Shown: positions 1 through 64,000 of the stretch, in pieces
Layout: every line of letters begins with the position of its first letter
How positions within the stretch are numbered: the first letter of the stretch is position 1
From: an uncultured bacterium
GTDB taxonomy: Bacteria > Chloroflexota > Dormibacteria > Aeolococcales > Aeolococcaceae
NCBI GenBank assembly: GCA_963847225.1
Contig: CAWJYZ010000005.1
Span: 745,648 to 809,647, forward strand
Reading direction: 5' to 3'
Length of the DNA stretch: 64,000 bases
The notes under the pieces: model-generated
The model's input: only the letters and a program-made list of their open reading frames with translations
What the model was told of the DNA's origin: nothing
The model's database searches: none
Made by a program: the position numbers and the translations under genes

Positions 1-89
1 CCCCTTCTCGAGCATCTCGACCGCCTCGGCGTCACCGAGAGGGTCGACTCCCAGCGCCGCCGGCTGCGCCCCGCGTCCCGCCCTTCGCC

Positions 90-908
90 CTAGCCTGCCG
101 TGACGGCGATGCGCTGGTGTCCCGCGTAGACGTTCATGTCCTCGCCCCGGAGGAAGCCGACGAGGGTCATGCCCACCTCCTGGGCCAGCTTCACGGCCAG
201 GTCGGAGGGAGCCGAGACCGCGGCGATGCAGGGAATCCCTGCCATCAGCGCCTTCTGGGTGAGCTCGAAGCTGGCCCGCCCCGAGGCCAGGATGATGTGG
301 CTGGTGAGCGGCAGCCGGCCCGCCGTCGCGGCCCATCCGATCACCTTGTCGAAGGCGTTGTGCCGGCCCACGTCCTCTCGGACGCAGAGGAGCTTTCCGT
401 GAGCGTCGAAAAGCCCGGCGGCGTGGAGCCCGCCGGTGCGCGAGAACTGGCGCTGGGCCTCGCGAAGCTGGACCGGAAGGCTGGCCAATAGCGTCGTGGA
501 GACGCGCAGCGGATCATTCTGCACGGGATGGCGGCTGAGTGTGCGCACGCTGTCGATGCTCGCCTTGCCGCAGATACCGCAGGAGGAGGAGACGTAGAAG
601 TTGCGGGTGGCGGGCGCGGCCTGCGGCGCCGCGCGGAGGGAGACCTCCACGACGTTCAGTGGTCCGGAATCGGCGCCGCTCTGCGGACACATCCGCATCG
701 AGGCGATCTCCTCGGCGCCTCCGATGATCCCCTCGGTGACCAGGAATCCCGCGGCCAGGTCGAAGTCATCTCCCGGGGTGCGCATGGTGACGGAGATCGG
801 GACACCGCTGACCCGGATCTCCAAGGGCTCTTCGGCCGAGAGCTCGTCGGTGGTCCAGGCCGCGGAATCCCCTCCGAGGCGGAGCACTCGCTGGCGCGTC
901 GACGGCAT
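90..908 (-). CDS. fdhD: Formate dehydrogenase accessory sulfurtransferase FdhD
   Basis: Motifs SSCGICG and GRHNAFDK are typical of FdhD. The start is placed at the ATG giving MPSTRQ; the track ORF extends further upstream. Confidence 0.8.
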   Translation of the reverse strand: MPSTRQRVLRLGGDSAAWTTDELSAEEPLEIRVSGVPISVTMRTPGDDFDLAAGFLVTEGIIGGAEEIASMRMCPQSGADSGPLNVVEVSLRAAPQAAPATRNFYVSSSCGICGKASIDSVRTLSRHPVQNDPLRVSTTLLASLPVQLREAQRQFSRTGGLHAAGLFDAHGKLLCVREDVGRHNAFDKVIGWAATAGRLPLTSHIILASGRASFELTQKALMAGIPCIAAVSAPSDLAVKLAQEVGMTLVGFLRGEDMNVYAGHQRIAVTAG

Positions 909-1277
909 CCTGGTGCACAGTGTGTCAGGGATGACGGAAGGCGCAACCACGACGCAGGGCGGCGCGGATCTCCTGGAGCAGATTGCCGCCGCTCTCGGCT
1001 CTCCGGGTGGTGGCACCCTCTCCCCGCGGCCTCGGGCCCTCCTCCTCCGCCTCGCCCGCGACATTGCCCACACCGGTGAGCGCCAGGATGCCCCGCTGGC
1101 CAGCTACCTCATCGGCCGCTTCGTGGAGCGGCGGCGAACCGCCGGAGTGCCCGAGGAGGAGGCCCTCCGGGAGGCGGCGACGCTCATCGAGGGTGTCACC
1201 TCCAGGGCTGCCGGCGAGGCCGGTGCCAAGGACGCGCCGCATGACCATGCGGCGGGCGGCGAGGCCAGCGCACCGGG

Positions 1278-1898
1278 GTGACCGCCAGCCATCGGAGAGG
1301 GCGGCCCCTCGCGGGGGCCGTCATCTGCGGGGGGCGCAGCTCACGGATGGGCGCCGACAAGCTCTCCATCGAGGTCGACGGTGAGCCGCTCCTCGACCGC
1401 GCCCTGCGCCGCCTGGGCGAGGTCGCGGAGCCCCTCATCATCTGCGCCGGGACGCGCGCCATCGAGCGCCCCGGCTGCCGTCTCGCCTTCGACCCGCATC
1501 CCGATCGCGGGCCCCTCGGCGGGCTGGTCGCCGCTCTCGGCGCCTCACCGCATCCCCTCTGCTCCGTCGTCGCCGTCGATATGCCGGAGCTGAGCCCGTC
1601 CCTCCTTCTCTCCCTTGCCGCGCTCTGGCATGGCGAAGACGCCGTCGTCCCCCTTGCCGCCGGGCGGCCCCAGCCCCTCCACGCGGTGTATGCGCGCACC
1701 GCCCTGGCCGCCGCCGAACGGCATCTCGAGGGGCCCGACCTGTCTCTCCTGGCCCTCCTCCGTGAGCTCCGTGTGCGCTGGGTGGACGCCGAGGAGCTGG
1801 AGGCGCCCCGGGCTGCTCCCCGATGGTGGCGCAGCCTCGACACTCCCGCCGACCTGACCCGCTGGCGGGCCGAGCGCCGGGTGTCGGTGGGACCATGA
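1278..1898 (+). CDS. mobA: Molybdenum cofactor guanylyltransferase MobA
   Basis: N-terminal GAVICGGRSSRMG nucleotide-binding motif, ~200 aa. Divergent from fdhD. Confidence 0.75.
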   Translation: MTASHRRGRPLAGAVICGGRSSRMGADKLSIEVDGEPLLDRALRRLGEVAEPLIICAGTRAIERPGCRLAFDPHPDRGPLGGLVAALGASPHPLCSVVAVDMPELSPSLLLSLAALWHGEDAVVPLAAGRPQPLHAVYARTALAAAERHLEGPDLSLLALLRELRVRWVDAEELEAPRAAPRWWRSLDTPADLTRWRAERRVSVGP

Positions 1899-3358
1899 GT
1901 GCTGCACAGCGATCGCCGAGGGGGAGGAGGCGCATGGCCGCGGAGTTCACCTACGACGTCGTCGTCATCGGGGCCGGTTCGACCGGGGAGAATGTCGCGG
2001 AACGCGCCGTCAAGGGTGGTCTCACCGCCTGCGTCGCCGAGGAGGACCTGGTCGGCGGCGACTGCTCCTACTGGGCCTGCATGCCCAGCAAGGCCCTGCT
2101 TCGGCCGGGGCAGGCGGTGGCGGCGGCCAGGCGGGTGGCCGGGGCCCGTGAGGCGGTGCGCGGTCGGCTCGATCGCGACGCGGTCCTGCACCGTCGCGAC
2201 GGCTTCACCAATCACTGGGATGACGCCGGCCAGGTGCGCTGGTTGGAGGGCGCCCACATCGACCTTCTGCGCGGCCATGCGCGACTAGCCGGTCCGCGCC
2301 GTGTGGAGGTGACCGGGGACGGCGGCACCAATGTCCTCTCCGCCCGCCACGCGGTGGTCCTGGCCACCGGGTCGGAGCCCGCTCTCCCCCCCGTTCCCGG
2401 GCTGGACGCCGCCCGGCCGTGGACCACCAAGGAGGCCACCAGCGCCAAGGAGATCCCGGCGCGGCTCGCCGTCCTCGGCGGTGGTGTTGCCGGCTGCGAG
2501 CTCTCCCAGGCGTTCGCCAGCCTGGGGAGCGCGGTGACCGTCCTGGAGATGGCCGATCGCCTCCTCGGCACCTTCGAGCCGGTGGCCGGTGAGCTGGTCG
2601 CCAAGGCCATGGAGGCGGCGGGAATCACGGTGCGCCTCGGCGCGCGGGTCGAGGGGGTGAGCCGCGATCCCCGGGGGGGCGTCACCCTCACCATCGCCGG
2701 GGGCCCCGAGGTGAAGGCCGGCGAGATCCTGGTGGCCGCCGGCCGGCGCCCCCGCACCACCGACCTCGGCCTGGGCACCGTGGGCCTCGAGCCCGGCGGC
2801 TGGGTCGACGTCGACGACAGCCTGGCGGCTCTCGGGGTGGAGGGCGGCTGGCTCTACGCCGCCGGTGACCTCAACCACCGCGTCCTCCTCACCCACCAGG
2901 GGAAGTACCAGGCCCGCGTCTGCGGCGACGCCATCGTCGCCCGCGCCCGGGGGCGGGTGACCCCCGGGGACTGGAGCCCCCACACCGCGACCGCCGACCA
3001 CCGCGCTGTCCCCCAGGTGGTGTTCACCGATCCCGAGGTCGCCGCCGTCGGCCTCACCGAGGAGCAGGCGCGCCGCGCCGGCATCCGGATCCGCACCGTC
3101 GACTACCCGCTGGGCAGCGTGGCCGGGGCCTCGCTGCTCGCCGACGGCTACGAGGGTCGGGCCCGGATGGTCGTCGACGAGGATCGCCGCGTCCTGGTCG
3201 GCCTCACCCTGGTGGGGCAGGATGTCGCCGAGATGCTCCACGCCGGCACGGTCGCCGTGGTCGGCGAGGTTCCCCTCGACCGCCTCTGGCACGCCGTCCC
3301 CTCGTACCCTTCCATGAGCGAGGTGTGGCTCCGCCTCCTCGAGGCCTACGGGCTGTAG
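1895..3358 (+). CDS. FAD-dependent pyridine nucleotide-disulfide oxidoreductase (dihydrolipoamide dehydrogenase / flavoprotein disulfide reductase-like)
   Basis: FAD-binding VVVIGAGSTG and redox-active GGDCSYWACMPSK (CxxxxC). A second Rossmann motif and a C-terminal dimerisation region (YPSMSE) are present. The start is chosen at the ATG overlapping the mobA stop (ATGA); an alternative is 1934. Confidence 0.7.
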   Translation: MSAAQRSPRGRRRMAAEFTYDVVVIGAGSTGENVAERAVKGGLTACVAEEDLVGGDCSYWACMPSKALLRPGQAVAAARRVAGAREAVRGRLDRDAVLHRRDGFTNHWDDAGQVRWLEGAHIDLLRGHARLAGPRRVEVTGDGGTNVLSARHAVVLATGSEPALPPVPGLDAARPWTTKEATSAKEIPARLAVLGGGVAGCELSQAFASLGSAVTVLEMADRLLGTFEPVAGELVAKAMEAAGITVRLGARVEGVSRDPRGGVTLTIAGGPEVKAGEILVAAGRRPRTTDLGLGTVGLEPGGWVDVDDSLAALGVEGGWLYAAGDLNHRVLLTHQGKYQARVCGDAIVARARGRVTPGDWSPHTATADHRAVPQVVFTDPEVAAVGLTEEQARRAGIRIRTVDYPLGSVAGASLLADGYEGRARMVVDEDRRVLVGLTLVGQDVAEMLHAGTVAVVGEVPLDRLWHAVPSYPSMSEVWLRLLEAYGL

Positions 3359-3381
3359 CCGGGGGGACCTATCCTCCTCGG

Positions 3382-4893
3382 GTGAGCACCGGCCCCAGCA
3401 CCTCGGGCCCGCCGGCCAGCAACCCCGCGCCGCGTGCCCCGGAGCGCCCCATCCACACCGGCCTGGCCCTCACCGTGGTGATGACCGGCGTGCTCATCAC
3501 GGCGGTTGACACCACCATCGTCGTGCTCGCCCTCCCGGCGATGCGCGCGGGCCTCCAGGTCGGGCTCTCCTCGGTGGTGTGGGTGGTGATCGGCTACCTC
3601 CTGGTCATCACTCTCCTGGCCACTCAGGTGGGCCGGCTCGGCGACATGTTCGGCCGGGTGCGCATGTACGAGGCCGGCTTCCTCGTCTTCATTCTCGGCT
3701 CTGCCCTCTGCGCCCTCTCCTGGAACAGCAGCTCGATCATCGGCTTCCGCATCCTGCAGGGTATCGGCGGGGCGCTGGTCACCTCCAACAGCGGGGCCGT
3801 GATCGCCGACATCTTTCCTCCCCAAAGGCGAGGCCGCGCCTACGGTTTCAATGCCATCGGCTGGAGCCTGGGGGCGGTGGTCGGCATCATCCTCGGAGGG
3901 GCCATCGTCACCTATCTCTCCTGGCGCTGGATCTTCTGGATCAATGTCCCCATCGGCCTCGGCGCCGTGGCCCTGGCCGTTCGCGTCCTCCACGACGTGG
4001 GACAGCGCCGCCAGCACCACCTCGACATCCCGGGGATGGTGACGCTCGGCCTCGGGCTGTACGGGATCCTGTGGGCGGTCACCGAGCTGGCCACCACACC
4101 GATCGATGCGGCGCTCATCGGGTACCTCGCCGGGGGCCTTGTCTGCCTCGCTCTCTGCGCCTTGATCGAATGGCGCCAGAGCGAGCCCATGATCCGCCTC
4201 TCGCTGCTGCGCATCCCCACCATGACCCCCTCCCTCCTCGCTTCGTTCTTCCAGGGTCTCGCCAACTTCGCCGTGCTCTTCCTGGTCATCATGTATCTGC
4301 AGGGTCCGCGCCGGCTCTCCCCCATCGACGCCTCCCTTCTGCTCGTCCCCGGCTATGTCGTGGGCGGCAGCGTCGCGCCCTTTGCCGGGCGCCTTGCCGA
4401 CCGCGTCGGCGCCGTGGTCCCGGCGACCTTCGGGCTGGCGGTGCAGGTCATCGCTCTCGTGATCTACGCGCAGCTCGGCTTGACGACCGGCCTCTGGCTG
4501 GTGGTCCTGGGCAGCATCGTCAATGGCATCGGGGCCAGCTGCTTCTTCCCCGCCAACACCTCGGCGGTGATGAAGGTTTCGCCTCCCGAGCTCTTCGGGG
4601 TCTCCTCCGGGATGCTGCGCACCTTCGCCAATGTCGGCATGGTCTTCTCCTTCTCCATGGCCATCCTCCTCGCCTCCCGCACCATCCCCCAGCAGGAGGC
4701 CTTCGCCATCTTCGTCGGCACAGCCTCCCTGCACGGCCCGGTGGCGGCGGCGTTCACCGACGGGCTGCACGCGGCCTTCTACGGTTCCATGGCGCTCATG
4801 GTGGTGGCGGCCCTTCTCTCCGCCACCCGGGCCGCCCGCTCCCCTAGTTCCGTGGGGCTGCGGCGCGAACCGGCTTCCGCAGCGGAACGCTGA
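3382..4893 (+). CDS. MFS transporter (DHA2-like, ~14 TM)
   Basis: Long hydrophobic protein with MFS signatures (GRLGDMFGRVRMYEAGFLVFILGS). The GTG start is uncertain; an alternative ATG lies ~3481. Confidence 0.7.
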   Translation: MSTGPSTSGPPASNPAPRAPERPIHTGLALTVVMTGVLITAVDTTIVVLALPAMRAGLQVGLSSVVWVVIGYLLVITLLATQVGRLGDMFGRVRMYEAGFLVFILGSALCALSWNSSSIIGFRILQGIGGALVTSNSGAVIADIFPPQRRGRAYGFNAIGWSLGAVVGIILGGAIVTYLSWRWIFWINVPIGLGAVALAVRVLHDVGQRRQHHLDIPGMVTLGLGLYGILWAVTELATTPIDAALIGYLAGGLVCLALCALIEWRQSEPMIRLSLLRIPTMTPSLLASFFQGLANFAVLFLVIMYLQGPRRLSPIDASLLLVPGYVVGGSVAPFAGRLADRVGAVVPATFGLAVQVIALVIYAQLGLTTGLWLVVLGSIVNGIGASCFFPANTSAVMKVSPPELFGVSSGMLRTFANVGMVFSFSMAILLASRTIPQQEAFAIFVGTASLHGPVAAAFTDGLHAAFYGSMALMVVAALLSATRAARSPSSVGLRREPASAAER

Positions 4894-5119
4894 GACGGAC
4901 GCGGCGAACCGCCGCCGCGCCCCACTGCGGGGTCTCCTCGGGGAGCGAGCGCGCCCGGCCCAGCGGCTTTCCCATGGCCTCCGCGTCAGCCGGCCGCGGC
5001 GATGGCGATGGGCGCCGCCTTGTCGATCGGAGAGCCGTAGATGCCCGTGGAGATCGAGGGTGCGGCGACGCTGCGGCAGCCGCGCTCGCCGGCCAGGCGG
5101 AAGGCGGTGCGGTAAGCGG

Positions 5120-6376
5120 CTACTCCTCGCAGCGTGCGAAGGCCAGGCAGGAGTTGTGGCCCCCGAAGCCGAAGCTGGTGGTGATGGCCAGGTCGACACG
5201 CGCCGACCGCCCCCGGTTGGGGACGTAGTCCAGGTCGCACTCGGGGTCCGGGTCGTCGAGGTTGATCGTCGGCGGCACGAACTGATCACGGATGGCGAGC
5301 ACCGAGAAGATCGCCTCCACCCCACCCGCGGCGCCGAGGAGGTGACCGGTCATCGACTTCGTCGAGCTCATCGGCACCGTCGCGGCTCGATCCCCCAGGG
5401 CCGCTTTGATGGCGCGGGTCTCCGCGGTGTCGTTGAGCTGCGTCGAGGTGCCGTGGGCGTTGATGTAGTCGACCTCTCGGGGTGTGCGGCCGGCCCGACG
5501 CAGCGCCCGCTCCACGCTGCGCGACGCGCCGAGGCCGGCGGGATCCGGCTGGACGATGTCGCAGGCGTCGTCGGTGGCTCCGTATCCGACCAGCTCGGCG
5601 TAGACCCGAGCCCCGCGCCCGACGGCGTGCTCCCACTCCTCGAGGATGACCATCCCGGCGCCCTCGCCGATGACGAAGCCGTCCCGATCGCGGTCGAAGG
5701 GGCGCGAGGCCCGCTGCGGCTCGTCGTTGCGGGTGGAGAGCGCCTGCATGGCGTTGAAGGCGGCGAGGCTCAACGGGGTCAGGCAGGCCTCGGCACCGCC
5801 CGCGATCACGGCCACGGCGTCACCCCGCCGGATCCACTCGGCCGCCTCGCCGATGGCGTGCCCTGACGACGCGCAGGCCGAGACGATCGCGAAGTTCGGG
5901 CCGCGGGCGCCGAACTCGATGGCCACCCTGCCCGCGGCCATGTCGGTGATCATGGCCGGGATCGTGAACGGCGAGACCCGTCGGGGCCCGCCCTCGTGGA
6001 GGCGGAGCACCATGTTCTCCAGCCACTCGACGCCCCCGATGCCCGAGCCGATGAGGACGCCAACCTCGTCCCCGATGGAGCGGACCTCGAGGCCGGAGTC
6101 CAGGACGGCCTGCCGGGCGGCCGCCATGGCCAAGGCCGCCGATCGCGAGCTGCGGCGGGCGTCCTTGGGGCCGAGGTGCTCCGCGGGGTCGAAGTCCTTG
6201 ACCTCCCCGGCGAACCGCGTGGCCAGTGGGGAGGCGTCGAAGAGGGTGATGGGCGCGATCCCCGAGACTCCCCGCCGGCAGGCATCCCAGGTGGAGGCGA
6301 CGTCCGGTCCCAGAGGGGTCAGCGCCCCGAGTCCCGTCACCGCGACCCGGACCCGCCCGTTGCCGTTGCTGCTCAT
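5120..6376 (-). CDS. fabF: 3-oxoacyl-ACP synthase II (KAS II)
   Basis: N-terminus [16 protein letters not shown]; the active-site Cys/His/His context and a C-terminal ...HNSCLAF tail typical of FabF/KasA. The start ATG (MSSNGNG) overlaps the fabI stop. Confidence 0.85.
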
Positions 6377-7236
6377 CGCTCTCCCTGCTCCTCCCCGGAG
6401 GGTGCGGGCGTCGGGCCCGGCACCAGCGGTGCACCCAGGCAGTGGTAGCCGCCATCGACGTGAAGCATCTCCCCCGTCACGGCGCGGCTCAGGTCGCTGA
6501 GCAGGAAAACCGCGGCGTCGGCCACCGGCCCGGCGTCGCCGCTGTCCCACCCGAGCGGTGCCACCCGCTCCCAGGCGCCCTTGAGGCCCATGAGGGAGGG
6601 GATGGCCCTGGCCGCGATGGTCTCGAGAGGGCCGGCGGAGATGGAGTTGACCCGCACTCGGCGCGGGCCGAGGTCCCGGGCCAGATAGCGGACGATCGCC
6701 TCCAGAGCCGCCTTCGTCGGTCCCATCCAGTCGTAGAGGGGCCAGGCGACGGTGGCGTCGAAGGTGAGGGTGACGATCGAGCCGCCCCGGGCGGGCATCA
6801 GCGGGGCCAGCTCCGCCGCCATGGTCTTGAGGCTGAAGGCGGAGACGTGCATCGCCGTCGCCACGGATTCCCAGGGAGCCGTGAGGAACCGCCCCCCGAG
6901 GGCGTCGTCGGGCGCGAAACCGATGGCATGGACGGCCCCGTCGAGCTCTCCCCAGCGGCGCCGGACCTCGGCGGCCACGGCAGCGACCTGATCGGGACGG
7001 GTGGCGTCCATCTCCAGCACCGGTCCGGCGACACGCAGACGGCGAGCGCTGCGCTCGGTCAGGCTCATGGCCCGGCCGAAGGAGGTGAGGAGGACCTCCG
7101 CGCCCTGGCGGAGGCAGGCTTCGGCGATGGCGTAGGCGATGCTCTTGGGGGTGAGCACGCCGGTCACCACGAGACGCCGGCCCTCGAGGAGCCGGGCCGA
7201 CGGCGAGGCGGTGGGGGTTGGCTCGGTCACTGCCAT
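6373..7236 (-). CDS. fabI: Enoyl-ACP reductase (NADH), FabI/InhA-like
   Basis: LLEGRRLVVTGVLTPKSIAYAIAEA closely matches the InhA/FabI N-terminus, in an SDR fold of ~285 aa. Confidence 0.8.
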   Translation of the reverse strand: MAVTEPTPTASPSARLLEGRRLVVTGVLTPKSIAYAIAEACLRQGAEVLLTSFGRAMSLTERSARRLRVAGPVLEMDATRPDQVAAVAAEVRRRWGELDGAVHAIGFAPDDALGGRFLTAPWESVATAMHVSAFSLKTMAAELAPLMPARGGSIVTLTFDATVAWPLYDWMGPTKAALEAIVRYLARDLGPRRVRVNSISAGPLETIAARAIPSLMGLKGAWERVAPLGWDSGDAGPVADAAVFLLSDLSRAVTGEMLHVDGGYHCLGAPLVPGPTPAPSGEEQGER

Positions 7237-7294
7237 GGGGCGCAGAGCTGGAATCGCTGGGCGCTTGGCGGGTTACGCCGCGGCGCGGCTGGAT

Positions 7295-8116
7295 TCATCC
7301 CCTCTCGACCCTCTCGACGATGGCGAGCATACGCTGGTGCCAGGCCGGCGCTCCGGCGAGAATGTCCCCGCTCTCGAAGACGGCGCGCTCGTCGCCGTGC
7401 CAGTCCGTGACGACGCCGCCGGCCTCGCGGACGAGGAGCGCTCCGGCCGCGATGTCCCACAGGCCGAGGCCCAGCTCGAAGAACCCGCTCCAGACCCCGG
7501 CCGCCGTCTCCGCGAGATCCAGTGAGGCGGCCCCGTCCCGGCGCAGGTCCTCCATCTCGGCGAGAGCCGGCTCCATGACGGCGAGATAGCGGTCCCTCCA
7601 CTCGGGGTGGCGGAACGGGAAACCGGTGGCGGTCACCCCGGTGGCGGGGCTCGAGCTCAGGTCGAGGCGCCGGCCGCGGCGGTCGTAGGCGCCCTCGCCG
7701 AGGATCGCCGTCCAGCGTCGCCCCAGCTCGGGTGCGGCGACGACCCCGACCACCGGCTCTCCCGCCTCGATGAGGGCCACGCTCACCCCCACCACCGGGT
7801 AGCCGCGCACGAAGTTGGTGGTGCCGTCCAGGGGATCCACGACCCACATCCGCGCCGCCCGCTCCCCTCCGGATTCCTCGGCGAGGACCCCGATCTCCGG
7901 GGTCGCCATGCGCAGGATGGCGACCGCCGCGGACTCCGCCTCGCGATCGACGGAGGTCACCCAGTCACCGTGGCCCTTGACCTCGGCCGGATGGGGCAGC
8001 CCGCTGCTCCGGGCGGTGACGATGACCCGCCCGGCCGCCTCCGCCGCGGCGGTGGCGACATGGAGCAGGTCGGTCCTGCGGCGTGGGACGGGGGGCGCGG
8101 CTGCCATCCGCTGCAT
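7295..8116 (-). CDS. suhB: Inositol monophosphatase family protein (SuhB-like)
   Basis: Contains the WVVDPLDGTTNFV metal-binding motif and the overall IMPase pattern. Confidence 0.75.
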   Translation of the reverse strand: MQRMAAAPPVPRRRTDLLHVATAAAEAAGRVIVTARSSGLPHPAEVKGHGDWVTSVDREAESAAVAILRMATPEIGVLAEESGGERAARMWVVDPLDGTTNFVRGYPVVGVSVALIEAGEPVVGVVAAPELGRRWTAILGEGAYDRRGRRLDLSSSPATGVTATGFPFRHPEWRDRYLAVMEPALAEMEDLRRDGAASLDLAETAAGVWSGFFELGLGLWDIAAGALLVREAGGVVTDWHGDERAVFESGDILAGAPAWHQRMLAIVERVERG

Positions 8117-8220
8117 GATCGGCGATCGACCCCAACTTTCGCCTCGGGGGCCAGTCCCGCCGCCTCCGGTTGGGACCGCAGGGCCAGTCGGCGGCCACCG
8201 CGCCGCGGTACCGTGACCGC

Positions 8221-9255
8221 GTGCCCGCGCCCATCCTCATTGGCACCTGCAACTGGCTCGACCACGACGAGTTCTACCCCCCGGAGCTCCGAGGGTCGCG
8301 CCAGAAGGAGCGGCTCGCCTTCTACGCCCGGTATTTCCCCATCGTGGAGATCGATTCCTCCTTCTACGGGATCCCCTCCCCCGCGACCGTGGCCGGCTGG
8401 GTGGAGCGGACCCCGGACCACTTCACCTTCAATATCAAGGCCTTCCGCAGCCTCACCCGGCACGAGAGAGAGGCAGGCCGGCCCCGCCCGCCGACCGCCG
8501 CAGAGGAACGGGATTTCGAGGCCGCGCTGCGGCCCCTGCGCGAGTCCGGCAAGCTCGGTGCTGTCCATTACCAGTTCCCACCCTGGTTCACCGCCTCCAC
8601 CGCCGCTCAAGAGGAGCTCCTGCGGGTCCGGGAGCGACATCCCGATGACGTGGTGGCCGTCGAGTTCCGTCACCGCTCCTGGTTCGAAGCCGACCGCCTC
8701 GCCCAGACCGAGGACCTCCTGGGCGAGCTCGGTTGCACCCTGGTCGGGGTTGACGCTCCCCAGATCGGCACCGGCACCGCCCCACCGCACCTCGCCATCA
8801 CCTCGCCGAGGCTCGCCCTGGTGCGCTTCCACGGCCGCAACTTCCGAACCTGGTACGCCCACACGAAGACGACCGCCGAGCGCTTCGACTACCTCTACCC
8901 GCCCAGGGAGCTGGAGCGCTGGGTGGCCCCCGTCCAGGCCGTGGCCGCCCGCGGGGTCCCGGTCCACCTCCTCATGAACAACAACCGCAGCAACTACGCG
9001 GTGGTCAACGGTTTCGACATGGCCCACCTCCTCGACGTCGACCTCCCCCGGCCGCCGGAGCCGATCCTGCGCCGCATGGCGGAGCGCGACGGCGAGGTCC
9101 CCTCCTGGACGCGCTCCGCCGCTCTCCCCCCCGAGCCGGCGCCGCCTCCGGCACGGGGCCCGAAGCCGGCCGACCCCGCCACTCCGCGCCTTGCTGTGGC
9201 AGAATCCCCCGAGCTTCCGTTCGATCCCCGGCCCTCCCAGAAGAGGGAGGGCTAG
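8221..9255 (+). CDS. DUF72 family protein (YecE-like) with Pro-rich C-terminal extension
   Basis: ILIGTCNW ... FYGIPS ... matches the DUF72 pattern. A GTG start at 8221 is chosen over the track start at 8170. The C-terminal ~50 aa are low complexity. Confidence 0.65.
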   Translation: MPAPILIGTCNWLDHDEFYPPELRGSRQKERLAFYARYFPIVEIDSSFYGIPSPATVAGWVERTPDHFTFNIKAFRSLTRHEREAGRPRPPTAAEERDFEAALRPLRESGKLGAVHYQFPPWFTASTAAQEELLRVRERHPDDVVAVEFRHRSWFEADRLAQTEDLLGELGCTLVGVDAPQIGTGTAPPHLAITSPRLALVRFHGRNFRTWYAHTKTTAERFDYLYPPRELERWVAPVQAVAARGVPVHLLMNNNRSNYAVVNGFDMAHLLDVDLPRPPEPILRRMAERDGEVPSWTRSAALPPEPAPPPARGPKPADPATPRLAVAESPELPFDPRPSQKREG

Positions 9256-9261
9256 AGGCTC

Positions 9262-9285
9262 CCGCCCGGCGTGCCGGGTTTTGGG
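9262..9285 (+). terminator. Rho-independent terminator-like hairpin after DUF72 gene
   Basis: cccgcccggcgtgccggg hairpin followed by TTTTGGG. Confidence 0.5.
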
Positions 9286-9463
9286 TCGCCGCGCGGGGCG
9301 GTAGTCTTTTCTCGACTGCCCTGATGCGCGACAATGTTCCGCGCGGGATGTCCGGTGCCCGGCAGCGTGGCTGCCCGGCGTCGTACCACCCCGAAATGCA
9401 CTGAGCACCGAGGACTCCCGCTGCCGGCTCCGCCGGCCCCGCTCTCCCCTGGAGGTATCAGCC

Positions 9464-9721
9464 ATGGCGATGGCGTCCCCCCGCCGCAATGAGCGTCTGC
9501 AGCGCCGGCCAGCGCCGGCGGGCGTCGTCACGCGCAACGACGCCGAGACCTATGAGGTGGAGGTCTCGAAGGCCCTCACCCAGTGGGCTGTCACCGTCAC
9601 CCGCCTCGCGGACGCGCAGATGATCTGTCAGGACTTCTTCAACCGCCGCTGGGAAGCGGTGGCCCGCGCCGAGGACTTCCTCCGCCTCCTCAACCGCTCC
9701 GAGCCGCCCCCAGGCTGGTAA
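9464..9721 (+). CDS. Small hypothetical protein (85 aa)
   Basis: Preceded by the SD-like ctggaggt 7 nt upstream of the ATG, with high GC3 codon bias. No recognisable domain. Confidence 0.45.
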   Translation: MAMASPRRNERLQRRPAPAGVVTRNDAETYEVEVSKALTQWAVTVTRLADAQMICQDFFNRRWEAVARAEDFLRLLNRSEPPPGW

Positions 9722-9754
9722 CGGCTCCGTCCGGCGCGCCCCGCCGCGGCGGGC

Positions 9755-10321
9755 TTATGCCGCCGGCTCGGGCTCGGCGGCCGGAAACAGCACGGCAGAT
9801 TCCTGGCTGGCCCCCTCCCGCCACACCGTGATGGCCATGCTGTCACCGGGATGGCGCGCCGCCACCGCGGTGCGGAACTGCGCCTCCCCCCCAGTCAGGG
9901 TGTACGCCCCGATGGCGGTGATGACATCGCCCGGGCGGACGCCGGCGAGAGCGGCGGGGGAACCGTCCCGCACCGGCCCCACCTCCACCCCGTAGGCGGC
10001 CGGGAGCCCACGCTGGGCGGCGATCGTCGGGGTCACCGTCCGGACCCCGGCGCCGAAGCTCACCGAGGGAAGGCTCTCCGACGCCGGGCGGGGCAGGTAG
10101 CGGCCCAGCTGCACGGGGTCGAACCCGACGATGAGGCGGTCACCGATCTGGAAGGCCGGGACGGTGACCTTGCCCAGGCGGCCGAGGAGGATGGCGCTCG
10201 CTGAGGGGTCGGTGAGGATGTCTCGAACCCGGTGCTCGACGCCCCGTTGCGCCAGGTACTGGAGGGCCGCCGCGCAGGTGGGGTCACCGGCGCGGACGAA
10301 GACGGTGACCGGCTCGCCCAT
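9755..10321 (-). CDS. Glutaredoxin-like domain fused to PDZ domain protein
   Basis: The N-terminus resembles the Grx/NrdH fold (VTVFVRAGDPTCAAALQYL ... VPAFQIGDRLIVGFD), but with a single Cys instead of CPYC. The C-terminus is PDZ-like (GVEVGPVRDGSPAALAGVRPGDVITAIG). It lies 8 bp downstream of the helicase gene on the same strand. Confidence 0.6.
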   Translation of the reverse strand: MGEPVTVFVRAGDPTCAAALQYLAQRGVEHRVRDILTDPSASAILLGRLGKVTVPAFQIGDRLIVGFDPVQLGRYLPRPASESLPSVSFGAGVRTVTPTIAAQRGLPAAYGVEVGPVRDGSPAALAGVRPGDVITAIGAYTLTGGEAQFRTAVAARHPGDSMAITVWREGASQESAVLFPAAEPEPAA

Positions 10322-10329
10322 GCCTTCCT

Positions 10330-12954
10330 CTACGCCTCGGCGGCCAGCGGTGGTCGTGCCGGCTCTTGCGGCGGAGGCGCGGAATCCGGAGCCCCGACCT
10401 CGGCGCCGTTCCCGCCGTCCCCGCGAGGGCCGTGGCGGCGCCGACGGCGACGGCGCGGCCGAAAGCTTCTCGTCCCCTCGGGGGCGAAGTGGAGGCCGCC
10501 CGGGCCGTGCTCCTCACCGCCACCGGCGGGCTGGCCGTCGGCGCCCCCGGGAGGCGCCTCCGGGGTGGCATCCGGTCGGGGACCGCGGCGGCGGCGGCGG
10601 TGGTGGCGGCGAGCCGGCTGGCTCTGGGCCGCACCCTCCTCCAGCGTGGCGGTGGTGACCGGCTCCCCGTCGGGGCCCAGGCTGGCTGGCGCCGGAGCGG
10701 CCGCCCCTCCCTTGCGGCGGCGGCGGCGGCGGCGGCGGCGCCCCTCACCCGTCTCGGCGGTCCCCTCGGTTGGCTCGCTGCGGGTCGCCCCGGGCCGGCG
10801 CTTCGGCGCCAGCACGTCGGCGGCCGGGACGTAGCCCCCGGACTCCCGAGCCGCCTCCACGAGGAGCCCGTACATGGACTCCTCCCCGGCGCGCAGGGTT
10901 GCCGCGTCGCCGATGCAGGCCACGAGCCGGCGCGCCCGGGACACGGCCACGTTGAGCCGGTTCGGCACCCGCAGGAAGCCGATGCGTCCCCGCTCGTTGG
11001 AGCGCACCAGGGAGATCACCACGAGGTCCTCCTCGCGGCCCTCGAAGGAGTCGACGGTGTCGATCTTCACCGAGCGCTTGAACTTCCTTCGCCCCAGCGC
11101 TTGGCGCAGCCGCTCGACCTGCTCCGCGTACATGGCGATGACCGCCATGCTGAGGTCGCGGGAGCAGCGCTCGTCGAGCAGGCGCACGACGTGGGCGGCG
11201 ACGCGCACCTCCGTCTCGTTGCGCAGCGCCCCACCCGGACCCCGCCGCTCGCGGCTCCCCCGCATCCCGTCCGTGTCCACGAAGTGGAGGGCGACGGGAA
11301 GCGGGCGGCGGGTCACGAAGCCGTACTCCCGCACCTCCTGGGCGTCCTCGAGCTGGCCGTCGTAGGAGGCGTGCGAGACGTAGGCCGCGATCTGGGGGTG
11401 CATCCGGTGCTGGATGGTGAGGAGGCAGCGAGAGGCGTCCGGCAGCCCTCCATCCCAGGCCATCTCGAAGAGTGAGGTGTTGACCAGCTCCTCCAGCCTC
11501 GGGTCGATCTCCACGATGCCGTACAGGGAGTCGTCCTCCACCGGGGGCAGCTGCTTGTGGTCGCCGACGAGGGCCAGCGCGGCGCCAAGGCGAAGGGCCG
11601 GGAGGGCCTCGTCGACCCGGGCCTTGTTGGCCTCGTCGAGGATGACGATGTCGAAGTTCATGTCGGTGATCGCCGAGGTGGCCGCGGTCGCGCAGGTGGC
11701 GAAGTAGCAGTTCGCCTCCAGGAGCCGGGGATCGTCCTCGTCGTCGCAGCGGAAGCGCTCCACGGCGGGATGGACGCGCTCGGCGCGGGCCACCCGCACG
11801 GCGCGCATGCCGGGGGTGCCGGCGAGCCGCTCGAGCGCGTTGTCGACGGCGAGGTTGGAGTGCGACGTGACCAGGATCCGCTCGTCGGGGTTGATGGCGA
11901 GACGCCGCTTCACGGCCTCGACGACGACCGTCGTCTTGCCCGTTCCCGGCGGACCCTGGATGAAGACGGACTGTCCGGCGTGGAGCTGGGAGAGAAGGGC
12001 GACGGCGCGGTCCTGCGGGGGATTGGCGCGCATCCCCTCGGTCAGCCAGGCGGAGGAGTCCGCGGCCGGGTCGAAGGCGGGGGAGCGCACCGTCTCGGGG
12101 GCCACGAGGAGCTGGGAGAGCAGCCCCACCCCGAAGTCGCGGGTGGCGATCGCCGCCAGCACCGACCGCTTCGCCTGATAGAGGGAGCGGTTGAAGGAGG
12201 GCGTGATGTACCCCTCGGTGCCGGCGTGCTCGAAGGTCCGCGTGGTCACCTCGACGAGGCGGCGATGGTGGTCGATGCGCGAGACGCGGCCGACAAAGTT
12301 CGGCTCGTCCTCCGGCTCGACGAGGACGGCGGCGTCGGGCGCGAGATTGATGCTCTCCGCCTCCGGGACGCTGAACTCCACCCTGCCGATCTCCGGCTGA
12401 CGCCGATCGAGTTCGCTGAACTCCCGCCCGCAGGAGGAGCAGCGGGTCTGCTCCCCGGGACGCCAGAGTGCCCGGCAGGTGCGGCACCGCCAGAACTCGC
12501 GCGCCGCCGTGTAGCGGGTGCGCTGGGTCTGGGCCCGGCCCTTCTCCGCGGACTCCAGCCCCTCGACGAGCTTGAGGGTGGCGAAGAGCCGCTCACTCTT
12601 GGCGGCGCGGGCGGTCGCCTCCCGCCAATCGAGGAGGCGGAAGGTGTCGCTCACCACCCCGTTGGCCGCGGTGACCACCGGCTCGCGGGTCGTGAGGGTG
12701 AGCACCTTGGCCCCGTCCGGGTGGCTGCGCATCGGCTTGAGGGAGAGCACCCGGAGGGCGAGGTGCTCCCGGTCACCCTCGGGATCCGGCTGGGGGACGC
12801 ACTCGATGCTGAGGTCGGGCAGCGAGAGGCGGACGTGCGGCGGCTCCTCGTCGCTGAAGGAGGCGGTGAGGTGGCCGACCTCGGACAGCCGCTCCGCGAA
12901 GAGGGCGCGCGGATCGGTGGCGCTGCCATTGGCCAGGGTGGAGAGCACGACCAT
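10330..12954 (-). CDS. Upf1/DNA2-like SF1 helicase (AAA_11/AAA_12) with N-terminal zinc-ribbon domain and Arg-rich low-complexity C-terminal tail
   Basis: Walker A FIQGPPGTGKTT, motif II IVILDEANKA, GDHKQLPPV, and the Q-motif IQHRMHP typical of Upf1-like helicases. A CRTCR...CSSCG zinc ribbon sits in the ~350-aa N-terminal region. The C-terminal ~170 aa are R/G/P-rich. The start is chosen at the ATG giving MVVLS; the track ORF continues to 13434, so the start is uncertain. Confidence 0.7.
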   Translation of the reverse strand: MVVLSTLANGSATDPRALFAERLSEVGHLTASFSDEEPPHVRLSLPDLSIECVPQPDPEGDREHLALRVLSLKPMRSHPDGAKVLTLTTREPVVTAANGVVSDTFRLLDWREATARAAKSERLFATLKLVEGLESAEKGRAQTQRTRYTAAREFWRCRTCRALWRPGEQTRCSSCGREFSELDRRQPEIGRVEFSVPEAESINLAPDAAVLVEPEDEPNFVGRVSRIDHHRRLVEVTTRTFEHAGTEGYITPSFNRSLYQAKRSVLAAIATRDFGVGLLSQLLVAPETVRSPAFDPAADSSAWLTEGMRANPPQDRAVALLSQLHAGQSVFIQGPPGTGKTTVVVEAVKRRLAINPDERILVTSHSNLAVDNALERLAGTPGMRAVRVARAERVHPAVERFRCDDEDDPRLLEANCYFATCATAATSAITDMNFDIVILDEANKARVDEALPALRLGAALALVGDHKQLPPVEDDSLYGIVEIDPRLEELVNTSLFEMAWDGGLPDASRCLLTIQHRMHPQIAAYVSHASYDGQLEDAQEVREYGFVTRRPLPVALHFVDTDGMRGSRERRGPGGALRNETEVRVAAHVVRLLDERCSRDLSMAVIAMYAEQVERLRQALGRRKFKRSVKIDTVDSFEGREEDLVVISLVRSNERGRIGFLRVPNRLNVAVSRARRLVACIGDAATLRAGEESMYGLLVEAARESGGYVPAADVLAPKRRPGATRSEPTEGTAETGEGRRRRRRRRRKGGAAAPAPASLGPDGEPVTTATLEEGAAQSQPARRHHRRRRRGPRPDATPEAPPGGADGQPAGGGEEHGPGGLHFAPEGTRSFRPRRRRRRRHGPRGDGGNGAEVGAPDSAPPPQEPARPPLAAEA

Positions 12955-13278
12955 GGCGTCAGTGCCGTCAGGCACGACGAGATGAAGCCGGTCGAGCGCG
13001 AGGTCCGGTGCTATCAGCGGACTGTCAACCTCACTGCGCCGCGGGCCCCAACCCGTTCGGCGCGAGACATACTTCGGGAGGCTCTGGAGGCACGCATCGG
13101 CGTTGGCACGGCATGCGGCCGGTTGGCGGCCGGACAGCGGCTCTCGAAAGCTCCCGCTGCCCCGACTATACCCGAACTGCGGCCCCTTGCAAGCGTCCTT
13201 CCTGCAACAGCGGGAAAAAGGGCACCGTCCTCTTCGGGTGCCGTCGCAGACCGCCCCTCTGCGACAAACTGAGAGCTC

Positions 13279-14634
13279 ATGGCCGAGATCGAGACCGGTC
13301 GCGCCGTGACCGCCTCCGCCCTCACCCCCGGCGCCAGGGGCCGCACCAGCCCCCTGCCGCCCGGGGCGCTCCTCGTCGGCAGCGCCCTCGCCTTCCAGGG
13401 CGTCACCACCTACGGCTTCCTGGTCATCGCCCACCGGGCTCTCGGCGCCACCCTCTATTCCCCCTTCAGCGTCCTCTGGGCCCTCATCTTCGTGGCCGCG
13501 CCCGGCCTCTTCCTCCCTCTCGAGCAGGAGGTGGGGAGGGCGGCGTCAGCGCGCCGGGTGGCCGGCCTCGGCGCCGGCCCGGTGGTGCGGCGTGCCCTCC
13601 TCCTCGGCATCGGCTTGGCCCTCGCCGTCATGGCCGCGGCCGCCGCCGGCGAGGCGCCGCTGGTGAGCCGCCTCTTCAGCGGCGATGCCTGGCTCCTCGT
13701 CGGCTTCATGGTGGCCATGGCAAGCTATGCCCTCTACTACCTGAGCCGCGGCAGTCTGGCGGGGGCTGGCCGCTTCGGCGGCTACGCCGCCATCCTCGTC
13801 GTCGAGGGGCTGGTCCGCGCCGGGGCCGCGGCCGTCCTCTGGCGCTTCGGGGTGGCCAGCAGCCCGGGCTTCGCGCTCGCCATCTCCCTTCCCTGCGTCG
13901 TGGCCGTCGCTGTCGTCCTCCCCCGCCAGCGCGGCGTCGCCGCCAGCGGACCGCCGGCGCACTGGAGCGAGCTGACCTCGGCGCTCGGCTGGCTGCTCGC
14001 CGGCTCCCTCCTCGCCCAAGCTCTCACCAACGTCACCCCGCTCGCCGTTCAGGCCTTCTTCAGCGGCGGCGACCCCACCGCCGCGGGCCGGGTCCTCAAC
14101 GGCCTGATCATCGCCCGCATCCCTCTCTTCCTCTTCCAGGCGGTGCAGGCGGCGCTCATGCCCAAGCTCGCCGCCGAAGCCGCGGCGGGACGGCTCGGCG
14201 AGTTCCGCAGCCTCCTCTCCCGGCTCCTCCTCCTCATCGCCGCCGCGGCGGTGATCTCCGTAGCCGGGATCGCCCTCCTGGGTCCGCCCGTCCTCGCCAT
14301 CCTCTTCCCCAGCGCCCATCCCCTGAGCCGTCTCGACCTCGTTCTCCTGGCCCTGGGCAGCGAGGGGATGATGGCCGCCCTCACCCTCGCCTACGCCACC
14401 ATCGCCCTGCGCTTCTATGTCGGCGCCACCCTCGGCTGGGTCGGAGGCATGGCCGGCTTGGTGGTCGCCCTGGTGGTCGTCCCCGGCACCCTGCTGCGTG
14501 TGGAGATCGCCTTCTGCGTCTCTGTCGGCGCGGCCACAGCGGCCATGGGAGGGGCCCTGGCGGCGCGCTACGGCGCCGTCGTCCGCCACCAGGGAATGAG
14601 CCCCGCGGCGCGCCGCCCGCGCCGGCGCCTATGA
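13279..14634 (+). CDS. Polytopic membrane protein, MOP-superfamily polysaccharide flippase-like (Wzx/MurJ-like)
   Basis: ~450 aa with ~12-14 predicted TM helices. It lies next to GDP-sugar genes. The assignment is by architecture only. Confidence 0.55.
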   Translation: MAEIETGRAVTASALTPGARGRTSPLPPGALLVGSALAFQGVTTYGFLVIAHRALGATLYSPFSVLWALIFVAAPGLFLPLEQEVGRAASARRVAGLGAGPVVRRALLLGIGLALAVMAAAAAGEAPLVSRLFSGDAWLLVGFMVAMASYALYYLSRGSLAGAGRFGGYAAILVVEGLVRAGAAAVLWRFGVASSPGFALAISLPCVVAVAVVLPRQRGVAASGPPAHWSELTSALGWLLAGSLLAQALTNVTPLAVQAFFSGGDPTAAGRVLNGLIIARIPLFLFQAVQAALMPKLAAEAAAGRLGEFRSLLSRLLLLIAAAAVISVAGIALLGPPVLAILFPSAHPLSRLDLVLLALGSEGMMAALTLAYATIALRFYVGATLGWVGGMAGLVVALVVVPGTLLRVEIAFCVSVGAATAAMGGALAARYGAVVRHQGMSPAARRPRRRL

Positions 14635-15633
14635 CCCGACGGGATCGCCGGCGGCCTTCAGCTGCGCCGTCGCCGCGGCAGCGCCGCGGAGATCGGACTT
14701 CACCATCATCTCGACCAGCCCTGGAAAGCTGACGGTCGGCGTCCAGCCCAGGACGGTGCGCGCCTTGGTGGCGTCGCCGACCAGCGTGTCGACCTCCGCA
14801 GGGCGAACGAAACTCTCATCCCTCACGACATGCTCCTCCCAGCGCAAGCCGGCATGGGAGAAGGCCGCATCGAGGAAGTCCCGCACGGAATGCGTCTCCC
14901 CGGTGGCCACCACGTAGTCGTCGGGAGTTTCCTGCTGCAGCATGAGATGCATGGCGCGGACGTAATCGCCGGCGAACCCCCAGTCCCGCTTGGCGTCGAG
15001 ATTGCCGAGGCGAAGCTCGCTCTCCAGGCCGAGCTTGATGCGGGCCACGCCGGAGGTGATCTTGCGGGTCACGAACTCCATGCCGCGGCGCGGGGACTCG
15101 TGGTTGAAGAGGATGCCGGAGACGGCGAACATCCCGTAGCTCTCCCGGTAGTTGACCGTGATGTGATGCCCGTACACCTTGGCCACGCCGTACGGCGATC
15201 GCGGATGAAAAGCGGTCATCTCGTTCTGCGGCGCCGCCCGCACCTTGCCGAACATCTCGCTCGATGACGCCTGGTAGAAGCGGATCTGAGGATTGACGAC
15301 GCGGATGGCGTCGAGCATGCGGGTGACCCCCAGGGCGGTGATCTCTCCGGTGTTGATGGCCTGCTTGAAGGAGAGTGCGACAAAGCTGATGGCGGCGAGG
15401 TTGTAGACCTCGTCCGGTCGCGACGTCTCCAGGGCGGCGATCAGGGAGGACTGGTCGTTGAGATCCGCCTCGATGAGGTGCAGGCTGGGGACGAGCGCCT
15501 GCACTGAGGCGGCGCGAGGGTTGTTCTGGCCGCGCAACAGGCCCCACACCTCGTAGCCCAGCCCGGTGAGATGCTCGGCGAGGTAAGCGCCGTCCTGCCC
15601 GGTGATCCCGGTGATCAGGGCCGTTCTGCTCAT
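14629..15633 (-). CDS. gmd: GDP-mannose 4,6-dehydratase
   Basis: N-terminal ALITGITGQDGAYLAEHL, the YNLAA motif and the SDR catalytic pattern. The ATG start giving MSRTALITG was verified. Confidence 0.85.
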   Translation of the reverse strand: MSRTALITGITGQDGAYLAEHLTGLGYEVWGLLRGQNNPRAASVQALVPSLHLIEADLNDQSSLIAALETSRPDEVYNLAAISFVALSFKQAINTGEITALGVTRMLDAIRVVNPQIRFYQASSSEMFGKVRAAPQNEMTAFHPRSPYGVAKVYGHHITVNYRESYGMFAVSGILFNHESPRRGMEFVTRKITSGVARIKLGLESELRLGNLDAKRDWGFAGDYVRAMHLMLQQETPDDYVVATGETHSVRDFLDAAFSHAGLRWEEHVVRDESFVRPAEVDTLVGDATKARTVLGWTPTVSFPGLVEMMVKSDLRGAAAATAQLKAAGDPVGS

Positions 15634-15646
15634 CCGTCGGATGGTC

Positions 15647-16666
15647 TCACCCCGTATGCCCAGGGTGTGCCGCACGGCTCCGGGGCGGCGCAGCGGCGCC
15701 GCTGTCCGCCGCCCCCTTGAGCCTGTCGAGATCAGCGGCCACCATCTCCCTGATGACCGAGACGAAGTCCCGGGACGGCGCCCAGCCGAGCAGGCGGCGG
15801 GCCCGCGCCGCGTTGCCGCAGAGGCGCACCGGCTCAGCGGGCCGGGTGAGCGCCGGATCGGAGACGACGTGCCGCCGCCAGTCGAGGCCGACCTCGGCGA
15901 AGGCGATGTCGAGGACCTCGCGCAGGCTGTGGGTCTCACCCGTCGCGACCACGTAGTCGTCGGGCGTGTCGCGCTGCAGGGCGAGGCGCATGGCGCGCAC
16001 GTAGTCGGGCGCATATCCCCAGTCGCGCTCGACGTCGAGGTTGCCGAGGCGCAGCTCGGCGGCCAGGCCGAGGGCGATGCGGGCGGCGCCGTCGCTCACC
16101 TTGCGGGTCACGAAGTGGAGGCCCCGCCGCGGCGACTCGTGGTTGTAGAGGATCGTCGTCGCGGCGAAGATGCCGTGGCTCTGCCGGTAGACGGCGACGA
16201 TCTGGTGGGCGAATGACTTGGCCACACCGTAGGGAGAGATCGGCTGGAGAGGGGTGCTCTCGTCCTGCGGCGACGTGGCGGCGCCGGCAAAGATCTCCGC
16301 GCTCGAGGCCTGCAGGAGGCGGATTGCCGGATCGATGCGGCGGATGGTTTCGAGCAGGCGGAGGACCCCGAGACCGGTCACCTCGCCAGTGGTGAGGGGA
16401 TCGTCGAAGGATGCCGCGACCGATGTCGCCGCCGCCAGGTTGTAGATGTGCCGGGGGCGGGAGGCGCGGACCGCCGCCTCCAACGAGGCCTCATCGGCCA
16501 GGCTCGCCTCCAGGATGCGGACCTCTCCGGGCACACCCTCCCCGGGCAGATCCCCGGGGCGCGCCAATCCGTGCACCTCCCACCCCTCGGCGAGGAGCTG
16601 CTCGGCCAGGTACGGTCCATCTTGGCCTGTGATCCCGGTGATGAGAGCCCGGGGGGTTCCCGTCAT
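15647..16666 (-). CDS. GDP-mannose 4,6-dehydratase paralog
   Basis: N-terminal ALITGITGQDGPYLAEQL with YNLAA and NHESPRRG motifs. The ATG start giving MTGTPRALITG was verified. It is a tandem paralog of the downstream gmd. Confidence 0.8.
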   Translation of the reverse strand: MTGTPRALITGITGQDGPYLAEQLLAEGWEVHGLARPGDLPGEGVPGEVRILEASLADEASLEAAVRASRPRHIYNLAAATSVAASFDDPLTTGEVTGLGVLRLLETIRRIDPAIRLLQASSAEIFAGAATSPQDESTPLQPISPYGVAKSFAHQIVAVYRQSHGIFAATTILYNHESPRRGLHFVTRKVSDGAARIALGLAAELRLGNLDVERDWGYAPDYVRAMRLALQRDTPDDYVVATGETHSLREVLDIAFAEVGLDWRRHVVSDPALTRPAEPVRLCGNAARARRLLGWAPSRDFVSVIREMVAADLDRLKGAADSGAAAPPRSRAAHPGHTG

Positions 16667-16730
16667 GGTCGACGAGCATAGGCCGGGAGGATGCGCTGGC
16701 CGGCCTTGCTCGCACCTGTAGGATCGGAAC

Positions 16731-17249
16731 ATGACGGACAACGAGAGCGGCGTCGATCTCTCTGGCCTGCATCGCGAGCTCGATCGGCTCAAGGCCCAGC
16801 TCTGCCGCTGCGGCCACCAGGGGACGTGCCTCGCCTGCCAGGGCTTCGAGGTGGTGCGCCAGCAGGCCCAGGCGGTGGCCGCGGCGGCTTCGCAGCCCGT
16901 GCTCATGCAGGTGGCCCAGGAGGCGGCCATCCGCGATCTCTTCAGCCAGCTCGGTGGGCTGCAGGAGAAGCTCACCGGCGACCCCCAGCTCTCCGACCTC
17001 ATGGCCCGCTTCGCGGAGCGGGTGCAGGAGGACCTCGGCGGCCCGCAGGAGCTGGAGAGGCTCCTCCGCGGCTTGGGCCTGGGCGGGCCCCGGGGACCGT
17101 TTGGCGAAGCCGGCCCGCCGAGCCCGCCCGGTCCGCTGCCGTACGACGACCGTCCCGCGCGTCCCTCGCCCCCGACCCACCCACCCGGGGAGGATGAGGG
17201 CTCGCCTCAGTCTCCCTCGGACGGCGACGAGCCTCCTCCGGCCGCCTGA
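16731..17249 (+). CDS. Hypothetical protein with CxC...CxxC cluster and Pro-rich C-terminus
   Basis: High GC3 coding bias. CRCGHQGTCLACQG is a putative zinc ribbon. It overlaps the 3' end of the convergent regulator gene by ~40 nt. Weak. Confidence 0.35.
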   Translation: MTDNESGVDLSGLHRELDRLKAQLCRCGHQGTCLACQGFEVVRQQAQAVAAAASQPVLMQVAQEAAIRDLFSQLGGLQEKLTGDPQLSDLMARFAERVQEDLGGPQELERLLRGLGLGGPRGPFGEAGPPSPPGPLPYDDRPARPSPPTHPPGEDEGSPQSPSDGDEPPPAA

Positions 17250-18268
17250 TCAGCTTCCCCCGCCTCTTCCACCAGCCCGACGAGGTGGCCCGCCACCTGG
17301 CGGAGCGCCTCCCTTCGTACCGTGAGCGCTCGCCGCCCCCCGCGCGGCGTGAGCTCCACCAGCCCGGCGTCGCGCAGCAGCTTGACGTGATTGCTGACGG
17401 TGGGTTGGGCCAGCGAGAAGGCCTCGGCGAGCTCGGTGACGGTGCTGGGCTCGCAGCTCAGGTGCTCCAGCATGGCCAGCCGGGTGGGGTCGGCGATGCT
17501 TTTGAGCTGACGGGCGAGCTGCTCGCCCCGGGCCTTGGCCTCGGCGGCACCGCCGAGAGCCGGGATGCCGATCAGCACCGTCCCCGGGAGATCCATGTAG
17601 GCGTAGCCGGTGAGGTGGGCGAAGTAAGCCGGGATCACCGCCACCACGCCGCCGGGCGGGAGGGCCGACACCAGGCCCACGGTTCGCGCCTTGAGCGGCT
17701 TCGTCGGGGGGCGCGCCACCTCCTGCCAGGGGGCTGAGCGCCGCTGCAGCTCGCGGCGCGCCTTGACCATGGCCTCCACCGCCGGCCACCCCCGCCGTCG
17801 CCACGCCGGGCCGATGACCGCCCAGAGGTCACGGACCAGCTCGGCGTAGCCGCCGCGGAATTCGACCGAGGAACGCAGCCGCTCCAGCCGCCGCAGGATG
17901 GTCGCGCGAGCGTCCTCCGTCTCCGAAGCCAGGGGGAGGTCGGTGGGCACGGCGGCGGCCAGGGCCTCGAGCCGGTTGAGAAGCTGGTCGGGGTCGGTGC
18001 TGAAGAGCAGCCCGCCCCGGTGGGCGAGGATGGCGAGCTCCATCGCGCCCCAGAGCGGGGCTTCCTCCGGCTCCCAGAGGGAGCGCACTCTCCTCTCCAT
18101 CTCCGGTGAGCTCGCGTAGAGCTGGACGAGCTCCGGGTGGTCGCCGCGAACCAGGAGGTTGGAGGCGGCGAGCATGGCGTAGTCGAGCTCGACGGCGATC
18201 GACCCTCCGATCCGGAGCTCGGGAGCGGCGTCGCCGGAGCGCCCCTCGTAGTCGATCGGCATAGCCAC
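17207..18268 (-). CDS. ArsR-family wHTH transcriptional regulator with large N-terminal domain
   Basis: The C-terminal SIADPTRLAMLEHLSCEPSTVTELAEAFSLAQPTVSNHVKLLRDAGLV is a canonical ArsR/SmtB HTH. The N-terminal ~250 aa are uncharacterised. Confidence 0.65.
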   Translation of the reverse strand: MAMPIDYEGRSGDAAPELRIGGSIAVELDYAMLAASNLLVRGDHPELVQLYASSPEMERRVRSLWEPEEAPLWGAMELAILAHRGGLLFSTDPDQLLNRLEALAAAVPTDLPLASETEDARATILRRLERLRSSVEFRGGYAELVRDLWAVIGPAWRRRGWPAVEAMVKARRELQRRSAPWQEVARPPTKPLKARTVGLVSALPPGGVVAVIPAYFAHLTGYAYMDLPGTVLIGIPALGGAAEAKARGEQLARQLKSIADPTRLAMLEHLSCEPSTVTELAEAFSLAQPTVSNHVKLLRDAGLVELTPRGGRRALTVRREALRQVAGHLVGLVEEAGEADQAAGGGSSPSEGD

Positions 18269-18475
18269 TTGACTATATCAGCCTGAGGCTTGACTTTCAG
18301 GCATGCCTATGGCAAAATGCAGATATGGCTATGAACCCATGGATCCTCGAACAACTCATCCGGGCGCGGACCGACGAACTGCGGCGCCTCAGCGAGGCGC
18401 GCCGCTTTCAGGAGGCTGGGCTGGCGGGGCTCGGAACCTCCTCCAGGCTGGCGGCAGCCTCTAAGCTTCCCGGGA

Positions 18476-19216
18476 ATGGCTCTGGCAGCCGGTGGCGCGC
18501 CCTGGGCCGCGCTCTCGTGGCGCGTCGAGCAGGCTGACTGCCTGAACCTCCTCGGCGGGCTGGGTGACGCATCGGTCGACTGCATCGTCACCGATCCCGC
18601 CTACTCCGGCATGAACCGGCACATGAAGTTCGGCCATGGGCGCATCGTCGGACGCTACGCCGATCCCGGTAACCCGCGCTGGTTCCCGGAGTTCCAGGAC
18701 GACCCGACGACGTTCGCCCGCTTCCTCGAGGAGTGCCACCGGGTGCTCCGCCCCGACCGGCACATCTACGTGATGTTCAACTCCTTCTCCCTCCTCAGCC
18801 TCGGCGCCCTGATGCGTGATCGCTTCGCGGTGAAGGGCATCGTGGTGTGGGACAAGGTGAACATCGGGATGGGCCACTACTTCCGGCGGCAGCATGAGCT
18901 CATCATCTTCGCCGGCAAGGGGCAGCGACGCCTGCGCCGGCGTGACCTCGGCGATGTCTGGCGCATCAAGCGCATTCACCGGGCTGCGTATCCGACCCAG
19001 AAGCCGGTCGAGCTCTTCACCCGCATGCTGTCGGGAAGCGTGGAGCCGAGCATGACGGTGTGCGACCCCTTCTGCGGAAGTGGCAGCTCGGCGGTCGCCG
19101 CCCTCGCCGCCGACTGCCACTTCGTGGGTGGCGACGTGAGCACCGCCGCGGTTGAGCTCACCCGCCGACGCTGCACCGCCTTTACCGCGACGGGAAAGGA
19201 TCTGTTCGCCCGCTAG
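18476..19216 (+). CDS. DNA methyltransferase, beta-class (N6-adenine or N4-cytosine), orphan
   Basis: Motif IV-like IVTDPAYS precedes YPTQKPVELF and motif I VCDPFCGSGSS. This order is diagnostic of the beta class (M.RsrI/CcrM-like). Confidence 0.8.
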   Translation: MALAAGGAPWAALSWRVEQADCLNLLGGLGDASVDCIVTDPAYSGMNRHMKFGHGRIVGRYADPGNPRWFPEFQDDPTTFARFLEECHRVLRPDRHIYVMFNSFSLLSLGALMRDRFAVKGIVVWDKVNIGMGHYFRRQHELIIFAGKGQRRLRRRDLGDVWRIKRIHRAAYPTQKPVELFTRMLSGSVEPSMTVCDPFCGSGSSAVAALAADCHFVGGDVSTAAVELTRRRCTAFTATGKDLFAR

Positions 19217-19230
19217 ACAGAGGTGAAGGG

Positions 19231-20247
19231 ATGGACGTCACCGGCTGGCTGTTGGAATCTGATCCAGCGATCCGCTGGCAGGTGATGCGCGACCTCACCG
19301 ATGCACCCGAGGGGGAGATCGCGGCCGAGCGCGCCCGCGTCGCGACCGAGGGATGGGGCGCATGCCTGCTCGGCCTGCAGCGCCAGGATGGCCAGTGGGA
19401 TGGGGGCACTCCCGCGTTCACCTCCCCGGCCGCGACGACCTGGTGGCAATCCCTGCCACCCGAGAGCCGAGGAACCCTCTTCCCCGAATGGACCTCCACG
19501 ACCTGGAGCTTGGTGCTGTTGCGGGCATTCGGTCTTGAAGCTGCCAGCCCCGCAGCGCGGCGCGCCATCCGCCTGGTCCGTGAGCACTGTCGATGGGAGC
19601 ACGACGGCGAGCCCTTCTTCGCGGGCGAGGTGGAGCCATGCATCAACGGCCGCACGGTTGCCCTCGGCGCCTACTTCGGCGAGGACGTCTCGGGCATCAT
19701 CGACCGGCTCCTCGGCGAGCAGATGGTGGATGGCGGCTGGAACTGTGAGCAGGAGAAGGGATCGACGCGGGGATCGTTCCACAGCACGATCGAGGTGGTG
19801 GAAGGCCTGCTGGAGTACGGACGAGCCACGGGCGGCCCATCGGAAGTGAGCGCTGCCCGCCTCCGCGGTGAGGCATACCTCCTCGATCGGCGCATGCGTC
19901 ACAGGCTGTCGACCGGTGAGGTGATTGACCAGGACCGAACAACCGGTCGGCCTGCGACCTGGACGCAGTTCTCCTACCCCACCTACTGGCACTACGACGT
20001 GCTCCGAGGCCTCGATTATCTGCGCGCGGCTGGCGTCGCTCCGGACGACCGGGTGGCGGAAGCGATCGATGTGGTCGAGTCCAAGCGCGCTGCGGACGGT
20101 CGCTGGGCCCTTGAGAACCCCCATCCGGGCAGGGTGTACTTCGAGATGGATGAGGGTGAGGGTAGACCGAGCCGCTGGAACACCCTCCGGGCCATGCGGG
20201 TGCTCAGGTGGTACCAGCAGCCTCGACAAATCGGACTCCCCGGCTAG
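19231..20247 (+). CDS. Alpha/alpha-toroid protein with prenyltransferase/squalene-cyclase-type repeats
   Basis: Repeated QxxDG(G/Q)W motifs (LQRQDGQWDGG, EQMVDGGWNCE, KRAADGRWALE) are followed by aromatic/Leu patterns (YWHYDVLRGLDYL). It starts 15 bp after the MTase stop. Confidence 0.55.
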   Translation: MDVTGWLLESDPAIRWQVMRDLTDAPEGEIAAERARVATEGWGACLLGLQRQDGQWDGGTPAFTSPAATTWWQSLPPESRGTLFPEWTSTTWSLVLLRAFGLEAASPAARRAIRLVREHCRWEHDGEPFFAGEVEPCINGRTVALGAYFGEDVSGIIDRLLGEQMVDGGWNCEQEKGSTRGSFHSTIEVVEGLLEYGRATGGPSEVSAARLRGEAYLLDRRMRHRLSTGEVIDQDRTTGRPATWTQFSYPTYWHYDVLRGLDYLRAAGVAPDDRVAEAIDVVESKRAADGRWALENPHPGRVYFEMDEGEGRPSRWNTLRAMRVLRWYQQPRQIGLPG

Positions 20248-20311
20248 CTGAGCGGCGGCTTGACGGTGAGAACCGGCGCCGGGACGACCCTGCGGACTCA
20301 CGGCGGTTTTA

Positions 20312-20362
20312 AAGGTCACGTTAAAGGTCATGTCCGCGGGAAGTGACCTTTAACGTGACCTT
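20312..20362. promoter_or_regulatory. 51-bp perfect palindrome (19-bp arms AAGGTCACGTTAAAGGTCA / TGACCTTTAACGTGACCTT, 13-nt spacer)
   Basis: Read directly from the sequence. Each arm itself contains a direct repeat of AAAGGTCA. It lies between the convergent toroid-protein and amt genes. Confidence 0.8.
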
Positions 20363-20440
20363 GACTTCTCTGCTTCTACCGCATGTGCCGCACCGCGGCT
20401 TCTCGGATGTCCTGAGGGAAGGGCCTGTCCCTCCGATCCC

Positions 20441-21811
20441 CTACGAGGCTTCGGCGAAGACCGGTTCCGGCATCCCGATTTGCGGCGCGCCGGGGTACGG
20501 CTCGAGGTCGATGGCCACCTCGCCGTGCACCTGCTCGTCGCCGACACGGAGGTGAGCCTCCGGCGCCTGCAGCGGGACCACGAGACCGACGAGCTTGATG
20601 ATGACGAAGGTGGCCACCCCATCGAAGGCGATGATGAAGAGCAGCGCCAGGGCCTGGATGCCGAGGAGCTTGGGGTTGCCGAAGGCGAGGCCGGTGTCGG
20701 AGACGTTGTTCTTGAGACCGGGGGCGCCGTACACGATCATCGCCGGGTTGGCGAAAACGCCGGTGAGGAGACCGCCCAGGGCGCCGGCCACGCCATGCGT
20801 GTGCAGCACGCCGAGGGTGTCGTCGACCCGGCGGAAGATGGCGAGCCGCGCTGCGAAGTTGATGCTGAGCCAGGGCAGCGTGCCGGCGGCGAGGCCGATG
20901 ATGATGGCCGCCCAGCCGTCGACGAAGCCCGCCGCCGGAGTGATGGCCACGAGGCCGGCGATCATCCCGTTGATGGCGCCGGCGATGCTCGGCCGCTTGA
21001 ACCGCAGATAGTCCCACAGCACCCAGGTGAGGAGCGCAGTGGCCGTGCAGAGATGGGTGTTGACGATCGCTGCCGCGGCGTCGGCGTTGGCGAAGTAGGG
21101 ATCACCGCCATTGAAGCCGCTCCAGCCAAGCCACAGGAGGCCGCCGCCCGCCACCGCCAGCATGAGGTTGCTGGGCGACGAGTGCTGCCGGTCGCGAAGG
21201 AGCCGCGGGCCCACCACCGCGGCGGCCACGAAACCGGAGACGGCGGCTGCCACGTGGATGACGTAGCCCCCGCTGTAGTCGAGGGCTCCGAGCGACGACA
21301 GCCAGCCGCCGCCCCAGATGCTGAAGGCTCCGACCGAGTAGACGAGGGTGATCCACAGCGGCACGAAGAGGATCCAGGCCCGGAAGTTGATGCGGCCGAG
21401 GAGGGCGCCACCCAGGATGATCACGGTGATCGCAGCGAAGACGAACTGGAAGTAGACCATCGAGCTCATCGGGAAGCGCAGGGCGGGGATGAGCCCGGTG
21501 AGCAGGGGGATCGATGCTTGCTTGGTGAGGTCAGCGGCGCTGAGCACCGGGGCCGGCGTGCCCACCGCCGTGAAGCTGTGACTGATCGGATGCCCGAAGC
21601 TCATGTTGTAGGCGAAGAGGGTCCAGACGATGAGCGTCATGGCGAAGGCGTAGAGCACCATGAGCGCGGAGTTCACCGCCCACTTCCGCTTCATGAGCCC
21701 GGCGTAGAGGATGGCGAGGCCGGGGACGCTCATGATCCCCACCAACGTCGCCGCGGTGAGCTGCCAGGCGTTGTCGCCAGGATTCAACCAGCTGGGATCA
21801 GCGGTGGGCAT
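20441..21811 (-). CDS. amt: Ammonium transporter
   Basis: The N-terminus (NAWQLTAATLVGIMSVPGLAILYAGL) matches AmtB and the protein is 11-TM; 456 aa. Confidence 0.9.
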   Translation of the reverse strand: MPTADPSWLNPGDNAWQLTAATLVGIMSVPGLAILYAGLMKRKWAVNSALMVLYAFAMTLIVWTLFAYNMSFGHPISHSFTAVGTPAPVLSAADLTKQASIPLLTGLIPALRFPMSSMVYFQFVFAAITVIILGGALLGRINFRAWILFVPLWITLVYSVGAFSIWGGGWLSSLGALDYSGGYVIHVAAAVSGFVAAAVVGPRLLRDRQHSSPSNLMLAVAGGGLLWLGWSGFNGGDPYFANADAAAAIVNTHLCTATALLTWVLWDYLRFKRPSIAGAINGMIAGLVAITPAAGFVDGWAAIIIGLAAGTLPWLSINFAARLAIFRRVDDTLGVLHTHGVAGALGGLLTGVFANPAMIVYGAPGLKNNVSDTGLAFGNPKLLGIQALALLFIIAFDGVATFVIIKLVGLVVPLQAPEAHLRVGDEQVHGEVAIDLEPYPGAPQIGMPEPVFAEAS

Positions 21812-22247
21812 GATGACGCTCGACCTCCCATGCGGTCCGGATGGCCGGACCGTGTCTCACCTCTCAGAGAGGCTAGGCGTCGCGGCGGTGCCGAGATAGG
21901 TGCTCGCCGCACAACCGCAGCCCACCGAACTTTGTGCCCGACCGCTTTTCGCGCAGGATCGTCTCGCTGCGGCCGGCGGAGGTGCGCCTGGCCGCCCGGG
22001 CTATGGAACCGGCGAGCTAGCTGCTCGGTGGCTGGGGCTGCGCCGACCCGGTGCTGATCACCGTCTCCGCGGCGGGGAGGATCTCCCCCCAGGCATCGCG
22101 GTGCGCCGCGCCACTGTGGTAGTCCTGCTCGGTGCCGGTCTGGATGCGGCTAGAGTCCGGCGAGCACGGGAAGGGTGAGAAGCGGAAGAGCGCGGAGAAG
22201 GTGGAGAGCGCGGAGATGGCCGGGGAGGGCGTCCCCTGAGCGACAAC

Positions 22248-22640
22248 GTGGCGGCGGCGGAGGCGGCGTTTCGCTACAACATGCGGCCCCTCACCAGGGA
22301 AGCGCCGCGCTCGCTGAGCCGCGCCGTCGAGCGCATCGCCGGCACCGCGGGGCTGGCCCGCATCGCCCGCCAGGGGGCCGTCGAAGCGCTGGCGATCGAG
22401 GGGCTGCGATCCGATCAGGTCCGCGTCGCTGAACGCGTGGCACGTGGTAGCGGAGCCGAGCTGATCACGGCTCCCGACGCCGCGCGCGCCGTCCTCGTCG
22501 GTCCCGTCTCTGCGCTCGCCGGGCTGGCCCAGCAGCTGGCCGGGTGGGGCCCACCCACCGAGGACCTCGGCTCCACGCTGGCGGTGACGCTGACCGGACG
22601 TCAGCACCACCCACCGCTCCGCTGCGGTCCGCACTCTCTC
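22248..22640 (+). CDS. Hypothetical ORF / possible N-terminal extension upstream of folP
   Basis: Strong GC3 bias consistent with coding. It is in the same frame as, and contiguous with, the folP 5' end, with no stop between them. No domain recognised. Confidence 0.3.
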
Positions 22641-22643
22641 GAG

Positions 22644-23475
22644 GTGGGGCGGAGAACGCTCGTCATGGGCGTGCTCAACGCCACCCCAGAACTCCTTCTC
22701 GGGGGATGGCCTCGCCGGGGACGTCCCGGCTGCCGTGGAGCGCGCGCAGCAGATGGTCGCGGAGGGGGCGGACATCATCGACATCGGCGGCGAGTCCACG
22801 CGGCCGCACGCCGAGCCGGTGGACGCCGGCACCGAGCTGGCCCGGGTGCTGCCCGTCCTCCGCGCCCTCGCCGGCCGCCTTCCCGTCCCCATCTCCATCG
22901 ACACCCGCAAGGCGGAGGTCGCCGCCGCCGCTGTTGACCAGGGTGCCGTGATGGTCAATGACGTCTGGGGCCTCCGCGGCGACCCGGCGATGGCCGGGGT
23001 CCTCGCCGCCCACCCGGAGGTGGCCCTCGTCGCCATGCACAACCGGCATGGCACCGACTACCAGGACCTGGTCGCCGATGTCGCCCGCGAGCTGCGCGAG
23101 TCCCTTCTCATCGCCGCCCGCCAGGGGATCGACGACGACCGCATCCTGGTGGACCCGGGCTTCGGCTTCGGCAAGCGCCCGGCTCAAAGCCTCGAGCTGC
23201 TCGACCGCCTCGTCGAGCTGCGCGGCATCGGCCGCCCCCTCCTCATCGGCCCGTCGCGGAAGTCGACGATCGGTCTGCTCCTGGGGGGCGCCCCTCCCGA
23301 GCTGCGCATGGAGGGCTCCCTGGCCCTCTGCGTCATCGCGGTCGCGGCCGGCGCCGAGATGGTGCGCGTCCACGACGTGGCGGCGCTCCGCCGGGGGCTC
23401 ACGGTGGCGGACGCCGTGCTCCGCGAGATACCCCCGGGGCTGGCGGACGCCCCCGCGCCCGGTCCCACCGGATGA
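22644..23475 (+). CDS. folP: Dihydropteroate synthase (apparent +1 frameshift near 22689)
   Basis: RTLVMGVLNATP continues in another frame as SFSGDGLAGDVPAAVERAQQMVAEGADIIDIGGEST, matching DHPS (MGVLNxTPDSFSDGG ... GADIIDVGGES). One extra nucleotide in ccagaactcc breaks the frame. Confidence 0.75.
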
Positions 23476-23915
23476 GCCGACCGGTGCTCACCGACTGGGC
23501 CTGGCTTGCCCTGGGCTGCAACGTCGGCCACCGCGGCCGGGCTCTGGCCTGCCTGCGCGACGCCCTCACCGCCGGCGGACTCCACCTTCAGTCGGTTTCG
23601 AGCGAGATCCTCACCCGCCCGGTGGGCGTCACCGCCCAGGGCGACTTCCACAACCAGGTGGTCCTGGCCAGCAGCCCTGAGCCCTGGCCGCCTCCGCGCT
23701 GGCTCGAGGTGTGCGCCGTCGCCGAGGCCTCCTGTGGCCGCCGGCCGACCTACCCCTGGGGCCCCCGCCGGGCTGACGCCGACATCCTCCTCCTCGGCCG
23801 GCGCGGCGAGGTCGCCTCCGCCGCAGACCCCGCAGTGCCTCACCCGGAGCTTCCCCACCGTCCCTTCTGGCGCCGCCTCATCGCCGAGATTGACCCCACC
23901 ATCTTGGTGCCCTGA
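23472..23915 (+). CDS. folK: 6-hydroxymethyl-7,8-dihydropterin pyrophosphokinase (HPPK)
   Basis: N-terminal LALGCNVGHR...L and C-terminal PHPELPHRPFW match HPPK. The start overlaps the folP stop (ATGA). Confidence 0.75.
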   Translation: MSRPVLTDWAWLALGCNVGHRGRALACLRDALTAGGLHLQSVSSEILTRPVGVTAQGDFHNQVVLASSPEPWPPPRWLEVCAVAEASCGRRPTYPWGPRRADADILLLGRRGEVASAADPAVPHPELPHRPFWRRLIAEIDPTILVP

Positions 23916-23953
23916 GGTCCGATGGAAGGCCGGTTGCGGCTCCGTCGCCAGCG

Positions 23954-24610
23954 TCAGATCGGGAGGCGGTCGGCGAGCTGGGGAATGAGGCGCAGGGCCG
24001 CCTGGAGCTGGCGGGCGATACCCGCGAAGTCCGGGGGCTGCTCGAAGTCCAGGAGCCAGCTGTGCTCGGCGGTGAACTTCTCGACGAGGGTCGTCGCTCC
24101 CAGGGACGCGACGCCGATGTGCACCGACGGGCGGTCATCGTCGCGGAAGGCCTTGGCCAATAGACCCTGGACGGTGTCGACCCAGCCGGCCACCTCGGCG
24201 AGGTCGTGGAGCTCGTAGCCGCCGTCCCCGAGAACGAACTCCGCCTCCAGCTCCACGAAGGGCTGGGGCGTGACCTGGCGGTGGGGGCAGTCCTGCGATT
24301 CCTCGTCGTCGTGGTAGAGCTCGCAGTCGGCACCGGGGCCGTAGGCGGCGACATATGTCAGGAGCGCATCCCAGACGAAGCTGAGATGGACGTGGTAGCG
24401 CGAGGGCGGCTCGCCGGAGCTGAGCCGGATCGTGCACTCGAAGCGGCGCTCGCCCACCGACGGCTCGAGGTGGTGGCGCACGTCCTCAACGAAGAGCCCG
24501 GTCCCGTCCAGGGCCTCGACGAGGTCGGCGGACACCTCCTCATAGGAGGGGAAGCCGCTGCCCTCCTGGTTCGGCTGCTCTGCCGGCTCCGGCGCCGGGT
24601 GCTCAGCCAC
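23954..24610 (-). CDS. Hypothetical acidic protein
   Basis: 218-aa ORF with a balanced, non-repetitive composition. No recognisable domain. Confidence 0.45.
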   Translation of the reverse strand: MAEHPAPEPAEQPNQEGSGFPSYEEVSADLVEALDGTGLFVEDVRHHLEPSVGERRFECTIRLSSGEPPSRYHVHLSFVWDALLTYVAAYGPGADCELYHDDEESQDCPHRQVTPQPFVELEAEFVLGDGGYELHDLAEVAGWVDTVQGLLAKAFRDDDRPSVHIGVASLGATTLVEKFTAEHSWLLDFEQPPDFAGIARQLQAALRLIPQLADRLPI

Positions 24611-24613
24611 CCG

Positions 24614-24883
24614 TCATCGCCCACGGCTCCGCAGCCGCCGGGCGGTGAGCGCCACGAGGTTGACGAAGAGCACGAGCCCGAAGAGTGCGGCGAGCGAGCC
24701 GACGATCGGGGTCTCCACGGGAGGCAGGACGTACCCGTAGGTGGCGCCGATGGCCGCCGCGAAGAGGCCGACGGCGAGGAGTCCGAGGAGTCCCGCGGTG
24801 ATACCGACCACGGGATCGGGGGCGGGCCGCAGCGACGGCCGCGCCGTGCCGTCGCGCCGGGCCAGCATCGGCGGGGTGGCCAC
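24614..24883 (-). CDS. Small membrane protein (2 TM)
   Basis: Two hydrophobic segments, 89 aa, 3 bp downstream of the previous gene. Confidence 0.4.
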   Translation of the reverse strand: MATPPMLARRDGTARPSLRPAPDPVVGITAGLLGLLAVGLFAAAIGATYGYVLPPVETPIVGSLAALFGLVLFVNLVALTARRLRSRGR

Positions 24884-24935
24884 GCCGAGAGTCTACTCGG
24901 CGCGACGGAGCGGGCAACCGAGCCCGCGCTCGACC

Positions 24936-25661
24936 TCAGGAGTCGCCCGCCTCCACGCCGGCGAAGCGATAGCCGACCCCCGGCACCGCCAGGATGAAGT
25001 GGGGCCGGGACGGGTCGTCCTCGATCTTGCGACGGAGATTGCGGATGTGGACGTCGATGACCCGGGCGTCGATGGGGTGGCCGAACCCCCAGACGGCGTC
25101 CATGATCTTCTGGCGGGAGAGCACCTGCCCGGCGTTCTGAGCCAAGCAGGCGAGCAGGTCGAACTCCGTGTGGGTGAGAGCCACCTCCCCCTGGGGACGG
25201 ACGACCCGCCGCTCAGCCTGATCGAGGGTGATCCCGCGGAAGCGGAGGCGCGTCGGCCCCTTGGGGCGATCACTCGCCATCCTGGCGCGGGCCTTGCGCA
25301 GGTGGAGGGCGATGCGAGCCAGCAGCTCGCGGGGGCGGAAGGGCTTCTGGATGTAATCGTCGGCGCCCATCTCCAGACCGAGGACGATGTCGATCTCCTC
25401 GTTCTTGGCGCTCAGGATGAGGATCGGGGTCTGATCCCCCCGGCGGCGCAGCTCCCGGCAGACGTCGAAGCCGCTGGTGTCCGGGAGCATGAGGTCGAGA
25501 AGGATGACGTCGGGCCGGAAGGCCTCGGCGCGCGCCGCCGCGGGACCGCCGCGGTCCAGCTCGCTGACCAGATAGCCCTCGCTCTCGCAGGTGAGCCGGA
25601 TGGCGCGGCGGACGCCCTCGTCATCCTCCACCACCAGCACTCTGCTGCGCTGCCCTTCCAC
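24936..25661 (-). CDS. OmpR-family response regulator
   Basis: REC domain (VLVVEDDEGVRR...DVILLDLMLPDTSGFDVC...ILILSAKNEEIDIVLGLEMGADDYIQKPF) plus a winged-helix output domain (...VPGVGYRF). Confidence 0.85.
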   Translation of the reverse strand: MEGQRSRVLVVEDDEGVRRAIRLTCESEGYLVSELDRGGPAAARAEAFRPDVILLDLMLPDTSGFDVCRELRRRGDQTPILILSAKNEEIDIVLGLEMGADDYIQKPFRPRELLARIALHLRKARARMASDRPKGPTRLRFRGITLDQAERRVVRPQGEVALTHTEFDLLACLAQNAGQVLSRQKIMDAVWGFGHPIDARVIDVHIRNLRRKIEDDPSRPHFILAVPGVGYRFAGVEAGDS

Positions 25662-25830
25662 GCTCGTGAGGTATCCAACTCAGGGGTGGCCCTCTCGCCG
25701 GGGCTGCGCCGAGCGGCGCGGCGCCACAGGCACACCAGCGACGAGGTTGTTACTATACGGCCGAACTCAGAGCATCCGCCAAAACCGCCCTCGCGCGCGA
25801 TCAGAAGACTCACCCACCGGAGAAGGGTCC

Positions 25831-27087
25831 GTGCAGACTCAGGGCTCGCTGCAGGAATCGAGCCTGGCTTCGCTGCTCCAGACCATGCAGGTGGAGCGGG
25901 CCACCGGCTCTCTCTCCCTTGAGAGCGAGAGCGACAGCGCGTCGCTCTACTTTCTCTTCGGGCATCTCTTCCACGCCCAGAGCCCCAACTCCCAGGGCGA
26001 GGACGTCGTCATCAACGCGCTGGCCTGGCCGGAGGGACGGTACCGCTTCGACCCCCGGGCCAAGCTGCCCCCGGAGGAGACCATCAAGTCCTCTCCAGGT
26101 GAGCTGATCGCCGAGGCTGAGCGCCGCACCCCCAGCCAACCCGAAGCCGAGGAGGTCCCCTCCTGGGACGGGCAGCCGGCCTACGCGGCCCAGGGCGCAG
26201 AGACCGAGAATGGAGACCAGTACGTCGCCCCGAGCTGGGAGCCCGGAGCCGAGGAGCAGGGTGCCACCGAGGCACCGACCCCGGAAGGCGAGGGGTACTC
26301 GGGTTGGACCAGTGCATCGCCACCTTACGAGGAGCCCGGGCCGTACGAGGAGGCATCGCAACCGGCCGCCACTCCCTACCCGGAGCCCGGCCCGCAAGCC
26401 CCGAGCCCCGGGGCCTCGCAGGAGACGCCCATGCAGTTGCTCGGAGCTCCGAGCGCCGCCCCGCTCGAGATCGTCTATCCCCTCCCGGCAGGAAGGCCGC
26501 AGTACGAGGGCCTGAAGAGCGCCTTCGTCGACTTCCCGAAGCTGCTCCGCACCCTACGCGCAGATCAGCACACCGGATATGTCCGCCTCTCGAGCGGCGC
26601 GGCGACGAACGTCCTCCTGTTCCATGACGGCGAGCTCCTCGAGGCTCTCTCCAGCGAGCCGGGGGCGCCGAGCGGCGACCTGGCGTTCCAGGCGATGCGC
26701 CGCCACATGGATGCCGGAGCGGGGCTCTTGGACGTCATCGACCTGTCCGGCGACACCGTTGAGGCGCTCTCCCAGCTCCTGACGGCCCCGCTCCTGTACA
26801 CCGGCCTGCTCGGCCGCTTCATCAACTTCGACGCTCTGCTCGCCCATCTCACCGAGGAAAACGTCGAGGGCGCGGTCATGGTCGTCGGATCCGACGACGT
26901 CGGCATCATCCTCCTGAGCCAGGGGCAGGTGCTCGGTGCCTACACGCAGGCCAACCCCACGCTCAGCACCGCCACGGCCGGGGTGGCCAAGATCGCTGCG
27001 GAGAACACGGCCCGCATCGAGGTGAAGAGCGGTGCCGGCAGGGTGGCGGGAATCGACGTGGAGCACGCGCTCTCCCGGAGCTTTTGA
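25831..27087 (+). CDS. PATAN/DUF4388 domain protein with acidic Pro/Glu-rich linker
   Basis: N-terminal LASLLQTMQVERATGSLSLESESDSASLYFLFGHLFHA matches the DUF4388 signature. A second related domain lies near the C-terminus. GTG start with a ggag SD; divergent from the response regulator. Confidence 0.65.
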   Translation: MQTQGSLQESSLASLLQTMQVERATGSLSLESESDSASLYFLFGHLFHAQSPNSQGEDVVINALAWPEGRYRFDPRAKLPPEETIKSSPGELIAEAERRTPSQPEAEEVPSWDGQPAYAAQGAETENGDQYVAPSWEPGAEEQGATEAPTPEGEGYSGWTSASPPYEEPGPYEEASQPAATPYPEPGPQAPSPGASQETPMQLLGAPSAAPLEIVYPLPAGRPQYEGLKSAFVDFPKLLRTLRADQHTGYVRLSSGAATNVLLFHDGELLEALSSEPGAPSGDLAFQAMRRHMDAGAGLLDVIDLSGDTVEALSQLLTAPLLYTGLLGRFINFDALLAHLTEENVEGAVMVVGSDDVGIILLSQGQVLGAYTQANPTLSTATAGVAKIAAENTARIEVKSGAGRVAGIDVEHALSRSF

Positions 27088-28877
27088 TCCCCTTTCGGGC
27101 TCGGTCGCGGCTCCTCTCGCTCGCGCTGGGGATAGCCGTCGTGGGCGCCTCCTTGGTCCTCTCCGGCTGCTTCGCGGCTCCACCGCAGATCGTCGCCCTC
27201 ATCCCGCCCGACGGGTCCACCCACCTCGACGCCGACACCCCGGTGGAGGTCTTCTTCGACCAGGCAGTCCGGCCCGCGAGCGTCGCCGCCAGCTTCGACA
27301 TCTGTGCCGGTGCGAACGGATGCCAGAGCGGCCTCCCCGGCTGCAGCGATCTCGCCTCGGCCTTCCAAGCAGCTCCCAGCGCCGCTTGCTGGGTGAGTTG
27401 GTTGAGCGATCACTCAGGCTTTGTGTTTCACCATCATGGCCCGGCGCTCTTCGCCCCCAACACAAAGTACGAGTTCAGCCTCAGGGCGGGGGTGGCGTCC
27501 ACCGCGGGGACGGTCAACAGCCTCGACCACGTCTGGAACCTCACGAGCGCCCCCGCACCCACCCTCACCTCCTCGACGCCGGGGAGCGGCCAGACCGGTT
27601 TCCCCCGCGACGGCGCCATCTCCCTTTCCTTCTCCCACCCCATGAAGGCATCGGCGCTGGCCGCCGCGGTCTCGCTTTCTCCCGCCGCGCCCGGGGTCCG
27701 CGTCATCGCTGACCCGAAAGACCCTGCCTCCTTCGAGGTCGTGCCGCGCCAGCCCTTGGCCCCCGATACCGACTACACCATGAGGCTGAGCCGCAAGGCG
27801 ACGGACGCCCACGGCCAACCCCTGGCCCGGGAGATCAGCATCCGCTTCCGCACCGGGGCGCTCGCCGCCGGGTCCCAGGCCCTGGTCCTCGCCGGCCGGC
27901 AGGGGGAGGGTGCGACCGAGGTCCTTCTCGCGCCGCTCTCCACAGCGCCCACCTCCCTTCCCATCCCTGCCGAGGTGGTGGCCCAGGCTCCCCCCTGCCG
28001 GGCCGCCGCGGGCTGCGAAGGAGCTCCCCAGGGAGGGGCCACCGCCTCTTTCGAGCAGGCGGCGATCTCACCGGGCAGCCTTTGGCTGGCCCTCGTGGAG
28101 ACCGATCCGGCCACCCCGCAGTCGACCCAGCTGCACATCCTGGATCTGGCCTCGGGCCACGAGCAGATCGCCTTCCAGAGTGCCCAATGGCCGAGCTGGT
28201 CGCCGGATGGCTCGACCCTGGCCTTCGTGAGCGGCGGGAGAGAGGTCGAGCTCTACCAGCCTGGCAGCGGCTCGCTCACCTCTCTGATGAGCGGCCTCCC
28301 CCCCTCCGGAACGCCGGTGTGGACCGGCTCCGGGGACACGCTCGCCATCCCGGTGGCGGCCAAGGACGGCTCGGTGGCGCGCATCGACCTCGCCACCCCT
28401 GCCCTGGACGCCCGCTACCCTCTGCCCGGACTGACTGGTGCGGCGAGCCGTATCGTGGCCGCGCCCTCCGGTCAGGAGATCGCGGTGGCGCTCCAGCCTC
28501 CCGGGGGGTCCACGACGACATGGGTGGCCAAGCCCGCCGGCTCGCGCGCCCCCCAGCACCTCGCCGCGGCGGCCCTTCCCGTCGGGTTCGTCGACAGCGC
28601 CACCCTCATCGCGGTGGAGCGCTCCGCCAGCGGCGCCTCCCAACTGGTCCGCATCGACCTGGGCAGTGGCGCGACCGCGCCGCTCGCCGCCCCGAAGCTG
28701 CATCCGGATCTGAACACCGCGGCGGTCGCCCCCGACGGCCGCCAGATCGCCTATCTCGCCACCGCTGGGGCAGGGCAGGCGGAGGCCATCGTCGCCAACG
28801 CCGATGGGACCGGCGCCCTCCCCATCGTCTTACCCGAGAGCGGCCTCGTCCCCATCGCCATCAGCCTCGGAGCCTAG
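27084..28877 (+). CDS. Lipoprotein with Ig-like (SbsA/BIG-type) N-terminal domains and TolB-like beta-propeller C-terminal region
   Basis: Signal peptide plus lipobox LVLSGC. PDGSTHLDADTPVEVFFDQAV resembles Ig-like repeats. The C-terminus has WSPDGSTLAF / APDGRQIAYL propeller blades. TTG start overlapping the upstream stop. Confidence 0.6.
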   Translation: MIPFRARSRLLSLALGIAVVGASLVLSGCFAAPPQIVALIPPDGSTHLDADTPVEVFFDQAVRPASVAASFDICAGANGCQSGLPGCSDLASAFQAAPSAACWVSWLSDHSGFVFHHHGPALFAPNTKYEFSLRAGVASTAGTVNSLDHVWNLTSAPAPTLTSSTPGSGQTGFPRDGAISLSFSHPMKASALAAAVSLSPAAPGVRVIADPKDPASFEVVPRQPLAPDTDYTMRLSRKATDAHGQPLAREISIRFRTGALAAGSQALVLAGRQGEGATEVLLAPLSTAPTSLPIPAEVVAQAPPCRAAAGCEGAPQGGATASFEQAAISPGSLWLALVETDPATPQSTQLHILDLASGHEQIAFQSAQWPSWSPDGSTLAFVSGGREVELYQPGSGSLTSLMSGLPPSGTPVWTGSGDTLAIPVAAKDGSVARIDLATPALDARYPLPGLTGAASRIVAAPSGQEIAVALQPPGGSTTTWVAKPAGSRAPQHLAAAALPVGFVDSATLIAVERSASGASQLVRIDLGSGATAPLAAPKLHPDLNTAAVAPDGRQIAYLATAGAGQAEAIVANADGTGALPIVLPESGLVPIAISLGA

Positions 28878-28879
28878 CC

Positions 28880-30049
28880 GTGGCCCGGCGACTCCTCTTC
28901 CTCATCGCCGACACCGGGGGCGCCCACCGCTCCTTCGCGAACGCTGTTTCCCACCGCCTGGCCTTCTCTCATCCTGGCGAGTTCGAGGTGGCGATCGTCG
29001 ACCCCTTCGCCTCGCGGCCCCACGGGACGGTACCGGCGAAGAGCTCAGAGGCTGCCGGCGACCAGGCCACCGGCAGAGCCACCCGCCTCTACGGTCCGAT
29101 CACGGTGCACGCCCCCTGGCTGTGGGGAGGTCTCTGGCACGCCACCAACTCCCGGCCGGCGGCGGCCCTGATCGAGGCCACCCTGCGGGTCGTCGACCGC
29201 AACATCGTGCGCTGGCTCCGGGCTCTGGAGCCCGCGGCGATCGTCTCCTTCCATCCCCTCCTCGGCCACCCCGCCGCCCGGGCACGCCATTACCTGGGGC
29301 TGACCGCCCCGGTCTTGAGCGTCGTCACCGACCTGGTCGACGTCCATGCCCTCTGGGCTTCCCCGCAGGTTGATCTCGTCGTCGTGCCCTCGCCGATCGC
29401 GCTCGACCGGTGTCTGCGCAACGGCGTCCCCGCCGAGCGCTTGGCGCGCGTTGGTCTGCCCGTCGACCCCGCCTTCCAGCCGGCCGGCGAGGCGCAACGG
29501 CGCCACCTGCGCGAGACACTTGGACTCGCCGCAGACCGCTTCACGGTGCTTCTCTGCGGGGGCGCCGACGGCTCCGGCAATCTCACCCATTGGGCGCAGC
29601 TCATCGCCGGCAGTCAGTCCGACATCAACCTCATCACTGTCTGCGGGCACAACGGACGCGCCCGACGAGCCCTCGAAGGTCTCCGGGACAGGCATGGCAA
29701 ACCGGTCGCCGTCCTCGGTTTCGTCGACAACATGGCGGAGTGGATGCGAGCCTCCGACGTGGTGGTGACCAAGGCCGGCGCCGGAACGGTGGCCGAGGCG
29801 CTCTGCTGCGGCCTTCCTCTTCTCATCGTCTGGTTCATCCCCGGCCAGGAGCGGGGCAACATGGAGTGGGTCGTGGCGGGTGGCGCCGGGCGCTACGTCC
29901 CCGCCGATCAGGAGCTGCTGCGCGAGCTCGGCGAGCTCTCGCGCCCCGGTTCCGAGGGCCTCGCTGCGCTCAGTGCCGCGGCTGGCCGCCTGGCTCAGCC
30001 TCGGGCCGCCGAGGAGGTCGCCGAAATGATCCGTTCCCTCGCCCGATGA
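28880..30049 (+). CDS. GT28-family glycosyltransferase, MGDG-synthase/UgtP-like (diacylglycerol glycosyltransferase)
   Basis: The N-terminal RRLLFLIADTGGAHR matches the MGDG_synth family signature. C-terminal GT-B domain. Confidence 0.7.
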   Translation: MARRLLFLIADTGGAHRSFANAVSHRLAFSHPGEFEVAIVDPFASRPHGTVPAKSSEAAGDQATGRATRLYGPITVHAPWLWGGLWHATNSRPAAALIEATLRVVDRNIVRWLRALEPAAIVSFHPLLGHPAARARHYLGLTAPVLSVVTDLVDVHALWASPQVDLVVVPSPIALDRCLRNGVPAERLARVGLPVDPAFQPAGEAQRRHLRETLGLAADRFTVLLCGGADGSGNLTHWAQLIAGSQSDINLITVCGHNGRARRALEGLRDRHGKPVAVLGFVDNMAEWMRASDVVVTKAGAGTVAEALCCGLPLLIVWFIPGQERGNMEWVVAGGAGRYVPADQELLRELGELSRPGSEGLAALSAAAGRLAQPRAAEEVAEMIRSLAR

Positions 30050-31227
30050 GCTCCGGGGTCATCGCCTCGCCGCCATCGGTGCGTGCCGAGATCACCCGCC
30101 TCCGCCTCTACAACTTCCGCAACTACGGCGAGCTGACGGTCGAGCTCGGAGATGGCGTGAACGTCTTCAGCGGGGAGAACGCCCAGGGCAAGACCAACCT
30201 CCTGGAGGCGGTCGCCACCCTTCTTCTCACCCGGTCACCGCGGGCGACGTCACCCGCCGAGCTCATTCGCTGGGGAGAGGAGGAGGCCGCTGTTGACGCC
30301 CTGGTCACCCGCGGTCTCCGCCACGAGACCCTCGGGCTCCGCCTTCGCCTTCGCCCGCAGCCAGAGGCCGGCTCCACGGTGCGGCCCCGAGCCGTACGCA
30401 CCTCGCTCGCTGAGAGCAAGCCCATCCCGGCCCGGGAGGTGCTGGGGCGCTGCCCCGTCGTCCTCTTCTGGCCCGACGACCTCCAGCTCGTGAAGTCGGG
30501 GCCGGAGATGCGACGGCGGCTCACCGATACCCTCCTCAGCCAGCTCGATCGCAAGGCCGGCGACGATCTGCTCCGCTTCCGCCGCGCTCTCCAGCAGCGC
30601 AACGCTCTCCTCCACCAGCTCCGAAGCGGCGCCGGTGACGATCACCTCGCCCCGTTCGACGCCGCGCTATCCCGCCACGGCGCGGCGGTGCAGCGGGCGC
30701 GTCGCGAGATCGTCGAGGGCCTGGCCCCGATCGCCGCCGCGACGATGCGCGACCTCACCGGGGGCCGGGAGGAGCTCTCCCTGCGCTACCGTCCGGACGC
30801 TTCCGACGGCGCGACCACCGAAGAGGAGATGGCCGTGGCTCTGAGCCAAGCTCTCCGGCGCCTCCGGCCCGAGGAGTTGGCCCGCGGCATCACACTGGCT
30901 GGCCCTCACCGTGATGACGTCGAGTACCTCATCGACGGGCGCCCGGCGCGTCTCACCGCCTCCCAGGGGCAGCAGCGCAGCGCGGTGCTGGCCACCAAGC
31001 TCGCCGAGCTCCGCTACGCGCACCAGCGGACCGGGGCGATTCCGCTCCTTCTCCTCGATGACGTCTTCAGCGAGCTGGACCAGCAGCGCCGCACCCAGCT
31101 CGTCGCTGCCGTGACGAGTGGGCCGGACTCACCCCAGAGCCTCATCACCACCGCCGAGCCCGTCGACCTCGGTGGTCCGCGCGAGCGCCACTTCCTCGTC
31201 CGCCGCGGCACGGTCGCGCCGCGATGA
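30046..31227 (+). CDS. recF: DNA replication and repair protein RecF
   Basis: ITRLRLYNFRNY, Walker A GENAQGKTNLLEA and LLLDDVFSELD (Walker B/D-loop). The start ATG overlaps the upstream stop. Confidence 0.85.
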   Translation: MSSGVIASPPSVRAEITRLRLYNFRNYGELTVELGDGVNVFSGENAQGKTNLLEAVATLLLTRSPRATSPAELIRWGEEEAAVDALVTRGLRHETLGLRLRLRPQPEAGSTVRPRAVRTSLAESKPIPAREVLGRCPVVLFWPDDLQLVKSGPEMRRRLTDTLLSQLDRKAGDDLLRFRRALQQRNALLHQLRSGAGDDHLAPFDAALSRHGAAVQRARREIVEGLAPIAAATMRDLTGGREELSLRYRPDASDGATTEEEMAVALSQALRRLRPEELARGITLAGPHRDDVEYLIDGRPARLTASQGQQRSAVLATKLAELRYAHQRTGAIPLLLLDDVFSELDQQRRTQLVAAVTSGPDSPQSLITTAEPVDLGGPRERHFLVRRGTVAPR

Positions 31228-31547
31228 CCGGGTCCCACCGGCCCCGCGACAAGCGTGGCGACCCCCAGCACATCGCCGGTCTCCTCGACACCGCGCTCCG
31301 GGAGCTGGGGGTGCGCCGGCAGATCCGCGAGCTCCAGCTCCGCGAGGCGTTCGCCGCCGTCGTCGGTCCGGCCCTCGCCTCCCTCTGCGAGGCCATCTCA
31401 TTGGAGCGCGGCACCCTCCTCGTGGCCACCCGAAACGGCGCCCTGGCTCAGCAGCTGCAGCTGGAGATGCCGGTCATCACCGCCGAGCTCAACCGGCGCT
31501 TGGGCGGCGATCAGGTGCGCCGCCTTCGCTTCACCGCGCTCAGCTGA
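31224..31547 (+). CDS. DUF721 family protein (recF-gyrB spacer gene)
   Basis: ~107 aa with the typical conserved position after recF. Start overlaps the recF stop. Confidence 0.65.
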   Translation: MTGSHRPRDKRGDPQHIAGLLDTALRELGVRRQIRELQLREAFAAVVGPALASLCEAISLERGTLLVATRNGALAQQLQLEMPVITAELNRRLGGDQVRRLRFTALS

Positions 31548-31553
31548 GCTGCT

Positions 31554-32672
31554 CTACGGAACTCGCACCGGCATGATCACGGACAGGAAGTCGTCTCGCC
31601 CGTGGGGGCGGAAGGCGGCCGGCTGCAGCGGCCCGTTGAAGCCGAGCTGGACCTCCTCGGCGTCGATGGCCTGCAGAGCGTCCAGAAGGTAGCGGGCGTT
31701 GAAGGAGACCTGTACATCGTCTCCCTCCACGGTGGCCGGGAGTGGCGCGTCGTGGTCACCGACCTCCGCCGTCTGAGCGCGTAGCTCGAGCTCGCCGGAC
31801 CCGGCGTGGAGACGGAGGGGATTGGCGGCGTCGCGAGCCAGCACCGATGCCGTGCGGGCGCTCTTCAGGAGGAGGGCGGTGGGCAGGACGACGGTCGTGG
31901 AGGACTGGGAGGGGATGACCTGCGCGTAGTTGGGGTAGTTGCCCTCGATGAGGCGAGAGGCGATCTCGATGTCGCGAAGACGGAAGAAGATCTGGTTCCG
32001 GTTGTCGCTGAAGGCGATGCCCAGCTTGGGGCGGCTCGGGTTGACCGCGCGGGCGACCTCTCCGAGGTGCCGGGCGGGGACGATGACGCTGCCGGTGTGC
32101 AGACCCGCCTCCCGGATCTCGACCGCAAGCGTCTTCACGGCGAGGCGATGGCGGTCTGTCGCCACCATGGTCATCCTCTCACCCTCGATGTGGAGGAGCA
32201 CGCCGGTCAGAACCGGGGTCTGCTCGTCCCCGGAGGCGGCCACCGAGGTCTGAGCGACACCCAGCTGGAACTGCGCGGCGTCCACCTCCACCGCGGGCTC
32301 GCTCTCCCGAGCTGGGATGGGCGGGAACTCCACGGCGTCGATGCCGTGGAGATTGGTCCGCTGCGCCGCGTTGCTGATGCGGAGGATCTGCGTCCGCTCC
32401 TCCACCTCCATCCGGCAGGGCGACTCGTCGAGGGAAGCCACGTACTCGCTGAGGAGACGGGCGGGAACGGTGATGCGGCCCTCCTCCTCGACCGTGGCGG
32501 GCACCACCGCGCTGATGGTGAGATCGAGGTTGGTGGCGGTCACCCGCAGCCCGCCGCTGTCCGTCTCCAGAAGAACGTTGCTGAGCACGGGGAGCGTCGA
32601 TCGCGGGGATACGGCTCTCGAGACCAGGTTGAGCATGGCGCTGAGAGCGGATGGTGAGACGGTGCACTTCAT
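31554..32672 (-). CDS. dnaN: DNA polymerase III beta sliding clamp
   Basis: MKCTVSPSALSAMLNLVSRAV start and three-domain clamp pattern, ~373 aa. The ATG was verified. Confidence 0.9.
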   Translation of the reverse strand: MKCTVSPSALSAMLNLVSRAVSPRSTLPVLSNVLLETDSGGLRVTATNLDLTISAVVPATVEEEGRITVPARLLSEYVASLDESPCRMEVEERTQILRISNAAQRTNLHGIDAVEFPPIPARESEPAVEVDAAQFQLGVAQTSVAASGDEQTPVLTGVLLHIEGERMTMVATDRHRLAVKTLAVEIREAGLHTGSVIVPARHLGEVARAVNPSRPKLGIAFSDNRNQIFFRLRDIEIASRLIEGNYPNYAQVIPSQSSTTVVLPTALLLKSARTASVLARDAANPLRLHAGSGELELRAQTAEVGDHDAPLPATVEGDDVQVSFNARYLLDALQAIDAEEVQLGFNGPLQPAAFRPHGRDDFLSVIMPVRVP

Positions 32673-32921
32673 GGCGGAGCCGGTGGCGACGTCGGTGGGC
32701 CAGTTGTTCACCCGAGGGGACTCCTTGAGGGGGACGAGTTTATTGAGAAGAGGTAGTTAACCGAAGTGGGCAAACCGGGGAGAACCCGGCCGTTTGAATT
32801 GGGCGCCCTGTGGAGAACTGGCGCCTGCCTGTGGAGGGGCAGGGGGCTTTGGCTGGGGTTTTGCTCAGGGAAGGCGGGCTGGGGCGATCCTCCACAGGCT
32901 CCCCGGAAGCTCTCCACAGGA
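32673..32921. promoter_or_regulatory. Candidate oriC: DnaA-box cluster plus AT-rich unwinding element in dnaA-dnaN intergenic region
   Basis: Four YCTCCACAG 9-mers: 32808-32816 and 32829-32837 on the bottom strand, 32889-32897 and 32911-32919 on the top strand. Also TTGTTCACC at ~32704 and an AT-rich stretch gagtttattgagaagaggtagttaacc at 32737-32763. Confidence 0.6.
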
Positions 32922-34337
32922 TTACCCCTCGGACTCCGTGTGGTTGTGAAGGCGCTGTCGGAGCTGGCGGATGTCGCTCTGGAGGCGGACGTCCTCCCGG
33001 AGGAGCTCGCTGATCTTCTCGATGGCGTGGAGCGCGGTGGTGTGGTCGCGCCCGCCGAAGGCATCCCCCACCACGGGCAGGGAGGACTCCGTCTCCTCGC
33101 GGATGAGGAACATGGCGACCTGGCGGGGAAAGACGATGTGCTTGTCGCGGCGCTTGCTCTTCATCTCCTCCACGCTGATCCCGTAGTGGCCCGCCACCGT
33201 GGCTTGGATGAAAGGAATCGTGAGCGGCTGCACGTCGGCCACGGGAATGATGTCGCGGAGAATGCGCTGCGAGGTTTCCAGAGTGATGGCGTGGCCGTTG
33301 ATGGAGGCGTGGGCGAGGACTCGGATCAGCGCCCCCTCCAGCTCGCGGATGTTCTTCTGGATCCGGTGAGCGATGAAGCTGACAACCTCGTCGGGGACGA
33401 GGCGGGAGTGGGGGCCGAGCTTGCTCTTGAGGATGGCCAGGCGGGTCTCGAACTCGGGTGGCTGGATGTCAGCCATGAGGCCCCCTTCGAAGCGGCTACG
33501 CAGCCGGTCCTCGAGGGTGGGAATTTCCTTGGGCGGCCGGTCGCTGCTCACCACGATCTGCTTCTGGATGTCGTGGAGTGCGTTGAAGGTGTGAAAGAAC
33601 TCCTCCTGGGTGCGGTCCTTCCCGGCCAGGAACTGAATATCGTCGATGAGCAGCACGTCGACACTGCGGTAGCGATGCCGGAACTCTGTGGTCTTGTTCT
33701 CGAGGATGGACTCCACGACCTCGTTGGTGAACTTCTCAGAGGTCACGTAGGCGACCTTGGGGGAGCGGCGGTGTCCCTCTCGCACGGCGTGCCCGATGGC
33801 GTGCATGAGGTGGGTCTTGCCCAGGCCCACGCCGCCGTACAGGAAGAGCGGGTTGTAGGCCTTCCCGGGAGCCTCCGCCACCGCTCGGCAGGCGGCGTGG
33901 GCGAAGCGCGAGGAGGTGCCGACGACGAAGCTCTGGAAGGTGAAATTTGGATTGAGCCGCGTCTCCCCGGCGGGGGACAGGTCGGTCTCGGGGGCGAGGT
34001 CGGAGTCCGGCAGTGGAGCGGGCTCGTCGCGAGCGGGCACCGCGGTGGGGTCGACGGTGATCTCCACGGTGCAGTCGCGGCCGATGAGGCTGGAGATGAT
34101 CTCCTGGATGACGGAGACGAAGCGCTCGGAGACCCAGTCTCGCGCCAGCCGCGTCGGCACCCCGATGAGGAAGCGCTCGCCGTCGCTCTCCACGAGGGTG
34201 GCGGTGGCCAGCCAGGTCTCGTAGCTGGGACGGGCGAGCTGGAAACGCAGCTCCTCCTGGGCCGCGGCCCAGACCTGCTGTCCTGGCGGGCGTTCGCTGA
34301 CGCCGAGGGCGGCGCCATCGTCAGCTCCGAGCGTCAC
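32922..34337 (-). CDS. dnaA: Chromosomal replication initiator DnaA
   Basis: AAA+ Walker A GGVGLGKTHLMHAIGH, DnaA box-binding C-terminus (VGDAFGGRDHTTALHAIEKI), 471 aa. Confidence 0.92.
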   Translation of the reverse strand: MTLGADDGAALGVSERPPGQQVWAAAQEELRFQLARPSYETWLATATLVESDGERFLIGVPTRLARDWVSERFVSVIQEIISSLIGRDCTVEITVDPTAVPARDEPAPLPDSDLAPETDLSPAGETRLNPNFTFQSFVVGTSSRFAHAACRAVAEAPGKAYNPLFLYGGVGLGKTHLMHAIGHAVREGHRRSPKVAYVTSEKFTNEVVESILENKTTEFRHRYRSVDVLLIDDIQFLAGKDRTQEEFFHTFNALHDIQKQIVVSSDRPPKEIPTLEDRLRSRFEGGLMADIQPPEFETRLAILKSKLGPHSRLVPDEVVSFIAHRIQKNIRELEGALIRVLAHASINGHAITLETSQRILRDIIPVADVQPLTIPFIQATVAGHYGISVEEMKSKRRDKHIVFPRQVAMFLIREETESSLPVVGDAFGGRDHTTALHAIEKISELLREDVRLQSDIRQLRQRLHNHTESEG

Positions 34338-34832
34338 GCTTTACCTGTCGACCCGCATCGGCCAACGCCGAAGCCGCACCTCTGTCCTCCGCGTGCCGCC
34401 GTGATCACTCCAGTTGTCCACAGGTTGTGAACAAGAGTGGAAAAATCGCGGCGCCGCTGCCGGACGGGGCGGGTCAGGGACGACGCCTTGAGGGAGCCTG
34501 TCCCGCCGGAGCACCCGCCAGTCTAGCAATGCCGGAGGCGGCCGACAACGAGTCGCGCCGGCCGTTCTTGGCGGAGCCCTGGCCAGGTCCGGTCGAGGTC
34601 TGGGGGGATCGCCAGGGCTGGCGATGACCGTGGCCGCCCCGGTCACCGTTCGGGGAATGAGGGGGCGGAGCCCCGCCGGAAAAGGTGAAGGCGGAGGCGG
34701 GAGCCAGAGCGCCGGGGGATTCGGGGCAGAGCCCCCCGCATGGGTATACTGACCGGGATTCCCGCCACCCGGCGCTGGCTCTGGCATGCCCGCGGGTGGA
34801 GATTCCTCGAAGTTCCGTGCAGGAGAGCTGGC

Positions 34833-34980
34833 ATCAAGCGGACCTATCAGCCGAAGAAGGCGTACCGGCGCAAGAACTCACGGCTTCCGTATCCGGATGG
34901 CGACACCCGGTGGGCGGAACGTGCTCAAGGCCCGCCGCCTCAAGGGCCGCAAGCGCCTGACCCCCGCCGGGCCGCGCTGA
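34833..34980 (+). CDS. rpmH: 50S ribosomal protein L34 (apparent 1-nt deletion and non-canonical start)
   Basis: (G)[14 protein letters not shown] in one frame continues as [30 protein letters not shown] in the +1 frame. An aggaga SD lies 6 nt upstream of the ATC Ile codon that occupies the expected ATG position. Confidence 0.7.
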
Positions 34981-34994
34981 CGGCCGTACGAGGT

Positions 34995-35390
34995 CTGCGT
35001 GGACGCGGTCACTTCGCCTCCATCCGTGCCGGGCGCTGCCAGGGGCGGTCCGGTCCGCTCCGGATCTTCGCCGCCGCCAATGGGGGTGACGAGGGCGCCC
35101 TGGGCCTGGCCACGCCGAGGATGCCGGGAGCCGTCCCCCGCAACCGGCTGCGCCGCCGCCTCCGCGCCGCCTGCCGCGGCATCATGGCGATGGGCGGGTA
35201 CGACCTCATCGTGAGCGCCGACCCGGAGGCCCTGACCCTTCCCTTCATGGAGCTGCAGGAGCACGTGGAGCGCGCGGCGCGGGCCGCGCTGGCCCGGGCG
35301 GGGACAAAGGCCACCCCCAAGGGCGATGCGGGCGAGCCGCCTCGCGGCGCCCCGTCCCCCCGGAGCAGCGGCGGGAGCCCTCGCGGATGA
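34995..35390 (+). CDS. rnpA: RNase P protein component
   Basis: AVPRNRLRRRLRAACR matches the RnpA RNR motif. No canonical start codon is found in frame near the expected position, so the start is uncertain. Confidence 0.6.
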   Translation: MRGRGHFASIRAGRCQGRSGPLRIFAAANGGDEGALGLATPRMPGAVPRNRLRRRLRAACRGIMAMGGYDLIVSADPEALTLPFMELQEHVERAARAALARAGTKATPKGDAGEPPRGAPSPRSSGGSPRG

Positions 35391-35680
35391 AAAGGCTCAG
35401 CCTCCTTTTGATCCGCATCTACCAGCACAGTCTCAGCCCGGTGTTCGGCGCCATGAGCAGCTGCCGCTACGAGCCCACCTGCTCGCAGTACACCCTCGAG
35501 GCCATCAGCCGCTTCGGGGCCCGGCGCGGGTGGTGGTTGGGGGTGCGCCGGATCGCCCGCTGCCAGCCCTTCTACCCGGGCGGTATGGACCCGGTGCCCG
35601 ACACCTATGTCACCTGGCGCGCGGCGCGCCGGCGGCGGCGTGAGGCGCGGCTCGCCGCCCCGAGGTCCCTCGCACCGTGA
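35387..35680 (+). CDS. yidD: Membrane protein insertion efficiency factor YidD
   Basis: IRIYQHSLSPVFG...CRYEPTCSQYTLEAI is the canonical YidD sequence. Confidence 0.8.
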   Translation: MKRLSLLLIRIYQHSLSPVFGAMSSCRYEPTCSQYTLEAISRFGARRGWWLGVRRIARCQPFYPGGMDPVPDTYVTWRAARRRRREARLAAPRSLAP

Positions 35681-36759
35681 TCGGCGCCGCCGACCTCAAC
35701 CCCATCGACGCCGTCGCGTTCCTCATCAGCGTTCTCCGCTACCCCGTTGGCTGGCTGATCGAGAAGCTCAGCGAGATCTTCAACGCGGTCGGCCCGCTGC
35801 AGTGGATCGGCTCCGTCGGACTGGCCATCATCGTGGTGACGCTGCTCATCCGCGGCCTCCTCTTCCCCATCTTCCGCTGGAACATCCGCACCCAGCGCCG
35901 CGTGCAGCGCGACCAGCGTCGCCTCTCGCCCCTCATCAACGAGATGCGCCGCAAGTACAAGGGCAACAACCAGAAGATCTACGAGGAGCAGCGCCGGATC
36001 TACGCCGAGCACGGGGTGAGCATGTTCAGCCCCATGTCGGGGTGCCTGCCCCTCCTCGTCCAGCTGCCGGTGCTCTACGGGCTGTACTGGGCGGTGCGCG
36101 ACGTCATCGGGCTCGACGCCACCAAGACATCGCACCCCCGCATCACCTTCGACCTTCTCCCCGCCAGCATCGGCCACAACTTCCTGTGGATCCACAACGT
36201 CGGGCTGACCATCGGTCAGGAGATCCAGAACTGCGCCGCGACGCAGACCGTGTGCCACACGAACTGGGCCAATCTCGTGGTGCACCCGGCCAACATCGCG
36301 CTCCTCATCCTGCCCGTCCTCACCGGCATCACCTACTTCGTGCAGTCGAAGATGACCATGCAGCCGCTCCGGCCGGACATGAGCGACACGGAGCGGCAGA
36401 TGGCCTCGTCGATGCGCACGATCGTGTACTTCATGCCGCTGATGAGCCTCTTCTTCTGCTTCATCTGGCCGCAGGCCCTCACTCTCTACTGGCTCACCGC
36501 GGCGCTGGTGATGGTGGGGCAGCAGTTTGGCCTCATGGGTTGGGGGTCGCTGCGCGTGCCGCCGTGGTTCCCGGGCGCGCAGCGGGTCACCGAGCTGTCG
36601 TACCAGAAGGCGGACTTCGCCCCGGCGGCGCAGGCCGCGGCGGCCTCGTCGAATGGGCAGGGCGCCCAGAAGAGGGTGGGGGTCACGCCGTTGCCCTCGG
36701 CTCCGGGAACGGGGCGGGCCCCGGCCCGGTCGCAGAGGAGAGCGAGACGGCGTCGCTAG
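35677..36759 (+). CDS. yidC: Membrane protein insertase YidC
   Basis: Short YidC of the Gram-positive type, with conserved TM core motifs (LPLLVQLPVLYGLYWAV). Confidence 0.85.
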   Translation: MIGAADLNPIDAVAFLISVLRYPVGWLIEKLSEIFNAVGPLQWIGSVGLAIIVVTLLIRGLLFPIFRWNIRTQRRVQRDQRRLSPLINEMRRKYKGNNQKIYEEQRRIYAEHGVSMFSPMSGCLPLLVQLPVLYGLYWAVRDVIGLDATKTSHPRITFDLLPASIGHNFLWIHNVGLTIGQEIQNCAATQTVCHTNWANLVVHPANIALLILPVLTGITYFVQSKMTMQPLRPDMSDTERQMASSMRTIVYFMPLMSLFFCFIWPQALTLYWLTAALVMVGQQFGLMGWGSLRVPPWFPGAQRVTELSYQKADFAPAAQAAAASSNGQGAQKRVGVTPLPSAPGTGRAPARSQRRARRRR

Positions 36760-36792
36760 GGAAGAGGGGCGGCACACGAGGGAGAGATCGAA

Positions 36793-37614
36793 TTGGCAGA
36801 AGGTGAGACGGCGGTGGTGGCGCAGGGCGCCGAGAGCGTGGAGAGCGCGGGGGCGACAGTGGAGGCGGCCATCGCCGCCGGCCTCGCCGAGCTCGGGGTG
36901 GGCGGCGACGAGGTGAGTGTCGAGGTGCTCGCCCGGCCCGCCGCGGCCCTCCCCGGGGAGCACGTCTCGGGGGTGAGCGAGGCCAGGGTGCGCCTCACCC
37001 GGCTGGACGAGCACACCCTGCGGGGCAGGGCGGTCCTCGTCGACCTCCTGGAGCGCATGGGGATCGCGGCGCGGGTGACCGTGCGCCGTCCCGCTCCCGG
37101 ACCGGCCGATGCCCCGGTCCCCTCCGTCCTGGACATCGCCGGTGATGACCTCGGCGTGCTCATCGGATGGCGTGGGGAGACGCTCCGCGCCCTGCAGACC
37201 GTCGTCAACCTCATGATGGGCGATGACGAGAGCGCCACCGGGCGCCGCCTCATCCTCGACGTGGAGCGCTATCGCCACCGCCGCGAGGAGCACGTCCGGG
37301 AGCTGGCGCTGCGGCTCGCCAACCGGGTGAAGCGGACCGGGCAGCGCTACACCCTCGATCCCATGCACGCCTACGAGCGGCGGGCCATCCATCTCGCCCT
37401 CGCCGAGGATGAGGGGGTGAGCACCGAGAGCATCGGCCGGGAGCCGGCGCGCCGGGTGGTGATCAATCCCACCGGTCCGGCGCAGCCCGACCTGCCCGAG
37501 CTGCCCGACCGCTTCGGGCGCCCGGCGCGCCGCCCCTTCGGGGGAGGAGGTGGACGGGATCGCGGCCGGGGCGGTGCTGGAGGCGGCGGCCGGCCGCGCT
37601 GGTCACGGTTCTGA
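36793..37614 (+). CDS. jag: Jag/KhpB R3H-domain RNA-binding protein
   Basis: Jag_N, KH-like (GDDLGVLIGWRGETLRALQ) and R3H (RRAIHLALAEDEGVSTESIG) motifs. Confidence 0.8.
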   Translation: MAEGETAVVAQGAESVESAGATVEAAIAAGLAELGVGGDEVSVEVLARPAAALPGEHVSGVSEARVRLTRLDEHTLRGRAVLVDLLERMGIAARVTVRRPAPGPADAPVPSVLDIAGDDLGVLIGWRGETLRALQTVVNLMMGDDESATGRRLILDVERYRHRREEHVRELALRLANRVKRTGQRYTLDPMHAYERRAIHLALAEDEGVSTESIGREPARRVVINPTGPAQPDLPELPDRFGRPARRPFGGGGGRDRGRGGAGGGGRPRWSRF

Positions 37615-37649
37615 GACCGCCCGGCGGGCGGTGGGCAGGGAAGGCTCAG

Positions 37650-38945
37650 GTGGACCGCCCGGCTGACGGCGGGGGGCGCGACTACGAGCTGCGCCGCCTC
37701 CCCGGGGGGGCTCGCCTGATCGCCGCCCCCATGCCGGCGCGGCGCTCGGCGGCGGTCGCCTTCATGTACGCGGTCGGCTCCCGTCACGAGGAGCCCCCGA
37801 CGGCGGGGCTCAGCCACTTCATCGAGCACATGGTCTTCAAGGGCGGCGGCCGCTACCCCACCGCCCGGGCCATCTCGGAGGCCATCGAGTCCGTGGGCGG
37901 CAGCATCAACGCCTCCACCGACAAGGAGGCGACCGTCTTCTACGCCAAGGTGCCCGCGGAGCACCTCGGCATGGCCTGCGACGTCCTCGCCGAGATGCTC
38001 TTCCGTCCCCTGCTCGAGGCGGCGGAGGTGGCCAAGGAGCGCCAGGTCGTCATCGAAGAGCTCCGCATGTACCTCGACAATCCCCAGGACCACGTGGGCA
38101 CCCTCTTCGACGAGGTGATGTACCCCGACCAGCCCCTGGGCTGGGACGTGGCCGGCACCGAGGAGACGGTGCGGAGCTTCGCTCCGGACACCTGCCGCGA
38201 GCACCTGCGCCGCCACTACCTCCCCGAACGGCTGGTGGTGAGCGTGGCCGGCGCGGTGGAGGTCGCCGAGGTCGCCGCCCTCGTCGAGCCCCGCCTCGCC
38301 GCCCTGGCCGAGGGGCTCGGAGCCGACGCGGCGCCCGCCGATGAGGGGCGCCGGGGGGGAGTGCGCCTCCTCTCCAAGCGGACCGAGCAGGCCAACGTGA
38401 TCCTCGGGGGGCACGCCTGCTCGTACCGTGACCCCCGTCGCTTCGTGGTCGACCTCCTCAACGTGGTCCTGGGGGAGGGGATGTCGAGCCGGCTGTTCCA
38501 GGAGCTGCGCGAGGAGCGGGCTCTGGTGTACGACGTGCATTCGTTCACCAGCAAGCTGCGGGACACCGGCTGCCTCGGTATCTATCTGGGCTGCGAGCCG
38601 CGGCGGGCGGCGCAAGCGGTGGGGTTCGCCGTCGACGAGCTGGTCCGGCTGGCCAGCGCGCCCTTGGATGGGGCCGAGCTGGAGCGCGCCAGGGAGTACG
38701 CCAAGGGCCGCCTCCTCCTCCACCTCGAGGGGTCGGGGGCGATGAGCCAGTTCCTCGGCCAGCAGGAGCTGCTCACCGGCGAGATCATGGTCGCCGACGA
38801 GGTGGTGGGCGCCATCGAGGCGGTGACGGCCGAGGACATCCGAGCCATGGCCGAGACCATCTGCGGCCGCGGCCTCCGGGCGGCGATCATCGGCCCCTTC
38901 GCCAAGACGGAGCGCTTCGAGCGGGCTCTGGCCCGGGCGTCGTAG
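37650..38945 (+). CDS. M16 family zinc peptidase (insulinase-like)
   Basis: The inverted zinc motif HFIEHMVFKG (HxxEH), the downstream E, and typical M16 N- and C-terminal halves. Confidence 0.75.
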   Translation: MDRPADGGGRDYELRRLPGGARLIAAPMPARRSAAVAFMYAVGSRHEEPPTAGLSHFIEHMVFKGGGRYPTARAISEAIESVGGSINASTDKEATVFYAKVPAEHLGMACDVLAEMLFRPLLEAAEVAKERQVVIEELRMYLDNPQDHVGTLFDEVMYPDQPLGWDVAGTEETVRSFAPDTCREHLRRHYLPERLVVSVAGAVEVAEVAALVEPRLAALAEGLGADAAPADEGRRGGVRLLSKRTEQANVILGGHACSYRDPRRFVVDLLNVVLGEGMSSRLFQELREERALVYDVHSFTSKLRDTGCLGIYLGCEPRRAAQAVGFAVDELVRLASAPLDGAELERAREYAKGRLLLHLEGSGAMSQFLGQQELLTGEIMVADEVVGAIEAVTAEDIRAMAETICGRGLRAAIIGPFAKTERFERALARAS

Positions 38946-38984
38946 GCGGCTGGACGCGCCGCGGGGCCGGATACGTCCCTGGGG

Positions 38985-39473
38985 GTGCTTCCGGTAACGT
39001 CTCGTCCCCAGGTGACCATAGAGCGGACCCTGGTGCTGGTGAAGCCGGACGGCGTGCAGCGGGGGCTGGTCGGGGAGGTCATCGCCCGGCTGGAGCGGCG
39101 CGGGCTGCACCTCACCGGGCTCAAGCTGCTTCGACTCGACGAGGCGCTTGCCGGACGCCACTACGCCGAGCACGTCGGCAAGCCGTTCTATGAGGGATTG
39201 GTCCGCTTCATCACCTCCGGGCCGGTCGTCGCCATGGTTTGGGAGGGGCCCGGCGCCGTGGCCCTGGTGCGCTCCGTGATGGGCGCCACCGACCCGGCCA
39301 AGTCGCCGCCGGGCACCATCCGGGGCGACCTGGCGGTCTCCATCGCCAACAACGTGGTGCACGGAAGCGACTCGCCGGAGCGGGCCGAGGTGGAGGTGGG
39401 CCTCTTCTTCCGCGAGGAGGAGCTGGTGGCCTGGGAGAGCGCCGTCAGCGACTGGGTCGCCGGCGAAGGCTGA
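38985..39473 (+). CDS. ndk: Nucleoside diphosphate kinase
   Basis: ERTLVLVKPDGVQRGLVGEVI and the NxxHGSDS active-site region. The true start is probably the GTG near 39012. Confidence 0.85.
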   Translation: MLPVTSRPQVTIERTLVLVKPDGVQRGLVGEVIARLERRGLHLTGLKLLRLDEALAGRHYAEHVGKPFYEGLVRFITSGPVVAMVWEGPGAVALVRSVMGATDPAKSPPGTIRGDLAVSIANNVVHGSDSPERAEVEVGLFFREEELVAWESAVSDWVAGEG

Positions 39474-39503
39474 GGGCTGCGCCAGGGACCGGTCCTGCCC
39501 GGC

Positions 39504-40341
39504 TCAATCGTGCCGGCTGCTTGGGGGTGGTGACCGGCGGGCCTTCCCGCGCCGCCGCCGCACAGCACGGCGCAGCGGGAGGCCGGCGAGGAGGAGGCCG
39601 ATGGCGACGCCCGCCGCCGGTTGGGGAGCAGAGCTGACGACGAGGGTGGGGCCCGCTCCCAGCCCGCCGAAGGCGGAGAGTGGCCACACGCGGAAGATGG
39701 CCTTGGCCAGGATCCGGGTGCGGGCGACCATGCCGAAGACCCGGGAGTCGCAGGAGCTCGTCGCGGTTGTCGCCGAGGACGACGTACATGCGGGCCGGGA
39801 TGTGCACCACCCGGCCGATGGCGATGCCGTCGGGGGGAACGGACTCGGGGACCTGCCCCCAGGAGTTGGGGAGGTAGGGCTCGCGGACGATCTCCCAGGG
39901 GCCGGCTCCCCCCGGTTCGATATACAGCTGGCCCGGCTGGCTGGAGGTGGCGGGGGTGATCTCCAGGCTGTCGCCGGGGAGGCCGACCACGCGCTTCACG
40001 TAGTCGGCGGTGGAGGTGCCGCCACTGCAGCTGTGCGGCGGATCCAGGATGACGATGTCGCCGCGCTGGGGATTGCCGAAGACGTAGGAGATCTTGCTGG
40101 CGATCAGGAAGTTGCCGTCCTGCAGGGTGTTGTCCATGCTCTGGCCGTCGACCCGGACCGTCTCGATGCAGGTCCAGATCACCGCATAGAGGACCAGAGC
40201 GATGAGCAGGACCTCGAGGAGGTCCCGGAGCCAGGTGCTGCGAGGGGCGGTCGGAGGCGGGCCGAGCCTCCCCCCACCGGAGGGAGCTGACGCCGGGGTC
40301 TCGGCGACGGAGGGCGCGGAGGGGTCGGGCGCCGGGGGCAT
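39504..40341 (-). CDS. lepB: Signal peptidase I (apparent +1 frameshift near 39759)
   Basis: VDGQSMDNTL (S26 Ser motif) ... VLGDNRD in one frame. The expected continuation SSCDSRVFGMVARTRILAKAIFRVWP is in the adjacent frame. One extra G in gacgagctcc breaks it. Confidence 0.7.
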
Positions 40342-40469
40342 GGTTGGGAGTTTGCACGAAGTGCCGCCGAGCGGACGGCCGCCACGAGGAGGCTGGCCAC
40401 GGCCGCGATGGCGTCGCCGCCGGCCCTCCTCCCGGAGGATTGCGGCCCCCCGAATGGCGTTGTGCCGTC

Positions 40470-40871
40470 TCAGCTCACCCGGCCGCGCCGGGGCGCGGGA
40501 GCGTATCGGCGCACGACCCGGCCCAGCACGAGCCTGATGGCGACGTCGCCGAAGACGCGGCTGTCGGTGCTGGCGTCGGGATTGTCGCCGCGAAGCGCGA
40601 CCTTGCCGCCATTGATGGCGGCAACGCGCTTGACCAGGAGGCGGCGTTCGTTGCGGGGATCGCGCACGGCGACCAGGTCGCCGGGGCGCAGGCGGCGGGC
40701 TCGCACCAGCAGCAGGCGGTCGCCGGGCAGCAGGGTGGGCGCCATCGAGCGTCCCTCGACAACCAGGCGGCGGACGCCGGCCGCGCGCAGGAGGCCCAAC
40801 AGCGCCCCCGTCACGGCGGCGGCGATGCCCAGCCGGGCCAGCGACCCCCGACTCACCCTTTCAGGGATCAT
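40470..40871 (-). CDS. sodX: Minimal S26-family signal peptidase, SodX-like NiSOD maturation protease
   Basis: VEGRSMAPTL and GDNPDASTDSRVFG S26 motifs in a 133-aa protein. Divergently adjacent to sodN, as for sodX in Streptomyces. Confidence 0.7.
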   Translation of the reverse strand: MIPERVSRGSLARLGIAAAVTGALLGLLRAAGVRRLVVEGRSMAPTLLPGDRLLLVRARRLRPGDLVAVRDPRNERRLLVKRVAAINGGKVALRGDNPDASTDSRVFGDVAIRLVLGRVVRRYAPAPRRGRVS

Positions 40872-40918
40872 AGGGTGATCACGACTATCGGTTTAACCAT
40901 CAGGTAGGAGACCGTGCC

Positions 40919-41359
40919 ATGTCCATCGTCGACCTGCTGCTCTCCAGGCTCGATCGGGTTTCCGCCCCCACCCGGGTGCATGCCCACTGCGACCTTCCCT
41001 GTGGCGTCTACGATCCGGCCCAGGCTCGCATCGAGGCCCAGTCGGTCAAGGCCATCCAGGAGCGGTACCAGAACGCCGAGAAAGGGAAGTCGGCGGCGGA
41101 GACGGTCGAGGACTATCGAGCGAGGTGCGTGTCCATCAAGGAAGAGCGCGCCAACCTGGTGAAGGAGCACCTGTGGATCCTCTGGACCGACTATTTCAAG
41201 CCCGATCACAAGGAGAAGTACCCTCAGCTGCACGACCTCTTCTGGCAGGCCACCAAGGAGGCGGGCCTCGCCAAGAAGTCGGTGGACCCGGCACAGGGTC
41301 AGAAGCTTCTTGATCTGATCGGCCAGATCGACACCATCTTCTGGGAAACCAAGAAGTAG
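40919..41359 (+). CDS. sodN: Nickel-containing superoxide dismutase precursor
   Basis: HCDLPCGVYDPAQARIEAQSVKA nickel-hook, C-terminal DxIFWETKK. A 22-aa N-terminal propeptide ending ...RVHA precedes His1. Confidence 0.9.
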   Translation: MSIVDLLLSRLDRVSAPTRVHAHCDLPCGVYDPAQARIEAQSVKAIQERYQNAEKGKSAAETVEDYRARCVSIKEERANLVKEHLWILWTDYFKPDHKEKYPQLHDLFWQATKEAGLAKKSVDPAQGQKLLDLIGQIDTIFWETKK

Positions 41360-41580
41360 CCTCAGGAAACGCGCCCCGGGAGGCGGGGTTGCTCGGGCCA
41401 TCCAAATTGATGCCAAAGATGGCAGAAACATCGGGGGCTCCTGGGGTCGGTGGACTGCGAGAAGCTCATCAACAACCTCTGAGGCGGGCGCCGCGACGGC
41501 GCCTGGAGGGGAGGCGGAGCGACCGGCGCGCTGGTCACCCCTCGCTCCCAGGTGCGCCCCAGGTCGCACACCGAGGGCGC

Positions 41581-41991
41581 ATGCGCCAGAATCTGGGGGT
41601 GCTTGTCGCGGTCGCCGCCCGCCGCTGGAAGGACACCTGGGAGACCGCCTGGCCGCGCCGCGACTGGGAGGCCGTGGCGCGTCTGTACGCGCCTCACGCC
41701 CGCTATCGCGCCCTCGCCTTCCGGGAGGCGTCGCTGGGCACGGAGGGGGTGGTGGAGTATCTCCGCGCCAACTTCGAGGCCGAGTCCGAGGTGACCTGCC
41801 GGTTCAATGAACCTCTGGCAACCTCGGAACGGGCGGCCGTGGAGTGGTGGGCATCCTGGGTGGAGGACGGGGAGCGGCTGAGCATGGCCGGCGTCACGCT
41901 CCTGCGCTTCGAGGCCACGGGCCTGGTCATCGACCACCGCGACTACTGGAACCAGTTGCCGGGAGGGTGCGCTCCCTACCCCGACTGGTGA
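41581..41991 (+). CDS. NTF2/SnoaL-like fold protein
   Basis: ~137 aa from the ATG giving MRQNLGVL. The W/Y-rich pattern fits the SnoaL-like cone fold. Weak assignment. Confidence 0.5.
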   Translation: MRQNLGVLVAVAARRWKDTWETAWPRRDWEAVARLYAPHARYRALAFREASLGTEGVVEYLRANFEAESEVTCRFNEPLATSERAAVEWWASWVEDGERLSMAGVTLLRFEATGLVIDHRDYWNQLPGGCAPYPDW

Positions 41992-42012
41992 GGCGCCGGC
42001 CGGTGAGCTAGC

Positions 42013-42939
42013 TCAGAGGGGACGGCCGCCGAGGCGCCGATAGAGGGTATCCAGATCCTCGTCGTCGCTGAAGGTGATGACGACCCTTCCTCCCCGAGGG
42101 GTGCGCTCGATGGTGACGGGCAGGCCGATGGCCGCCTCCAGGCCGTGGCGAAGCATCTCGTCTTCGGCGCTGCGCCGCGCCGATGTCGCCGCCACGTGGC
42201 GCCGCGGCGCCTTGCCGCCAACGGCCAGCTCGCGCTGCACCAGGGCCTCGGTGGCGCGGACGGTGAGACCGTCCGTGACCACCTGCCGTGCCACGCGGCT
42301 CATTCCCTCCTCCTCGCCCAGGCTGAGGAGCACGCGGGCGTGTCCCGGCGTCAGGGCGCGGCTGGCGACCGCATCCTGCAGGTTGGCGGGGAGCTGGAGG
42401 AGGCGGATGGCGTTGGTCACGGTTGGCCGGGTGCGACCGAGGCGGAGGGCAATCGCCTCGTGGGAAAGCCCGAAGGCGTCGGAGAGGCGGGCGTAGGCCG
42501 CCGCCTCCTCCATGGGGTTGAGGTCTTCGCGCTGCAGGTTCTCGGTGAGGGCGAGCTCGAGAGCGTGGCGACCTGATTCGGACGCGGGGCGGAGGATGGC
42601 GGGGACGGCGGCCACGCCGGCTTGGCGCGCCGCCCGGAGGCGCCGCTCGCCGGCGACGAGGCGGTAGCCGTCGACATCCGGCTCGACGACGATGGGATGG
42701 ATCAGACCGTGGTGGCGGATCGAATCCGCGAGGGTGGCGAGGGAGGCGGGGTCGAAGTCACGCCGCGGTTGCTCCGGGTTGGGGTGGACCCGGTGGGGGT
42801 CCACCTCGACGATGGCTGGGCCGCTTCCCAGGTCGCGGGTGGGGTCACTGCTGGCGAGAAGGGCGTCCAATCCCCGGCCCAGACCGCGGCGGCGAGGCGG
42901 ACCGCCCATCCCGGGGGTGAAGGTGCCGTCGGGGGTCAT
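42013..42939 (-). CDS. parB: Chromosome partitioning protein ParB
   Basis: GLGRGLDALL N-terminus and the ParB box HPIVVEPDVDGYRLVAGERRLRAARQAG. The start at MTPDG abuts the parA stop. Confidence 0.85.
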   Translation of the reverse strand: MTPDGTFTPGMGGPPRRRGLGRGLDALLASSDPTRDLGSGPAIVEVDPHRVHPNPEQPRRDFDPASLATLADSIRHHGLIHPIVVEPDVDGYRLVAGERRLRAARQAGVAAVPAILRPASESGRHALELALTENLQREDLNPMEEAAAYARLSDAFGLSHEAIALRLGRTRPTVTNAIRLLQLPANLQDAVASRALTPGHARVLLSLGEEEGMSRVARQVVTDGLTVRATEALVQRELAVGGKAPRRHVAATSARRSAEDEMLRHGLEAAIGLPVTIERTPRGGRVVITFSDDEDLDTLYRRLGGRPL

Positions 42940-43748
42940 GCCGGCCAGGGGACGGCGGCGCCGCTCGCGCCCGCCTGGAGACGGGCGTCGAGGTTGGCGG
43001 CCAGCTCGCGATAGGCGTGAGCGCCGCGGGAGGCCGGAGCGTAGAGGGTGATGGGAAGGCCGTAGCTCGGGGCCTCGCTGAGGCGGACGTTGCGGGGGAT
43101 GACGGGGTCGAGGACGCGCTCGCCGAAGCGGTTGCGCACCTCCTCGACGACCTGGTTGGCCAGGGTGAGCCGGGCGTCGTACAGGGTGAGCACGATGCCG
43201 GCTACCTCCAGGTGGGGATTGAGGTCGCGGCGGAGCAGGTTGATGGTGTGGGTGAGGAGGCCGAGTCCCTCGAGTGCGTAGAACTCGCACTGGATGGGGA
43301 CGAGCAGGGCGTCGGCGGCGACCACGGCGTTGACCGTCAGAAGCCCGAGGCTGGGGGGGCAGTCGAGGAAGACGTAGTCGACCGGCTCGCCGTCGGCGAG
43401 AGCCTCGAGGGCGTAGGCGAGACGCTTCTCGCGCCGGGCCACCCCGACCAACTCGATCTCGGCCCCGGCCAGGGCGATGTCGGCGGGGACCAGCTCGAGG
43501 CCGGTGACGCGGGTGGCCATGCGGGCCTCGGCGAGGGGACGGCCGAGGACCAGGACGTCATACGTGCTGGTGGTGATGTCGCGCCGGGCCACCCCCAGGC
43601 CTGAGGTGGCGTTGGCCTGCGGATCGCAGTCGATGAGCAGCACCCTGCGTCCCCTCTCGGCAAGGGCTGTGGCCACGTTGACGACGGTCGTCGTCTTGCC
43701 GACACCCCCCTTCTGGTTGGCGACGGCGAGGATGTTCGGGGGGGCCAT
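42936..43748 (-). CDS. parA: Chromosome partitioning ATPase ParA (Soj)
   Basis: ILAVANQKGGVGKTTT deviant Walker A. The ATG giving MAPPN was verified. Confidence 0.9.
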   Translation of the reverse strand: MAPPNILAVANQKGGVGKTTTVVNVATALAERGRRVLLIDCDPQANATSGLGVARRDITTSTYDVLVLGRPLAEARMATRVTGLELVPADIALAGAEIELVGVARREKRLAYALEALADGEPVDYVFLDCPPSLGLLTVNAVVAADALLVPIQCEFYALEGLGLLTHTINLLRRDLNPHLEVAGIVLTLYDARLTLANQVVEEVRNRFGERVLDPVIPRNVRLSEAPSYGLPITLYAPASRGAHAYRELAANLDARLQAGASGAAVPWPA

Positions 43749-43954
43749 CGCCGCGATTATGGGACGCCCGCCGGGAGGGCGCAGGCCGGCACGGCGGAAG
43801 CGAGGCGGGGGGAGGGCACAGGGCCGGGACGGCGGGCGGGAACCCGGGGCCAGCTCAGGCCCGGGCCTGGTGGCGCAGTTCGCCCCGGCGCTCGGCGATT
43901 CCTGCCCGTTCTCCGGGCAACGCCGGGGTGAAACAACCTCTATTCTCCGGGCTG

Positions 43955-44395
43955 ATGGAACCAATGCCGCCAACCCTGGGCCGGACAACGCCGCCCGATG
44001 ACCTCGACATCGGCTTCCTCCTCGGCCTTCTCGTCGGTGAGGGGCACTTCGGAGGCGACGGCCGGCAGCCGCAGGTCACCCTGCGGATGCACGTCCGTCA
44101 CGAGAAGACCTTTCGCCGCCTCGCCGCCGCCTTCCCCGGCGGCAAGCTCTACGGCCCCTATCACCACGGGGGACGGCACTACTACCAATGGATGGTGAGG
44201 GGTGACTATCTGCGTCGCGTCCTGGCCCCGCTCATCGCCAGCCACCGCGGCTGGCTCGACGATCATGCCGCTCCGCGCTTCGACAGCATGTGCGAGCGCT
44301 ATCGCATCATCGAGGTGGTGGGAGCGCGGAGCGCCGAGGTGGGTGGTCAGAACGGCGACCGCTGGGTTGCCGATGGAGCTGTGGTGCGGGAATGA
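43955..44395 (+). CDS. LAGLIDADG-type homing-endonuclease-like protein (single-motif)
   Basis: IGFLLGLLVGEGHFGG aligns to LAGLIDGDGsF. The downstream pattern QVTLRMHVRHEKTFRRLAAAF...YYQWMVRG...LAPLI resembles the I-CreI-type core; ~147 aa. Confidence 0.5.
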   Translation: MEPMPPTLGRTTPPDDLDIGFLLGLLVGEGHFGGDGRQPQVTLRMHVRHEKTFRRLAAAFPGGKLYGPYHHGGRHYYQWMVRGDYLRRVLAPLIASHRGWLDDHAAPRFDSMCERYRIIEVVGARSAEVGGQNGDRWVADGAVVRE

Positions 44396-44829
44396 GCCAG
44401 GAGCCGGTTCATCATGAGGGCGCGTCGCCGAAGGCATCCGCCGCATCTTCTGAAGAGATGGCGCCCACCTCCTACAGCATCGAGTACAGGCCGCTGGCCG
44501 GCCCGCTCCAGAAGCTGGACGTCCAGCGTGTCATCGACGCCGCCAGTGATCCCTGGTTCAACCAGACGCTCTGCGAGGTGGATGGCACCGCCGTCCGCCT
44601 CGGCGTCCTCAAGGGCGAGTTCCATTGGCATCGCCACGACGAGGAAGACGAGCTCTTCCTGGTTCTCGAGGGGAGCTTGCGCATCGAGTTGGAGGGTCGG
44701 GAGACCGTGGTCCTGGGGCCGCGCCAGGCGTACATCGTCCCCAAGGGGATGCCGCATCGCACCGTGGCCCCCGAGCGCACCGTGGTGCTCATGCTGGAGC
44801 GTGCCGGGGTGGTGGCGACGGGAGACTGA
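44392..44829 (+). CDS. Cupin-domain protein
   Basis: GEFHWHRHDEEDELFLVLEGSLRIEL...GMPHRT matches the two-motif cupin signature. Start overlaps the upstream stop. Confidence 0.65.
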   Translation: MSQEPVHHEGASPKASAASSEEMAPTSYSIEYRPLAGPLQKLDVQRVIDAASDPWFNQTLCEVDGTAVRLGVLKGEFHWHRHDEEDELFLVLEGSLRIELEGRETVVLGPRQAYIVPKGMPHRTVAPERTVVLMLERAGVVATGD

Positions 44830-44884
44830 AGCGCCGGTCGGTCGCGCTCCGGCATGGGCACCGGAGCGCGCGCTCGCGGGCAGG

Positions 44885-45078
44885 CCTGCGCCTGCGGGCA
44901 TCCGGGCGCCATGGCTGTATTGCTGCGCCTATGGGCACCCGGTCGCCGTTGCGACAGTCCTGCGCCTATGGGCACCCGGTCGCCGTTGCGACAGTCCTGC
45001 GCGGGCGGGCACCCGGGCGCGCGGTTGCGATCAGTCCTGCGCTGGCGGGCGCCCGGGCGCGCGGTTGTCGTCAGTCCC
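44885..45078. repeat. Degenerate ~37-40-bp tandem repeat, ~5 copies (MIRU/VNTR-like), intergenic
   Basis: Two perfect copies of ctgcgcctatgggcacccggtcgccgttgcgacagtc are flanked by diverged copies (ctgcgcgggcgggcacccgggcgcgcggttgcgatcagtc, ctgcgctggcgggcgcccgggcgcgcggttgtcgtcagtc). There are no unique spacers. Confidence 0.8.
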
Positions 45079-45436
45079 GCGAGTACGGGCTCTGGACAAC
45101 GCAGAACTCGTTGCCGTCGGGGGCGGCCATCACGACGTGGTCATGGTCATCGGCGTACGTCCACGGCAGCACCCGAGTGGCGCCCAGGGCCTCCAGGCGC
45201 TTCACCTCAGCCTCCCGATCGGCAGCGTAGAGGTCGAGATGGACGCGGTTGAAGCCCCGCTTGCGCTCGTTGCTCAGCTGCAGAGAGACGTTGCACCATC
45301 GCCGTCCCGGATCGGTGAGCACGGCGAACTCCTCGTCCGCGTCGCGGACCACATAGCCGAGGGCAGCGGTCCAGAAGGCGATCGCACCAGGGATGTCCGG
45401 GGTGTTGATCACCGTGGAACCGACGTACAGCGGCAT
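45071..45436 (-). CDS. VOC/glyoxalase-bleomycin resistance family protein
   Basis: ~121 aa with betaalphabetabetabeta motif spacing and a metal-binding H/E pattern (NRVHLDLY...). Confidence 0.65.
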   Translation of the reverse strand: MPLYVGSTVINTPDIPGAIAFWTAALGYVVRDADEEFAVLTDPGRRWCNVSLQLSNERKRGFNRVHLDLYAADREAEVKRLEALGATRVLPWTYADDHDHVVMAAPDGNEFCVVQSPYSRD

Positions 45437-45571
45437 CTCGCCTCCCGCGCGGCCTGGTCAGCCGGGTCGTGCTCCGCATAGCCTACGGGGGCGCGCCCGG
45501 CGCGGGTGTCAGCGGCGACCCGGGCTGGCCGGCTCGGCACGCCGTCGCGGCTCGTCCCCGCCTCGCCGAAT

Positions 45572-46198
45572 ACAATGCCCCCGATGGCGCTGGCGAAGGA
45601 GGCGCACCGCTGGACCTTCCTGACCGCCGCCCCCCCGCGGGAGGTGTTCGCGGTCATGGAGCAGATGCTCGGCTTCTTCCCCTTCCGCTTCGAGGTGACC
45701 GGGGAGCGTAGCGCGCGCATCGTGGAGTTCCGGCGGAACGGGATCGTCGGCCAGTGGTCGAAGCGCGTCAGCTGGCGGACCCGATGGGTCACCTGCGAGG
45801 TGGAGCCGGGCATGGCGGGCACGGTGGTGCGCCTGCAGGCCAGCCGGGGCCGCGGCCCGCTGCCCCGCGCCCTCCAGCTCGCCATGCTGCTCACGCGCGG
45901 CGCCTCTGACGAGCACACCATCTACCGCCTGCGCATCATGCCGCCCGGGCCGGTGAGCCTCGTCGCCTCCTGGGCGGGGATGCCCTATGAGCTCTACAGC
46001 GAGCCCCGCTGGGACGCCCCTCGCGCGGGCAGCATCGTCACCGCCTCGCGCATCCGGGCCATACCCGGAGGGGTTGGCGCCTTCACCAAGGTGCGTCTCG
46101 CCGACGGCACCGAGGCCTACGTGGAGACGGATCAGATCGTCTCGGCTCCGGAGATGGCGACCCGCGAGGCGCAGGCGGAGGCGGCCCGCTTCGTCTGA
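45572..46198 (+). CDS. Hypothetical protein with C-terminal SH3b-like domain
   Basis: C-terminal SIVTASRIRAIPGGVGAFTKVRLADGTEAYVETDQIV resembles bacterial SH3. N-terminal domain unknown. Confidence 0.4.
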   Translation, partial: TMPPMALAKEAHRWTFLTAAPPREVFAVMEQMLGFFPFRFEVTGERSARIVEFRRNGIVGQWSKRVSWRTRWVTCEVEPGMAGTVVRLQASRGRGPLPRALQLAMLLTRGASDEHTIYRLRIMPPGPVSLVASWAGMPYELYSEPRWDAPRAGSIVTASRIRAIPGGVGAFTKVRLADGTEAYVETDQIVSAPEMATREAQAEAARFV

Positions 46199-46246
46199 GC
46201 CTTCCCTGCCGCGGCGACCGACGGCGAGTGGAATAGGCTTCCCGGC

Positions 46247-46507
46247 ATGTGCCGAAGCATCAAGACGCTTCGCGGAGCGGACCCCCCGGCCACGAGCGCG
46301 GACATCGAGGCCGCCTCCCTGCAGTTCGTACGCAAGGTGTCCGGCTACCGCCACCCATCTGCCCGCAACCGCGAGGTCTTCGACCGTGCCGTTGCCCAGG
46401 TCGTGGACGCTGTCAGCGAGCTCTTGCAGGGGGTTGCGGGCCCGGCCGGGACGACGGCGGGGAAGGAGAAGCCCCTCCGCGAAGCCGTCCAGGCCGCCGG
46501 CCGGTAG
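46247..46507 (+). CDS. DUF2277 family protein
   Basis: MCRSIKTLRG..PPAT..IEAASLQFVRKVSG matches the conserved DUF2277 N-terminus. Confidence 0.7.
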   Translation: MCRSIKTLRGADPPATSADIEAASLQFVRKVSGYRHPSARNREVFDRAVAQVVDAVSELLQGVAGPAGTTAGKEKPLREAVQAAGR

Positions 46508-46645
46508 CGCGCGCCCTTCGCCGAGGTGCGGCGACGTTCCCCCCGCGTGGAGCAGCGGGTGGAGCAGCATCGCCGTGATCGGTTGGGAGAGGCGTCGAGA
46601 GGCGGCTCGAGATGAGCGGCCGGCAGGGAGTGGCTTTCCGCGCAA

Positions 46646-46688
46646 CCAAAACAACGGGGTGCCCACCGTCCTGGTGGACACCCCGTCG
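46646..46688 (-). terminator. Terminator-like hairpin with U-tract on minus strand
   Basis: ggggtgcccacc-gtcct-ggtggacacccc (12-bp stem, 1 mismatch). On the minus strand it is followed by TTGTTTTGGTTG. Confidence 0.45.
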
Positions 46689-46961
46689 AGCGCTCGGAGA
46701 CGTCGCAATCGCCGCTGGCGATCGCGTCTCCTGAAGTCAGTTCGGGCTGCCGGCGATCAGCAGACGCCCCCGGCGCAGGTCGGCACGCATTTCGAACAAT
46801 CAATCATCGGCAGGACCCTCCTTTTCTGGGAGTGCCCGATCGCCTCGATGCCGCGCAGCGTCGACTGATCGGTGCGGGGAAGCGACGGGCCGGAGACGCT
46901 GCCCATAGTCTACCGTCCGCCGGGGGGCACCGAACGGTCCGCGATCGCGGCGACACCCCGC

Positions 46962-47354
46962 CTACAGCCGCTCCCTGCCCGCGAAACCGATGTCGCGCGG
47001 GTGCCACCAGGCGACCTCCGCCTCGTCGAGCCGCCAGCAGAGGTAGACGGGCTGCCCGGCGCGGGTCGCCGGGAAGTCGCAGAGACCGCTCGCGGCGTCG
47101 CGGAGGATGACCCCCAGAGCCTCGATCTCGTCGAGGATCTCCTGGATAGCGGCCGCGGCGCGGAAGGCTCCGGCCGCCGCGGTGGGTGATCCGTTCGACT
47201 TTCCCGCCTGGGCCAGCTGGCGCCGCCCGGTGACCGCGGCCTCGGAGGTGGCCAACTCCTGGAGGCGGCCAATCAGCTCGCGAAGGCGGGGCAGCGCGGC
47301 GTCCGCCGCGGCCTTGTCGAAGAGGCGATCCGGTTCCGCGGGCACTGCAGCCAT
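46962..47354 (-). CDS. DUF2203 family protein
   Basis: ILDEIEALGVILRDAASGLCDFPATRAGQPVYLCWRLDEAEVAWWH matches DUF2203. Confidence 0.7.
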   Translation of the reverse strand: MAAVPAEPDRLFDKAAADAALPRLRELIGRLQELATSEAAVTGRRQLAQAGKSNGSPTAAAGAFRAAAAIQEILDEIEALGVILRDAASGLCDFPATRAGQPVYLCWRLDEAEVAWWHPRDIGFAGRERL

Positions 47355-47389
47355 GCTACGGGATCGCCCACGCGAACCGGTCCGAGCGT

Positions 47390-47857
47390 ATGCTGGCGCC
47401 TCGCCGCCGCCGGCCCCTCCCACCGGAGTCCCCTACGCTCAACTCCTTCAACGACGCTGTCGCGACCCTCGGTAGCGCTGGAGCTGCTGCCCTGCCTTGG
47501 TGGCTCGACGTGGAGACCAGCAACAGCTGGGAGACGCTGGAGAGTCGCTATGGCCAGACGGCCGCTTCGCAGGCCAACGACACCGCCGCTCTGCTGGGAG
47601 AGGTCGCCGGTCTCCAATCGCAGGGTGTCAAGAGCGTCGGCTTCTACTCGACGAGCTACCAGTGGGGTCAGATCACCGGAGGAGCGGGGACAACGGGGAC
47701 TCAGTTCAACCAGAATCCGGCGTGGCTCGCCGGCTACTCCTCGCTCAGCAGCGCCGCATCGGCGTGCGGTGCGAGCAGCTTCACCGGAGGACCGGTCGAC
47801 CTCACCCAGTACCCGTCCGGATCCTTCGACGCCGACGACGTCTGCCGCGCCCCATAG
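47390..47857 (+). CDS. Hypothetical protein (possible glycoside-hydrolase-like fragment)
   Basis: PWWLDVETSNSWE...VGFYSTSYQWGQITGG is reminiscent of Rv2525c/GH25-like domains, but it lacks an N-terminal half. Weak. Confidence 0.3.
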   Translation: MLAPRRRRPLPPESPTLNSFNDAVATLGSAGAAALPWWLDVETSNSWETLESRYGQTAASQANDTAALLGEVAGLQSQGVKSVGFYSTSYQWGQITGGAGTTGTQFNQNPAWLAGYSSLSSAASACGASSFTGGPVDLTQYPSGSFDADDVCRAP

Positions 47858-47929
47858 CGGTCAGCACGGTGCCCTGAAGGCTCCTGCGCTCGGATTCGGA
47901 GCCGGCGGCTCCAGCCCCTCGCTCCCCCC

Positions 47930-48379
47930 TCAGTAGATGCCGAGCTCCAGCTTGACCTCGTCGGAGGCCATGGTGCGCGGGTCCCAGGGCGGGTCCCAGA
48001 CGAGGTTGACGCGCACGTCCTCGACGCCGGGCAGCGGAACGCAGACGGCGTGAACCTGCGTCTCCAGGATGCTGCCCAGAGGGCAGTACGGCGAGGTGAG
48101 GGTCATGTCGACGGTGAGCAGCCCCTTCTCGTCGATGTTGCTCCCATAGACGAGACCGAGGGAGACGATGTCGATGCCGATCTCCGGGTCGTACACCTCG
48201 GAGAGGGCGTCGCGGATCATCTCCTCCGAGGCGCGCAGCGGATGGCCTTCCGGAGAGCCGGTGGCGGCCGAGGCTCCGTCACCCACGGACGTCACCGCCG
48301 GTTCGCCGCCAGCCGACGAGCCGCGCGCCGCCGGTTCGCCGCCAGCCCAGGCGGAGCTCTCGTTGCGATACTCGCTCAT
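47930..48379 (-). CDS. sufT: Fe-S cluster assembly protein SufT (DUF59/MIP18)
   Basis: DPEIGIDIVSLGLVY...TSPYCPL is the DUF59 signature. Confidence 0.75.
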   Translation of the reverse strand: MSEYRNESSAWAGGEPAARGSSAGGEPAVTSVGDGASAATGSPEGHPLRASEEMIRDALSEVYDPEIGIDIVSLGLVYGSNIDEKGLLTVDMTLTSPYCPLGSILETQVHAVCVPLPGVEDVRVNLVWDPPWDPRTMASDEVKLELGIY

Positions 48380-48870
48380 GCTGCCTCTCCTTCAGCGCCC
48401 GCAAGAGCCTGGAGCAGGGTGTTGCAGGCGAGGGTTGCGCATTTGATCCGCACCGGGTAGGCCTTCACCCCCCGGAGGGCCTCGAGGTCGCCGATCCCGT
48501 CGGCCTCACCGTCGGCCACCAGCATGTCGCGGTAGCGGAGGGCCAGCCGCTCGGCCTCCGGGCGGGGAAGCCCGGCAACCGCGTCGCAAAGCATGCTCGC
48601 CGCCGCCAGGCTGATCGAGCAGCCCTTGCCGGTGAACGCGACGTCCGCCAACCGATCACCCTCCAGGCGCCAGCTCAGCCGGATCTCATCCCCGCAGAGG
48701 GGGTTGTCCGCCTCCAGGGTCCCGCTGGCGCTGGCGACCTCCCCCCGGTGCCGGGGGTTGCGGTAGTGGTCGAGGATGATCTCTCGGAAGAGCTCGTCGT
48801 CGACTGCCGTAATCCCGACTTCCACACTCAGGATTGTACCCAGCCGGGCGGCGGGGCCAGCCCGGCCCAT
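48376..48870 (-). CDS. sufU: SufU/IscU-type Fe-S scaffold/sulfur acceptor
   Basis: LDHYRNPRH...CGDEIRL...GKGCSISLAAAS...CATLA conserved Cys set. The ATG giving MGRAGPA was verified. Confidence 0.8.
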   Translation of the reverse strand: MGRAGPAARLGTILSVEVGITAVDDELFREIILDHYRNPRHRGEVASASGTLEADNPLCGDEIRLSWRLEGDRLADVAFTGKGCSISLAAASMLCDAVAGLPRPEAERLALRYRDMLVADGEADGIGDLEALRGVKAYPVRIKCATLACNTLLQALAGAEGEAA

Positions 48871-48901
48871 GCCCCACGACCCGCTAGATTGGGTGACGAC
48901 C

Positions 48902-49996
48902 ATGACCACCCCCCTCACCGTGCTGCACGGCGACGAGACGGGCGAGGAGCTGCTCGTCGAGGCTCTCCGGGTGCTCGACGTCGGGGTCATCGGTGCCGAG
49001 CTGGCTTTCCGGCATTTTGACCTCAGCCTCGAAAGCCGCCGGGCCACCGCCAACCAGGTGGTGCACGACGCCAGCGCCGCCATGCGGGAGAGCGGCCACG
49101 GGCTCAAGGCGGCGACCATCACCCCGGAGGGACGGGACGATGTGGGCAGCCCCAACGCCATCCTCCGGGCCGAGGTCGGGGGCACCGTCATCCTCCGCAC
49201 GGGGCGCCGGATCCCCGGGGTGGTCCCCATCGCCGGGGTGAGCGCTCCGATCAGCGTGGTCCGGATGGCGGTGGGCGACGCCTACGGGGCGAGCGAATGG
49301 CGGGAGGGCAGCGGTGACGACGAACGCGCCTTCCGCCGAGAGAGCATCTCCCGCGCCGTGTGCCGCGAGGTCGCGGAGTTCGCCTTCGTGCATGCCGCGC
49401 GCAGCCGGGCCCGCGTTTTCGGGGGACCGAAGTTCACCGTCTCCCCGATCTACGAGGGAATGCTCAAAGAGGAGATGGATGCGGCCGCGGCCCGTCACCC
49501 CGATGTGGAGTACGAGCCACAGCTCATCGACGCCACCTACGCCCTGCTCCTCAACCAGGGCGGCGACGCTTTGGTGGTGCCGACCCTCAATCGCGACGGC
49601 GACTGCATGAGCGACCTGGTGCTGAGACTGTTCGGTTCGATCGCGGGGGCGGAGTCGCTCCTCATCGGTTTCTCCCGCGGATCGCTCACCCCGACGGTGG
49701 TGATGGCGGAGGCACCGCACGGGACCGCTCCACTGCTGCAGGGGAAGAATGTCGCCAACCCCATGGCCATGATCCTGGCCTGCGCCTCGCTCCTCGGGCT
49801 GATGCCGGATGACGAGCTGCGTCTCGCCTCCCGCGCCGTCTACGAGAGCGTCTTCGAGACGGTGCGCCGCGGCACGCGCACCGCGGACCTGGGTGGGAGC
49901 GCCACCACCAGCCACTTCACTGACGCCGTCATCGAGGCGGTGCGGGGCAAGCTCGAGGTGTGGCGATCCTTGGGGGCGAGCGTCCTGGGGACTTGA
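48902..49996 (+). CDS. Isocitrate/isopropylmalate dehydrogenase family protein
   Basis: N-terminal LTVLHGDETGEEL (ICDH-like) and C-terminal EAPHGTAPLLQGKNVANPMAMILA (HGSAPDIAGKxIANP motif). Confidence 0.7.
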   Translation: MTTPLTVLHGDETGEELLVEALRVLDVGVIGAELAFRHFDLSLESRRATANQVVHDASAAMRESGHGLKAATITPEGRDDVGSPNAILRAEVGGTVILRTGRRIPGVVPIAGVSAPISVVRMAVGDAYGASEWREGSGDDERAFRRESISRAVCREVAEFAFVHAARSRARVFGGPKFTVSPIYEGMLKEEMDAAAARHPDVEYEPQLIDATYALLLNQGGDALVVPTLNRDGDCMSDLVLRLFGSIAGAESLLIGFSRGSLTPTVVMAEAPHGTAPLLQGKNVANPMAMILACASLLGLMPDDELRLASRAVYESVFETVRRGTRTADLGGSATTSHFTDAVIEAVRGKLEVWRSLGASVLGT

Positions 49997-50126
49997 GCGG
50001 TCATCGCTCCGCCTGCCGTGGATTGACGAGCGCGACATCGGTGGGCTGGAAGTCCGCATCACCAGCTTGATGGAATGCTGGGCTGCCGTTGGCGAGGCTT
50101 GGTTGGAGTTCGGCCGGTGCCTGCGC

Positions 50127-53100
50127 TCAGGCGGGGACCGAGGCGGACGCCTCGACCGGGTTCAGGCCCTCGGCTCCCTCCGCTCTCGCCGGCGGGAGGA
50201 CGCGATCCGTCCGGTCGACGTACGGCTGGGCCCCGAGCTCCGTGAAGGTCCGGCGGGCCTGGGCGATGAGCTCCTCGGCTTGGCGAAGCCGCCCCGCGCG
50301 GGCCAGCACTTCGCCAAGCTCCATGCGTGCCACGGCGGACCAGAAAGGTCGGCTCAGGCTGTCAAAGGCCTCGGCGGCCTGGCGCAGGTGGGTCTCGGCC
50401 TCCTCGGCGTCGCCACGCCTTTCGGCAAGACGGCCGGTCCAGCGCAGCAGGTGGGCGTCGATGGACGGCTGCGCGCCGGCCCGAATGTTGCGGCGCATGA
50501 GGTCGATCAACTCCTGGACCTTGCTCTCCTGGTCGAGGGTGAAGGCCGCTTCAACGGCCTCGACGAGCGCCTGCCGCAGGGAGACGAGGGACGACTGTTC
50601 GATGCTGGCGCGCAGGGTGTCCTCGGCGAGAGCCAGGGCCTGGCCCGCCTCCCCCTCCGCGTTGAGCACCGCCGCTTGAGCCGCATCGAAGTACCAGCGG
50701 TCCTGCCCGGTGGTCGCCTTCTGCAGGGTGGAGCCGGAGGAGTTGAGGAGGCCATGAGCGGCGAGCACGTCGCCCTGTCGCAGATGCAGCCACAGCGCGG
50801 TGAGCGAGGTGGCGGCGACGAAGGTGGACTGACTGAGCTCCGCCACGTCGTCTTCCGAGTACCCCGCGAAGATGGATCTGCAGGCGTCCCACCGGCCGAG
50901 CTCGAAGAGTGGAGCCATGCAGTTCAGCTTGTTGCCCCACATCACGGGCCGATCGCCGATGCGCTCGGCAAGCTCGGCACCCTGCTCGTAGACGGCGAGC
51001 GCGTCCTCCATACGGTCGGCCTCCTCCAGGCGTGTGGCCAGGTACGAGCAGGCGCGTGCCGCTTGTTCAGGCAGGTCGTGGTCGAGGGCGACGTTGAGGG
51101 CACCCTGAAAGAGGAGCTCGGCCTCCATGAGGCGGCCCTGGGTCTGCAGGATGCCGCCCTTCGTGTCGAGGCTCCGCGAGAGGAGGTCCCAGGAACCCAG
51201 CTCCTCGGCGATCTCCAGTGCTCGCTCGATGTGCTCCAGTGCGACGGTGAACTCACCACGGAAAAACGCCATGCTGGCAACGCTGCTCTCGGCGTTGCCC
51301 AGGAAGCCCCGGTGCTCCTCCCGGGTGGCGCCCTGCAGGCCCTGGAGTGCCTTCTCGCCGCGGGGGACGGCGGCGTCGCTGTCCCCCTCCCGGAACTCCA
51401 GGCGGGCGAGCTCGGTGAGGGCCGCGGCTCCCTCCATCGGCAGACCAGCCGTGGCGAAGGATTCGGCCGCCTGGCGCAGATGGGACCTCGCCTCGACACC
51501 ACGACCCTTGCGCGCCGCTGCCCTGCCGGCTTTGGCGTGCAATTCTGCGCGGAGGGCGGCGTCGTCAATCAGCTCGAGAGCCTGTTCGTAGTAGCGCTGC
51601 GCGGAGGCCGGAGCGCTCAGGGAGTTGGCGTGTTCGCCCGCTCTGATCAGCCCTCGGGTGGCCCGGTCGCGGATCTCCGGCGCGTCCTCCGCGTCAGGGT
51701 CCGCTCGGTAGGCGGCGACCAGATGCGAAGCCACCACCTCGGTGATGTCCTCTCCCTCCTGCCAGGCGCTCTGCAGGTGAGCGGCCGCTGCGAGGTGGCG
51801 CAACTTGCACTCGCGTCTCGCCAGGGTGGCGTAGGCCACGCTCCGCACCAGGTCCTGAACGAACACGTACTGGCCGCGCTCCGGCGAGCGAGGGTCGGAC
51901 TGGATGGCGAGCAGGTCCTTGCTGACCAAGCCGGTCAAGAGCCGCGCCAGCTCGCTCTCCTCGCTCCCGTTCACCGCGGAGAGAGCCGCCGCGGTGAAAG
52001 ACTTGCCAAGCACGGACGCGTCCTGGAGCACCTGCCGCTCGGGAAGGCTCAGATGGTCGAGCCGGGCCGCCACCAGGGCATGCAGGCTCTCCGGCACCTC
52101 CAGAGCCTGCAGCGACCCCTCGAGACGGTACTTCCCCTGGGACTCCACGAGAAGGCCACGGTCGAGAAGCATGCGCACCGTCTCCACGGCGTAGAGGGGG
52201 ATGCCGGCTGCCCGCTCCCGGATGCGGGCGGCGACGTCGGCGGGAAGCCCCGGCACGAGGCCGTCGAGCAGCTCGGTCATGGCCTCGGAGGAGAGCGGCT
52301 CGAGGTAGAGGGAGGCCAGTCCGCGCTTTCCCGTGCCCCACCCCGGGCGCCGCTCGCTCAGCTCAGGGCGGGCCAGGGTGATGACGAGGATGGGGGTGCT
52401 TCGCGACCAGTCAAGGAGGTACTCGATGAAGTCGAGGAGCCCGCCGTCGGCCCACTGGAGATCCTCGAAGACCATGACGGTCAGGCTGTGCGCGGCGACG
52501 CGCTCGAAGAAGACGCGCCAAGCCGCGTACAGGTCTCGTGGGTCCCCGAGGCTCACCTCCTCGAGCCCGACGAGGTGAGCCAGCCGAGGCTCCACCCAGC
52601 GCCGCTCCTCCTCCTCGGCGACAAAGTCGAGGATGGTTGCGTGGAGCTTGTCGCGCGCCGATTCGGTCGCCTCGTTCTCAGCGATCCCCGCACGCATCCG
52701 CACCATCTCCGCCAGGGCGGAGTACGCAACTCCCTCTCCATAGGCGAGGCAGCGGCCGCGATGCCAGTAGATGGTCTCGGTCAGGCCGTCGACGTATTTG
52801 AAGAACTCCCAGGCGAGGCGGGACTTGCCCACCCCGGCCATGCCCACGATGGAGAGGAGCCGGGCCCGGGCCTCCTCGCCGGTGCCGTGCAGGAACTCCT
52901 TGAGAAGGCGGAGCTCCCGGTCGCGGCCCACGAAGGGGGGCTCCAGGCCGGAGGGGCGGAGCGCCCCGCCGCGGGCCGCGACCACCCGGGCCGCTTGCCA
53001 CAGCCGGATGGGCTCCGGCTTGCCCTTCAGCTGATGCTTGCCGGTGTCCTCGTAGACGATGGCGGCCTCGGTCGCCTGGCGGGTGGCGTCGCCGACGTAG

Positions 53101-53768
53101 ACCATCCCCGGCTCCGCAGCCGCCTGTACCCGCGATGCCGTGTTGACCAGATCTCCGGCGACCATGCCCTCGCCGCTCGCGCCGACGTTCACCGCCACCT
53201 CGCCGGTCATGACCCCGGCACGGGCCGTCAGCCCGGGGATCCCGAGCTCCTGCCCGAAGACCGCCACGGAGTCGACGAGCTCGAGGGCGGCGCGGACGGC
53301 TCGCTCCGCTCCGTCCTCGAGGGCCCTCGGGGCTCCCCATACCGCCATCACGGCGTCGCCGATGAACTTCTCGACGGTTCCGCCGTAGCGTCCGATGACG
53401 GTGCGAGCCCTCTCGAAGTACTGGCTGAGCAGGTCGCGCACCTCCTCGGCATCGCGCCGGTCGGAGAGTGCGGTGAAGCCGACGAGATCGGCGAACAGCA
53501 CCGTGACGTGGCGCCGCTCTGGAGCAGGCTGCTCGGAGCGCACCCCGCCCGGCGTGGGCCCGGCGCGAACCCCAGGGGGGCTCATCGCCGCGGGCGCAAC
53601 GATCGCCGCAGGGGCCTCCCCGAGCGCCACCCCGCATTCACCGCAGAACCGATCCTCCGCGCCGTTGGCAGCGCCACAGGACGGGCAGAGGCGCTCCAGC
53701 GGAGCGCCGCAGCTGCCGCAGAACCGCCGGCCCGGTCGGTTCTCCGCGCCGCAGGCCTGGCAGTTCAT
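50127..53768 (-). CDS. Zinc-ribbon / class III adenylate cyclase / STAND (AAA_16) ATPase / TPR multidomain protein
   Basis: MNCQACGAENRPGRRFCGSCGAPL..CPSCGAANG double zinc ribbon. The cyclase has metal Asp motifs (VLFADLVGFT, EKFIGDAVMAV), a substrate Lys and Asp (AGDLVNTASR), and the N...R transition-state pair. Walker A IVGMAGVGKSRLAWE. The C-terminal ~600 aa are TPR-like helical repeats. The ATG was verified. Confidence 0.8.
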   Translation of the reverse strand: MNCQACGAENRPGRRFCGSCGAPLERLCPSCGAANGAEDRFCGECGVALGEAPAAIVAPAAMSPPGVRAGPTPGGVRSEQPAPERRHVTVLFADLVGFTALSDRRDAEEVRDLLSQYFERARTVIGRYGGTVEKFIGDAVMAVWGAPRALEDGAERAVRAALELVDSVAVFGQELGIPGLTARAGVMTGEVAVNVGASGEGMVAGDLVNTASRVQAAAEPGMVYVGDATRQATEAAIVYEDTGKHQLKGKPEPIRLWQAARVVAARGGALRPSGLEPPFVGRDRELRLLKEFLHGTGEEARARLLSIVGMAGVGKSRLAWEFFKYVDGLTETIYWHRGRCLAYGEGVAYSALAEMVRMRAGIAENEATESARDKLHATILDFVAEEEERRWVEPRLAHLVGLEEVSLGDPRDLYAAWRVFFERVAAHSLTVMVFEDLQWADGGLLDFIEYLLDWSRSTPILVITLARPELSERRPGWGTGKRGLASLYLEPLSSEAMTELLDGLVPGLPADVAARIRERAAGIPLYAVETVRMLLDRGLLVESQGKYRLEGSLQALEVPESLHALVAARLDHLSLPERQVLQDASVLGKSFTAAALSAVNGSEESELARLLTGLVSKDLLAIQSDPRSPERGQYVFVQDLVRSVAYATLARRECKLRHLAAAAHLQSAWQEGEDITEVVASHLVAAYRADPDAEDAPEIRDRATRGLIRAGEHANSLSAPASAQRYYEQALELIDDAALRAELHAKAGRAAARKGRGVEARSHLRQAAESFATAGLPMEGAAALTELARLEFREGDSDAAVPRGEKALQGLQGATREEHRGFLGNAESSVASMAFFRGEFTVALEHIERALEIAEELGSWDLLSRSLDTKGGILQTQGRLMEAELLFQGALNVALDHDLPEQAARACSYLATRLEEADRMEDALAVYEQGAELAERIGDRPVMWGNKLNCMAPLFELGRWDACRSIFAGYSEDDVAELSQSTFVAATSLTALWLHLRQGDVLAAHGLLNSSGSTLQKATTGQDRWYFDAAQAAVLNAEGEAGQALALAEDTLRASIEQSSLVSLRQALVEAVEAAFTLDQESKVQELIDLMRRNIRAGAQPSIDAHLLRWTGRLAERRGDAEEAETHLRQAAEAFDSLSRPFWSAVARMELGEVLARAGRLRQAEELIAQARRTFTELGAQPYVDRTDRVLPPARAEGAEGLNPVEASASVPA

Positions 53769-53823
53769 CGCGGGGAGTGTACGACGCCCCTCTGAGAGGG
53801 AAGGGTGCCGTTGCCCACCCGCA

Positions 53824-56800
53824 TCAGGACTGCGCGCTGACCGCAGCCCTGCCTCGGGCTCGAACCGTCGTCCGCAGGATCTGCGGGCGATCGATGGCAC
53901 CTGCTCCCCGGAGCCGCTCCATGGCGCGCAGGGCACGGGCCGCGGACACCGTGTTGCCCTTCTTCTCGAAGAGGGGGATGGCCTCGGCCAGCGCAGCCTC
54001 GGCCTCTCCAGGCTTCCCGGCTGCCTCCAGCACCTCCGCGAGCCCGACGAGGGCGTCACCCTGGACGTCGGGTTGATCGGTGGTGCGAATCACCCGGACG
54101 GCCTCATGGGCCATCTCCTCGGCCTCTCCGGGTCGACCCTGCACGGCCAGTAGCTTGGCCTGGATGCAGCGCCACTGGTACTGGGCGCCAACGTCGTGTG
54201 GCGCCGCCAGATCGTGGCAAACGCCAGCAAACGTCGAGGCCTCCTCGTCGCGGCCCTGCGCGTGCAGGACCTCGGCGAGCAGCCCGGCGACAGTGGGCGT
54301 GTACCCCTTGTCGCCCATCGCAGTCAGCGCCTCGTAGTCGGCGCGAAGCTCGGACTCAGCGCGATCCAGGTCGCCGGCCAGCATCTCCGCCGGTCCCGAG
54401 TGCAGCGAGGTGATCGCGGCACTCAGGCTGAAGCCGAGCTCAGTCAGCATCTTTCGGCTGCGCTGGTAGAGATCCCGGGCCAGCTCGGCGCTTCCGCACA
54501 TGGCTTGCAGGTGACTCATCGCCGAGAAGGTCATCGCCTCAGTTCTGCGATCCCCGGCCCCTCGACCCAGGATCTCTTGGCAGCGGTCGAGGGCGTCCGA
54601 GACCGGGGTGGCGCTGTAGACGACGCAGGAAGCGAGCGCGGAGAGCATGCGGATCTCGAACACGCGGCTGGAACCGAGCTCGGCTTCGTGGATTGCCTGG
54701 GTTACGGCTTCCTCGGCGCGACTGAACTGTCCTTCATAAAAGTGCACGTAAGCCATGAGCCGCCAGGCGCGAGCGAGACCCTCGTGCGAGCCGGTCCGCT
54801 CCAGCTCCCTGATGGCCTGCTCGCACTCCGCGGCGACGGCCGCCGCCGGCTCGTTCTCCGGCGCGGACAGGAACCGCCACATCCGCCGCACCACCGACGC
54901 GACGATGGCAAAGGCGGGCCTGTCTTGCGCCCGGGCGCGCTCCTCCGTGGTGATGAGGGCTTCTTCGGCCGCCTGAAACTGCCCCATCTCGCCCAGGGCC
55001 TCGCCGATATGCAGGAGCCACCGTGGCGCCTCTCTTCCATGGGGGTCGAGGGTCGCGGCGCGGTGCAGCAGGGTGGCCGTCGCCGGCACGTCACCGCTCG
55101 ATCGGGCCCGCTCGCCAGCCGCCGCCAAATGCGTCGCCCCGCGCCGGCCCACGGTCTTGCCCCGCTCGTCGACGGGACCGAGCTGCGCCAGCGTCAGGCA
55201 GGCCTGCTCCAGGTGATAGCCGCAGACCTCGTCCAGCTCTCCCGAATGCTCGGAGGGATTGGCCTCGAGCCAATCGGCGAACCGCTCGTGCAGGTCAACC
55301 CGAGTCCGCTTCAGGAGGCCCTGGTAGGCAGCGTCGCGGATCAGCGCGTGGTCGAAGCGGAACGCCCGCTGCCCCGGGGATCCGGCCTCCACGGGGGTCA
55401 CCAGCTCTCGTCTGACAAGGCCATCCAGGCTCGCCCCCGCCTGGGGACGGAGCTCGTCGGAGCAGAGAGCCTCCACCGCCGGCTGCAGGAACAGCTGACC
55501 GATGACCGCCCCGCGCTCCAGGACGCTGCGGTCCGTGGCGCCCAGCCGGTCGAGGCGGGCAGCCAGCAGGGCTGTGATGCTGGGAGGCACGGCCAGCGAC
55601 GAGAGATCGGCAGCCGCCACCCAGCCGGTCCCCTCGCGGCGGATGAGCCCGTCATCGATCATCATGGAGAGCATCTGCTCGACGAAGAGCGGATTCCCTG
55701 CCGCTGCCTCGATGATCCGGCGGCGAGGCGCCTCGGCGAGCGTGCCGTCGCCGAGAAGATTGCACACCACCTCCCCGCTCTCCACCTCGCTCAAGGGGCT
55801 GAGGATCAGCACCTGAGCGCCATCTCTGCTCTCGCCCCATCCCGGCTGCTGATCCAACAGCTCGGGGCGCGCAGAGCAGAGGAGCAGGAGCGCTGGTGCG
55901 TCCGAGCCGGGCTCAGCAAGGTATCGAAGGAGATCCAGGAAGGTGAGCTCTGCCCAGTGGATGTCCTCGATCCTCGCCACCACCGGGCCGGTGTGGCTGA
56001 GCGCTGCGATGAGCTGCCGGGTGGCCCAGAACGTCTCTCGAACCGGGAAGGTGGCCTCCCCCAGCCCGAGCACCGCCGCCAGCCTCTCGGTGACGTCCGG
56101 TGCCTCGCCCCCGACGAGCTGATCGAGCTTTGTCCGAGCTGCCTCCGCGTCGTCCGCATCGGTGATCCCGGCGGCATCCCGGACCATCTCGGCGAGCGGC
56201 CCAAAGCTGCCCTCGCCGTAGGAGAGGCACCTCCCGTGCAGCACTCGCGCCTTGTCCGCAGCCCGTTCGAGGAACTCCTGGATCAGCCGGGATTTGCCGG
56301 TGCCGGCGGGGGCGAGGACGGTCACCATCTGGGGGGAGCCGAGGCTCGACACCCGGGCCAGGGCCTCGACCATCGCGTTCAGCTCCGCGCTGCGTCCGAC
56401 CAGTGGGGTGTCGGCGCGGCGGGCCACCCCTTCGCGCCGGCTCACCCCCCGGAGGCGATAGGCGGGGATGCGCTCGGACTTTCCCTTCAGCTCCAGCGGC
56501 TCCACCGGCTCAACGTCGACGGCGTCGCGGACCAGGCGGTAGGTCGGCTCTCCGATCAGGGTTTCCAGGGGCGGGGCCGCCTGCTCCAGCCGGGCGGCGA
56601 CGTTGACGGCGTCGCCGGTCACCAGCCGCTGTCCTGGTGCTGGCTGGCCCGCGATGACCTCGCCGGTGTTCACGCCCGTGCGGTTCTGGAGAGCCACACC
56701 CCAGCGGGCCGCGAGATGGTCGTTGAGCTTCTTCAGCTCCTCCTGCATCTCGTACGCAGCACGGACCGCCCGCACGGCGTCGTCCTCGTGGACGCGGTTG

Positions 56801-57087
56801 AGCCCGAAGACGGCCATGATGGCGTCGCCGATGTACTTCTCAATGGTGCCGCCGTGACGCTCGAGGACGGTCTTCATCGCCTCGAAGTACGCATGCAGGA
56901 CCTCGCGGAGCGCCTCGCTGTCGAGACGCTCCCCCAGCTCGGTCGAGCCCTTGAGGTCGCTGAAAACGATGGTGACGGTCTTGCGGACCTCCTGCGGCGG
57001 CGGGGCGACAACGAGAGGGGTTCCGCAGAAACCACAGAGCCGGAACCGGTCAGGGTTCTCCTCGCCGCAACTGGGGCAGATTTGCAC
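53824..57087 (-). CDS. Zinc-ribbon / class III adenylate cyclase / STAND ATPase / TPR multidomain protein (paralog)
   Basis: ICPSCGEENPDRFRLCGFCG, then IVFSDLKGST, EKYIGDAIMAV, VTGDAVNVAARLE. Walker A LAPAGTGKSRLIQEF. TPR-like tail. GTG start. Confidence 0.8.
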   Translation of the reverse strand: MQICPSCGEENPDRFRLCGFCGTPLVVAPPPQEVRKTVTIVFSDLKGSTELGERLDSEALREVLHAYFEAMKTVLERHGGTIEKYIGDAIMAVFGLNRVHEDDAVRAVRAAYEMQEELKKLNDHLAARWGVALQNRTGVNTGEVIAGQPAPGQRLVTGDAVNVAARLEQAAPPLETLIGEPTYRLVRDAVDVEPVEPLELKGKSERIPAYRLRGVSRREGVARRADTPLVGRSAELNAMVEALARVSSLGSPQMVTVLAPAGTGKSRLIQEFLERAADKARVLHGRCLSYGEGSFGPLAEMVRDAAGITDADDAEAARTKLDQLVGGEAPDVTERLAAVLGLGEATFPVRETFWATRQLIAALSHTGPVVARIEDIHWAELTFLDLLRYLAEPGSDAPALLLLCSARPELLDQQPGWGESRDGAQVLILSPLSEVESGEVVCNLLGDGTLAEAPRRRIIEAAAGNPLFVEQMLSMMIDDGLIRREGTGWVAAADLSSLAVPPSITALLAARLDRLGATDRSVLERGAVIGQLFLQPAVEALCSDELRPQAGASLDGLVRRELVTPVEAGSPGQRAFRFDHALIRDAAYQGLLKRTRVDLHERFADWLEANPSEHSGELDEVCGYHLEQACLTLAQLGPVDERGKTVGRRGATHLAAAGERARSSGDVPATATLLHRAATLDPHGREAPRWLLHIGEALGEMGQFQAAEEALITTEERARAQDRPAFAIVASVVRRMWRFLSAPENEPAAAVAAECEQAIRELERTGSHEGLARAWRLMAYVHFYEGQFSRAEEAVTQAIHEAELGSSRVFEIRMLSALASCVVYSATPVSDALDRCQEILGRGAGDRRTEAMTFSAMSHLQAMCGSAELARDLYQRSRKMLTELGFSLSAAITSLHSGPAEMLAGDLDRAESELRADYEALTAMGDKGYTPTVAGLLAEVLHAQGRDEEASTFAGVCHDLAAPHDVGAQYQWRCIQAKLLAVQGRPGEAEEMAHEAVRVIRTTDQPDVQGDALVGLAEVLEAAGKPGEAEAALAEAIPLFEKKGNTVSAARALRAMERLRGAGAIDRPQILRTTVRARGRAAVSAQS

Positions 57088-57201
57088 GGGAGGTCATTCC
57101 CCCCGACGCCGCGCGATTACAGTGGAAGATCCCGCAGCAGAGCCCCGCTGCCGCGCCCTTGGCGGGGCGGGGCCTGCCGCGAACCGTGGGTCAGGGTGCG
57201 T

Positions 57202-58617
57202 TTACGTGGACCCCCAGAAGTCGCCGGGCGCACCGAAGAACTCGATGAGGACGTCGCCGCCCTTCTTGGTCCGCGAGACGGTGCACGGAGCCGGGACGGT
57301 CGACGAGCAGTCGGGAAGGAGGCCGACGTACAGGGGCGTCAACGTACCCGGGATTGTGGTTGTATCCGTATCCTGGGAGGCCATTCCACCAGCCCTGACC
57401 GGGAAGTCTTCGGTGCTGGCGTAACAGATCTGGTAGAAGGGCGCTCCGTTGTTCGCCGAGGCGTCCACCTCGGACTTGGGGACGTCGATGATGATGTCGT
57501 AGGTAGCGGCTGAGTCCGTTCCGTCGTACTTGCTCGAAGCGGTCCAGAGGTCGACTCCGATCGACCCCGTCACCGTGCCGTAGCCAGTGCAGCTATATGC
57601 GAAGCCGCCCAGCCCAAGGCTCAAGATGTCGCCCCCGGTGGCGTTGCTGATGTCGACGCTGACCCCCGTCGTCTTGTTGCCGGCGGCAATGTCCCCCGCA
57701 CACGAGCTGTTGCAGTCCGCGGAGGTTGTGGTGACTAGGAAGGTTGTCGAGTTGGTTGTGTGGAATCCAGCGGCACTGGCCGTGAGCGCGTAGTAGCCCG
57801 TCTGGTTGACATAAATCGGGGAGAAGGAGGCCACGCCCAGCGACGTGCCACCCGTGCCGTCGCCTGTAGTAGCTGAGGTATCGCCGATGAGCTTGCTGTT
57901 GGTGGGCCCATAGATCTCGCTCAGAGCGATCGTCACGCCGCCAAGGAGGTTGCCCTCGCCATCCTTGGCCTCGACCTCCACCGGCGCACCGGTGGGATCG
58001 AACGGTTGACTCGTGATGTCGTTGGAGTAGGTGCCCCCGCCTGTTGGGAAGGAGGTCTTCGCCGGCTCGGCGATGGAGACGAAAGCGAGCGTGCATTCGC
58101 CGCTGACTTGGACGCTGAGACCGCTCGCGGAATCGATGACGAAGTCGTTGCCCGGGTTGCCGTTGAAGTTGTTGGCTTGCTTGGCCTGCAACATCCAATC
58201 GCTGGCCGCTCCGGCGCAGGAGACTGTGCCAGTGAACGATGCAGTGATAGCGCCGCCCGGCGGGACGTCGAGGGATCGGAGCTCGAGGACGGTCCCGGAC
58301 GCGATATTAGCTGTTGCCGATGCGGCTGGGTAGCCGTCGGTCACCGACGCCGAGCTCAGCACCCAGTTGCTTGGCGCGGTGAGGTCGGCGGAGCCTAGCG
58401 ACTGCTGGGTGTCCTCGTTTGTCAGTGTGAAAGTGAAGTTGACGGTGGCCCCCGCACCGACCGGGCTCGGGTTGTACGAGAGACTCCCGAGCGCGCACTT
58501 GGCGCTGCTGCAACCACCGCTCGCGCCAGCCAGGTTCGCCGTGGCCGGCAACCCCATGGCCGCCGCCACAAGCAGCATCACCCCCCACCGAATTTTGCCA
58601 ACCCCAAATCGGCCCAT
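57202..58617 (-). CDS. Secreted Ser/Thr/Gly-rich protein (signal peptide), lower GC than surroundings
   Basis: AGGAGG SD 6 nt upstream of the verified ATG. Signal peptide MGRFGVGKIRWGVMLLVAAAMGLPATANLAGA. The mature protein is S/T/G/N-rich with several Cys pairs. GC3 is visibly lower than in neighbouring genes. Confidence 0.7.
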   Translation of the reverse strand: MGRFGVGKIRWGVMLLVAAAMGLPATANLAGASGGCSSAKCALGSLSYNPSPVGAGATVNFTFTLTNEDTQQSLGSADLTAPSNWVLSSASVTDGYPAASATANIASGTVLELRSLDVPPGGAITASFTGTVSCAGAASDWMLQAKQANNFNGNPGNDFVIDSASGLSVQVSGECTLAFVSIAEPAKTSFPTGGGTYSNDITSQPFDPTGAPVEVEAKDGEGNLLGGVTIALSEIYGPTNSKLIGDTSATTGDGTGGTSLGVASFSPIYVNQTGYYALTASAAGFHTTNSTTFLVTTTSADCNSSCAGDIAAGNKTTGVSVDISNATGGDILSLGLGGFAYSCTGYGTVTGSIGVDLWTASSKYDGTDSAATYDIIIDVPKSEVDASANNGAPFYQICYASTEDFPVRAGGMASQDTDTTTIPGTLTPLYVGLLPDCSSTVPAPCTVSRTKKGGDVLIEFFGAPGDFWGST

Positions 58618-58847
58618 GGTTACCCTCCTCCTTCCGGACAAGCTTCTTGATATCAGCCAGCCGGGCTTCCCTTCCATGGGCACAGCGTGGACAGGCAGGC
58701 ACACAATAGCGTACCCGGGGGGAGGCGTCCACCTGGCGTATTCGAACGCCTTGGCGGGAAGCCCTTGGAGGATGCGACCGGGGCGGTGTACCCTTTGCCG
58801 GCCGCCTGCCTCGGACAGCGGCCAGAGCCGATGGGGAGAGGAGCGCC

Positions 58848-60632
58848 GTGACGGTCCAGGCGGTCGAACCACAATCGTCGCCCCCGCACGGGCTCGGCAA
58901 CCGGCTCCTCCGCTACCGCAGGCGGCGGGCGGAGAGGTCGGCGCCGCGGGCCAGCTACGGAGCCCTCTTCCGCAACCGCGACTACCGCCTGCTGTTCAGC
59001 GGTCTGACCATCTCCATGACCGGGTCGTGGGCCTACAACGTGGCCCTCGTCGTCTACGTCTTCGACGTCACCCACTCCGCCGCCTGGGTGGCCGCGGCGT
59101 CGGTGAGCCGCTTCCTCACCTCCCTGGTGGCGAGCCCGTTCGGCGGCCTCCTCGCCGACCGCGTGGAGAGGATCCGGCTGATGGTGTCCCTGGACGTCGT
59201 GGCTCTTGTCGTCCAGGGTCTGCTCGCCGTGGTGGCGGCGCTGCACGGCTCGGTGGTGCTCGGCCTCGTGCTGGTGGCCCTGACCTCGGTGGTGGGCCGT
59301 GCCTACGACCCCGCGGCGCGGGCGGCAACCCCCGCCGTGGTCGGCGAGGAGCTGCTCGCCGCTGCCAACAGCATGCAGTCGGCGGTCGAAAACCTCACCC
59401 TCCTTCTCGGGCCCGCCCTCGGCGCCGTGCTCATCCTCCTCGGCCCACCCGCCGTGGTGTTCGCGGTGAACGCGGCGACCTTCGGCGTCTCGGCGCTCCT
59501 CGTGAGCCGCATGCTCACCCGCAACCGCCCCGGGGACATCACCAAGGGAGGCGCCGTCGGGCCGCTGCGCCAGATGGCCGAGGGCATCCAGGCCTTCGCC
59601 AGCTCCGGAACCGTGGTCCTCCTGGCCAGCTTCAGCATCCTGGCCAGCTTCATCTACGGCACCGACACGGTGCTGCTGGTCGTTGTCAGCAAGGACCTCC
59701 TGGGCACCGGCAGCACCGGTTACGGCTACCTGCTCGGAGCCCTCGGAGCCGGCGGCATCGTCATGGCCCTGTTCATGAACCGGATCGCGGCGATGCGTCG
59801 CCTGGGGGCGATCATCGTCGCCGGCATGGCCCTGTACTGCCTGCCCACGGCCCTGCTGCCCCTCGTGCACTCTCCGGTCGTGGCCTCCCTCCTGGAGGTG
59901 GGCCGCGGCGCCGGGACCATCATCGTCGACGTCCTCGCCATCACCGCGATGCAGCGCTTTGTGCCCTCCGACGTGGTGGCCCGCGTCTTCGGCGTCTTCT
60001 TCGCCCTCGTCCTCGCCGCCATCTCCCTCGGCGCCCTCCTCATGCCCATCCTCCTCGGCGCTTTCGGCCTCGACACGACCCTGCTGGTGATGGGCCTGGC
60101 CATCCCCGTGCTCTCGGTGCTGGCCTATCCATGGATCGCGCGCCTCGACGCCCGGGCTCGTGCGGTGCTGGTGAGCATCGAGCCGCGCCTCAGCATCCTG
60201 CGCGGCTTCGACATCTTCGCCGGCATCCCCCGCGGCGCTCTCGAGGCCGTGGCACGCGGTGCTGTCGAGGAGAAGGTGGAGCCCGGCATCGTGATGATCC
60301 CCGAGGGCGCCGAGGCCGACGACTTCTTTGTCCTCACTGCCGGGGAGGCGGCCGTCACTGCCCGTGCTGCTGGGGAGGAGCGCCGCCTCGCCACCCTCAC
60401 GGCGCCGGACTACTTCGGGGAGATCGGGCTCCTGGAGCGCCGGCCGCGCACCGCCACGGTGACCGCGACCTCTCCCTGCACCATCCTGCGAATCAAAGGC
60501 GGCGACTTCCTGGCGGCGGTCACCGCGGTGCCGCTCACCCCCGGCTCTCTGGGGCGCGCCCAGGCGCGGCTCGAGCGCACCGAGCCGGCGGCCAAGCTCA
60601 CCCTGGCCGGCACCGCGGCGCCAGCCGGCTGA
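58848..60632 (+). CDS. MFS transporter fused to C-terminal cyclic-nucleotide-binding (CAP-type) domain
   Basis: ~12 TM MFS core (YRLLFSGLTISMTGSWAYNVAL...). The C-terminus has FAGIPRGALEAVA...GIVMIPEGAEADDFFVLTAGEA...DYFGEIGLLERRPRTATVTAT, a cNMP-binding signature. GTG start with a gagagga SD. Confidence 0.75.
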   Translation: MTVQAVEPQSSPPHGLGNRLLRYRRRRAERSAPRASYGALFRNRDYRLLFSGLTISMTGSWAYNVALVVYVFDVTHSAAWVAAASVSRFLTSLVASPFGGLLADRVERIRLMVSLDVVALVVQGLLAVVAALHGSVVLGLVLVALTSVVGRAYDPAARAATPAVVGEELLAAANSMQSAVENLTLLLGPALGAVLILLGPPAVVFAVNAATFGVSALLVSRMLTRNRPGDITKGGAVGPLRQMAEGIQAFASSGTVVLLASFSILASFIYGTDTVLLVVVSKDLLGTGSTGYGYLLGALGAGGIVMALFMNRIAAMRRLGAIIVAGMALYCLPTALLPLVHSPVVASLLEVGRGAGTIIVDVLAITAMQRFVPSDVVARVFGVFFALVLAAISLGALLMPILLGAFGLDTTLLVMGLAIPVLSVLAYPWIARLDARARAVLVSIEPRLSILRGFDIFAGIPRGALEAVARGAVEEKVEPGIVMIPEGAEADDFFVLTAGEAAVTARAAGEERRLATLTAPDYFGEIGLLERRPRTATVTATSPCTILRIKGGDFLAAVTAVPLTPGSLGRAQARLERTEPAAKLTLAGTAAPAG

Positions 60633-60660
60633 CAGGCTGCCAGCCGGGCCGCCGGCGAGC

Positions 60661-61010
60661 TCAGCCGGTGCCGGAGGCCGGGACCGGCTCTCCGCCCTCT
60701 CCCGGCGGAGCTGCCTCCGAGGCCTCTCCCCCCTCCGCCGAGGGTGCCCGGGGGAGCGCCTCCATCAGCAGGCGGACGGGTCGGCGGAGATCCGGGCGCA
60801 CCTGGAAGAAGGTCGCGTCGTCATCACCCGTGGCCACCAGCAGCTGGGCGGTGCGCAGCCGCTCCAGCTGGTGCTCCACCTCGAACTCCGGCCGGTGCAT
60901 CGTCTCCGCCAGCTCGCGCGCGGTGCGCGCCCGCTGCAGCAGCTCTCGGACCAGGGCCAGCCGCCCCGGGTCGCCCAGGGCACGGAAGAGATCGGCCGCC
61001 CCCGGCAGGT
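60661..61010 (-). CDS. Small ArsR/SmtB-family transcriptional regulator (start unresolved)
   Basis: LFRALGDPGRLALVRELLQRARTARELAETMHRPEFEVEHQLERLRTAQLLV is an ArsR-type wHTH. There is no in-frame ATG/GTG upstream of the HTH; a candidate ATG lies in the adjacent frame, suggesting another indel. Confidence 0.5.
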
Positions 61011-61044
61011 GCTCCTCGCCGGCCGCCGTCCGCAGCCGGCCGCG

Positions 61045-61924
61045 AGTTCATATGGAGCATCGGACGCAGAGACAGCCCCTGTCCGGTTGCGTAGCTGGTG
61101 CGCAGCAGCGCCTCGCCGACCGTGGCTCCCCCGCTGCGCCGTGCCACCACCAAGTAGAAGGCGGCCACCACCAGCGCCGCCGCCACCGCGTCCACCCAGC
61201 CCCAGTTGAACCCGAGACCCGCCAGCCGGCCGATGGCGAGGAGGCCGGTGATGATGCTGCCGACGATGCCCATGTCGATGGCCGCGGCGAAGGCGATTCG
61301 TGCCCAGCGGGGGACGCGCACCAGCCCGGCACCGTGCCCCGCCGGCGCCTTGCGCGCGGCCAGGTAGACGCCGACCCCCACCACCACGAGCAGGCCGCCC
61401 TGCACCGCCAGCCTCTCGATGCTGGTGAGGAAGTGCTCGACGGGAACCCCGACCGCCGCTCCGAGGGCCACGAAGGCCGCGACCCAGAGGGCGGTGGCGG
61501 GCACGAGGCCCTCGAGGTAGGTGGCCCGTGGCAGGCGCAGGGCCCCCGCCACCAGGGTGGTGTAGATGCGAAGCCCGGGGATGAGCCGGCTGATGGCCAC
61601 CCCGGTCCAGCCGGAGGTGCGGACCCGGGCGGTGACCTTGGTCAGGGTCTCCTCGCGATGGAGCCGCTGAGCCACGGCGTGCAGACCCCGATCGCCCACC
61701 GCCCGCGCCCAGGTGTATCCGACCATCGCCCCCGCCACGCAGGCGAAGACGGCCAGCGGACCGAAGACGTAGGGGTCGAGGCCTCCAGCGGCGATGAGCA
61801 GCCCGGCCGCAAGCAGGACGAGCTCCCCGGGGGTGGGCAGCGGCACGCCGGCCTCCTCGGCGAAGAGGAGGCTGCAGAGAAGAGCGATGGCGACCGCCCC
61901 GTGCAGCCCCTCGAGAAAGTTCAT
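61045..61924 (-). CDS. DedA/TVP38 family membrane protein (3' end unresolved)
   Basis: VPLPTPGELVLLAAG...GWTGVAISRLIPGLRIYTTLVAG DedA core. The ORF runs on without a stop into the ArsR gene region as low-complexity R/G/A sequence. The true end is probably near 61050-61170. Confidence 0.55.
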
Positions 61925-62185
61925 GGACGCGGCTCCACATGCTCAGCCGGGCAGGGCCGTGAAGGTTCCAGCCTACCGGACGGTTCGCCATACCGCCTCC
62001 TCCCGGGACGATCGGCTGACGGCGATCCCCCTCCGGCGGGTGGCGGATGGGCTCCCCGGCAACCTCAGGGCAGCGAGGAAAGGAGCTTTCCTACCTACGC
62101 GTATGGGCTCCGCCACCACATGGTCGCCCCCTGCCGGAACCCCGCGGCCCAACCGCCCCGGGGCCCCCCGGCTCCAGCGACCTCG

Positions 62186-63469
62186 TCAGACCCGGAAGAC
62201 CCGGCGCACCTCGGCGATGCCCTCACCCAAACGGTCGACCTCAGCATGGGTCGTGTACAGGTAGACCGACGCCCGGGTGGTGGCGGCGACTCCCAACCGG
62301 CGCATCAATGGCTGACAACAATGGTGCCCAGCCCGGACCGCGATGCCGAGACGGTCGAGAACCGTACCCGTGTCGTGGGGATGGACGTCGGCGACGTTGA
62401 AGCTCACGGCCCCGCCGTGGATGGAGAGGTCGCGGGGGCCGTAGACCGTGGCCCCCGATTCGTCGAGGACGTCGAGCATGTGCCCCACCAGGGACTGCTC
62501 GTGGGCGTGGATGCGTTCCCGGCCCACCCCGTCGAGGTAGTCGCAGGCCGCCGCCATCCCCACCGCGGCGGCGACGTCGGGGGTGCCCGCCTCGAACTTG
62601 TGGGGGACGGCGTTCCAGGTCGAGCGCTCCAGCTCGACCCGGGCGATCATCTCCCCGCCACCCAGGAAGGGCGGCATCTTGTCGAGGAGCTCGGGGCGGG
62701 CCCAGAGCACCCCGCCCCCCATCGGGCCGCACATCTTGTGGCTCGAGAAGGCGTAGAAGTCGACGCCCAGAGAGGCGATGGAGACCGGCATCTGCGGCAC
62801 CGCCTGGGCCCCGTCGACGCACACCAGGACACCCCGGCGGTGGGCCGCCTCGGTGACGGCGGCGATGTCGTTGACGGTGCCCAGCACGTTGGACTGGTGG
62901 GTGAGGCTGACGAGCCGGGTGGGCGGGGAGAGCAGCTCCTCGAGGCGAGAGAGGTCGAGCTGGCCAGCGTTGGTGACGCCGAGAAAGGCGAGCTGCAGCC
63001 CGGCGCGCTGGGCGGCGAGCTGCCAGGGCACGAGGTTGGAGTGGTGCTCCATCTCAGTGAGCACCACCCGGTCCCCGGCACGCAGCGTCTCGCGCGCGTA
63101 GGAGCTCGCCACCAGGTTGAGCGCCTCGGTGGTGTTGCGCACGAAGACGACGCCCTCGGGGTCGGCGTCGACGAACGCCGCCACCCGGCGCCGGGAGCGC
63201 TCGAAGGCCTCGGTGGCCTCGGCGCCGAGACGGTGCACGCTGCGGTGCACATTGGAGTTGATGGTCCGGTAGTAATGGTCGATAGCGTCCAGAACTGGGA
63301 GCGGCTTCTGGGAGGTCGCCGCCGAGTCCAGGTAGGCGAGGGGGTGGCCGTTCACCTCCTGATGGAGGATGGGGAAGTCGGCGCGGACCCGTTCGACGTC
63401 GAGGTGCCCGTCGTCGATACCCGTCGCCGCGGCGGTCGAGGGGGCGCGGGTCGTCGACATCACCCTCAC
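62186..63469 (-). CDS. sufS: Cysteine desulfurase SufS
   Basis: DFPILHQEVNGHPLAYLDSAATSQKP, the PLP-Lys region SHKMCGPMGGGVLW, and the active-site Cys loop RAGHHCCQP. Confidence 0.9.
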   Translation of the reverse strand: MRVMSTTRAPSTAAATGIDDGHLDVERVRADFPILHQEVNGHPLAYLDSAATSQKPLPVLDAIDHYYRTINSNVHRSVHRLGAEATEAFERSRRRVAAFVDADPEGVVFVRNTTEALNLVASSYARETLRAGDRVVLTEMEHHSNLVPWQLAAQRAGLQLAFLGVTNAGQLDLSRLEELLSPPTRLVSLTHQSNVLGTVNDIAAVTEAAHRRGVLVCVDGAQAVPQMPVSIASLGVDFYAFSSHKMCGPMGGGVLWARPELLDKMPPFLGGGEMIARVELERSTWNAVPHKFEAGTPDVAAAVGMAAACDYLDGVGRERIHAHEQSLVGHMLDVLDESGATVYGPRDLSIHGGAVSFNVADVHPHDTGTVLDRLGIAVRAGHHCCQPLMRRLGVAATTRASVYLYTTHAEVDRLGEGIAEVRRVFRV

Positions 63470-63792
63470 TCGCTCAGCGCCACCCGGATCACCCCGTCGC
63501 TCACCTCCACCGCGTGGACGCGGACGGGCTCCACAGCGGGCAGGGTGATGGCGTCGCCCGTGCGCAGGTCAAATGCGGATCCATGCAGCGGGCACTCGAT
63601 GGCACAGCGCTCGACGTCGAGGTCACCTTCGGAGAGCGACGCCTCCTGGTGGGTGCAGGTGTCGTCGATGCAGTGCAGCTCACCCTCGACGTTGAAGATG
63701 GCGATCGGTGTCTCATCGATCTCGAGGCGTGCGGCGTGTCCCGGGGGGATGTCGGTAACCCGGGCGACGGTGACCCATTGGCTCACGATCAC
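63466..63792 (-). CDS. Rieske [2Fe-2S] domain protein (suf-associated)
   Basis: CTHQEASLSEG ... CPLHGSAFDL is the CxH...CxxH Rieske ligand pattern; 108 aa. Confidence 0.8.
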   Translation of the reverse strand: MIVSQWVTVARVTDIPPGHAARLEIDETPIAIFNVEGELHCIDDTCTHQEASLSEGDLDVERCAIECPLHGSAFDLRTGDAITLPAVEPVRVHAVEVSDGVIRVALSE

Positions 63793-64000
63793 GATCCCCT
63801 CTCCGCTTCGCTGCTCCCGGCGATCTCGGCGTCCAGGAGGGCGACGAGCCAGTCGCGCAGGGGTTCAACGGGCACGCGGTCGAGGACGTCGGCGAAGAAG
63901 CCGCGCACGATGAGCCGCTCGGCCTCTTCCGGGGGGACGCCGCGGGCCATGAGGTAGAACCGCTCCTCATCGTCGACGTGTCCCACCGTCGTCCCGTGCC
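63789..64000 (-). CDS. SufD/SufB-family Fe-S assembly protein, C-terminal fragment (gene continues beyond window)
   Basis: FYLMARGVPPEEAERLIVRGFF is the conserved SufB/SufD C-terminus. Confidence 0.6.
   Translation of the reverse strand, partial: HGTTVGHVDDEERFYLMARGVPPEEAERLIVRGFFADVLDRVPVEPLRDWLVALLDAEIAGSSEAERGS

Follow-up and report, generated by a model that had tools for sequence, protein, structure and literature searches.

IGHMBP2/Smubp-2 (PDB 4b3f and 4b3g; NCBIfam family TIGR00376), the best match in both sequence and fold of the helicase described here, shares with it an SF1B core made of RecA1 and RecA2, stalk helices, a 1B beta-barrel and extra nucleic-acid-binding modules at the C-terminus. 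Upf1 and nidovirus nsp13 resemble it in placing a Cys-rich zinc module (the CH domain and the ZBD, respectively) N-terminally of stalk, 1B, RecA1 and RecA2. In Upf1 and nidovirus nsp13/nsp10, this module controls motor activity and is a docking site for partners (Upf2 in the case of Upf1). Upf1-like helicases act on DNA as well, as Dna2 does. In the Nhi system, a nuclease domain is fused N-terminally to an SF1 helicase. The helicase of the Mokosh anti-phage system is Upf1-like (COG1112), and the definition of Mokosh includes a nuclease of the PLD family, either as a partner gene or as a C-terminal fusion (10.1101/2022.05.11.491447). Hachiman consists of HamB, an SF2 Ski2-like helicase, and HamA, a DUF1837 nuclease (PMC12278908); a preceding sequence-only reading of the present DNA was therefore mistaken in counting Hachiman among the systems built on AAA_11/AAA_12 helicases.

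We analyzed a helicase gene and its downstream neighbor in a 64,000-nucleotide stretch of Dormibacterota DNA (the window). The two genes form a real operon on the minus strand, with the following features:

9755..10321, minus strand: Grx-PDZ partner gene, 188 aa, assigned by Pfam and NCBIfam domains
10322..10329, minus strand: intergenic spacer AGGAAGGC, 8 bp read from the sequence, resembling a ribosome-binding site
10330..12954, minus strand: annotated CDS of the Upf1/IGHMBP2-like SF1B helicase, 874 aa plus stop
10333..10842, minus strand: disordered tail rich in Arg, Gly and Pro, residues 705-874 (170 aa), with three poly-Arg blocks
10843..12024, minus strand: RecA1 and RecA2 motor core, residues 311-704, from Pfam and motif alignments; Walker A GPPGTGKT at residues 334-341, DEAN at 440-443, GDHKQLPP at 464-471, VAVSRAR at 669-675
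12103..12645, minus strand: stalk helices, residues 104-143 and 256-284, and 1B beta-barrel, residues 189-252
12415..12519, minus strand: four-Cys zinc ribbon, residues 146-180 (C157, C160, C172, C175)
12643..12954, minus strand: small alpha/beta module, residues 1-104, pLDDT 45-89 in a model of the N-terminal part only
12955..13017, minus strand: 21 codons LIAPDLALDRLHLVVPDGTDA that probably extend the helicase N-terminally, from codon entropy
13029..13032, minus strand: conserved GAGG that resembles a Shine-Dalgarno sequence, 11 nt before the CTG
13165..13192, minus strand: promoter-like site TTGCAA-16-TATAGT 5' of the operon, from a consensus scan

The open reading frame at 10330..12954 has the same sequence as the public gene call P0001, and its frame is supported by a GC3 of 0.90-0.98 across the helicase core (0.80-0.90 in the tail, where codon positions 1 and 2 are GC-rich, too). 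Helicase and partner genes in homologous loci are mostly separated by 3-12 bp or overlap by 4-8 bp, and the two genes are tightly coupled, probably at the level of translation as well. The operon arrangement with an 8-bp gap, as originally proposed, is borne out. The promoter consensus scan found one site where 0.1 would be expected, which is weak evidence for a promoter upstream of the operon. A scan of the entire window with Rfam gave no matches.

The helicase is by sequence an SF1B enzyme of the Upf1 type with intact ATPase/helicase motifs, as the earlier reading had it. Both Pfam domains exceed their cut-offs of 27 bits (AAA_11, 1e-32 and 114 bits; AAA_12, 4.6e-44 and 151 bits), and motifs I, II, III and VI are intact and invariant or nearly so across two alignments (63 and 29 sequences). 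For a motor of the Upf1/IGHMBP2 type, 5'-to-3' translocation and unwinding are predicted. PDB sequence matches over residues ~327-720 comprise IGHMBP2, Upf1, SETX, Sen1 and Dna2, the closest solved folds include the RNA helicases IGHMBP2, Upf1 and SETX/Sen1, and a Foldseek search with the helicase model gave a TM score of 0.70 to IGHMBP2 (4b3g). The score for the IGHMBP2 family TIGR00376 (215 bits) stays under the cut-off of 349. Unlike IGHMBP2, the helicase lacks R3H and zf-AN1 domains, neither of which was found in it by Pfam, and carries the disordered poly-Arg tail instead; it also differs by an inserted Cys4 ribbon, an extra N-terminal module of 100 residues and the Grx-PDZ partner.

The N-terminal region had been described as about 350 uncharacterised residues that might hold a nuclease or sensor fold. 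This description remains apt for residues 1-104, for which Foldseek returned no significant match in PDB and BFVD, and which have sequence relatives in only 3 full-length clusters among 1.84 billion representatives. It does not fit residues ~105-305, which according to the AF2 model are a Upf1-family stalk and 1B barrel with the zinc ribbon inserted (pLDDT 84-96 for residues 105-290). IGHMBP2 and Upf1 were the sole Foldseek matches of the N-terminal model at a probability around 0.85, and no nuclease fold was among the matches. The predicted CxxC...CxxC ribbon was confirmed. Its spacing is CxxC-11-CxxC, it is modelled as beta-hairpins with a pLDDT of about 90, and none of its four Cys varies among 63 Dormibacterota sequences or in the distant relatives P0149 and P0151. 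It is a single 4-Cys ribbon placed between stalk and barrel, whereas the Upf1 CH domain and the nsp13 ZBD are multi-zinc modules; it has no sequence similarity to either, and the partner is here a PDZ protein. Beyond this site, the helicase contains other conserved Cys residues. P0149 and P0151 share the N-domain, but have neither tail nor partner; their gene neighborhoods are uninformative.

The conserved coding region reaches beyond the annotated ATG. Upstream of it, 21 strongly conserved codons extend to window position 13017, with entropies of 0.19, 0.07 and 0.88 at codon positions 1, 2 and 3 among 79 unique sequences; further upstream, the values in the same set are 1.35, 1.47 and 1.37. 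In-frame stops occur 2-6 codons upstream of the extension in 7 sequences, and the extension motif also occurs in the distant homologs P0149 and P0153. The extension has no canonical start codon, and the candidates are CTG at 13017 or ATA at 13014. In 80/80 sequences, a GAGG precedes codon -21 by 8-16 nt (mode 11). Since the extension is conserved and a canonical start is missing, initiation at CUG or AUA/AUC is implied, and the helicase likely starts at such a non-canonical codon. The annotated helicase start thus appears to be systematically wrong in public annotations. Two other roles considered for the upstream sequence were discarded: the TTG in the conserved GAGGTTGAC cannot serve as a general start, as its frame with respect to the CDS differs between sequences (three frames, in 53, 9 and 7 sequences), and the same TTGACA as a -35 promoter element has no plausible -10 at proper spacing, as judged by eye.

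In the window, the poly-Arg runs of the tail are R10, R5 and R7, encoded largely by (CGC)n, which creates period-3 arrays in the DNA. Averaged over 63 homologs, the tail consists of 17% R, 18% G and 13% P, with 6% hydrophobic residues, and its net charge ranges from +6 to +29. The helicase ends in [DE][AGV] in 30/62 sequences, an enrichment uncorrected for phylogeny, with Glu making up 6.7% of tail residues. Poly-Arg is not a general trait of the phylum: runs of R6 or longer occur in no further coding-like ORF of the window or of 1.72 Mb of sequence, nearly all from Dormibacterota loci and biased to this neighborhood. RNase E has Arg-rich (AR) segments and DEAD-box helicases have basic C-terminal extensions. 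Like these, the tail is basic, of low complexity, and poorly conserved yet always present; it differs in its uninterrupted R7-R10 blocks, its Gly/Pro/acidic spacers and its attachment to an SF1B helicase, and no homology is implied.

The partner comprises a Glutaredoxin domain (Pfam residues 5-64) and a PDZ_2/PDZ_6 domain (residues 104-177), or by fold a Grx-fold at residues 5-76 and an HtrA-type PDZ at residues 88-179. The Grx half is closest to YruB-type and small Grx proteins, and the PDB sequence matches of the PDZ half are the PDZ domains of DegP, DegQ and AlgW. The VSFGAGVR loop is invariant and is the predicted carboxylate-binding loop of the PDZ domain. HtrA/DegP protease profiles matched the PDZ part only (16-42 bits versus cut-offs of 408-756), and unlike HtrA/DegP, the partner has no protease domain. 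It differs from functional glutaredoxins in the absence of a CxxC or CGFS site, and from both HtrA/DegP and YruB-type proteins in being cytoplasmic and in fusing Grx and PDZ within a 190-aa protein. This fusion was found only beside the helicase gene.

Matches to the locus exist in at least 125 Dormibacterota species genomes, 80 of which were examined. Each of the 80 has one locus, including the closed 3.34-Mb chromosome OY970355.1, which contributed a single one. The locus is syntenic with DUF72, IMPase and fabI in at least 80 species-level Dormibacterota genomes, and the neighbors are unrelated metabolic or housekeeping genes. The Grx-PDZ gene follows the helicase gene in 59/63 Dormibacterota species genomes, and the helicase precedes Grx-PDZ in all 56 of 56 metagenome loci, a tight pairing. 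Part of this conservation could stem from synteny being conserved in these related genomes as a rule. At least two lineages (L038/L057 and L063/L066) have lost the partner, which is therefore dispensable; the helicase positions that differ specifically in the four lineages lacking it number only 6 and are scattered, which is uninformative. Mean identity is 76-77% for the helicase versus 75% for FabI, with a correlation of r = 0.72 between them. A single-copy, syntenic locus that evolves as slowly as FabI speaks against the accessory character suggested initially. It had also been stated that widespread core-like homologs without the partner would count against a special helicase-GrxPDZ pair. 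The homologs are indeed widespread and core-like, but they are confined to one phylum and are accompanied by the partner gene.

Several alternative explanations were weighed against these data. That the tail results from read-through of a lost stop or from a frameshift, and the N-terminal region from fusion with an upstream ORF, would be compatible with a tail that is of low complexity, GC-rich at every codon position and encoded by (CGC)n tracts prone to slippage. This artefact is refuted and has a negligible probability: the same block pattern, with a tail of 133-200 aa and 2-4 poly-Arg or basic blocks, is kept in 63/63 full-length homologs from independent assemblies, the tail ends just short of the partner gene in homologous loci, and the N-domain, 60-90% conserved, has invariant Cys residues. 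Neither part vanishes in homologs, as an artefact would have it. The apparent truncations in L040 and L062 are due to frameshifts, after which the tail goes on in a different frame, and the short helicase of L042 breaks off close to a contig end. A redox-regulated helicase, in which the Grx reduces or glutathionylates helicase Cys residues (for example in the zinc ribbon) and ties activity to oxidative stress, would make sense of the glutaredoxin fold, of the invariant Cys4 site and other conserved Cys of the helicase, and of the one Cys kept in the window's copy (DPTC). The partner motif is D-P-x-[SC], however, with the first active-site Cys replaced by Asp in 61/61 sequences and the second by Ser in 38/61, and partner homologs have no other conserved Cys. 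The Grx fold with DPTC fused to PDZ is therefore present as first described, but its Cys is not conserved, and thiol or redox chemistry cannot be the conserved function; we reject a redox partner at the family level and regard this explanation as very improbable. Hardly better are the chances of an anti-phage system akin to Mokosh or Nhi, with the helicase sensing phage nucleic acid and the partner acting as effector or regulator. COG1112 Upf1-like helicases are used by Mokosh, the PADLOC models of MkoA (of type I Mokosh, MkoA+MkoB) and of MkoC (type II) gave strong matches (MkoA, E = 7e-98 and 6e-74; MkoC, 2e-31), and NCBIfam PLuB, Hhe and ProA matched weakly and partially. The Mokosh matches span the shared helicase core only (best stretch, positions 769-1098 of 1112), and the N-terminal ~700 profile positions have no counterpart in the helicase. 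No PLD domain was found in helicase, partner or neighbors, no Ser/Thr kinase domain, as the type I Mokosh helicase gene has it, in the helicase or such a fold in its N-domain, and no nuclease fold in the gene or its neighbors. No Nhi model was among the PADLOC matches, and Foldseek detected no nuclease fold in the N-domain. Unlike Hachiman, the helicase is SF1B, and neither partner nor neighbors contain DUF1837. The N-domain had no match in plasmid and phage collections, and the locus is core-like, syntenic in 80 genomes and conserved like FabI among metabolic genes rather than island-borne. The implied defence character was accordingly dropped. A strong MkoA profile match on a bacterial AAA_11/AAA_12 helicase need not mean a defence gene.

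A stronger contender, although still unlikely, is a DNA genome-maintenance helicase like Dna2, Pif1 or senataxin that removes R-loops or flaps or strips proteins off DNA where it is replicated or repaired. In that case, DNA would be the ligand of the poly-Arg tail, and a replisome or repair factor would be the target to which the PDZ partner brings the enzyme. Dna2 and SETX rank among the best matches in fold and sequence, the distribution is core-like, and basic low-complexity tails occur on DNA enzymes of high-GC Gram-positive bacteria. On the other hand, there is no Dna2-like nuclease domain, the conserved neighborhood holds no repair or replication genes, and the top-scoring matches are IGHMBP2 and Upf1; these points are not decisive. 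We give about even chances to a vertically inherited, Dormibacterota-specific operon in which an SF1B motor and a non-enzymatic adaptor serve housekeeping nucleic-acid metabolism, most probably of RNA. A more specific version, for which the probability is low, would make the operon a bacterial counterpart of the eukaryotic Upf1/Sen1-type machines of RNA surveillance or transcription termination, that is, a phylum-specific 5'-to-3' RNA translocase that poly-Arg blocks hold on transcripts. In that version, the PDZ adaptor would direct it, for example, to the decay machinery, RNA polymerase or ribosomes that have stalled, and the conserved non-AUG start (CUG or AUA) would throttle its synthesis.

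For the housekeeping operon, the poly-Arg blocks may be non-specific tethers for RNA or other nucleic acid, by analogy with RNase E and DEAD-box tails, or they may form a charge-patterned region by which substrate affinity is raised locally. In the partner, the PDZ groove would dock a peptide, for which the C-terminus of the helicase itself (often ...PE[A/G]) and a client protein are candidates, and the dead Grx fold would provide a binding surface, so that the partner recruits or regulates the motor. The 21-residue N-terminal peptide with its non-AUG start would belong to the N-terminal module, and the weak start codon may hold helicase expression low.

We found no description in the literature of a helicase with ribbon and Arg tail combined with a Grx-PDZ protein, and Pfam, NCBIfam and PADLOC matched generic domains only, with no family model for the combination, in agreement with the initial impression that it had not been described. 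Dormibacterota are abundant, uncultured bacteria of soil and permafrost, and their nucleic-acid metabolism is, to our knowledge, almost entirely unexplored. A helicase with FabI-like conservation, R7-R10 blocks, a PDZ adaptor and a likely odd start makes a well-defined candidate for an RNA or DNA transaction peculiar to this lineage.

The helicase belongs to the Upf1-like SF1B family, whose domains, motifs and 1B/stalk architecture it shares. Pfam assigned AAA_11 and AAA_12 well over threshold, and PDB sequence matches were confined to residues ~327-720 (IGHMBP2, Upf1, SETX/Sen1, Dna2 and ZNFX1). The protein falls below the TIGR00376 IGHMBP2 equivalog cut-off (215 bits versus 349), and Pfam detected neither an R3H nor an AN1 domain. 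The sequence-only reading had described a CxxC...CxxC ribbon, an Arg-rich tail and a DPTC motif in the partner. All are present, and its observation is confirmed, with three points corrected: the start codon, the length of N-terminal sequence without assignment, and the cysteine.

AlphaFold2 models of residues 1-720 (mean pLDDT 80) and 1-310 (mean pLDDT 83) showed the same layout.

Predicted layout of the helicase N-terminus (AlphaFold2)
Residues 1-104: small alpha/beta module, low to moderate confidence
Residues 104-143: two long helices
Residues 146-180: beta-hairpin zinc ribbon with the four cysteines
Residues 189-252: beta-barrel
Residues 256-284: two helices
Residue 312 onward: RecA1

The full model matched IGHMBP2 (TM 0.70, normalised to target) as well as Upf1, SETX and Dna2 over ~680 columns. 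The N-terminal model alone had no PDB match at E <= 0.001; long alignments with a probability of ~0.85 were obtained only with the stalk and 1B regions of IGHMBP2 and Upf1. No nuclease fold was found among its PDB structure matches, and a BFVD search gave no convincing match. The stalk and 1B matches thus assign most of the 350 residues that had been called uncharacterised: in the models, this region is the usual stalk and 1B barrel of the family with a zinc ribbon grafted on, and only residues 1-104 are left without a fold assignment. The four ribbon cysteines are invariant, and P0149 and P0151, both distant homologs, have them too. The Upf1 CH domain and the nidovirus nsp13 ZBD are zinc modules that the ribbon arrangement recalls. 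Among 1.84 billion cluster representatives, the N-terminal 305 residues matched 17 proteins only, which form three full-length clusters (Dormibacterota, P0149 and P0151, the latter two at 28-30% identity); plasmid and phage collections contained no match to them.

The tail was analyzed in an alignment of the window's protein with 62 full-length homologs from genome loci (63 rows). Column-by-column conservation was 80-98% in the helicase core and 18-46% in the tail, which is present in all rows with a length of 133-200 aa. In L040 and L062, apparent truncation is due to a frameshift, and the full tail goes on in another frame. As the tail is found in every homolog and is intact in these two loci, its explanation as a read-through or indel product is refuted. 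The helicase frame is broken at ~10079 in L040 and L062 and at ~8350 in L073, with the protein intact in another frame; these breaks are probably assembly errors (indels close to homopolymer or (CGC)n tracts) rather than real truncations.

Mean tail composition is 17% R, 18% G and 13% P, with 6% hydrophobic residues and a net charge of +6 to +29. Every sequence has 2-4 blocks of at least four basic residues, and (CGC)n makes up most of the coding sequence of the poly-Arg runs. Between the blocks, GPDG occurs in 31/63 sequences, and LHFAP...SFRPRRRRRR in one clade. The longer form (L/V)GPDG(E/Q)P(I/L) is found in one to four copies between poly-Arg blocks, for example in the L038 and L057 tails, and HF(A/E)P...S(F/Y)RPRRRR recurs ahead of the last block in several clades. 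These short motifs are possible docking motifs.

Eight bp (AGGAAGGC) separate the helicase stop codon from the ATG of the 188-aa partner, in which Pfam identified glutaredoxin (residues 5-64) and PDZ (residues 104-177) domains. Homologs number 323; the best 120 of these are 157-212 aa long, most ~190, and nearly all of those with source names are labelled Dormibacterota. The pairing is conserved: Grx-PDZ lies directly 3' of the helicase in 59/63 genomes with enough downstream sequence, usually with a gap of 3-12 bp or an overlap of 4-8 bp, and reciprocally, when metagenomes were scanned with Grx-PDZ as the seed, 56/56 informative loci had the helicase upstream of it on that strand. The partner is absent from four genomes of two lineages (L038/L057 and L063/L066; its place in L066 is taken by a gene that reads, in translation, as EAL-domain-like) and from the distant homologs P0149 and P0151.

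The single-Cys DPTC motif of the window's copy is real, but its cysteine is not conserved: the glutaredoxin "active site" is D-P-x-S in 38/61 sequences and D-P-x-C in 23/61. Since the aligned homologs share no other conserved cysteine either, redox chemistry is not the conserved function of the partner. Its PDZ domain is of HtrA/DegP type, with an invariant VSFGAGVR segment that, by comparison with DegP, presumably aligns with the carboxylate-binding loop. The helicase C-terminus ends in [DE][AGV] in 30/62 sequences (typically ...GDAPE[A/G]), a count that ignores kinship and stands against 6.7% Glu among tail residues; this suggests that the C-terminus could be a PDZ ligand.

The reading frame of the helicase gene stands as first described; the start probably does not. 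In the window (GC ~72%), the relevant features are:

10330..13434, minus: open frame of the helicase
12955-13017, minus: conserved 21-codon segment preceding the annotated ATG, encoding LIAPDLALDRLHLVVPDGTDA

Translation from the ATG at 12954 yields 874 aa, the exact sequence of the public gene call P0001. By codon-position GC, the coding signal (GC3 0.90-0.98) is seen only from ~12984 downward. Among 79 unique sequences, entropy at codon positions 1/2/3 was 0.19/0.07/0.88 in the 21-codon segment, versus 0.84/0.75/1.37 in the first 20 annotated codons and a flat 1.35/1.47/1.37 farther upstream. The segment is thus the best-conserved part of the helicase N-terminus; it shows strong purifying selection and substitutions of coding type, and its low entropy at positions 1 and 2 against the flat upstream values argues that it is translated. 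At the 5' end of the segment, most sequences lack any in-frame ATG, GTG or TTG. CTG occupies codon -21 in 75/79, and either ATA or ATC occupies codon -20 in 76/79; in 7 sequences, in-frame stops lie 2-6 codons 5' of codon -21, and in 3 the annotated ATG is itself lost. GAGG (13029..13032 in the window) is found 8-16 nt (mode 11) 5' of codon -21 in 80/80 sequences, and P0149 and P0153 (another distant homolog) carry the segment's motif inside their proteins. The annotated start, public and sequence-only alike, is therefore probably wrong. Most economically, these patterns suggest initiation at CUG (or AUA/AUC), giving a helicase of ~895 aa, and non-canonical initiation conserved across the phylum. 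Omission of the 21-residue peptide from the AlphaFold2 models may explain the low confidence at residues 1-27.

A conserved GAGGTTGAC upstream of the helicase (13029-13023, minus) contains a TTG whose frame relative to the CDS differs among clades: offset 2 in 53 sequences, in frame in 9 and offset 1 in 7. In most sequences, this TTG starts a mini-ORF of 4 codons, with a TGA that overlaps CTG-ATA.

In most Dormibacterota, the divergent upstream neighbour, ~300 bp away, is the counterpart of window gene 16731-17249 (+), which has no Pfam match. In the clade that includes the window, an inserted block separates the two (seen within 13279-17002; compare L018-L069 around 7440-7720):

13279-14634, plus: 451-aa gene, no Pfam match
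14629-16014, minus: GDP-mannose 4,6-dehydratase-like gene
15647 to ~16650, minus: GDP-mannose 4,6-dehydratase-like gene

At the start of the long ORF 15647-17002, ~110 codons (16650-17002, minus) look non-coding in that frame. This stretch is a shadow ORF typical of high-GC DNA, and its tblastn matches in other loci are antisense readings of the real plus-strand gene 16731-17249. Between Grx-PDZ and DUF72, a small 85-aa ORF without a Pfam family (9464-9721, +) is convergent with the operon; L007 and L038 (the latter without Grx-PDZ) have a small ORF in a similar place, alike by position.

Helicase homologs number in the hundreds (68-89% identity, 830-970 aa). Where a source name is given, it is mostly Candidatus Dormibacteria or Dormibacteraeota. 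A scan with one genome per GTDB species found at least 125 relatives, of which 80 loci were kept, most titled as Dormibacterota MAGs and several with other labels. Nine contigs (L001, L003, L004, L006, L007, L023, L024, L044 and L067) are titled Binatia, Chloroflexia, Actinomycetes, Acidiferrales or Saccharimonadales; such oddly titled contigs carry the Dormibacterota-specific locus at 75-83% identity and are probably mislabelled or contaminated MAGs. Each genome has one helicase locus, including the single one kept from the closed 3.34-Mb chromosome OY970355.1. Downstream of the pair, a small ORF, DUF72, inositol monophosphatase and a FabI-like reductase form a conserved neighbourhood. Mean identity to the window's copy is 76-77% for the helicase, 75% for FabI, 68% for the monophosphatase, 66% for Grx-PDZ and 65% for DUF72, and helicase and FabI identities correlate across loci (r = 0.72). 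Conservation similar to that of FabI, with correlated identities, indicates that the gene is inherited vertically and kept under strong purifying selection, unlike an accessory gene.

Among known defence systems, PADLOC matches to MkoA and MkoC were strong, over the helicase core only. Nhi requires an N-terminal nuclease, which PADLOC and the structure search did not find in this helicase. Mokosh combines a COG1112 helicase with a PLD nuclease and, in type I, a kinase domain (10.1101/2022.05.11.491447); Pfam found neither nuclease nor kinase in the helicase, partner or neighbours. Hachiman had been named as another AAA_11/AAA_12-helicase system, but its HamB belongs to the SF2 Ski2-like helicases and has a DUF1837 nuclease as its partner (PMC12278908), so that it is no relevant comparison for an SF1B enzyme. 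An accessory or defence role, as initially implied, is thus not supported: the locus is single-copy, syntenic and conserved like FabI, PADLOC matches cover the core only, and the searches found no nuclease and no plasmid or phage match to the N-terminal region.

The best explanation, which we consider about evenly balanced between right and wrong, is a housekeeping helicase specific to this lineage, with RNA as its probable substrate, to which the poly-Arg blocks would tether it; Grx-PDZ would serve it as a non-redox adaptor. The main rival, a role in DNA maintenance, appears rather unlikely. The motor of this Dormibacterota helicase is familiar; its accessory architecture, its Grx-PDZ partner and its likely non-AUG start have, to our knowledge, not been described before.

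Follow-up and report, generated by a model that had tools for sequence, protein, structure and literature searches.

A GGTCA-box hairpin family beside amt in uncultured Dormibacteria, possibly REP-like, with one member between convergent genes

Inverted pairs of uptake sequences act as terminators in Neisseria and Haemophilus, where the motifs are hugely over-represented genome-wide. Site-specific recombinases use core and accessory sites in which direct and inverted repeats surround a central spacer, and the correction of quasi-palindromes by template switching is a known mutational process. REP sequences and REPINs frequently lie in the spacers of convergent gene pairs and serve there as terminators or as hairpins that stabilise RNA, and a REPIN combines two inverted REPs, each an imperfect palindrome, with a longer spacer (PMC3116915, PMC3337134). 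Here we describe a palindromic element at positions 20312-20362 of a 64,000-nucleotide stretch of DNA from an uncultured member of the Dormibacteria (the window). The reading that we prefer, tentatively, is that of a REP-like portable intergenic hairpin which serves at this locus as a terminator or 3'-end barrier for convergent transcripts.

Two 19-bp arms, AAGGTCACGTTAAAGGTCA (20312-20330) and TGACCTTTAACGTGACCTT (20344-20362), are exactly complementary and enclose a 13-nt centre, TGTCCGCGGGAAG (20331-20343), within which three further pairs (UCC/GGA) close a 3-nt loop. The GGTCA boxes of the left arm (20314-20318 and 20326-20330) and the TGACC boxes of the right arm (20344-20348 and 20356-20360) give the architecture GGTCA-N7-GGTCA-N13-TGACC-N7-TGACC, with two direct and two inverted half-sites that lie 12 bp apart within an arm, the inner boxes being 13 bp apart. 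Two 12-bp direct-repeat units, TTAAAGGTCAcg and TTAAAGGTCAtg (20309-20332), are spaced 12 bp within the left arm and are mirrored at 20342-20365; on the right the inner unit is exact and the outer one is altered to TCAAGGTCA. The whole of 20309-20365 reads TTAAAGGTCACGTTAAAGGTCA TGTCCGCGGGAAG TGACCTTTAACGTGACCTTGAC, and if two mismatched pairs beside the centre are admitted, then the arms lengthen to 24 nt with 92% complementarity and a 3-nt centre. A preliminary description of this DNA had reported a 51-bp perfect palindrome, each arm of which was itself a direct repeat. Its 19-bp arms are indeed free of mismatches, but the title was slightly overstated because of the two mismatched pairs that adjoin the centre, and the repeat is exact for the left arm and the right inner copy but not for the right outer copy. 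The remaining structural claims hold up. The element is AT-rich for its surroundings, with 49% GC overall and 42% in the arms against 71% in the window (72% had been given), twin spurious reading frames that start with (M/V)TFNVT are both present, and the flanking genes converge.

In length, no other clean inverted repeat of the hairpin type in the 64 kb approaches this palindrome. Its arm 19-mer has no third site in the window, where shuffled sequences give an expectation of 0.01 matches. The RNA hairpin alone is predicted to fold with -35.2 kcal/mol on the plus strand and -33.4 on the minus strand (about -22 as DNA), and with its flanks the element has RNA fold z-scores of -8.7 and -6.4. The palindrome recurs with identical sequence, and one SNP nearby, in an independent sample (Logan, ERR11594399). 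It is a real feature rather than a chance one. An assembly artefact is ruled out because the whole palindrome is contiguous in the window and in loci L099 and L108, which come from different assemblies. Both contigs of ERR11594399 break inside the palindrome. Short-read contigs from three assemblies end inside it or at most 8 nt from it (the ends of L001, L018 and L099), and the L102 contig ends inside the GC-rich hairpin that follows amt, so that assembly at this locus seems prone to break at strong hairpins. Elsewhere in the window, a second AT-rich inverted repeat, ACTCAGGCTTTGTGTT / AACACAAAGTACGAGT, with 16-nt arms, 81% complementarity and a 31-nt spacer (27412-27474), lies inside or at the start of a Big_5/PD40 gene.

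The element sits in a 193-nt convergent spacer, where it is the sole strong hairpin. Upstream on the plus strand are an N6/N4 DNA methyltransferase of 246 aa (18476-19216), whose counterpart in relatives is conserved as the convergent neighbour of amt, and a toroid-like gene of 338 aa (19231-20247), which belongs to no Pfam family, gives a faint oxidosqualene-cyclase repeat signal and represents an insertion, specific to this lineage, that separates the methylase from amt. The methylase is preceded by a minus-strand gene for an ArsR/SmtB-type helix-turn-helix protein of 353 aa (17207-18268). The spacer between these two divergent genes (18268-18476) falls to 49% GC and has no GGTCA boxes, and it contains back-to-back sigma-70-like promoter matches, TTGACT-17-CAAAAT on the plus strand and CTGAAA-17-TATAGT on the minus strand. 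On the other side of the palindrome, amt encodes an ammonium transporter of 456 aa on the minus strand (20441-21811). Homologues of the toroid protein, Amt and the methylase come from Candidatus Dormibacteria or Dormibacterota wherever a taxon is named.

The toroid stop codon is 64 nt from the palindrome and the amt stop codon 78 nt. Between the toroid gene and the palindrome, and abutting the left edge of the latter, is an imperfect A-tract/hairpin/T-tract structure (AGAACCGG...CGGTTTT, 20269-20310, plus strand). It is similar to the terminator behind the toroid homologue of L021 (AAAACCGCCG...CGGCGGTTTT), and this terminator-like tail therefore probably arrived with the toroid gene. Within it, the 11-mer CCTGCGGACTC (20289-20299, plus strand) is identical to one arm of the GC-rich hairpin that separates amt from the methylase in L108, and may be either a relic of an ancestral hairpin or a chance match. 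The 78-nt amt 3' region (20363-20440, minus strand) contains a short hairpin, GAGGGA/TCCCTC (20414-20433), just past the amt stop; the corresponding distance in L099 is a similar 80 nt, and the two sequences are partially similar. Most relatives also share a conserved block about 100-130 nt upstream of amt (21890-21945 of the window, minus strand), which reads CACAAA(G)-N17-TTGTGCGGCG.GCAC.TAT followed by CTAGCCTCT. The inverted repeat GCACAA/TTGTGC within it is a candidate operator or promoter element of amt.

The window covers the chromosomal origin region, with recF-like, DciA, dnaN, dnaA, rnpA, yidC, jag, parB and parA genes at 29410-43988, one consensus DnaA box at 34414 and a cumulative GC-skew minimum near dnaA at about 30-34 kb. 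A dif, terminus or origin signal was rejected as an identity of the palindrome, there being no GC-skew switch at 20.3 kb. A parS site was rejected as well: parS is a 16-bp palindrome (TGTTNCACGTGAAACA) with no internal spacer and is conserved among relatives, whereas the arms of the element enclose a 13-nt spacer and close relatives lack the element. No canonical parS (TGTTTCACGTGAAACA, at most 3 mismatches) occurs in these origin-proximal 64 kb. The sole CACGTG-centred near-palindrome, GCCGCCACGTGGCGCC (42188-42203), lies inside parB near its 3' end and may be a GC-rich parS variant. Two large neighbouring genes of the window (1310 and 1087 aa, 50127-57087) both combine a zinc ribbon with adenylate/guanylate cyclase, AAA_16 and TPR domains.

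Three homologous copies of the element were found: the window copy, one at 4101-4151 of L099 (JGI 3300054987) and one at 1056-1102 of L108. The L099 copy, AAGGTCCGTTTAAAGGTCA GGTCGCCGTGACT TGACCTTTAAACGGACCTT, lies 80 nt downstream of amt and has perfect 19-bp arms and a 13-nt centre; its contig stops 8 nt further on. The L108 copy, GGTCAGCTACATGGTCAGGTC TGCGC GACCTGACCATGTAGCTGACC, lies about 200 nt upstream of amt, between that gene and a divergent folP-like gene. None of the three is thus more than about 250 nt from amt, two of them lying downstream of the gene and one upstream. A search for perfect inverted repeats across 600 kb of Dormibacterota loci gave these three as its long repeats, together with a 120-nt perfect palindrome that begins a metagenome contig (L082, 1-120) and is almost certainly an assembly artefact. 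A covariance model, R1, was built from the three copies. With filters off it detected no copy in the 64-kb window beyond the known one, and it detected none in 486 kb of other Dormibacterota loci, which brings the tally to one copy in 64 kb of the window and two in about 40 kb of sister loci. The three copies known so far form a small, lineage-restricted hairpin family of closely related uncultured soil Dormibacteria.

All three copies have the same box architecture over about 51-55 bp, although the outer box of L099 is GGTCC, and the 13-nt centre keeps its length in L099 and L108 while its sequence changes. The N7 linkers are CGTTAAA, GTTTAAA and GCTACAT, and each is mirrored exactly within its own copy. 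In an alignment of the three, a 23-pair helix has 95.7% of its cells paired and six compensatory pairs. None of 500 shuffles matched the observed values, and sliding the partner by 1-3 columns reduced pairing to 16-45%. Across arms of 19-21 bp there is no uncompensated change in any copy. Mirrored change of this kind is what the pairing of a hairpin stem would demand, and the alignment indicates that the element is kept as a hairpin, of RNA or of single-stranded or cruciform DNA, with invariant GGTCA boxes. Conservation of the arms far exceeds that of neutral DNA, since the flanks between amt and the element are barely alignable between the window and L099. The invariant boxes and their fixed spacing suggest either that the primary sequence matters too or that the copies are too young to have diverged.

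The distribution of the element among relatives is patchy. By nucleotide identity of amt, the closest locus to the window is L109 (95.6%), followed by L108 (91.4%), L099 (90.4%) and L106/L107 (85.1%). The element is present downstream of amt in the window and L099 and absent from that site in L109 and L108, the L108 copy being elsewhere, a pattern that points to gain, loss or replacement rather than simple vertical descent. In L108, L109 (with L110), L106/L107 and L111, amt directly faces the methylase across 55-73 nt, and these spacers contain neither a toroid gene nor an AT-rich palindrome. Instead, a single GC-rich hairpin follows amt in each of them and also in L100 and L103, which are more distantly related. 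It follows that the toroid gene was inserted here recently and that the palindrome has taken the place of an ancestral GC-rich terminator-type hairpin. The intergenic regions of L108, L109, L106, L111 and L103 fold with -32 to -62 kcal/mol, and the 167-nt spacer of L100 with -101 overall, so that the palindrome alone, at -33 to -39 kcal/mol, is broadly as strong as the sister intergenic hairpins. Its stem of 19-24 bp and 42% GC differs from those of the clade's other hairpins, which have 12-14 bp and 71-93% GC. The sister hairpins after amt (L108 2684-2718, L100 7377-7409, L106 9384-9424 and L109 4598-4636) have different stems but a common loop region, GGAGCCGTG(C/A)CCTCC or GGAGCCGGGCTCTCC, and this conserved loop hints that they may be more than plain terminators. 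The whole folP-amt-methylase region is a plasticity zone in which almost every relative has a different inserted gene, among them AhpC, peptidase A4, TPR/zincin, acyl-CoA dehydrogenase and toroid genes.

If the preferred reading of a REP-like portable hairpin is correct, the element would be a short non-coding module, preserved as a perfect stem, that occurs at varying intergenic positions among related genomes. The RNA hairpin would be its active form, terminating or stabilising transcripts, and the family would spread by insertion or replacement. At the window locus the palindrome would lie within the 3' untranslated overlap of the methylase-toroid unit (plus strand) and the amt unit (minus strand), and transcription of either strand would yield a stem of about 20-24 bp. 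This stem would most likely end or pause transcription, or block 3'-exonucleases, and would thereby define the ends of the convergent messages. The preliminary description had offered a terminator, an AGGTCA operator and a recombination or cruciform site side by side; the mirrored linkers and the terminator-slot position now favour a reading at the level of the hairpin.

The three copies differ in how closely they resemble intrinsic terminators. A U-tract directly follows the stem on one strand in L108 (AUGUUUUUC) and, partially, in L099 (GUUUUC), and stem plus U-tract is the canonical terminator layout in both. The window copy has the stable hairpin past a stop codon that is expected of an intrinsic terminator but lacks the U-rich tract of 7-9 nt, its tails being GACUUCUCUGCUUCU on the plus strand and UAAAACCGCC on the minus strand. 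The T4 run to its left is part of the A-tract/hairpin/T-tract structure at 20269-20310, and a terminator scan did not call the window palindrome. Hairpins lacking a U-tract are not terminators for mycobacterial RNA polymerase (PMC3993855), and in view of the missing U-tract termination proper is therefore doubtful here; by analogy, the role may be to protect the 3' end and not to terminate. The L108 copy also speaks against a terminator role, since it lies between divergent genes and has no upstream gene to terminate. The REP-like status is likewise unproven with respect to multiple copies, because R1 found no more of them in the window or in the 486 kb.

Four invariant GGTCA boxes would be superfluous for a hairpin alone, and they are the main feature of an unlikely alternative in which the element is a binding array for a dimer-of-dimers protein that acts on amt or on origin-proximal DNA. 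Half-sites at fixed spacing are present in all three copies, where boxes, 12-bp period and 13-nt centre length are constant while linkers and centre sequence vary, and this much of the earlier operator proposal stands. All three copies flank amt, with a rough P of 0.003-0.02 under random intergenic placement in a sample that was itself gathered through amt. Intergenic (A/T)GGTCA arrays in phages (L114 and L016, the former with a 12-bp period) make array-reading proteins plausible by analogy, but these matches arose from pattern construction and the analogy is loose. A protein that reads half-sites needs no mirrored linkers, yet six linker pairs co-vary perfectly. The promoter location and the conservation with a gene that mark an operator are also absent: the copies in the window and in L099 are found at 3' ends, nothing promoter-like lies near the window copy, and the site is missing from five sister lineages, the closest relatives among them, in which amt, methylase, ArsR-like gene and response regulator are the same. 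In addition, the conserved candidate operator of amt, CACAAA-N17-TTGTGC, is different. The recombination proposal, in the form of an att-like junction or hot spot for the insertion of modules such as the toroid gene, we consider improbable. The toroid gene and its L021-like tail do stop exactly at the left edge of the palindrome, the gene content of the region is strongly variable, and direct plus inverted repeats around a spacer recall, by analogy, the core and accessory sites of recombinases. Against such a junction, a Pfam scan of 60 window reading frames detected no integrase, resolvase or transposase (nor a RAYT, the Y1 transposase), none of 80 other toroid loci has a downstream palindrome, the L108 copy adjoins no inserted gene, and the layout is not that of integron attC sites.

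It is about equally improbable that an ordinary terminator-type hairpin evolved in place, neither mobile nor part of a family and with an incidental composition. The position is the same as that of the sister-genome hairpins, the stability is similar, and hairpins turn over fast at this site, with a different stem in every relative. However, in-place evolution does not account for the same architecture at another site, upstream of amt in L108, or for a stem whose length and GC content are so unlike those of the clade. Least probable, in our judgement, is a functionless quasi-palindrome whose symmetry results from mutation, by intrastrand template switching or arm-to-arm correction, rather than from selection. 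Such a process would be consistent with zero mismatches in arms of 19-21 bp in three copies despite diverged linkers, but it leaves the invariant GGTCA boxes, the constant spacing and the two separate sites unexplained, and divergence is far greater in the flanks than in the arms.

Neither of the genomic associations implied by the preliminary description survives comparison with other loci. The 338-aa toroid protein has more than 8000 scored homologues, the best 120 of which are 76-84% identical. In the 82 toroid loci that were examined (L019-L098, L112 and L113) the neighbours differ and DNA alignment is limited to the gene itself. Among these, the 80 metagenome loci with toroid proteins of 55-82% identity have no AAGGTCA cluster, no methylase, ArsR or amt neighbours and no comparable downstream palindrome, and L112 and L113 similarly lack the window's neighbours and an AAGGTCA cluster. 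A link between palindrome and toroid gene was thus rejected, with the palindrome at 0 of 80 loci. L108 and L111 keep the ArsR-like gene beside the methylase without a downstream palindrome, on which grounds a link to either of these genes was rejected, and the suggested connection to the methylase/toroid operon and to an ArsR-type regulator is not supported.

Searches beyond the clade gave no relative of the element. The exact 19-mer has four single, non-palindromic matches in 185,579 species genomes (the source genome is not among them), all in unrelated taxa and at chance level. Plasmid and phage sequences gave no BLAST match to the element, and the window has no gathering-level match in Rfam 15, only chance-level matches to miRNA hairpins (best E 0.13). 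Literature on AAAGGTCA operators and on Dormibacterota palindromes yielded nothing relevant. Viral scans with three patterns returned no homologue: the inner inverted-repeat pattern had 0 matches, the degenerate 19-mer had 12, all single and non-palindromic (including L016 and L017), and one further hit was a TGGTCA array (L114). In the IMG/VR sequences L016 (5860-6130) and L017 (350-560), dense direct and inverted AAGGTCAAT box arrays occur just downstream of a 694-aa primase-helicase-like gene in AT-rich phage. They resemble origin iterons, owe their detection to pattern construction and probably have nothing to do with the window element. L114 (IMG/VR, 55% GC) is the only viral match to GGTCA-N7-GGTCA-N13-TGACC-N7-TGACC and has an intergenic (G)TGGTCA array at 800-905 with a 12-bp period, three direct boxes then two inverted. 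Its linkers are not mirrored, which points to a duplex binding array and not to a hairpin.

To our knowledge, almost nothing is known about the non-coding DNA, transcript ends and mobile elements of Dormibacterota, a phylum represented almost only by metagenomes. The three-copy GGTCA-box hairpin family is newly recognised, and we found no published Dormibacterota description of it. Its invariant boxes, co-varying stem and strain-level gain and loss offer a concrete handle on the elements of this phylum, and the family may turn out to be a miniature mobile element of a new kind. It could mark recent genome rearrangement near the replication origin, and it provides a test case for 3'-end formation in a 71% GC genome that is mostly without U-tract terminators. 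A more far-reaching proposal, which we regard as unlikely, is that the copies represent a previously undescribed class of Dormibacteria hairpins, with a dedicated transposase-like enzyme or regulator that reads stem and boxes and with homing to amt flanks or to terminator slots near the origin. If true, the copies would amount to a novel miniature mobile element or else to a structured site that controls ammonium transport in cis, in an uncultured phylum. If the palindrome is merely a replaced terminator hairpin, then the finding is an ordinary one, and its practical lesson is that the palindrome breaks short-read assemblies here.

The described systems can be compared with the element feature by feature. 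Iteron or operator arrays of phages and plasmids likewise have repeated (A/T)GGTCA boxes in both orientations, with a 12-bp period in L114, but the linkers in L016 and L114 are unmirrored, there is no hairpin, and the arrays lie beside replication or regulatory genes of unrelated phages with lower GC. Integron attC sites are also palindromes, imperfect ones, directly downstream of a promoterless inserted gene, and GTTAAAG and CTTTAAC in the element each match six of seven positions of the core consensus. An attC site (R''(RYYYAAC)...R'(GTTRRRY)) was rejected all the same: the core order is reversed, GTTAAAG preceding CTTTAAC on both strands, the stem is perfect and lacks extrahelical bases, boxes on the same arm are repeated directly and not in inverted orientation, the window reading frames scanned include no IntI or other integrase, and other toroid loci have no such site. 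Uptake-sequence pairs resemble the element in that a specific short motif forms inverted repeats that double as 3' hairpins. This identity was rejected on abundance, AAGGTCA occurring outside the element only three times in 64 kb, against an expectation of 2.1 for the whole window. The marks of a MITE were not seen: none of the three copies is flanked by a target-site duplication, no clean empty site was seen, and in the filled/empty comparison of L108 with the window upstream of amt the flanks are too diverged for an empty site to be aligned.

In its workings the element most resembles REP/REPIN hairpins and bidirectional terminators. Bidirectional intrinsic terminators share with the palindrome a stable hairpin between convergent genes, in the slot of a GC-rich hairpin, and the U-tracts of L108 and L099. 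They differ from it in having GC-rich stems that are usually 5-14 bp long, in contrast to the AT-rich 19-24 bp found here, and in the U-tract that is missing from the window copy. Set against REP and REPIN elements, the palindrome departs in its arms, which are 12-bp direct repeats and not palindromes, and in having no GTAG-type head; the 64 kb of the window contain one copy, where REPs reach many dispersed copies per genome. It has in common with them that it is a short, non-coding intergenic palindrome that can form a long hairpin, that it combines conserved blocks with a co-varying stem (PMC3116915, PMC3337134), and that it is patchily distributed among related strains.

Follow-up and report, generated by a model that had tools for sequence, protein, structure and literature searches.

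The question raised by this locus is how recF and the DUF721 gene came to be encoded on the strand opposite to dnaA and dnaN, running towards dnaN, and whether this order is inherited or an artefact of assembly. The canonical cluster dnaA-dnaN-recF-dciA(DUF721)-gyrB-gyrA is exemplified by Mycobacterium Rv0001-Rv0006 (PMC5720831), and the same-strand order dnaA-dnaN-recF-dciA is commonly found across many other phyla (PMC5109545, PMC5720831). An earlier note on this DNA had called the order near-universal. This is overstated, as Brezellec et al. 2016 (PMC5109545) report dciA within or adjoining this operon for 15 of 23 phyla. The window, i.e. the whole 64 kb stretch of DNA that was analysed, resembles the canonical cluster in that dnaA, dnaN, recF and dciA are found within 4.3 kb, that dciA is located directly downstream of recF with overlapping stop and start codons, that rpmH-rnpA-yidD-yidC-jag lie divergently upstream of dnaA, and that the dnaA-dnaN spacer contains a DnaA-box cluster. 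It differs in that the genes do not share one strand: dnaA, upstream of dnaN, and dnaN itself are on the minus strand, whereas recF and dciA are on the plus strand and converge on dnaN. The latter two follow envelope-type genes (DUF4388, Big_5/PD40, GT28) and not dnaN, and gyrB-gyrA is missing from the window. The organism, a soil bacterium, belongs to Candidatus Dormibacterota; the best relatives of its DnaN (62-77% identity) are all from Dormibacterota MAGs.

The features of the locus are listed in Table 1. recF is a full-length equivalog match, with residues 16-358 aligned to positions 1-329 of the 339 positions of TIGR00611. The translation contains the Walker A P-loop GENAQGKT, and SMC_N and AAA_23 matches are found at residues 16-69. 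The 393 aa are counted from the ATG at 30046, with an alternative start at 30079; an independent gene call in the near-identical strain L042 gave the same 393-aa protein. In the DUF721 protein, residues 17-103 align to positions 2-89 of the 89 positions of PF05258, and with 107 aa, the length of the maximal ORF, it is essentially domain-only. Proteins of the DciA family bind the replicative helicase DnaB, aid its loading and are essential for initiation, and by homology the DUF721 gene of the window is the predicted helicase-loader gene dciA. Domain-only ('Group 4') DciA proteins are so far without experimental study (Blaine et al.). dnaN encodes all three beta-clamp domains and matches TIGR00663 with 277.9 bits (cutoff 137.65). 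The GT28 glycosyltransferase additionally shows a diglucosyl-diacylglycerol-synthase-like NCBIfam match below the cutoff. For the DUF4388 gene the start is uncertain, with codon usage placing it at 25831 and the longest ORF at 25591.

Table 1 Features of the recF-dciA/dnaN-dnaA locus (positions are those of the window)
Feature	Position	Strand	Basis and remarks
DUF4388-domain gene	25831..27087	+	Pfam PF14332, 86.8 bits; first in the plus-strand block
Big_5 / PD40 (beta-propeller repeat) protein gene	27084..28877	+	Pfam PF13205 and PF07676
GT28 / MGDG-synthase-like glycosyltransferase gene	28880..30049	+	Pfam PF04101 and PF06925
recF	30046..31227	+	TIGR00611 equivalog, 305.9 bits (cutoff 172); 393 aa
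dciA (DUF721), predicted	31224..31547	+	Pfam PF05258 (now named DciA), 69.7 bits (cutoff 24)
Spacer gctgct between the convergent dciA and dnaN stops	31548..31553		Read from the sequence
dnaN (DNA polymerase III beta clamp, 385 aa)	31554..32711	-	Pfam PF00712, PF02767, PF02768
dnaA-dnaN spacer, candidate oriC	32712..32921		DnaA-box cluster and AT-richer stretch
dnaA (471 aa)	32922..34337	-	TIGR00362, 545.6 bits (cutoff 343.9); DnaA_N, Bac_DnaA, Bac_DnaA_C (Pfam)

The spacer between dnaA and dnaN is a candidate oriC on sequence grounds. Four TCCACA/TGTGGA cores (32809, 32830, 32891 and 32913) are found within its 210 bp, where the density across the window would predict 0.08, while TTATCCACA is present in one-mismatch versions only. 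An AT-richer stretch, gagtttattgagaagaggtagttaacc, is located at approximately 32737-32765. Within the window, cumulative G-C is lowest at 31569, which is near the spacer but coincides with the switch in gene strand. According to crude gene calls, the strand split is about 50/50 on the left side and 37/63 on the right side of the DnaA-box cluster, i.e. there is no leading-strand bias. Orientation constraints therefore appear weak here, and a head-on replication conflict was rejected as a reason to find the orientation surprising.

At the junction, the earlier note had described recF-DUF721 as converging on dnaN with a 6-bp gap, and the sequence agrees exactly: the dciA TGA (31545-31547) is followed by the spacer and by cta (31554-31556), the reverse complement of the dnaN TAG. 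The note had also seen no room for terminators. Indeed, a consensus scan returned no terminator-like site at the dciA/dnaN junction, and RNA folds over the junction are not more stable than those of shuffled sequences on either strand (z = -0.8 and -1.0). As an anomaly the point does not stand, since convergent genes that overlap or nearly abut are common in this genome. Based on stop codons alone, the gap is at most 33 bp in 5 of the 14 convergent gene pairs of the window, 3 of these 5 being overlapping, so that 6 bp between convergent stops is nothing unusual for this genome.

To place the arrangement in its lineage, 32 Dormibacterota species loci were recovered with DnaN and their gene order was determined by tblastn synteny. 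The convergent order (dnaA+ dnaN+ dciA- recF-) is found in 25 of the 32, with stop-to-stop gaps of 3, 17, 19, 25, 51, 72, 515-519 and 1800-5449 bp; five loci are uninformative, owing to contig ends or to dciA lying beyond the fetched flank. The Big_5/PD40 gene is located beyond recF, on the same strand as recF, in 23 of the 25 convergent relatives, and its adjacency to the DUF4388 gene is likewise kept in relatives. The canonical same-strand order (dnaA+ dnaN+ recF+ dciA+) is kept in two deep-branching loci, L029 and L032. In a third, L030, recF is on the dnaN strand and dciA was undetected. DnaN of these three shares 47-49% identity with that of the window. recF and dciA are adjacent in the 25 relatives that cover both genes, namely 23 convergent ones together with L029 and L032. 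In a neighbor-joining tree of two proteins only, DnaA and DnaN, rooted with a distant Verrucomicrobiota outgroup and without L030, all convergent genomes fall into one clade, with L029 and L032 as its sister group.

An order common to 25 related species goes back to an old rearrangement that was passed on by descent, and is no error of assembly. We consider the convergent order to be an old, fixed, lineage-wide synteny variant of the origin-proximal cluster in Candidatus Dormibacterota, with a probability of roughly 0.85; it is a conserved lineage trait, real and not novel. The competing suggestion of a misassembly, in which wrong contig joins, one near 31550 and one elsewhere, would have produced an artificial orientation, is practically negligible in probability. 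A probable 1-nt insertion, near 34870, splits rpmH in the window, so the assembly is imperfect at the base level, but the convergent order recurs in 25 independently assembled species genomes, several of them on contigs of 0.5-1.9 Mb. Furthermore, a Logan contig of strain L042 (ERR11594399, 4429 bp) is 99.91% identical to the window and collinear over 28893-33321; it spans GT28-recF-dciA/dnaN-dnaA and has the identical 6-bp gap. No repeats were found at the putative joins, and the overlapping stop and start codons at 30046 and 31224 are intact gene junctions. It is the agreement of the species genomes with this independent contig that leads us to drop the misassembly suggested in the earlier note.

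Both orientations of recF-dciA exist within the phylum, which is the sole point in favor of an actively invertible segment that flips by site-specific or inverted-repeat-mediated recombination and of which the window would show one state. Such a segment is hardly credible here. Inverted repeats do not flank 30046 and 31553; the best inverted-repeat pairs of the region are chance-level matches (70-82%) away from the breakpoints, and a flip-flop switch or repeat-driven recombination was rejected on this ground. Pfam scans covering part of the window genes returned no recombinase family. In addition, orientation tracks phylogeny strictly, one clade being convergent and its sister clade co-directional throughout, strain L042 has the same orientation as the window, and the junction sequences are unconserved among relatives. 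The recF-dciA cassette thus lacks the properties of an invertible (phase-variable) DNA segment, and the arrangement is neither a misassembly, nor a mobile or invertible element, nor a new system.

The extent of the flipped segment follows from the deep-branching lineage, which belongs to the same phylum and shares the left flank of the window. Both flanks of L029, with jag, yidC, yidD, dnaA and dnaN on the left and GT28-like and Big_5/PD40 on the right (minus strand of that locus), are oriented as they are in the inverted genomes, and recF-dciA is the sole difference in orientation; the Big_5/PD40 orientation is also unchanged in L032. In contrast to the window, recF-dciA of this lineage is co-directional with dnaN and is followed in L029 by a UvrD/PD-(D/E)XK helicase-nuclease gene, which takes the place of gyrB. 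The earlier proposal of a local inversion or rearrangement at the origin is borne out in that recF-dciA is flipped relative to the lineage of L029, L030 and L032. The breakpoint suggested at about 25660 is not, because the orientation of DUF4388, Big_5/PD40 and GT28 is unchanged in the canonical lineage; the flipped part is 30046-31547 only.

The polarity of the change is based on this one sister lineage and on published work according to which other phyla commonly have the same-strand order. With two states and one sister lineage sampled, either polarity requires one event within the phylum, so the convergent order could in principle be ancestral and the lineage of L029, L030 and L032 could have secondarily re-created the canonical one. 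This reversal is improbable, as the same-strand dnaA-dnaN-recF-dciA order is widespread outside the phylum (PMC5109545, PMC5720831) and retaining it is more parsimonious than restoring it exactly by chance.

With the convergent order as the derived state, the recF-dciA cassette (~1.5 kb) would have been inverted in place in the ancestor of the main Dormibacterota clade, dnaA-dnaN and the DnaA-box cluster remaining unmoved on one side and GT28 and Big_5/PD40 on the other. The departure of gyrB-gyrA from the neighborhood probably predates this inversion, after which recF and dciA would no longer have been located downstream of dnaA-dnaN on the same strand. In-place inversion is the mechanism we infer; excision followed by re-insertion in the opposite orientation cannot be distinguished from it. 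In the window, the co-directional plus-strand genes DUF4388, Big_5/PD40, GT28, recF and dciA are joined by junctions of -4, +2, -4 and -4 bp: the DUF4388 stop overlaps the Big_5/PD40 start by 4 bp, GT28 starts 2 bp past the Big_5/PD40 stop, and both the GT28 stop with the recF ATG (30046-30049) and the recF stop with the dciA ATG (31224-31227) share an ATGA. This spacing suggests a five-gene operon with read-through, of which recF-dciA would form the tail, presumably transcribed from that side and translationally coupled. The converging transcripts might end within the opposite gene or by factor-dependent termination, as is supposed for other tight convergent pairs of the genome.

It is also conceivable that the junction is a selected regulatory design, in which the two transcripts, dnaN and recF-dciA, have overlapping 3' ends beside oriC and the clamp and helicase-loader genes control each other by antisense or transcriptional interference. 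The dciA and dnaN stops lie 6 bp apart without a terminator, and tight gaps of 3-25 bp recur in relatives (L007, L026, L002 and L027). This explanation is nevertheless unlikely. Junction tightness is not conserved, because in 18 of the 25 convergent relatives dnaN and dciA are 0.5-5.4 kb apart, with unrelated genes in between (ABC transporter, MFS, small membrane proteins); in L019, for instance, the dnaN-dciA insert encodes an ABC and an MFS transporter, besides ORFs that have no Pfam match. Tight convergent pairs are a general feature of the genome, and a comparison across relatives with tight junctions revealed no conserved element, both sequence and length being variable. A more far-reaching version appears decidedly doubtful as well. 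According to it, the inversion released dciA and recF from control by the dnaA-dnaN promoter and put them last in a cell-envelope operon (DUF4388, Big_5/PD40 and a glycolipid-type glycosyltransferase), and where the junction is 3-25 bp, as in the window, the overlapping dnaN and recF-dciA transcripts are under mutual regulation. If true, replication-initiation capacity would be tied to envelope growth in slow-growing, dormancy-prone soil bacteria.

The absence of gyrB and gyrA from the vicinity, as claimed previously, holds across the whole window. Five GyrA/GyrB signature motifs have zero occurrences in the six frames of the 64 kb, and all ORFs of at least 500 aa belong to other families (MFS transporters, SF1 helicase, two adenylate-cyclase/AAA_16/TPR proteins and Big_5/PD40). 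Likewise, gyrBA was not found in the dnaN-dciA insert of L019 or after dciA in L029, and the deep-branching lineage shares this absence with the window, where gyrB-gyrA does not follow recF/dciA either. In 'scattered' replication operons, dciA stays beside recF or gyrB (Brezellec et al. 2016, PMC5109545). The window fits this description exactly, its operon being broken and dciA still located beside recF, i.e. in the class 1 context of these authors. Dormibacterota are outside the sampling of that study, and a two-gene inversion abutting dnaN is described neither there nor in the other DciA papers found; a literature search on origin-region synteny in Dormibacterota returned nothing relevant.

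The result matters little outside comparative genomics. Within it, the main Candidatus Dormibacterota clade provides a derived two-gene inversion in an otherwise conservative origin-proximal cluster, and the inversion might be used as a rare genomic change that distinguishes this clade from its deep-branching sister lineage. The recF-dciA linkage outlasts the breakage of the cluster, in agreement with Brezellec et al. (PMC5109545). As to RNA genes, Rfam families gave no match in the 64 kb window, and one tRNA-Ala is located in the window, distant from the locus.

The gene map of the locus was built from the ORF table together with Pfam and NCBIfam searches, and the locus genes pass the respective family tests. 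An overview is given in the table below. The G+C content of the window is about 71%. The successive junctions of the five-gene plus-strand block (DUF4388, Big_5/PD40, GT28, recF, dciA) are -4, +2, -4 and -4 bp, spacing that suggests packing as an operon with translational coupling. Within this block, recF and dciA (the DUF721 gene) are still linked and overlapping; they are uncoupled from the dnaA-dnaN pair and directly adjoin the end of dnaN. The dciA stop codon (TGA, 31545-31547) is followed by gctgct and the reverse-complemented dnaN stop codon (TAG, 31554-31556). All reading frames of the 64 kb lack GyrA and GyrB signature motifs, and all ORFs of at least 500 aa were assigned to non-gyrase families. 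The convergence of recF-DUF721 on dnaN with a 6-bp gap and the absence of gyrBA, as described in the earlier note, were thus confirmed in all details by ORFs, family searches, sequence and motif scan.

Genes at the dciA/dnaN locus of the window with their family matches
Gene or product	Position	Strand	Family match
OmpR-type response regulator	24936-25661	-	
DUF4388 protein	~25831-27087	+	
Big_5/PD40 protein	27084-28877	+	
GT28/MGDG-synthase-like glycosyltransferase	28880-30049	+	
recF	30046-31227	+	TIGR00611, 305.9 bits (cutoff 172)
DUF721 gene (current Pfam name DciA)	31224-31547	+	PF05258, 69.7 bits (cutoff 24)
dnaN	31554-32711	-	three clamp domains, TIGR00663
dnaA	32922-34337	-	TIGR00362
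rpmH, rnpA, yidD, yidC, jag	~34.8-37.6 kb	+	

A DnaN protein scan with one genome per GTDB species yielded 41 loci, 32 of which belong to Candidatus Dormibacterota (AD3) MAGs with DnaN identities of 47-77%, and the window was assigned to Dormibacterota on this basis. Gene order was determined by tblastn with the window proteins, each match being extended to its stop codon. The order of the window, dnaA and dnaN on one strand followed by dciA and recF on the other, is found in 25 species, with stop-to-stop gaps of 3 (locus L007), 17, 19, 25, 51, 72, 515-519 and 1800-5449 bp. Several of these loci are located on contigs of 0.5-1.9 Mb. In addition, an independent contig of 4429 bp from ERR11594399, encoding an identical DciA, is collinear with window positions 28893-33321 at 99.91% identity, including the 6-bp gap. 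Because the order recurs in 25 species, on long contigs and in an independent assembly, a misassembly, which the earlier note had considered, is excluded for practical purposes. The same note had regarded an order shared with close relatives as real but not novel, and the synteny comparison leads to this outcome. The three most divergent species (L029, L030 and L032, a deep-branching lineage) differ: L029 and L032 keep the canonical same-strand order dnaA-dnaN-recF-dciA, and in L030 recF shares the dnaN strand and no dciA match was found. Five loci were uninformative, either because they end early or because dnaN is followed by over 4 kb of other DNA.

In a neighbor-joining tree of concatenated DnaA and DnaN (816 columns; two loci from Verrucomicrobiota as the root), L029 and L032 are sister to a single clade that comprises all convergent genomes and the window. 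Since the same-strand order prevails in many phyla (PMC5109545; PMC5720831), the most plausible reading is that the convergent order is derived and arose a single time, in the common ancestor of the main clade. The left flank of L029 (jag-yidC-yidD on the minus strand, dnaA-dnaN on the plus strand) and its right flank (GT28-like and Big_5/PD40 genes on the minus strand) are the same as in all other loci. Only recF-dciA changes orientation, so the event spans about 1.5 kb, a segment that may have been flipped by inversion or by excision and re-insertion. The proposed local inversion or rearrangement therefore holds for these two genes but not for the block reaching to ~25660. The convergent arrangement is accounted for by an old inversion of two genes that became fixed and is a trait of the lineage. 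An active invertible switch was rejected because no inverted repeats flank the recF-dciA cassette, Pfam scans over part of the window revealed no recombinase family, and cassette orientation follows phylogeny.

The gene after dciA in L029 encodes a UvrD/PD-(D/E)XK helicase-nuclease and is not gyrB, which indicates that gyrBA left the neighborhood earlier than the recF-dciA inversion. The L029 gene (12524-15430, plus strand) encodes a 968-aa AddA/PcrA-like fusion and occupies the slot of gyrB in other phyla. The closest description is the 'scattered' operon of Brezellec et al. 2016 (PMC5109545); in Dormibacterota, likewise, dciA is retained next to recF. The canonical operon is characterized by co-directionality and gyrBA adjacency, whereas the window locus has neither. 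As a literature search found no paper on origin-region synteny in Dormibacterota, the specific variant is undescribed, and it belongs to a well-known kind.

The encoded DciA is a nearly bare DUF721 domain (107 aa, domain residues 17-103), and the maximal ORF is 95-112 aa in most relatives. The DciA proteins of Mycobacterium and Vibrio, in contrast, carry a long disordered extension that is required for activity. Domain-only DciA forms 'Group 4' of Blaine et al., a class common in Chloroflexi, and the window protein corresponds to this class or to a borderline Group 1.

For the whole window, a crude codon-usage gene call was used; convergent gaps are set by stop codons alone, start-codon choice being irrelevant. 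The 14 convergent pairs have gaps of 226, 33, -6, -43, 193, 38, 6, -29, 21, 241, 454, 72, 130 and 191 bp. Gaps of at most 33 bp occur in five of the 14 pairs, three of them overlapping, and a 6-bp gap is not unusual for this genome. A terminator scan found nothing at the dciA/dnaN junction, the region having fewer sites than shuffled sequences, and RNA folds across the junction were no better than shuffled controls on either strand. Evidently, this genome does not depend on intrinsic terminators between its genes. The lack of room for terminators pointed out earlier is thus accurate for the junction, but it characterizes the organism in general and, given the frequency of tight convergent pairs, is not an anomaly of the locus. 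recF-dciA would be transcribed as the tail of the DUF4388/Big_5-PD40/GT28 unit, and the converging transcripts may terminate within the opposite gene or by factor-dependent termination. A regulatory role of a 3' transcript overlap, though conceivable, is unlikely as the reason for the arrangement, since most relatives keep the two units kilobases apart.

Among the convergent genomes, the early-branching subclades (L027, L007 and the group of the window) have tight junctions, and in a later subclade (L008-L031) dnaN and dciA are separated by 1.8-5.4 kb of unrelated genes. The junction sequence is not conserved among the tight-junction relatives compared. Judging by these varied inserts, the junction behaves as a variable, insertion-tolerant site directly beside the probable origin. 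The interval in L019 (11122-16483) contains an ABC transporter, an MFS transporter and three ORFs without Pfam match; the spacers of ~0.5 kb in L001 (11161-11694) and L035 (11137-11508) each contain a different small hydrophobic (membrane-protein) ORF.

The dnaA-dnaN spacer (32712-32921, 210 bp) contains four TCCACA/TGTGGA DnaA-box cores (0.08 expected), forming two inverted pairs, and an AT-richer stretch at ~32737-32765. In relatives, this spacer holds one to three cores; in the canonical-order lineage, five cores lie upstream of dnaA instead. The cumulative G-C minimum of the 64 kb lies at 31569, essentially at the dciA/dnaN junction, and coincides with the coding-strand switch, so that replication and coding skew effects are inseparable. 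Together, the boxes, the AT-richer stretch and the minimum most likely place the origin at this locus, with the spacer as candidate oriC. If so, the leftward fork would run head-on into the five-gene block, an orientation of little weight because leading-strand gene bias is absent across the window. A further DnaA box is located upstream of dnaA (34414-34422).

The window rpmH (L34; 34832-34980) is split across two frames, with 14 residues in one and 29 in the +1 frame, owing to a 1-nt insertion near 34866-34875 (an extra A in 'AAGAACTCAC'; relatives encode K-T-H, AAG ACN CAC). The gene is intact in a single frame in 11 of 11 relatives inspected. The indel probably reflects an error at base level, in sequencing or assembly; if real, it would mean a frameshifted L34 gene. 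Across the window and 31 Dormibacterota loci, the codon just 5' of KRT(Y/F)QPKK (putative start codon, 34832-34834 in the window) is ATC in 22, ATA in five, GTG in three and CTG in two cases. A conserved GGAG is located 6-8 nt upstream. In several loci, an in-frame stop lies 6-11 codons upstream, and no ATG, GTG or TTG falls in between. Initiation of rpmH thus seems to occur at a non-canonical AUC/AUA across Dormibacterota.

Elsewhere in the window, an ARAGORN-predicted tRNA-Ala(TGC) (5526-5600, minus strand) falls inside a 418-aa ORF of the codon-usage call (5120-6376, minus strand); the two calls cannot both be correct. Two adjacent giant paralogues of ~1213 and 1087 aa (50127-57093, minus strand) combine zinc-ribbon, adenylate/guanylate cyclase, AAA_16 and TPR (MalT-like) Pfam domains, and an MFS transporter fused to a cyclic-nucleotide-binding domain is encoded nearby (58848-60632).

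Follow-up and report, generated by a model that had tools for sequence, protein, structure and literature searches.

The DNA analysed here, referred to as the window, is a stretch of 64 kb with a G+C content of about 71%, in which dnaA and dnaN are both encoded on the minus strand (Table 1). The identity of both genes was confirmed by Pfam, so that the location between dnaA and dnaN, from which the sequence-only reading of this DNA had argued for a candidate oriC, holds. The start of dnaN is ambiguous because the ATG at 32673 is where the Pfam match sets in, while an AAGGAG motif precedes the GTG at 32711, and the dnaA-dnaN spacer measures 210 bp with the GTG start and 248 bp otherwise. Upstream of dnaA and diverging from it, rpmH, rnpA, yidD, yidC and jag are located on the plus strand, and recF together with a DciA-family gene (31224..31547) converges on dnaN, the DciA gene lying 7 bp beyond dnaN. 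The order jag-yidC-yidD-rnpA-rpmH / dnaA-dnaN is common to all loci of relatives for which genes are listed, and the neighbourhood as a whole (rpmH/rnpA/yidC, dnaA, dnaN, recF) is the classic conserved synteny of an origin.

The best relatives of the DnaA protein share 65-92% identity with it, and nearly all named ones are labelled Candidatus Dormibacterota or Dormibacteria, which NCBI lists as a separate phylum within Bacillati (Candidatus Dormibacterota). The closest GTDB representative among the matches listed is the MAG "Chloroflexi bacterium CF_126" (L012, DnaA 67% identity), and the other GTDB DnaA matches listed belong mostly to other phyla with 42-56% identity. Judged from its DnaA, the host is therefore a Candidatus Dormibacterota bacterium and not an actinobacterium. 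The actinobacterial setting assumed in the sequence-only reading was wrong in this respect, but its argument from the location between dnaA and dnaN is still valid.

For comparison we used eight loci obtained via DnaA homologues and 44 loci from a metagenome scan with the triple box upstream of dnaA as pattern; 27 loci contain both the end of dnaA and the start of dnaN. The enrichment of boxes was counted over 25 non-redundant Dormibacterota loci, and the AT-rich block was tested over 26 non-redundant loci.

Table 1. Features at the dnaA-dnaN locus, with positions counted from the first nucleotide of the window
Feature	Position	Strand	Description
dnaN	31554..32711 (GTG, 385 aa) or 31554..32673 (ATG, 372 aa)	-	three DNA_pol3_beta Pfam domains
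GTG element	32700..32712	-	GGTGAACAACTGG; overlaps the dnaN GTG; the plus strand has the reverse box-like TTGTTCACC
Shine-Dalgarno sequence of dnaN	32721..32726	-	AAGGAG, 9 nt before GTG; kept in the clade of the window and in the 82% group of relatives
AT-rich block, candidate DNA unwinding element	32734..32765		dnaA-sense strand GTTAACTACCTCTTCTCAATAAACTC
Box F4, weak forward	32765..32773	-	TTGCCCACT; three mismatches; 11 bp from F3; adjoins the AT-rich block
Box F3, weak forward	32776..32784	-	TTCTCCCCG; three mismatches; 33 bp from F2
A/T element, small, conserved	32792..32800	-	AATTCAAAC; between F2 and F3
Box F2	32809..32817	-	TTCTCCACA; best spacer match, one mismatch; 21 bp from F1
Box F1	32830..32838	-	CCCTCCACA; least conserved of the four
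Box R3, degenerate, third reverse	32859..32867	+	TGAGCAAAA on the dnaA-sense strand; dyad centre; weak here
Box R2	32888..32896	+	TCCTCCACA; 22 bp from R1; CTGTGGA invariant in five relatives
Box R1	32910..32918	+	CTCTCCACA; dnaA-sense strand TGTGGAGAG; CCTGTGGA invariant in five close relatives
dnaA	32922..34337	-	471 aa; Pfam DnaA_N, Bac_DnaA, Bac_DnaA_C
Triple DnaA box	34414..34444		TTGTCCACA (34414-22, +), TTGTTCACA (34426-34, -), TTTTCCACT (34436-44, -)
Putative dnaA promoter	34520..34548	-	TTGTCG-N17-TAGACT; upstream of the triple box; basis conservation

Boxes and AT-rich block of the dnaA-dnaN spacer

The 9-mer YCTCCACAG is found five times in the window, compared to 1.6 expected copies, and four of these are gathered within 112 bp of the spacer at 32808-16(-), 32829-37(-), 32889-97(+) and 32911-19(+), with the copy at 27937 as the sole one outside. 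By arithmetic from the window-wide count, about 0.04 copies would be expected in 112 bp. As the core TCCACA is not enriched over the whole window (23 found versus 18 expected), the signal is one of clustering. In the canonical register the four boxes read TTCTCCACA, CCCTCCACA, TCCTCCACA and CTCTCCACA and deviate from TTATCCACA by one, three, two and two mismatches, respectively, all of them at positions 1-3. They form a near-perfect dyad with two boxes per strand, the centres of its outer and inner pairs being no more than 1 bp apart, which confirms the positions and the near-symmetric arrangement noted before. At the variable position of this dyad the window has C and L083 has G. With at most one mismatch allowed, TTATCCACA has three matches in the window, two of them flanking dnaA, and F2 is the only spacer box among them. 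A scan of the 64 kb against TTATCCACA revealed no other cluster of DnaA boxes.

The four copies are thus real, but they do not give the full number of boxes, since three to four weaker conserved ones have to be added, some of them nearer to the AT-rich block. F3 is weak in the window, yet no other box position is conserved as widely across the phylum; relatives have TTATCCCCC, TTATCCCCA, TTGTCCACC or TTTTCCACT at the homologous place. T(G/C)CCCA(C/T) is kept at F4 in most relatives, and the small A/T element appears as ATTCGAAA or ATTCAGAAA in most of them. For R3 we infer, by inspection of the unaligned spacers, an apparent counterpart in TGGGGACAA of L129 and in the exact box TGTGGACAA of L101. 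Among the stronger boxes, TT.T.CACAG is kept at F2 in close relatives, and relatives have TGCACA, TCAACA or TCCCCA at F1. F1 to F4 are all forward on the dnaA-sense strand, pointing toward the AT-rich block, and their spacings of 21, 33 and 11 bp correspond roughly to whole helical turns. At the dnaN end of the spacer, the DNA of the GTG element is kept even where it is non-coding (L086-L089, L012) and resembles the context of the upstream box, TGTGGACAACTGG.

Conservation among relatives separates the boxes clearly from the surrounding DNA. In the 25 non-redundant loci, the density of TCCACAGG is 3.18 copies per kb within the dnaA-dnaN spacers. It amounts to 1.75 per kb over the 450 bp preceding dnaA, and the other 235 kb contain just 4 copies (0.02 per kb), which corresponds to an about 150-fold enrichment of boxes in the spacers over flanking DNA. 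The more stringent TT.T.CACA was counted 11 times in spacers, 32 times upstream of dnaA and 0 times in the rest of the 253 kb of related DNA. The counts upstream of dnaA are too high, since the triple box there served to select many of the loci, and the spacer counts are unaffected by this selection. A footprinting alignment of five sequences, the window plus the four relatives closest to it, has 21 invariant columns out of 24 in the box cores, in contrast to 13 of 74 between the boxes (Fisher p=9e-10). In L081 and L082 the forward boxes have turned from TCCACA to TGCACA and the reverse boxes carry no compensating change. The E. coli definition TTATNCACA has an N at the position changed here, which is the one box position where DnaA tolerates variation, so that these changes are of a kind that a protein site would tolerate. 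The forward boxes of the 82% group, on the other hand, carry TCCCCA with an altered core base.

The AT-rich stretch had been described as unusual for this GC content, and this is borne out: with only 9 of 27 bases being G or C, it shares the rank of lowest-GC 27-mer in the 64 kb with 20307-20333. The block holds a trio-like CTA CCT CTT CTC as well as a -10-like TAAACT at 32737-32742. Of the 26 non-redundant loci of relatives (3.6-21 kb), 25 have their 30-mer of lowest GC within the spacer, two of these being ties with the region upstream of dnaA. The minimum falls on the dnaN-proximal block in 23 loci and elsewhere in the spacer in L083/L084; the sole locus with its minimum outside is L086, and there the spacer ties it. 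The dnaN-proximal AT-rich block is thus conserved across the phylum, and judged by composition it is an AT-rich element adjoining the boxes that should melt easily.

The dnaA leader, the DnaA protein and GC skew

The sequence-only reading had also noted a box TTGTCCACA upstream of dnaA. It is present at the position given there; however, it is not a lone box but part of a conserved triple with the consensus TT(T/A)TCCACT, then TTGT(T/G)CACA, then TGTGGA(C/T)AA. The triple box was kept in all of the eight relatives fetched first (DnaA identity 65-92%), and in the window and seven Dormibacterota loci (L081-L088) it is located 75-110 nt before the dnaA start. Further upstream, TTGTSG-N17-TAGACT is kept in the same seven loci. 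A generic scan for sigma-70 promoters called none between 31400 and 35000, for dnaA and dnaN alike; therefore the promoter-like elements described here are based on conservation. Since a cluster of boxes between promoter and start codon is the usual arrangement of dnaA autoregulation, the triple box is probably the autoregulatory operator of dnaA and possibly cooperates with the origin. An upstream open reading frame behind a conserved GGAGGA-N5-GTG in the dnaA leader was also considered and dropped, as neither its length nor its frame is conserved.

Domain IV of the predicted DnaA aligns to the crystal structure 1J1V, which is domain IV of E. coli DnaA, and to 8BTG of B. subtilis DnaA, and the motifs PRQ, SLP and GGRDHTT.LHA are kept. 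We take these motifs to contain the base-contacting residues R399, P423, D433, H434, T435 and H439 (numbering of 1J1V). By these features DnaA and DnaN appear authentic, and DnaA has the predicted cognate domain IV for reading the boxes. A canonical domain IV lets us expect a canonical box preference, and the spacer boxes would therefore be medium- to low-affinity sites. The near-consensus boxes upstream of dnaA fit such a preference.

The cumulative GC skew has its minimum at 31-32 kb of the window and shows an origin-type change of sign. For the strand-corrected GC3 skew, based on assigned coding frames, the best split lies at 30-31 kb (t=2.7) within a plateau from 15 to 36 kb, a value obtained with overlapping windows over 64 kb only, and the skew is less negative in leading- than in lagging-strand windows on both sides of the breakpoint. 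The gene-strand bias is uninformative, with 69+/71- assigned windows to the left and 46+/76- to the right. The GC skew in these 64 kb is consistent with an origin here and weakly supportive, as it places the origin to about 20 kb at best.

The predicted origin and alternative readings

The candidate oriC proposed for this region is supported by the identity of dnaA and dnaN, the synteny, the enrichment of boxes, the footprints, the AT-rich block and the canonical domain IV of DnaA. The spacer between dnaA and dnaN (about 32700-32921) is therefore likely to be the oriC of the chromosome, or at least its unwinding half, and by its features the predicted origin is an ordinary one of the dnaA-dnaN type. 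Arguments against it are the weak signal of the GC skew, the single spacer box within one mismatch of the consensus, the three mismatches of the boxes adjoining the AT-rich block, the altered core base in the 82% group, the poor trio register and the -10-like hexamer, by which the block could be a dnaN promoter. Following the paradigms of E. coli and B. subtilis, DnaA would occupy the better boxes, and ATP-DnaA would next fill the weaker dnaN-proximal ones. Starting at the forward boxes, a DnaA oligomer could then grow along a single strand of the AT-rich block and melt it, and the helicase would be loaded at the melted block, presumably with the help of the DciA protein encoded next to dnaN.

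A closely related reading, which overlaps with this one, is a bipartite origin in which dnaA is looped out and the triple box cooperates with the cluster in the spacer. It could build on conserved DnaA boxes on both sides of dnaA, on the confinement of TT.T.CACA to these two intergenic regions across the related DNA, on the conservation of the triple box over the whole range of DnaA identities and on the precedent of bipartite origins with rpmH-dnaA-dnaN documented in Firmicutes (PMC7561715). However, the upstream cluster consists of three tightly packed boxes only and occupies the classic place of an autoregulatory operator, inspection revealed neither an AT-rich block nor a trio-like run adjoining the triple box, and the upstream 30-mer minimum ties with that of the spacer in 2 of 26 loci and is never lower, so that we regard joint action of both clusters as rather unlikely, albeit the most credible of the alternatives. 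Less probable still is that the spacer serves mainly in transcriptional control, with the AT-rich block as promoter of dnaN, the boxes regulating dnaN or acting as a sink for DnaA, and unwinding taking place elsewhere, e.g., between rpmH and dnaA or at a site remote from dnaA. The hexamer TAAACT/TAGACT/TACACT, which is kept about 10 nt before the Shine-Dalgarno sequence and matches the -10 element of the putative dnaA promoter (TAGACT), would suit this explanation, as would the coarse resolution of the GC skew; but no conserved -35-like hexamer was seen 16-18 bp upstream in the alignment of the relatives, and the empty promoter scan points in the same direction. A simple operator would not require as many as seven or more phased boxes in two orientations, the orientation of the boxes and the distance of 12-13 bp from box to CTA suit an unwinding module, and the window has no other cluster of boxes. 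A dnaN promoter at TA.ACT is possible and need not exclude a role in unwinding.

The nested inverted repeats (R1:F2 and R2:F1, 10-11 nt each) could, on the other hand, form a DNA cruciform or a 3'-terminal stem in the dnaA mRNA instead of being protein binding sites. The minimum-free-energy fold indeed pairs R1 with F2 and R2 with F1, RNAalifold on the five sequences keeps 23 pairs with four of them changed on both sides, and L083 has exchanged C for G at box position 3 in all four boxes. This fold is not exceptional though, as its z-score is -1.09 and 24 of 200 shuffled sequences fold as well, and the z-scores of the relatives range between +0.7 and -2.2, with two exceptions. Moreover, one or two of the five sequences lack pairing at 6 of the 23 positions, the four double-sided changes are mostly the concerted C-to-G exchange at box position 3 in L083, the change to TGCACA in both forward boxes of L081 is uncompensated and the complementarity is lost in the 82% group. 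Inspection showed no U-tract behind the stem and no terminator was called in the spacer; besides, two inverted copies of the same binding motif are bound to be complementary. A functional stem or cruciform is accordingly very improbable. As candidates in their own right, a structured RNA or an intrinsic terminator in the spacer were rejected because of the z-score of the window, the broken pairs and the mostly non-significant values of the relatives, and Rfam gave no match at gathering thresholds over the whole window.

A speculative variant of the origin reading is that Dormibacterota use an unusual grammar of boxes, with dyad pairs changing in concert, sites proximal to dnaN that have TCCCCA/CCCAC in place of TCCACA in most of the phylum, and a box-like element beyond the AT-rich block, by which the unwinding element would be bracketed by converging sites. 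We give this little credence; if true, it would mean a distinct assembly of DnaA on a high-GC origin of about 210 bp, possibly with a cruciform or a second factor.

The literature search covered published papers and yielded none describing a replication origin of Dormibacterota. The present analysis thus provides an explicit and conserved map of the predicted origin for Candidatus Dormibacterota, comprising boxes, candidate unwinding element and putative dnaA operator, and is the first that we found for this widespread phylum of soil and permafrost, which has no cultured member. The map can anchor origin calls in Dormibacterota MAGs and thereby coverage-based growth rates, the orientation of contigs and the closure of chromosomes. 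It leaves the understanding of origins unchanged and adds one more deep-branching lineage in support of an ancestral dnaA-dnaN module of boxes plus AT-rich DNA; the fresh point is the host, Dormibacterota rather than Actinobacteria.

Comparison with known origins

A basal unwinding system (BUS; Richardson/Pelliciari/Murray) is defined by a box with at most two mismatches, a spacer of 0-16 bp and three or more trios whose middle base on the bound strand is a conserved adenine (NAN, corresponding to NTN on the box strand), and the spacer is most often 13 bp long with a peak at 10-13 (PMC8287927). The trio run of C. difficile, printed as 5'-CACCTACTACTATTACTACTATGA-3', immediately precedes the unwinding element between dnaA and dnaN (PMC7561715). 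From this print, the order to be expected on the dnaA-sense strand is a forward box, a GC cluster, CTA-type triplets, AT-rich DNA and dnaN. The rule for the orientation of the boxes was taken from the same C. difficile sequence (PMC7561715) together with the B. subtilis sequence. The window matches the expected order and the orientation described for B. subtilis and for oriC2 of C. difficile (PMC8287927, PMC7561715), with forward boxes of the TTATCCACA type reading toward the trios and the AT-rich block. The boxes at the appropriate place, TTCTCCCCG and TTGCCCACT, have three mismatches each, more than the BUS definition allows, and F2 with its single mismatch lies about 60 bp from the CTA run. 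In the trio register that starts 13 bp after F3 (GGT TAA CTA CCT CTT CTC, read by hand), three of the last four triplets fit, never three consecutively. Several related lineages come much closer: the 82% group has TTATCCCCC, 12 bp and then CTA TTA ATC, L087 has TTATCCCCA, 12 bp and CTA CGG CTA, L086 has TTGTCCACC, 12 bp and CTA, and L012 has ACATCCACA, 13 bp and CTA CTG TTA. Most related lineages thus show a box, 12-13 bp and then CTA, which is the commonest BUS spacing, and some, with TTATCCCCA or TTGTCCACC, have a box within the BUS limit on mismatches. Taken together, the region would work like an origin of the BUS type, with the window itself lying below the published BUS thresholds.

This is in line with the arrangement of incC/BUS in B. 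subtilis, which shares with the region described here the site between dnaA and dnaN, tandem forward boxes, a short GC-rich spacer, CTA-type triplets, an AT-rich block and the ribosome-binding site of dnaN, and both have a further cluster of boxes upstream of dnaA. In contrast to B. subtilis, the boxes nearest to the AT-rich block are weak here, the trio run is short and out of register, and the block, whose GC content is about 33% against 71% for the genome, is not a true A/T tract. The loader is here presumably DciA, whereas B. subtilis uses DnaD/DnaB/DnaI. The presence of box clusters on both sides of dnaA is also a likeness to the bipartite oriC of B. subtilis, C. difficile and H. pylori.

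The oriC of actinobacteria such as Mycobacterium and Streptomyces is located between dnaA and dnaN as well and extends over about 0.5-1 kb with a dozen or more boxes of the TTGTCCACA type; these organisms combine a high GC content with a relaxed box position 3 and a DUF721/DciA gene beside recF. The high-GC host, the location, the relaxed position 3 and the DciA gene next to recF are found here, too. Unlike in actinobacteria, the spacer of the presumed Dormibacterota host is 210-248 bp long with 4 good and 3-4 weak boxes, and recF-dciA is inverted and converges on dnaN. The core of the R1 and R4 boxes of E. coli is TCCACA followed by G, as in the boxes of the window. The E. coli oriC also resembles the region in its opposed sets of boxes, which mix stronger and weaker sites, are helically phased and lie beside the unwinding element; it is not located beside dnaA and has 13-mer repeats, IHF/Fis and control by GATC/SeqA.

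Reading frame and start codon of rpmH

The rpmH gene for ribosomal protein L34 is split into two reading frames in the window, and a comparison with relatives revealed one A too many (AAGAACTCAC in the window versus AAGAC.CA(T/C) in the relatives), which alters the peptide stretch ...YRRKTHGFR... of L34. The split most probably stems from an error in the assembly or in a homopolymer and does not mark a pseudogene, and therefore other single-base indels may be present in the window.

Coordinates of the additional features in the window
Feature	Position	Strand	Remarks
Inverted repeat	20300-20365		21 nt, nearly perfect; doubled AAAGGTCA unit (TTAAAGGTCACGTTAAAGGTCA ... TGACCTTTAACGTGACCTT)
recF + dciA unit	30091-31547	+	opposite strand to dnaN, converging on dnaN
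rpmH (ribosomal protein L34)	34833-34979	+	two reading frames; insertion near 34875-34876

The apparent start codon of rpmH in the window is ATC (34833-34835, plus strand), so that the product begins with I-K-R-T-Y-Q-P..., and an AGGAGA motif is located 7 nt 5' of it. An in-frame ATG, GTG or TTG is absent. The ATC is kept in every relative inspected (L081-L088 and L012, a locus of the Chloroflexi bacterium CF_126 MAG whose DnaA is 67% identical), and gene callers annotate an L34 of 48 aa, whose start falls on the ATC according to the codon count. It seems that rpmH uses a rare, non-canonical start codon and that this codon is conserved.

Sequences around dnaA and dnaN

In the dnaA leader, a conserved GGAGGA-N5-GTG is located about 50 nt 5' of the annotated GTG of dnaA (34385-34390 onward, minus strand) and opens in the window a 12-codon ORF with a TAA stop 3 nt before the dnaA start. 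Frame and length of this ORF vary among the relatives, which makes a conserved leader peptide improbable. The Shine-Dalgarno-like GGAGGA itself is strong and conserved.

At the dnaN start, the alignment with the relatives showed that the DNA sequence GGTGA(A)CAACTGG (32700-32712) is kept even in those relatives in which it is non-coding, which makes the true start in the window ambiguous between GTG 32711, preceded by a Shine-Dalgarno sequence, and ATG 32673, where the Pfam domain begins.

In L012, which is a more distant relative, six to seven nTCCACAGG copies form a DnaA-box cluster upstream of dnaA (3540-3965 of that locus) and not between dnaA and dnaN, and a very AT-rich block (6 G+C in 30) still adjoins dnaN. 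Thus, the split of boxes over the two intergenic regions shifts between lineages. In the window, the lowest GC content of any 27-mer is shared by the AT-rich block next to dnaN and a site in the inverted repeat. This repeat is flanked by two convergent ORFs (19231..20247, plus strand; 20441..21811, minus strand) and might act as an operator or terminate transcription in both directions.

Orientation of recF and dciA

The gene beside recF encodes a DciA/DUF721-family protein of 107 aa (Pfam PF05258, E=2.5e-19), and only 7 bp separate the stop codons of the recF-dciA unit and dnaN. The unit is kept in this orientation in several relatives (L081-L085 and L088), whereas L086 and L087 carry other genes in its place. 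In most textbook arrangements recF follows downstream of dnaN on the same strand; compared with this order, recF-dciA is inverted relative to dnaN in the window.
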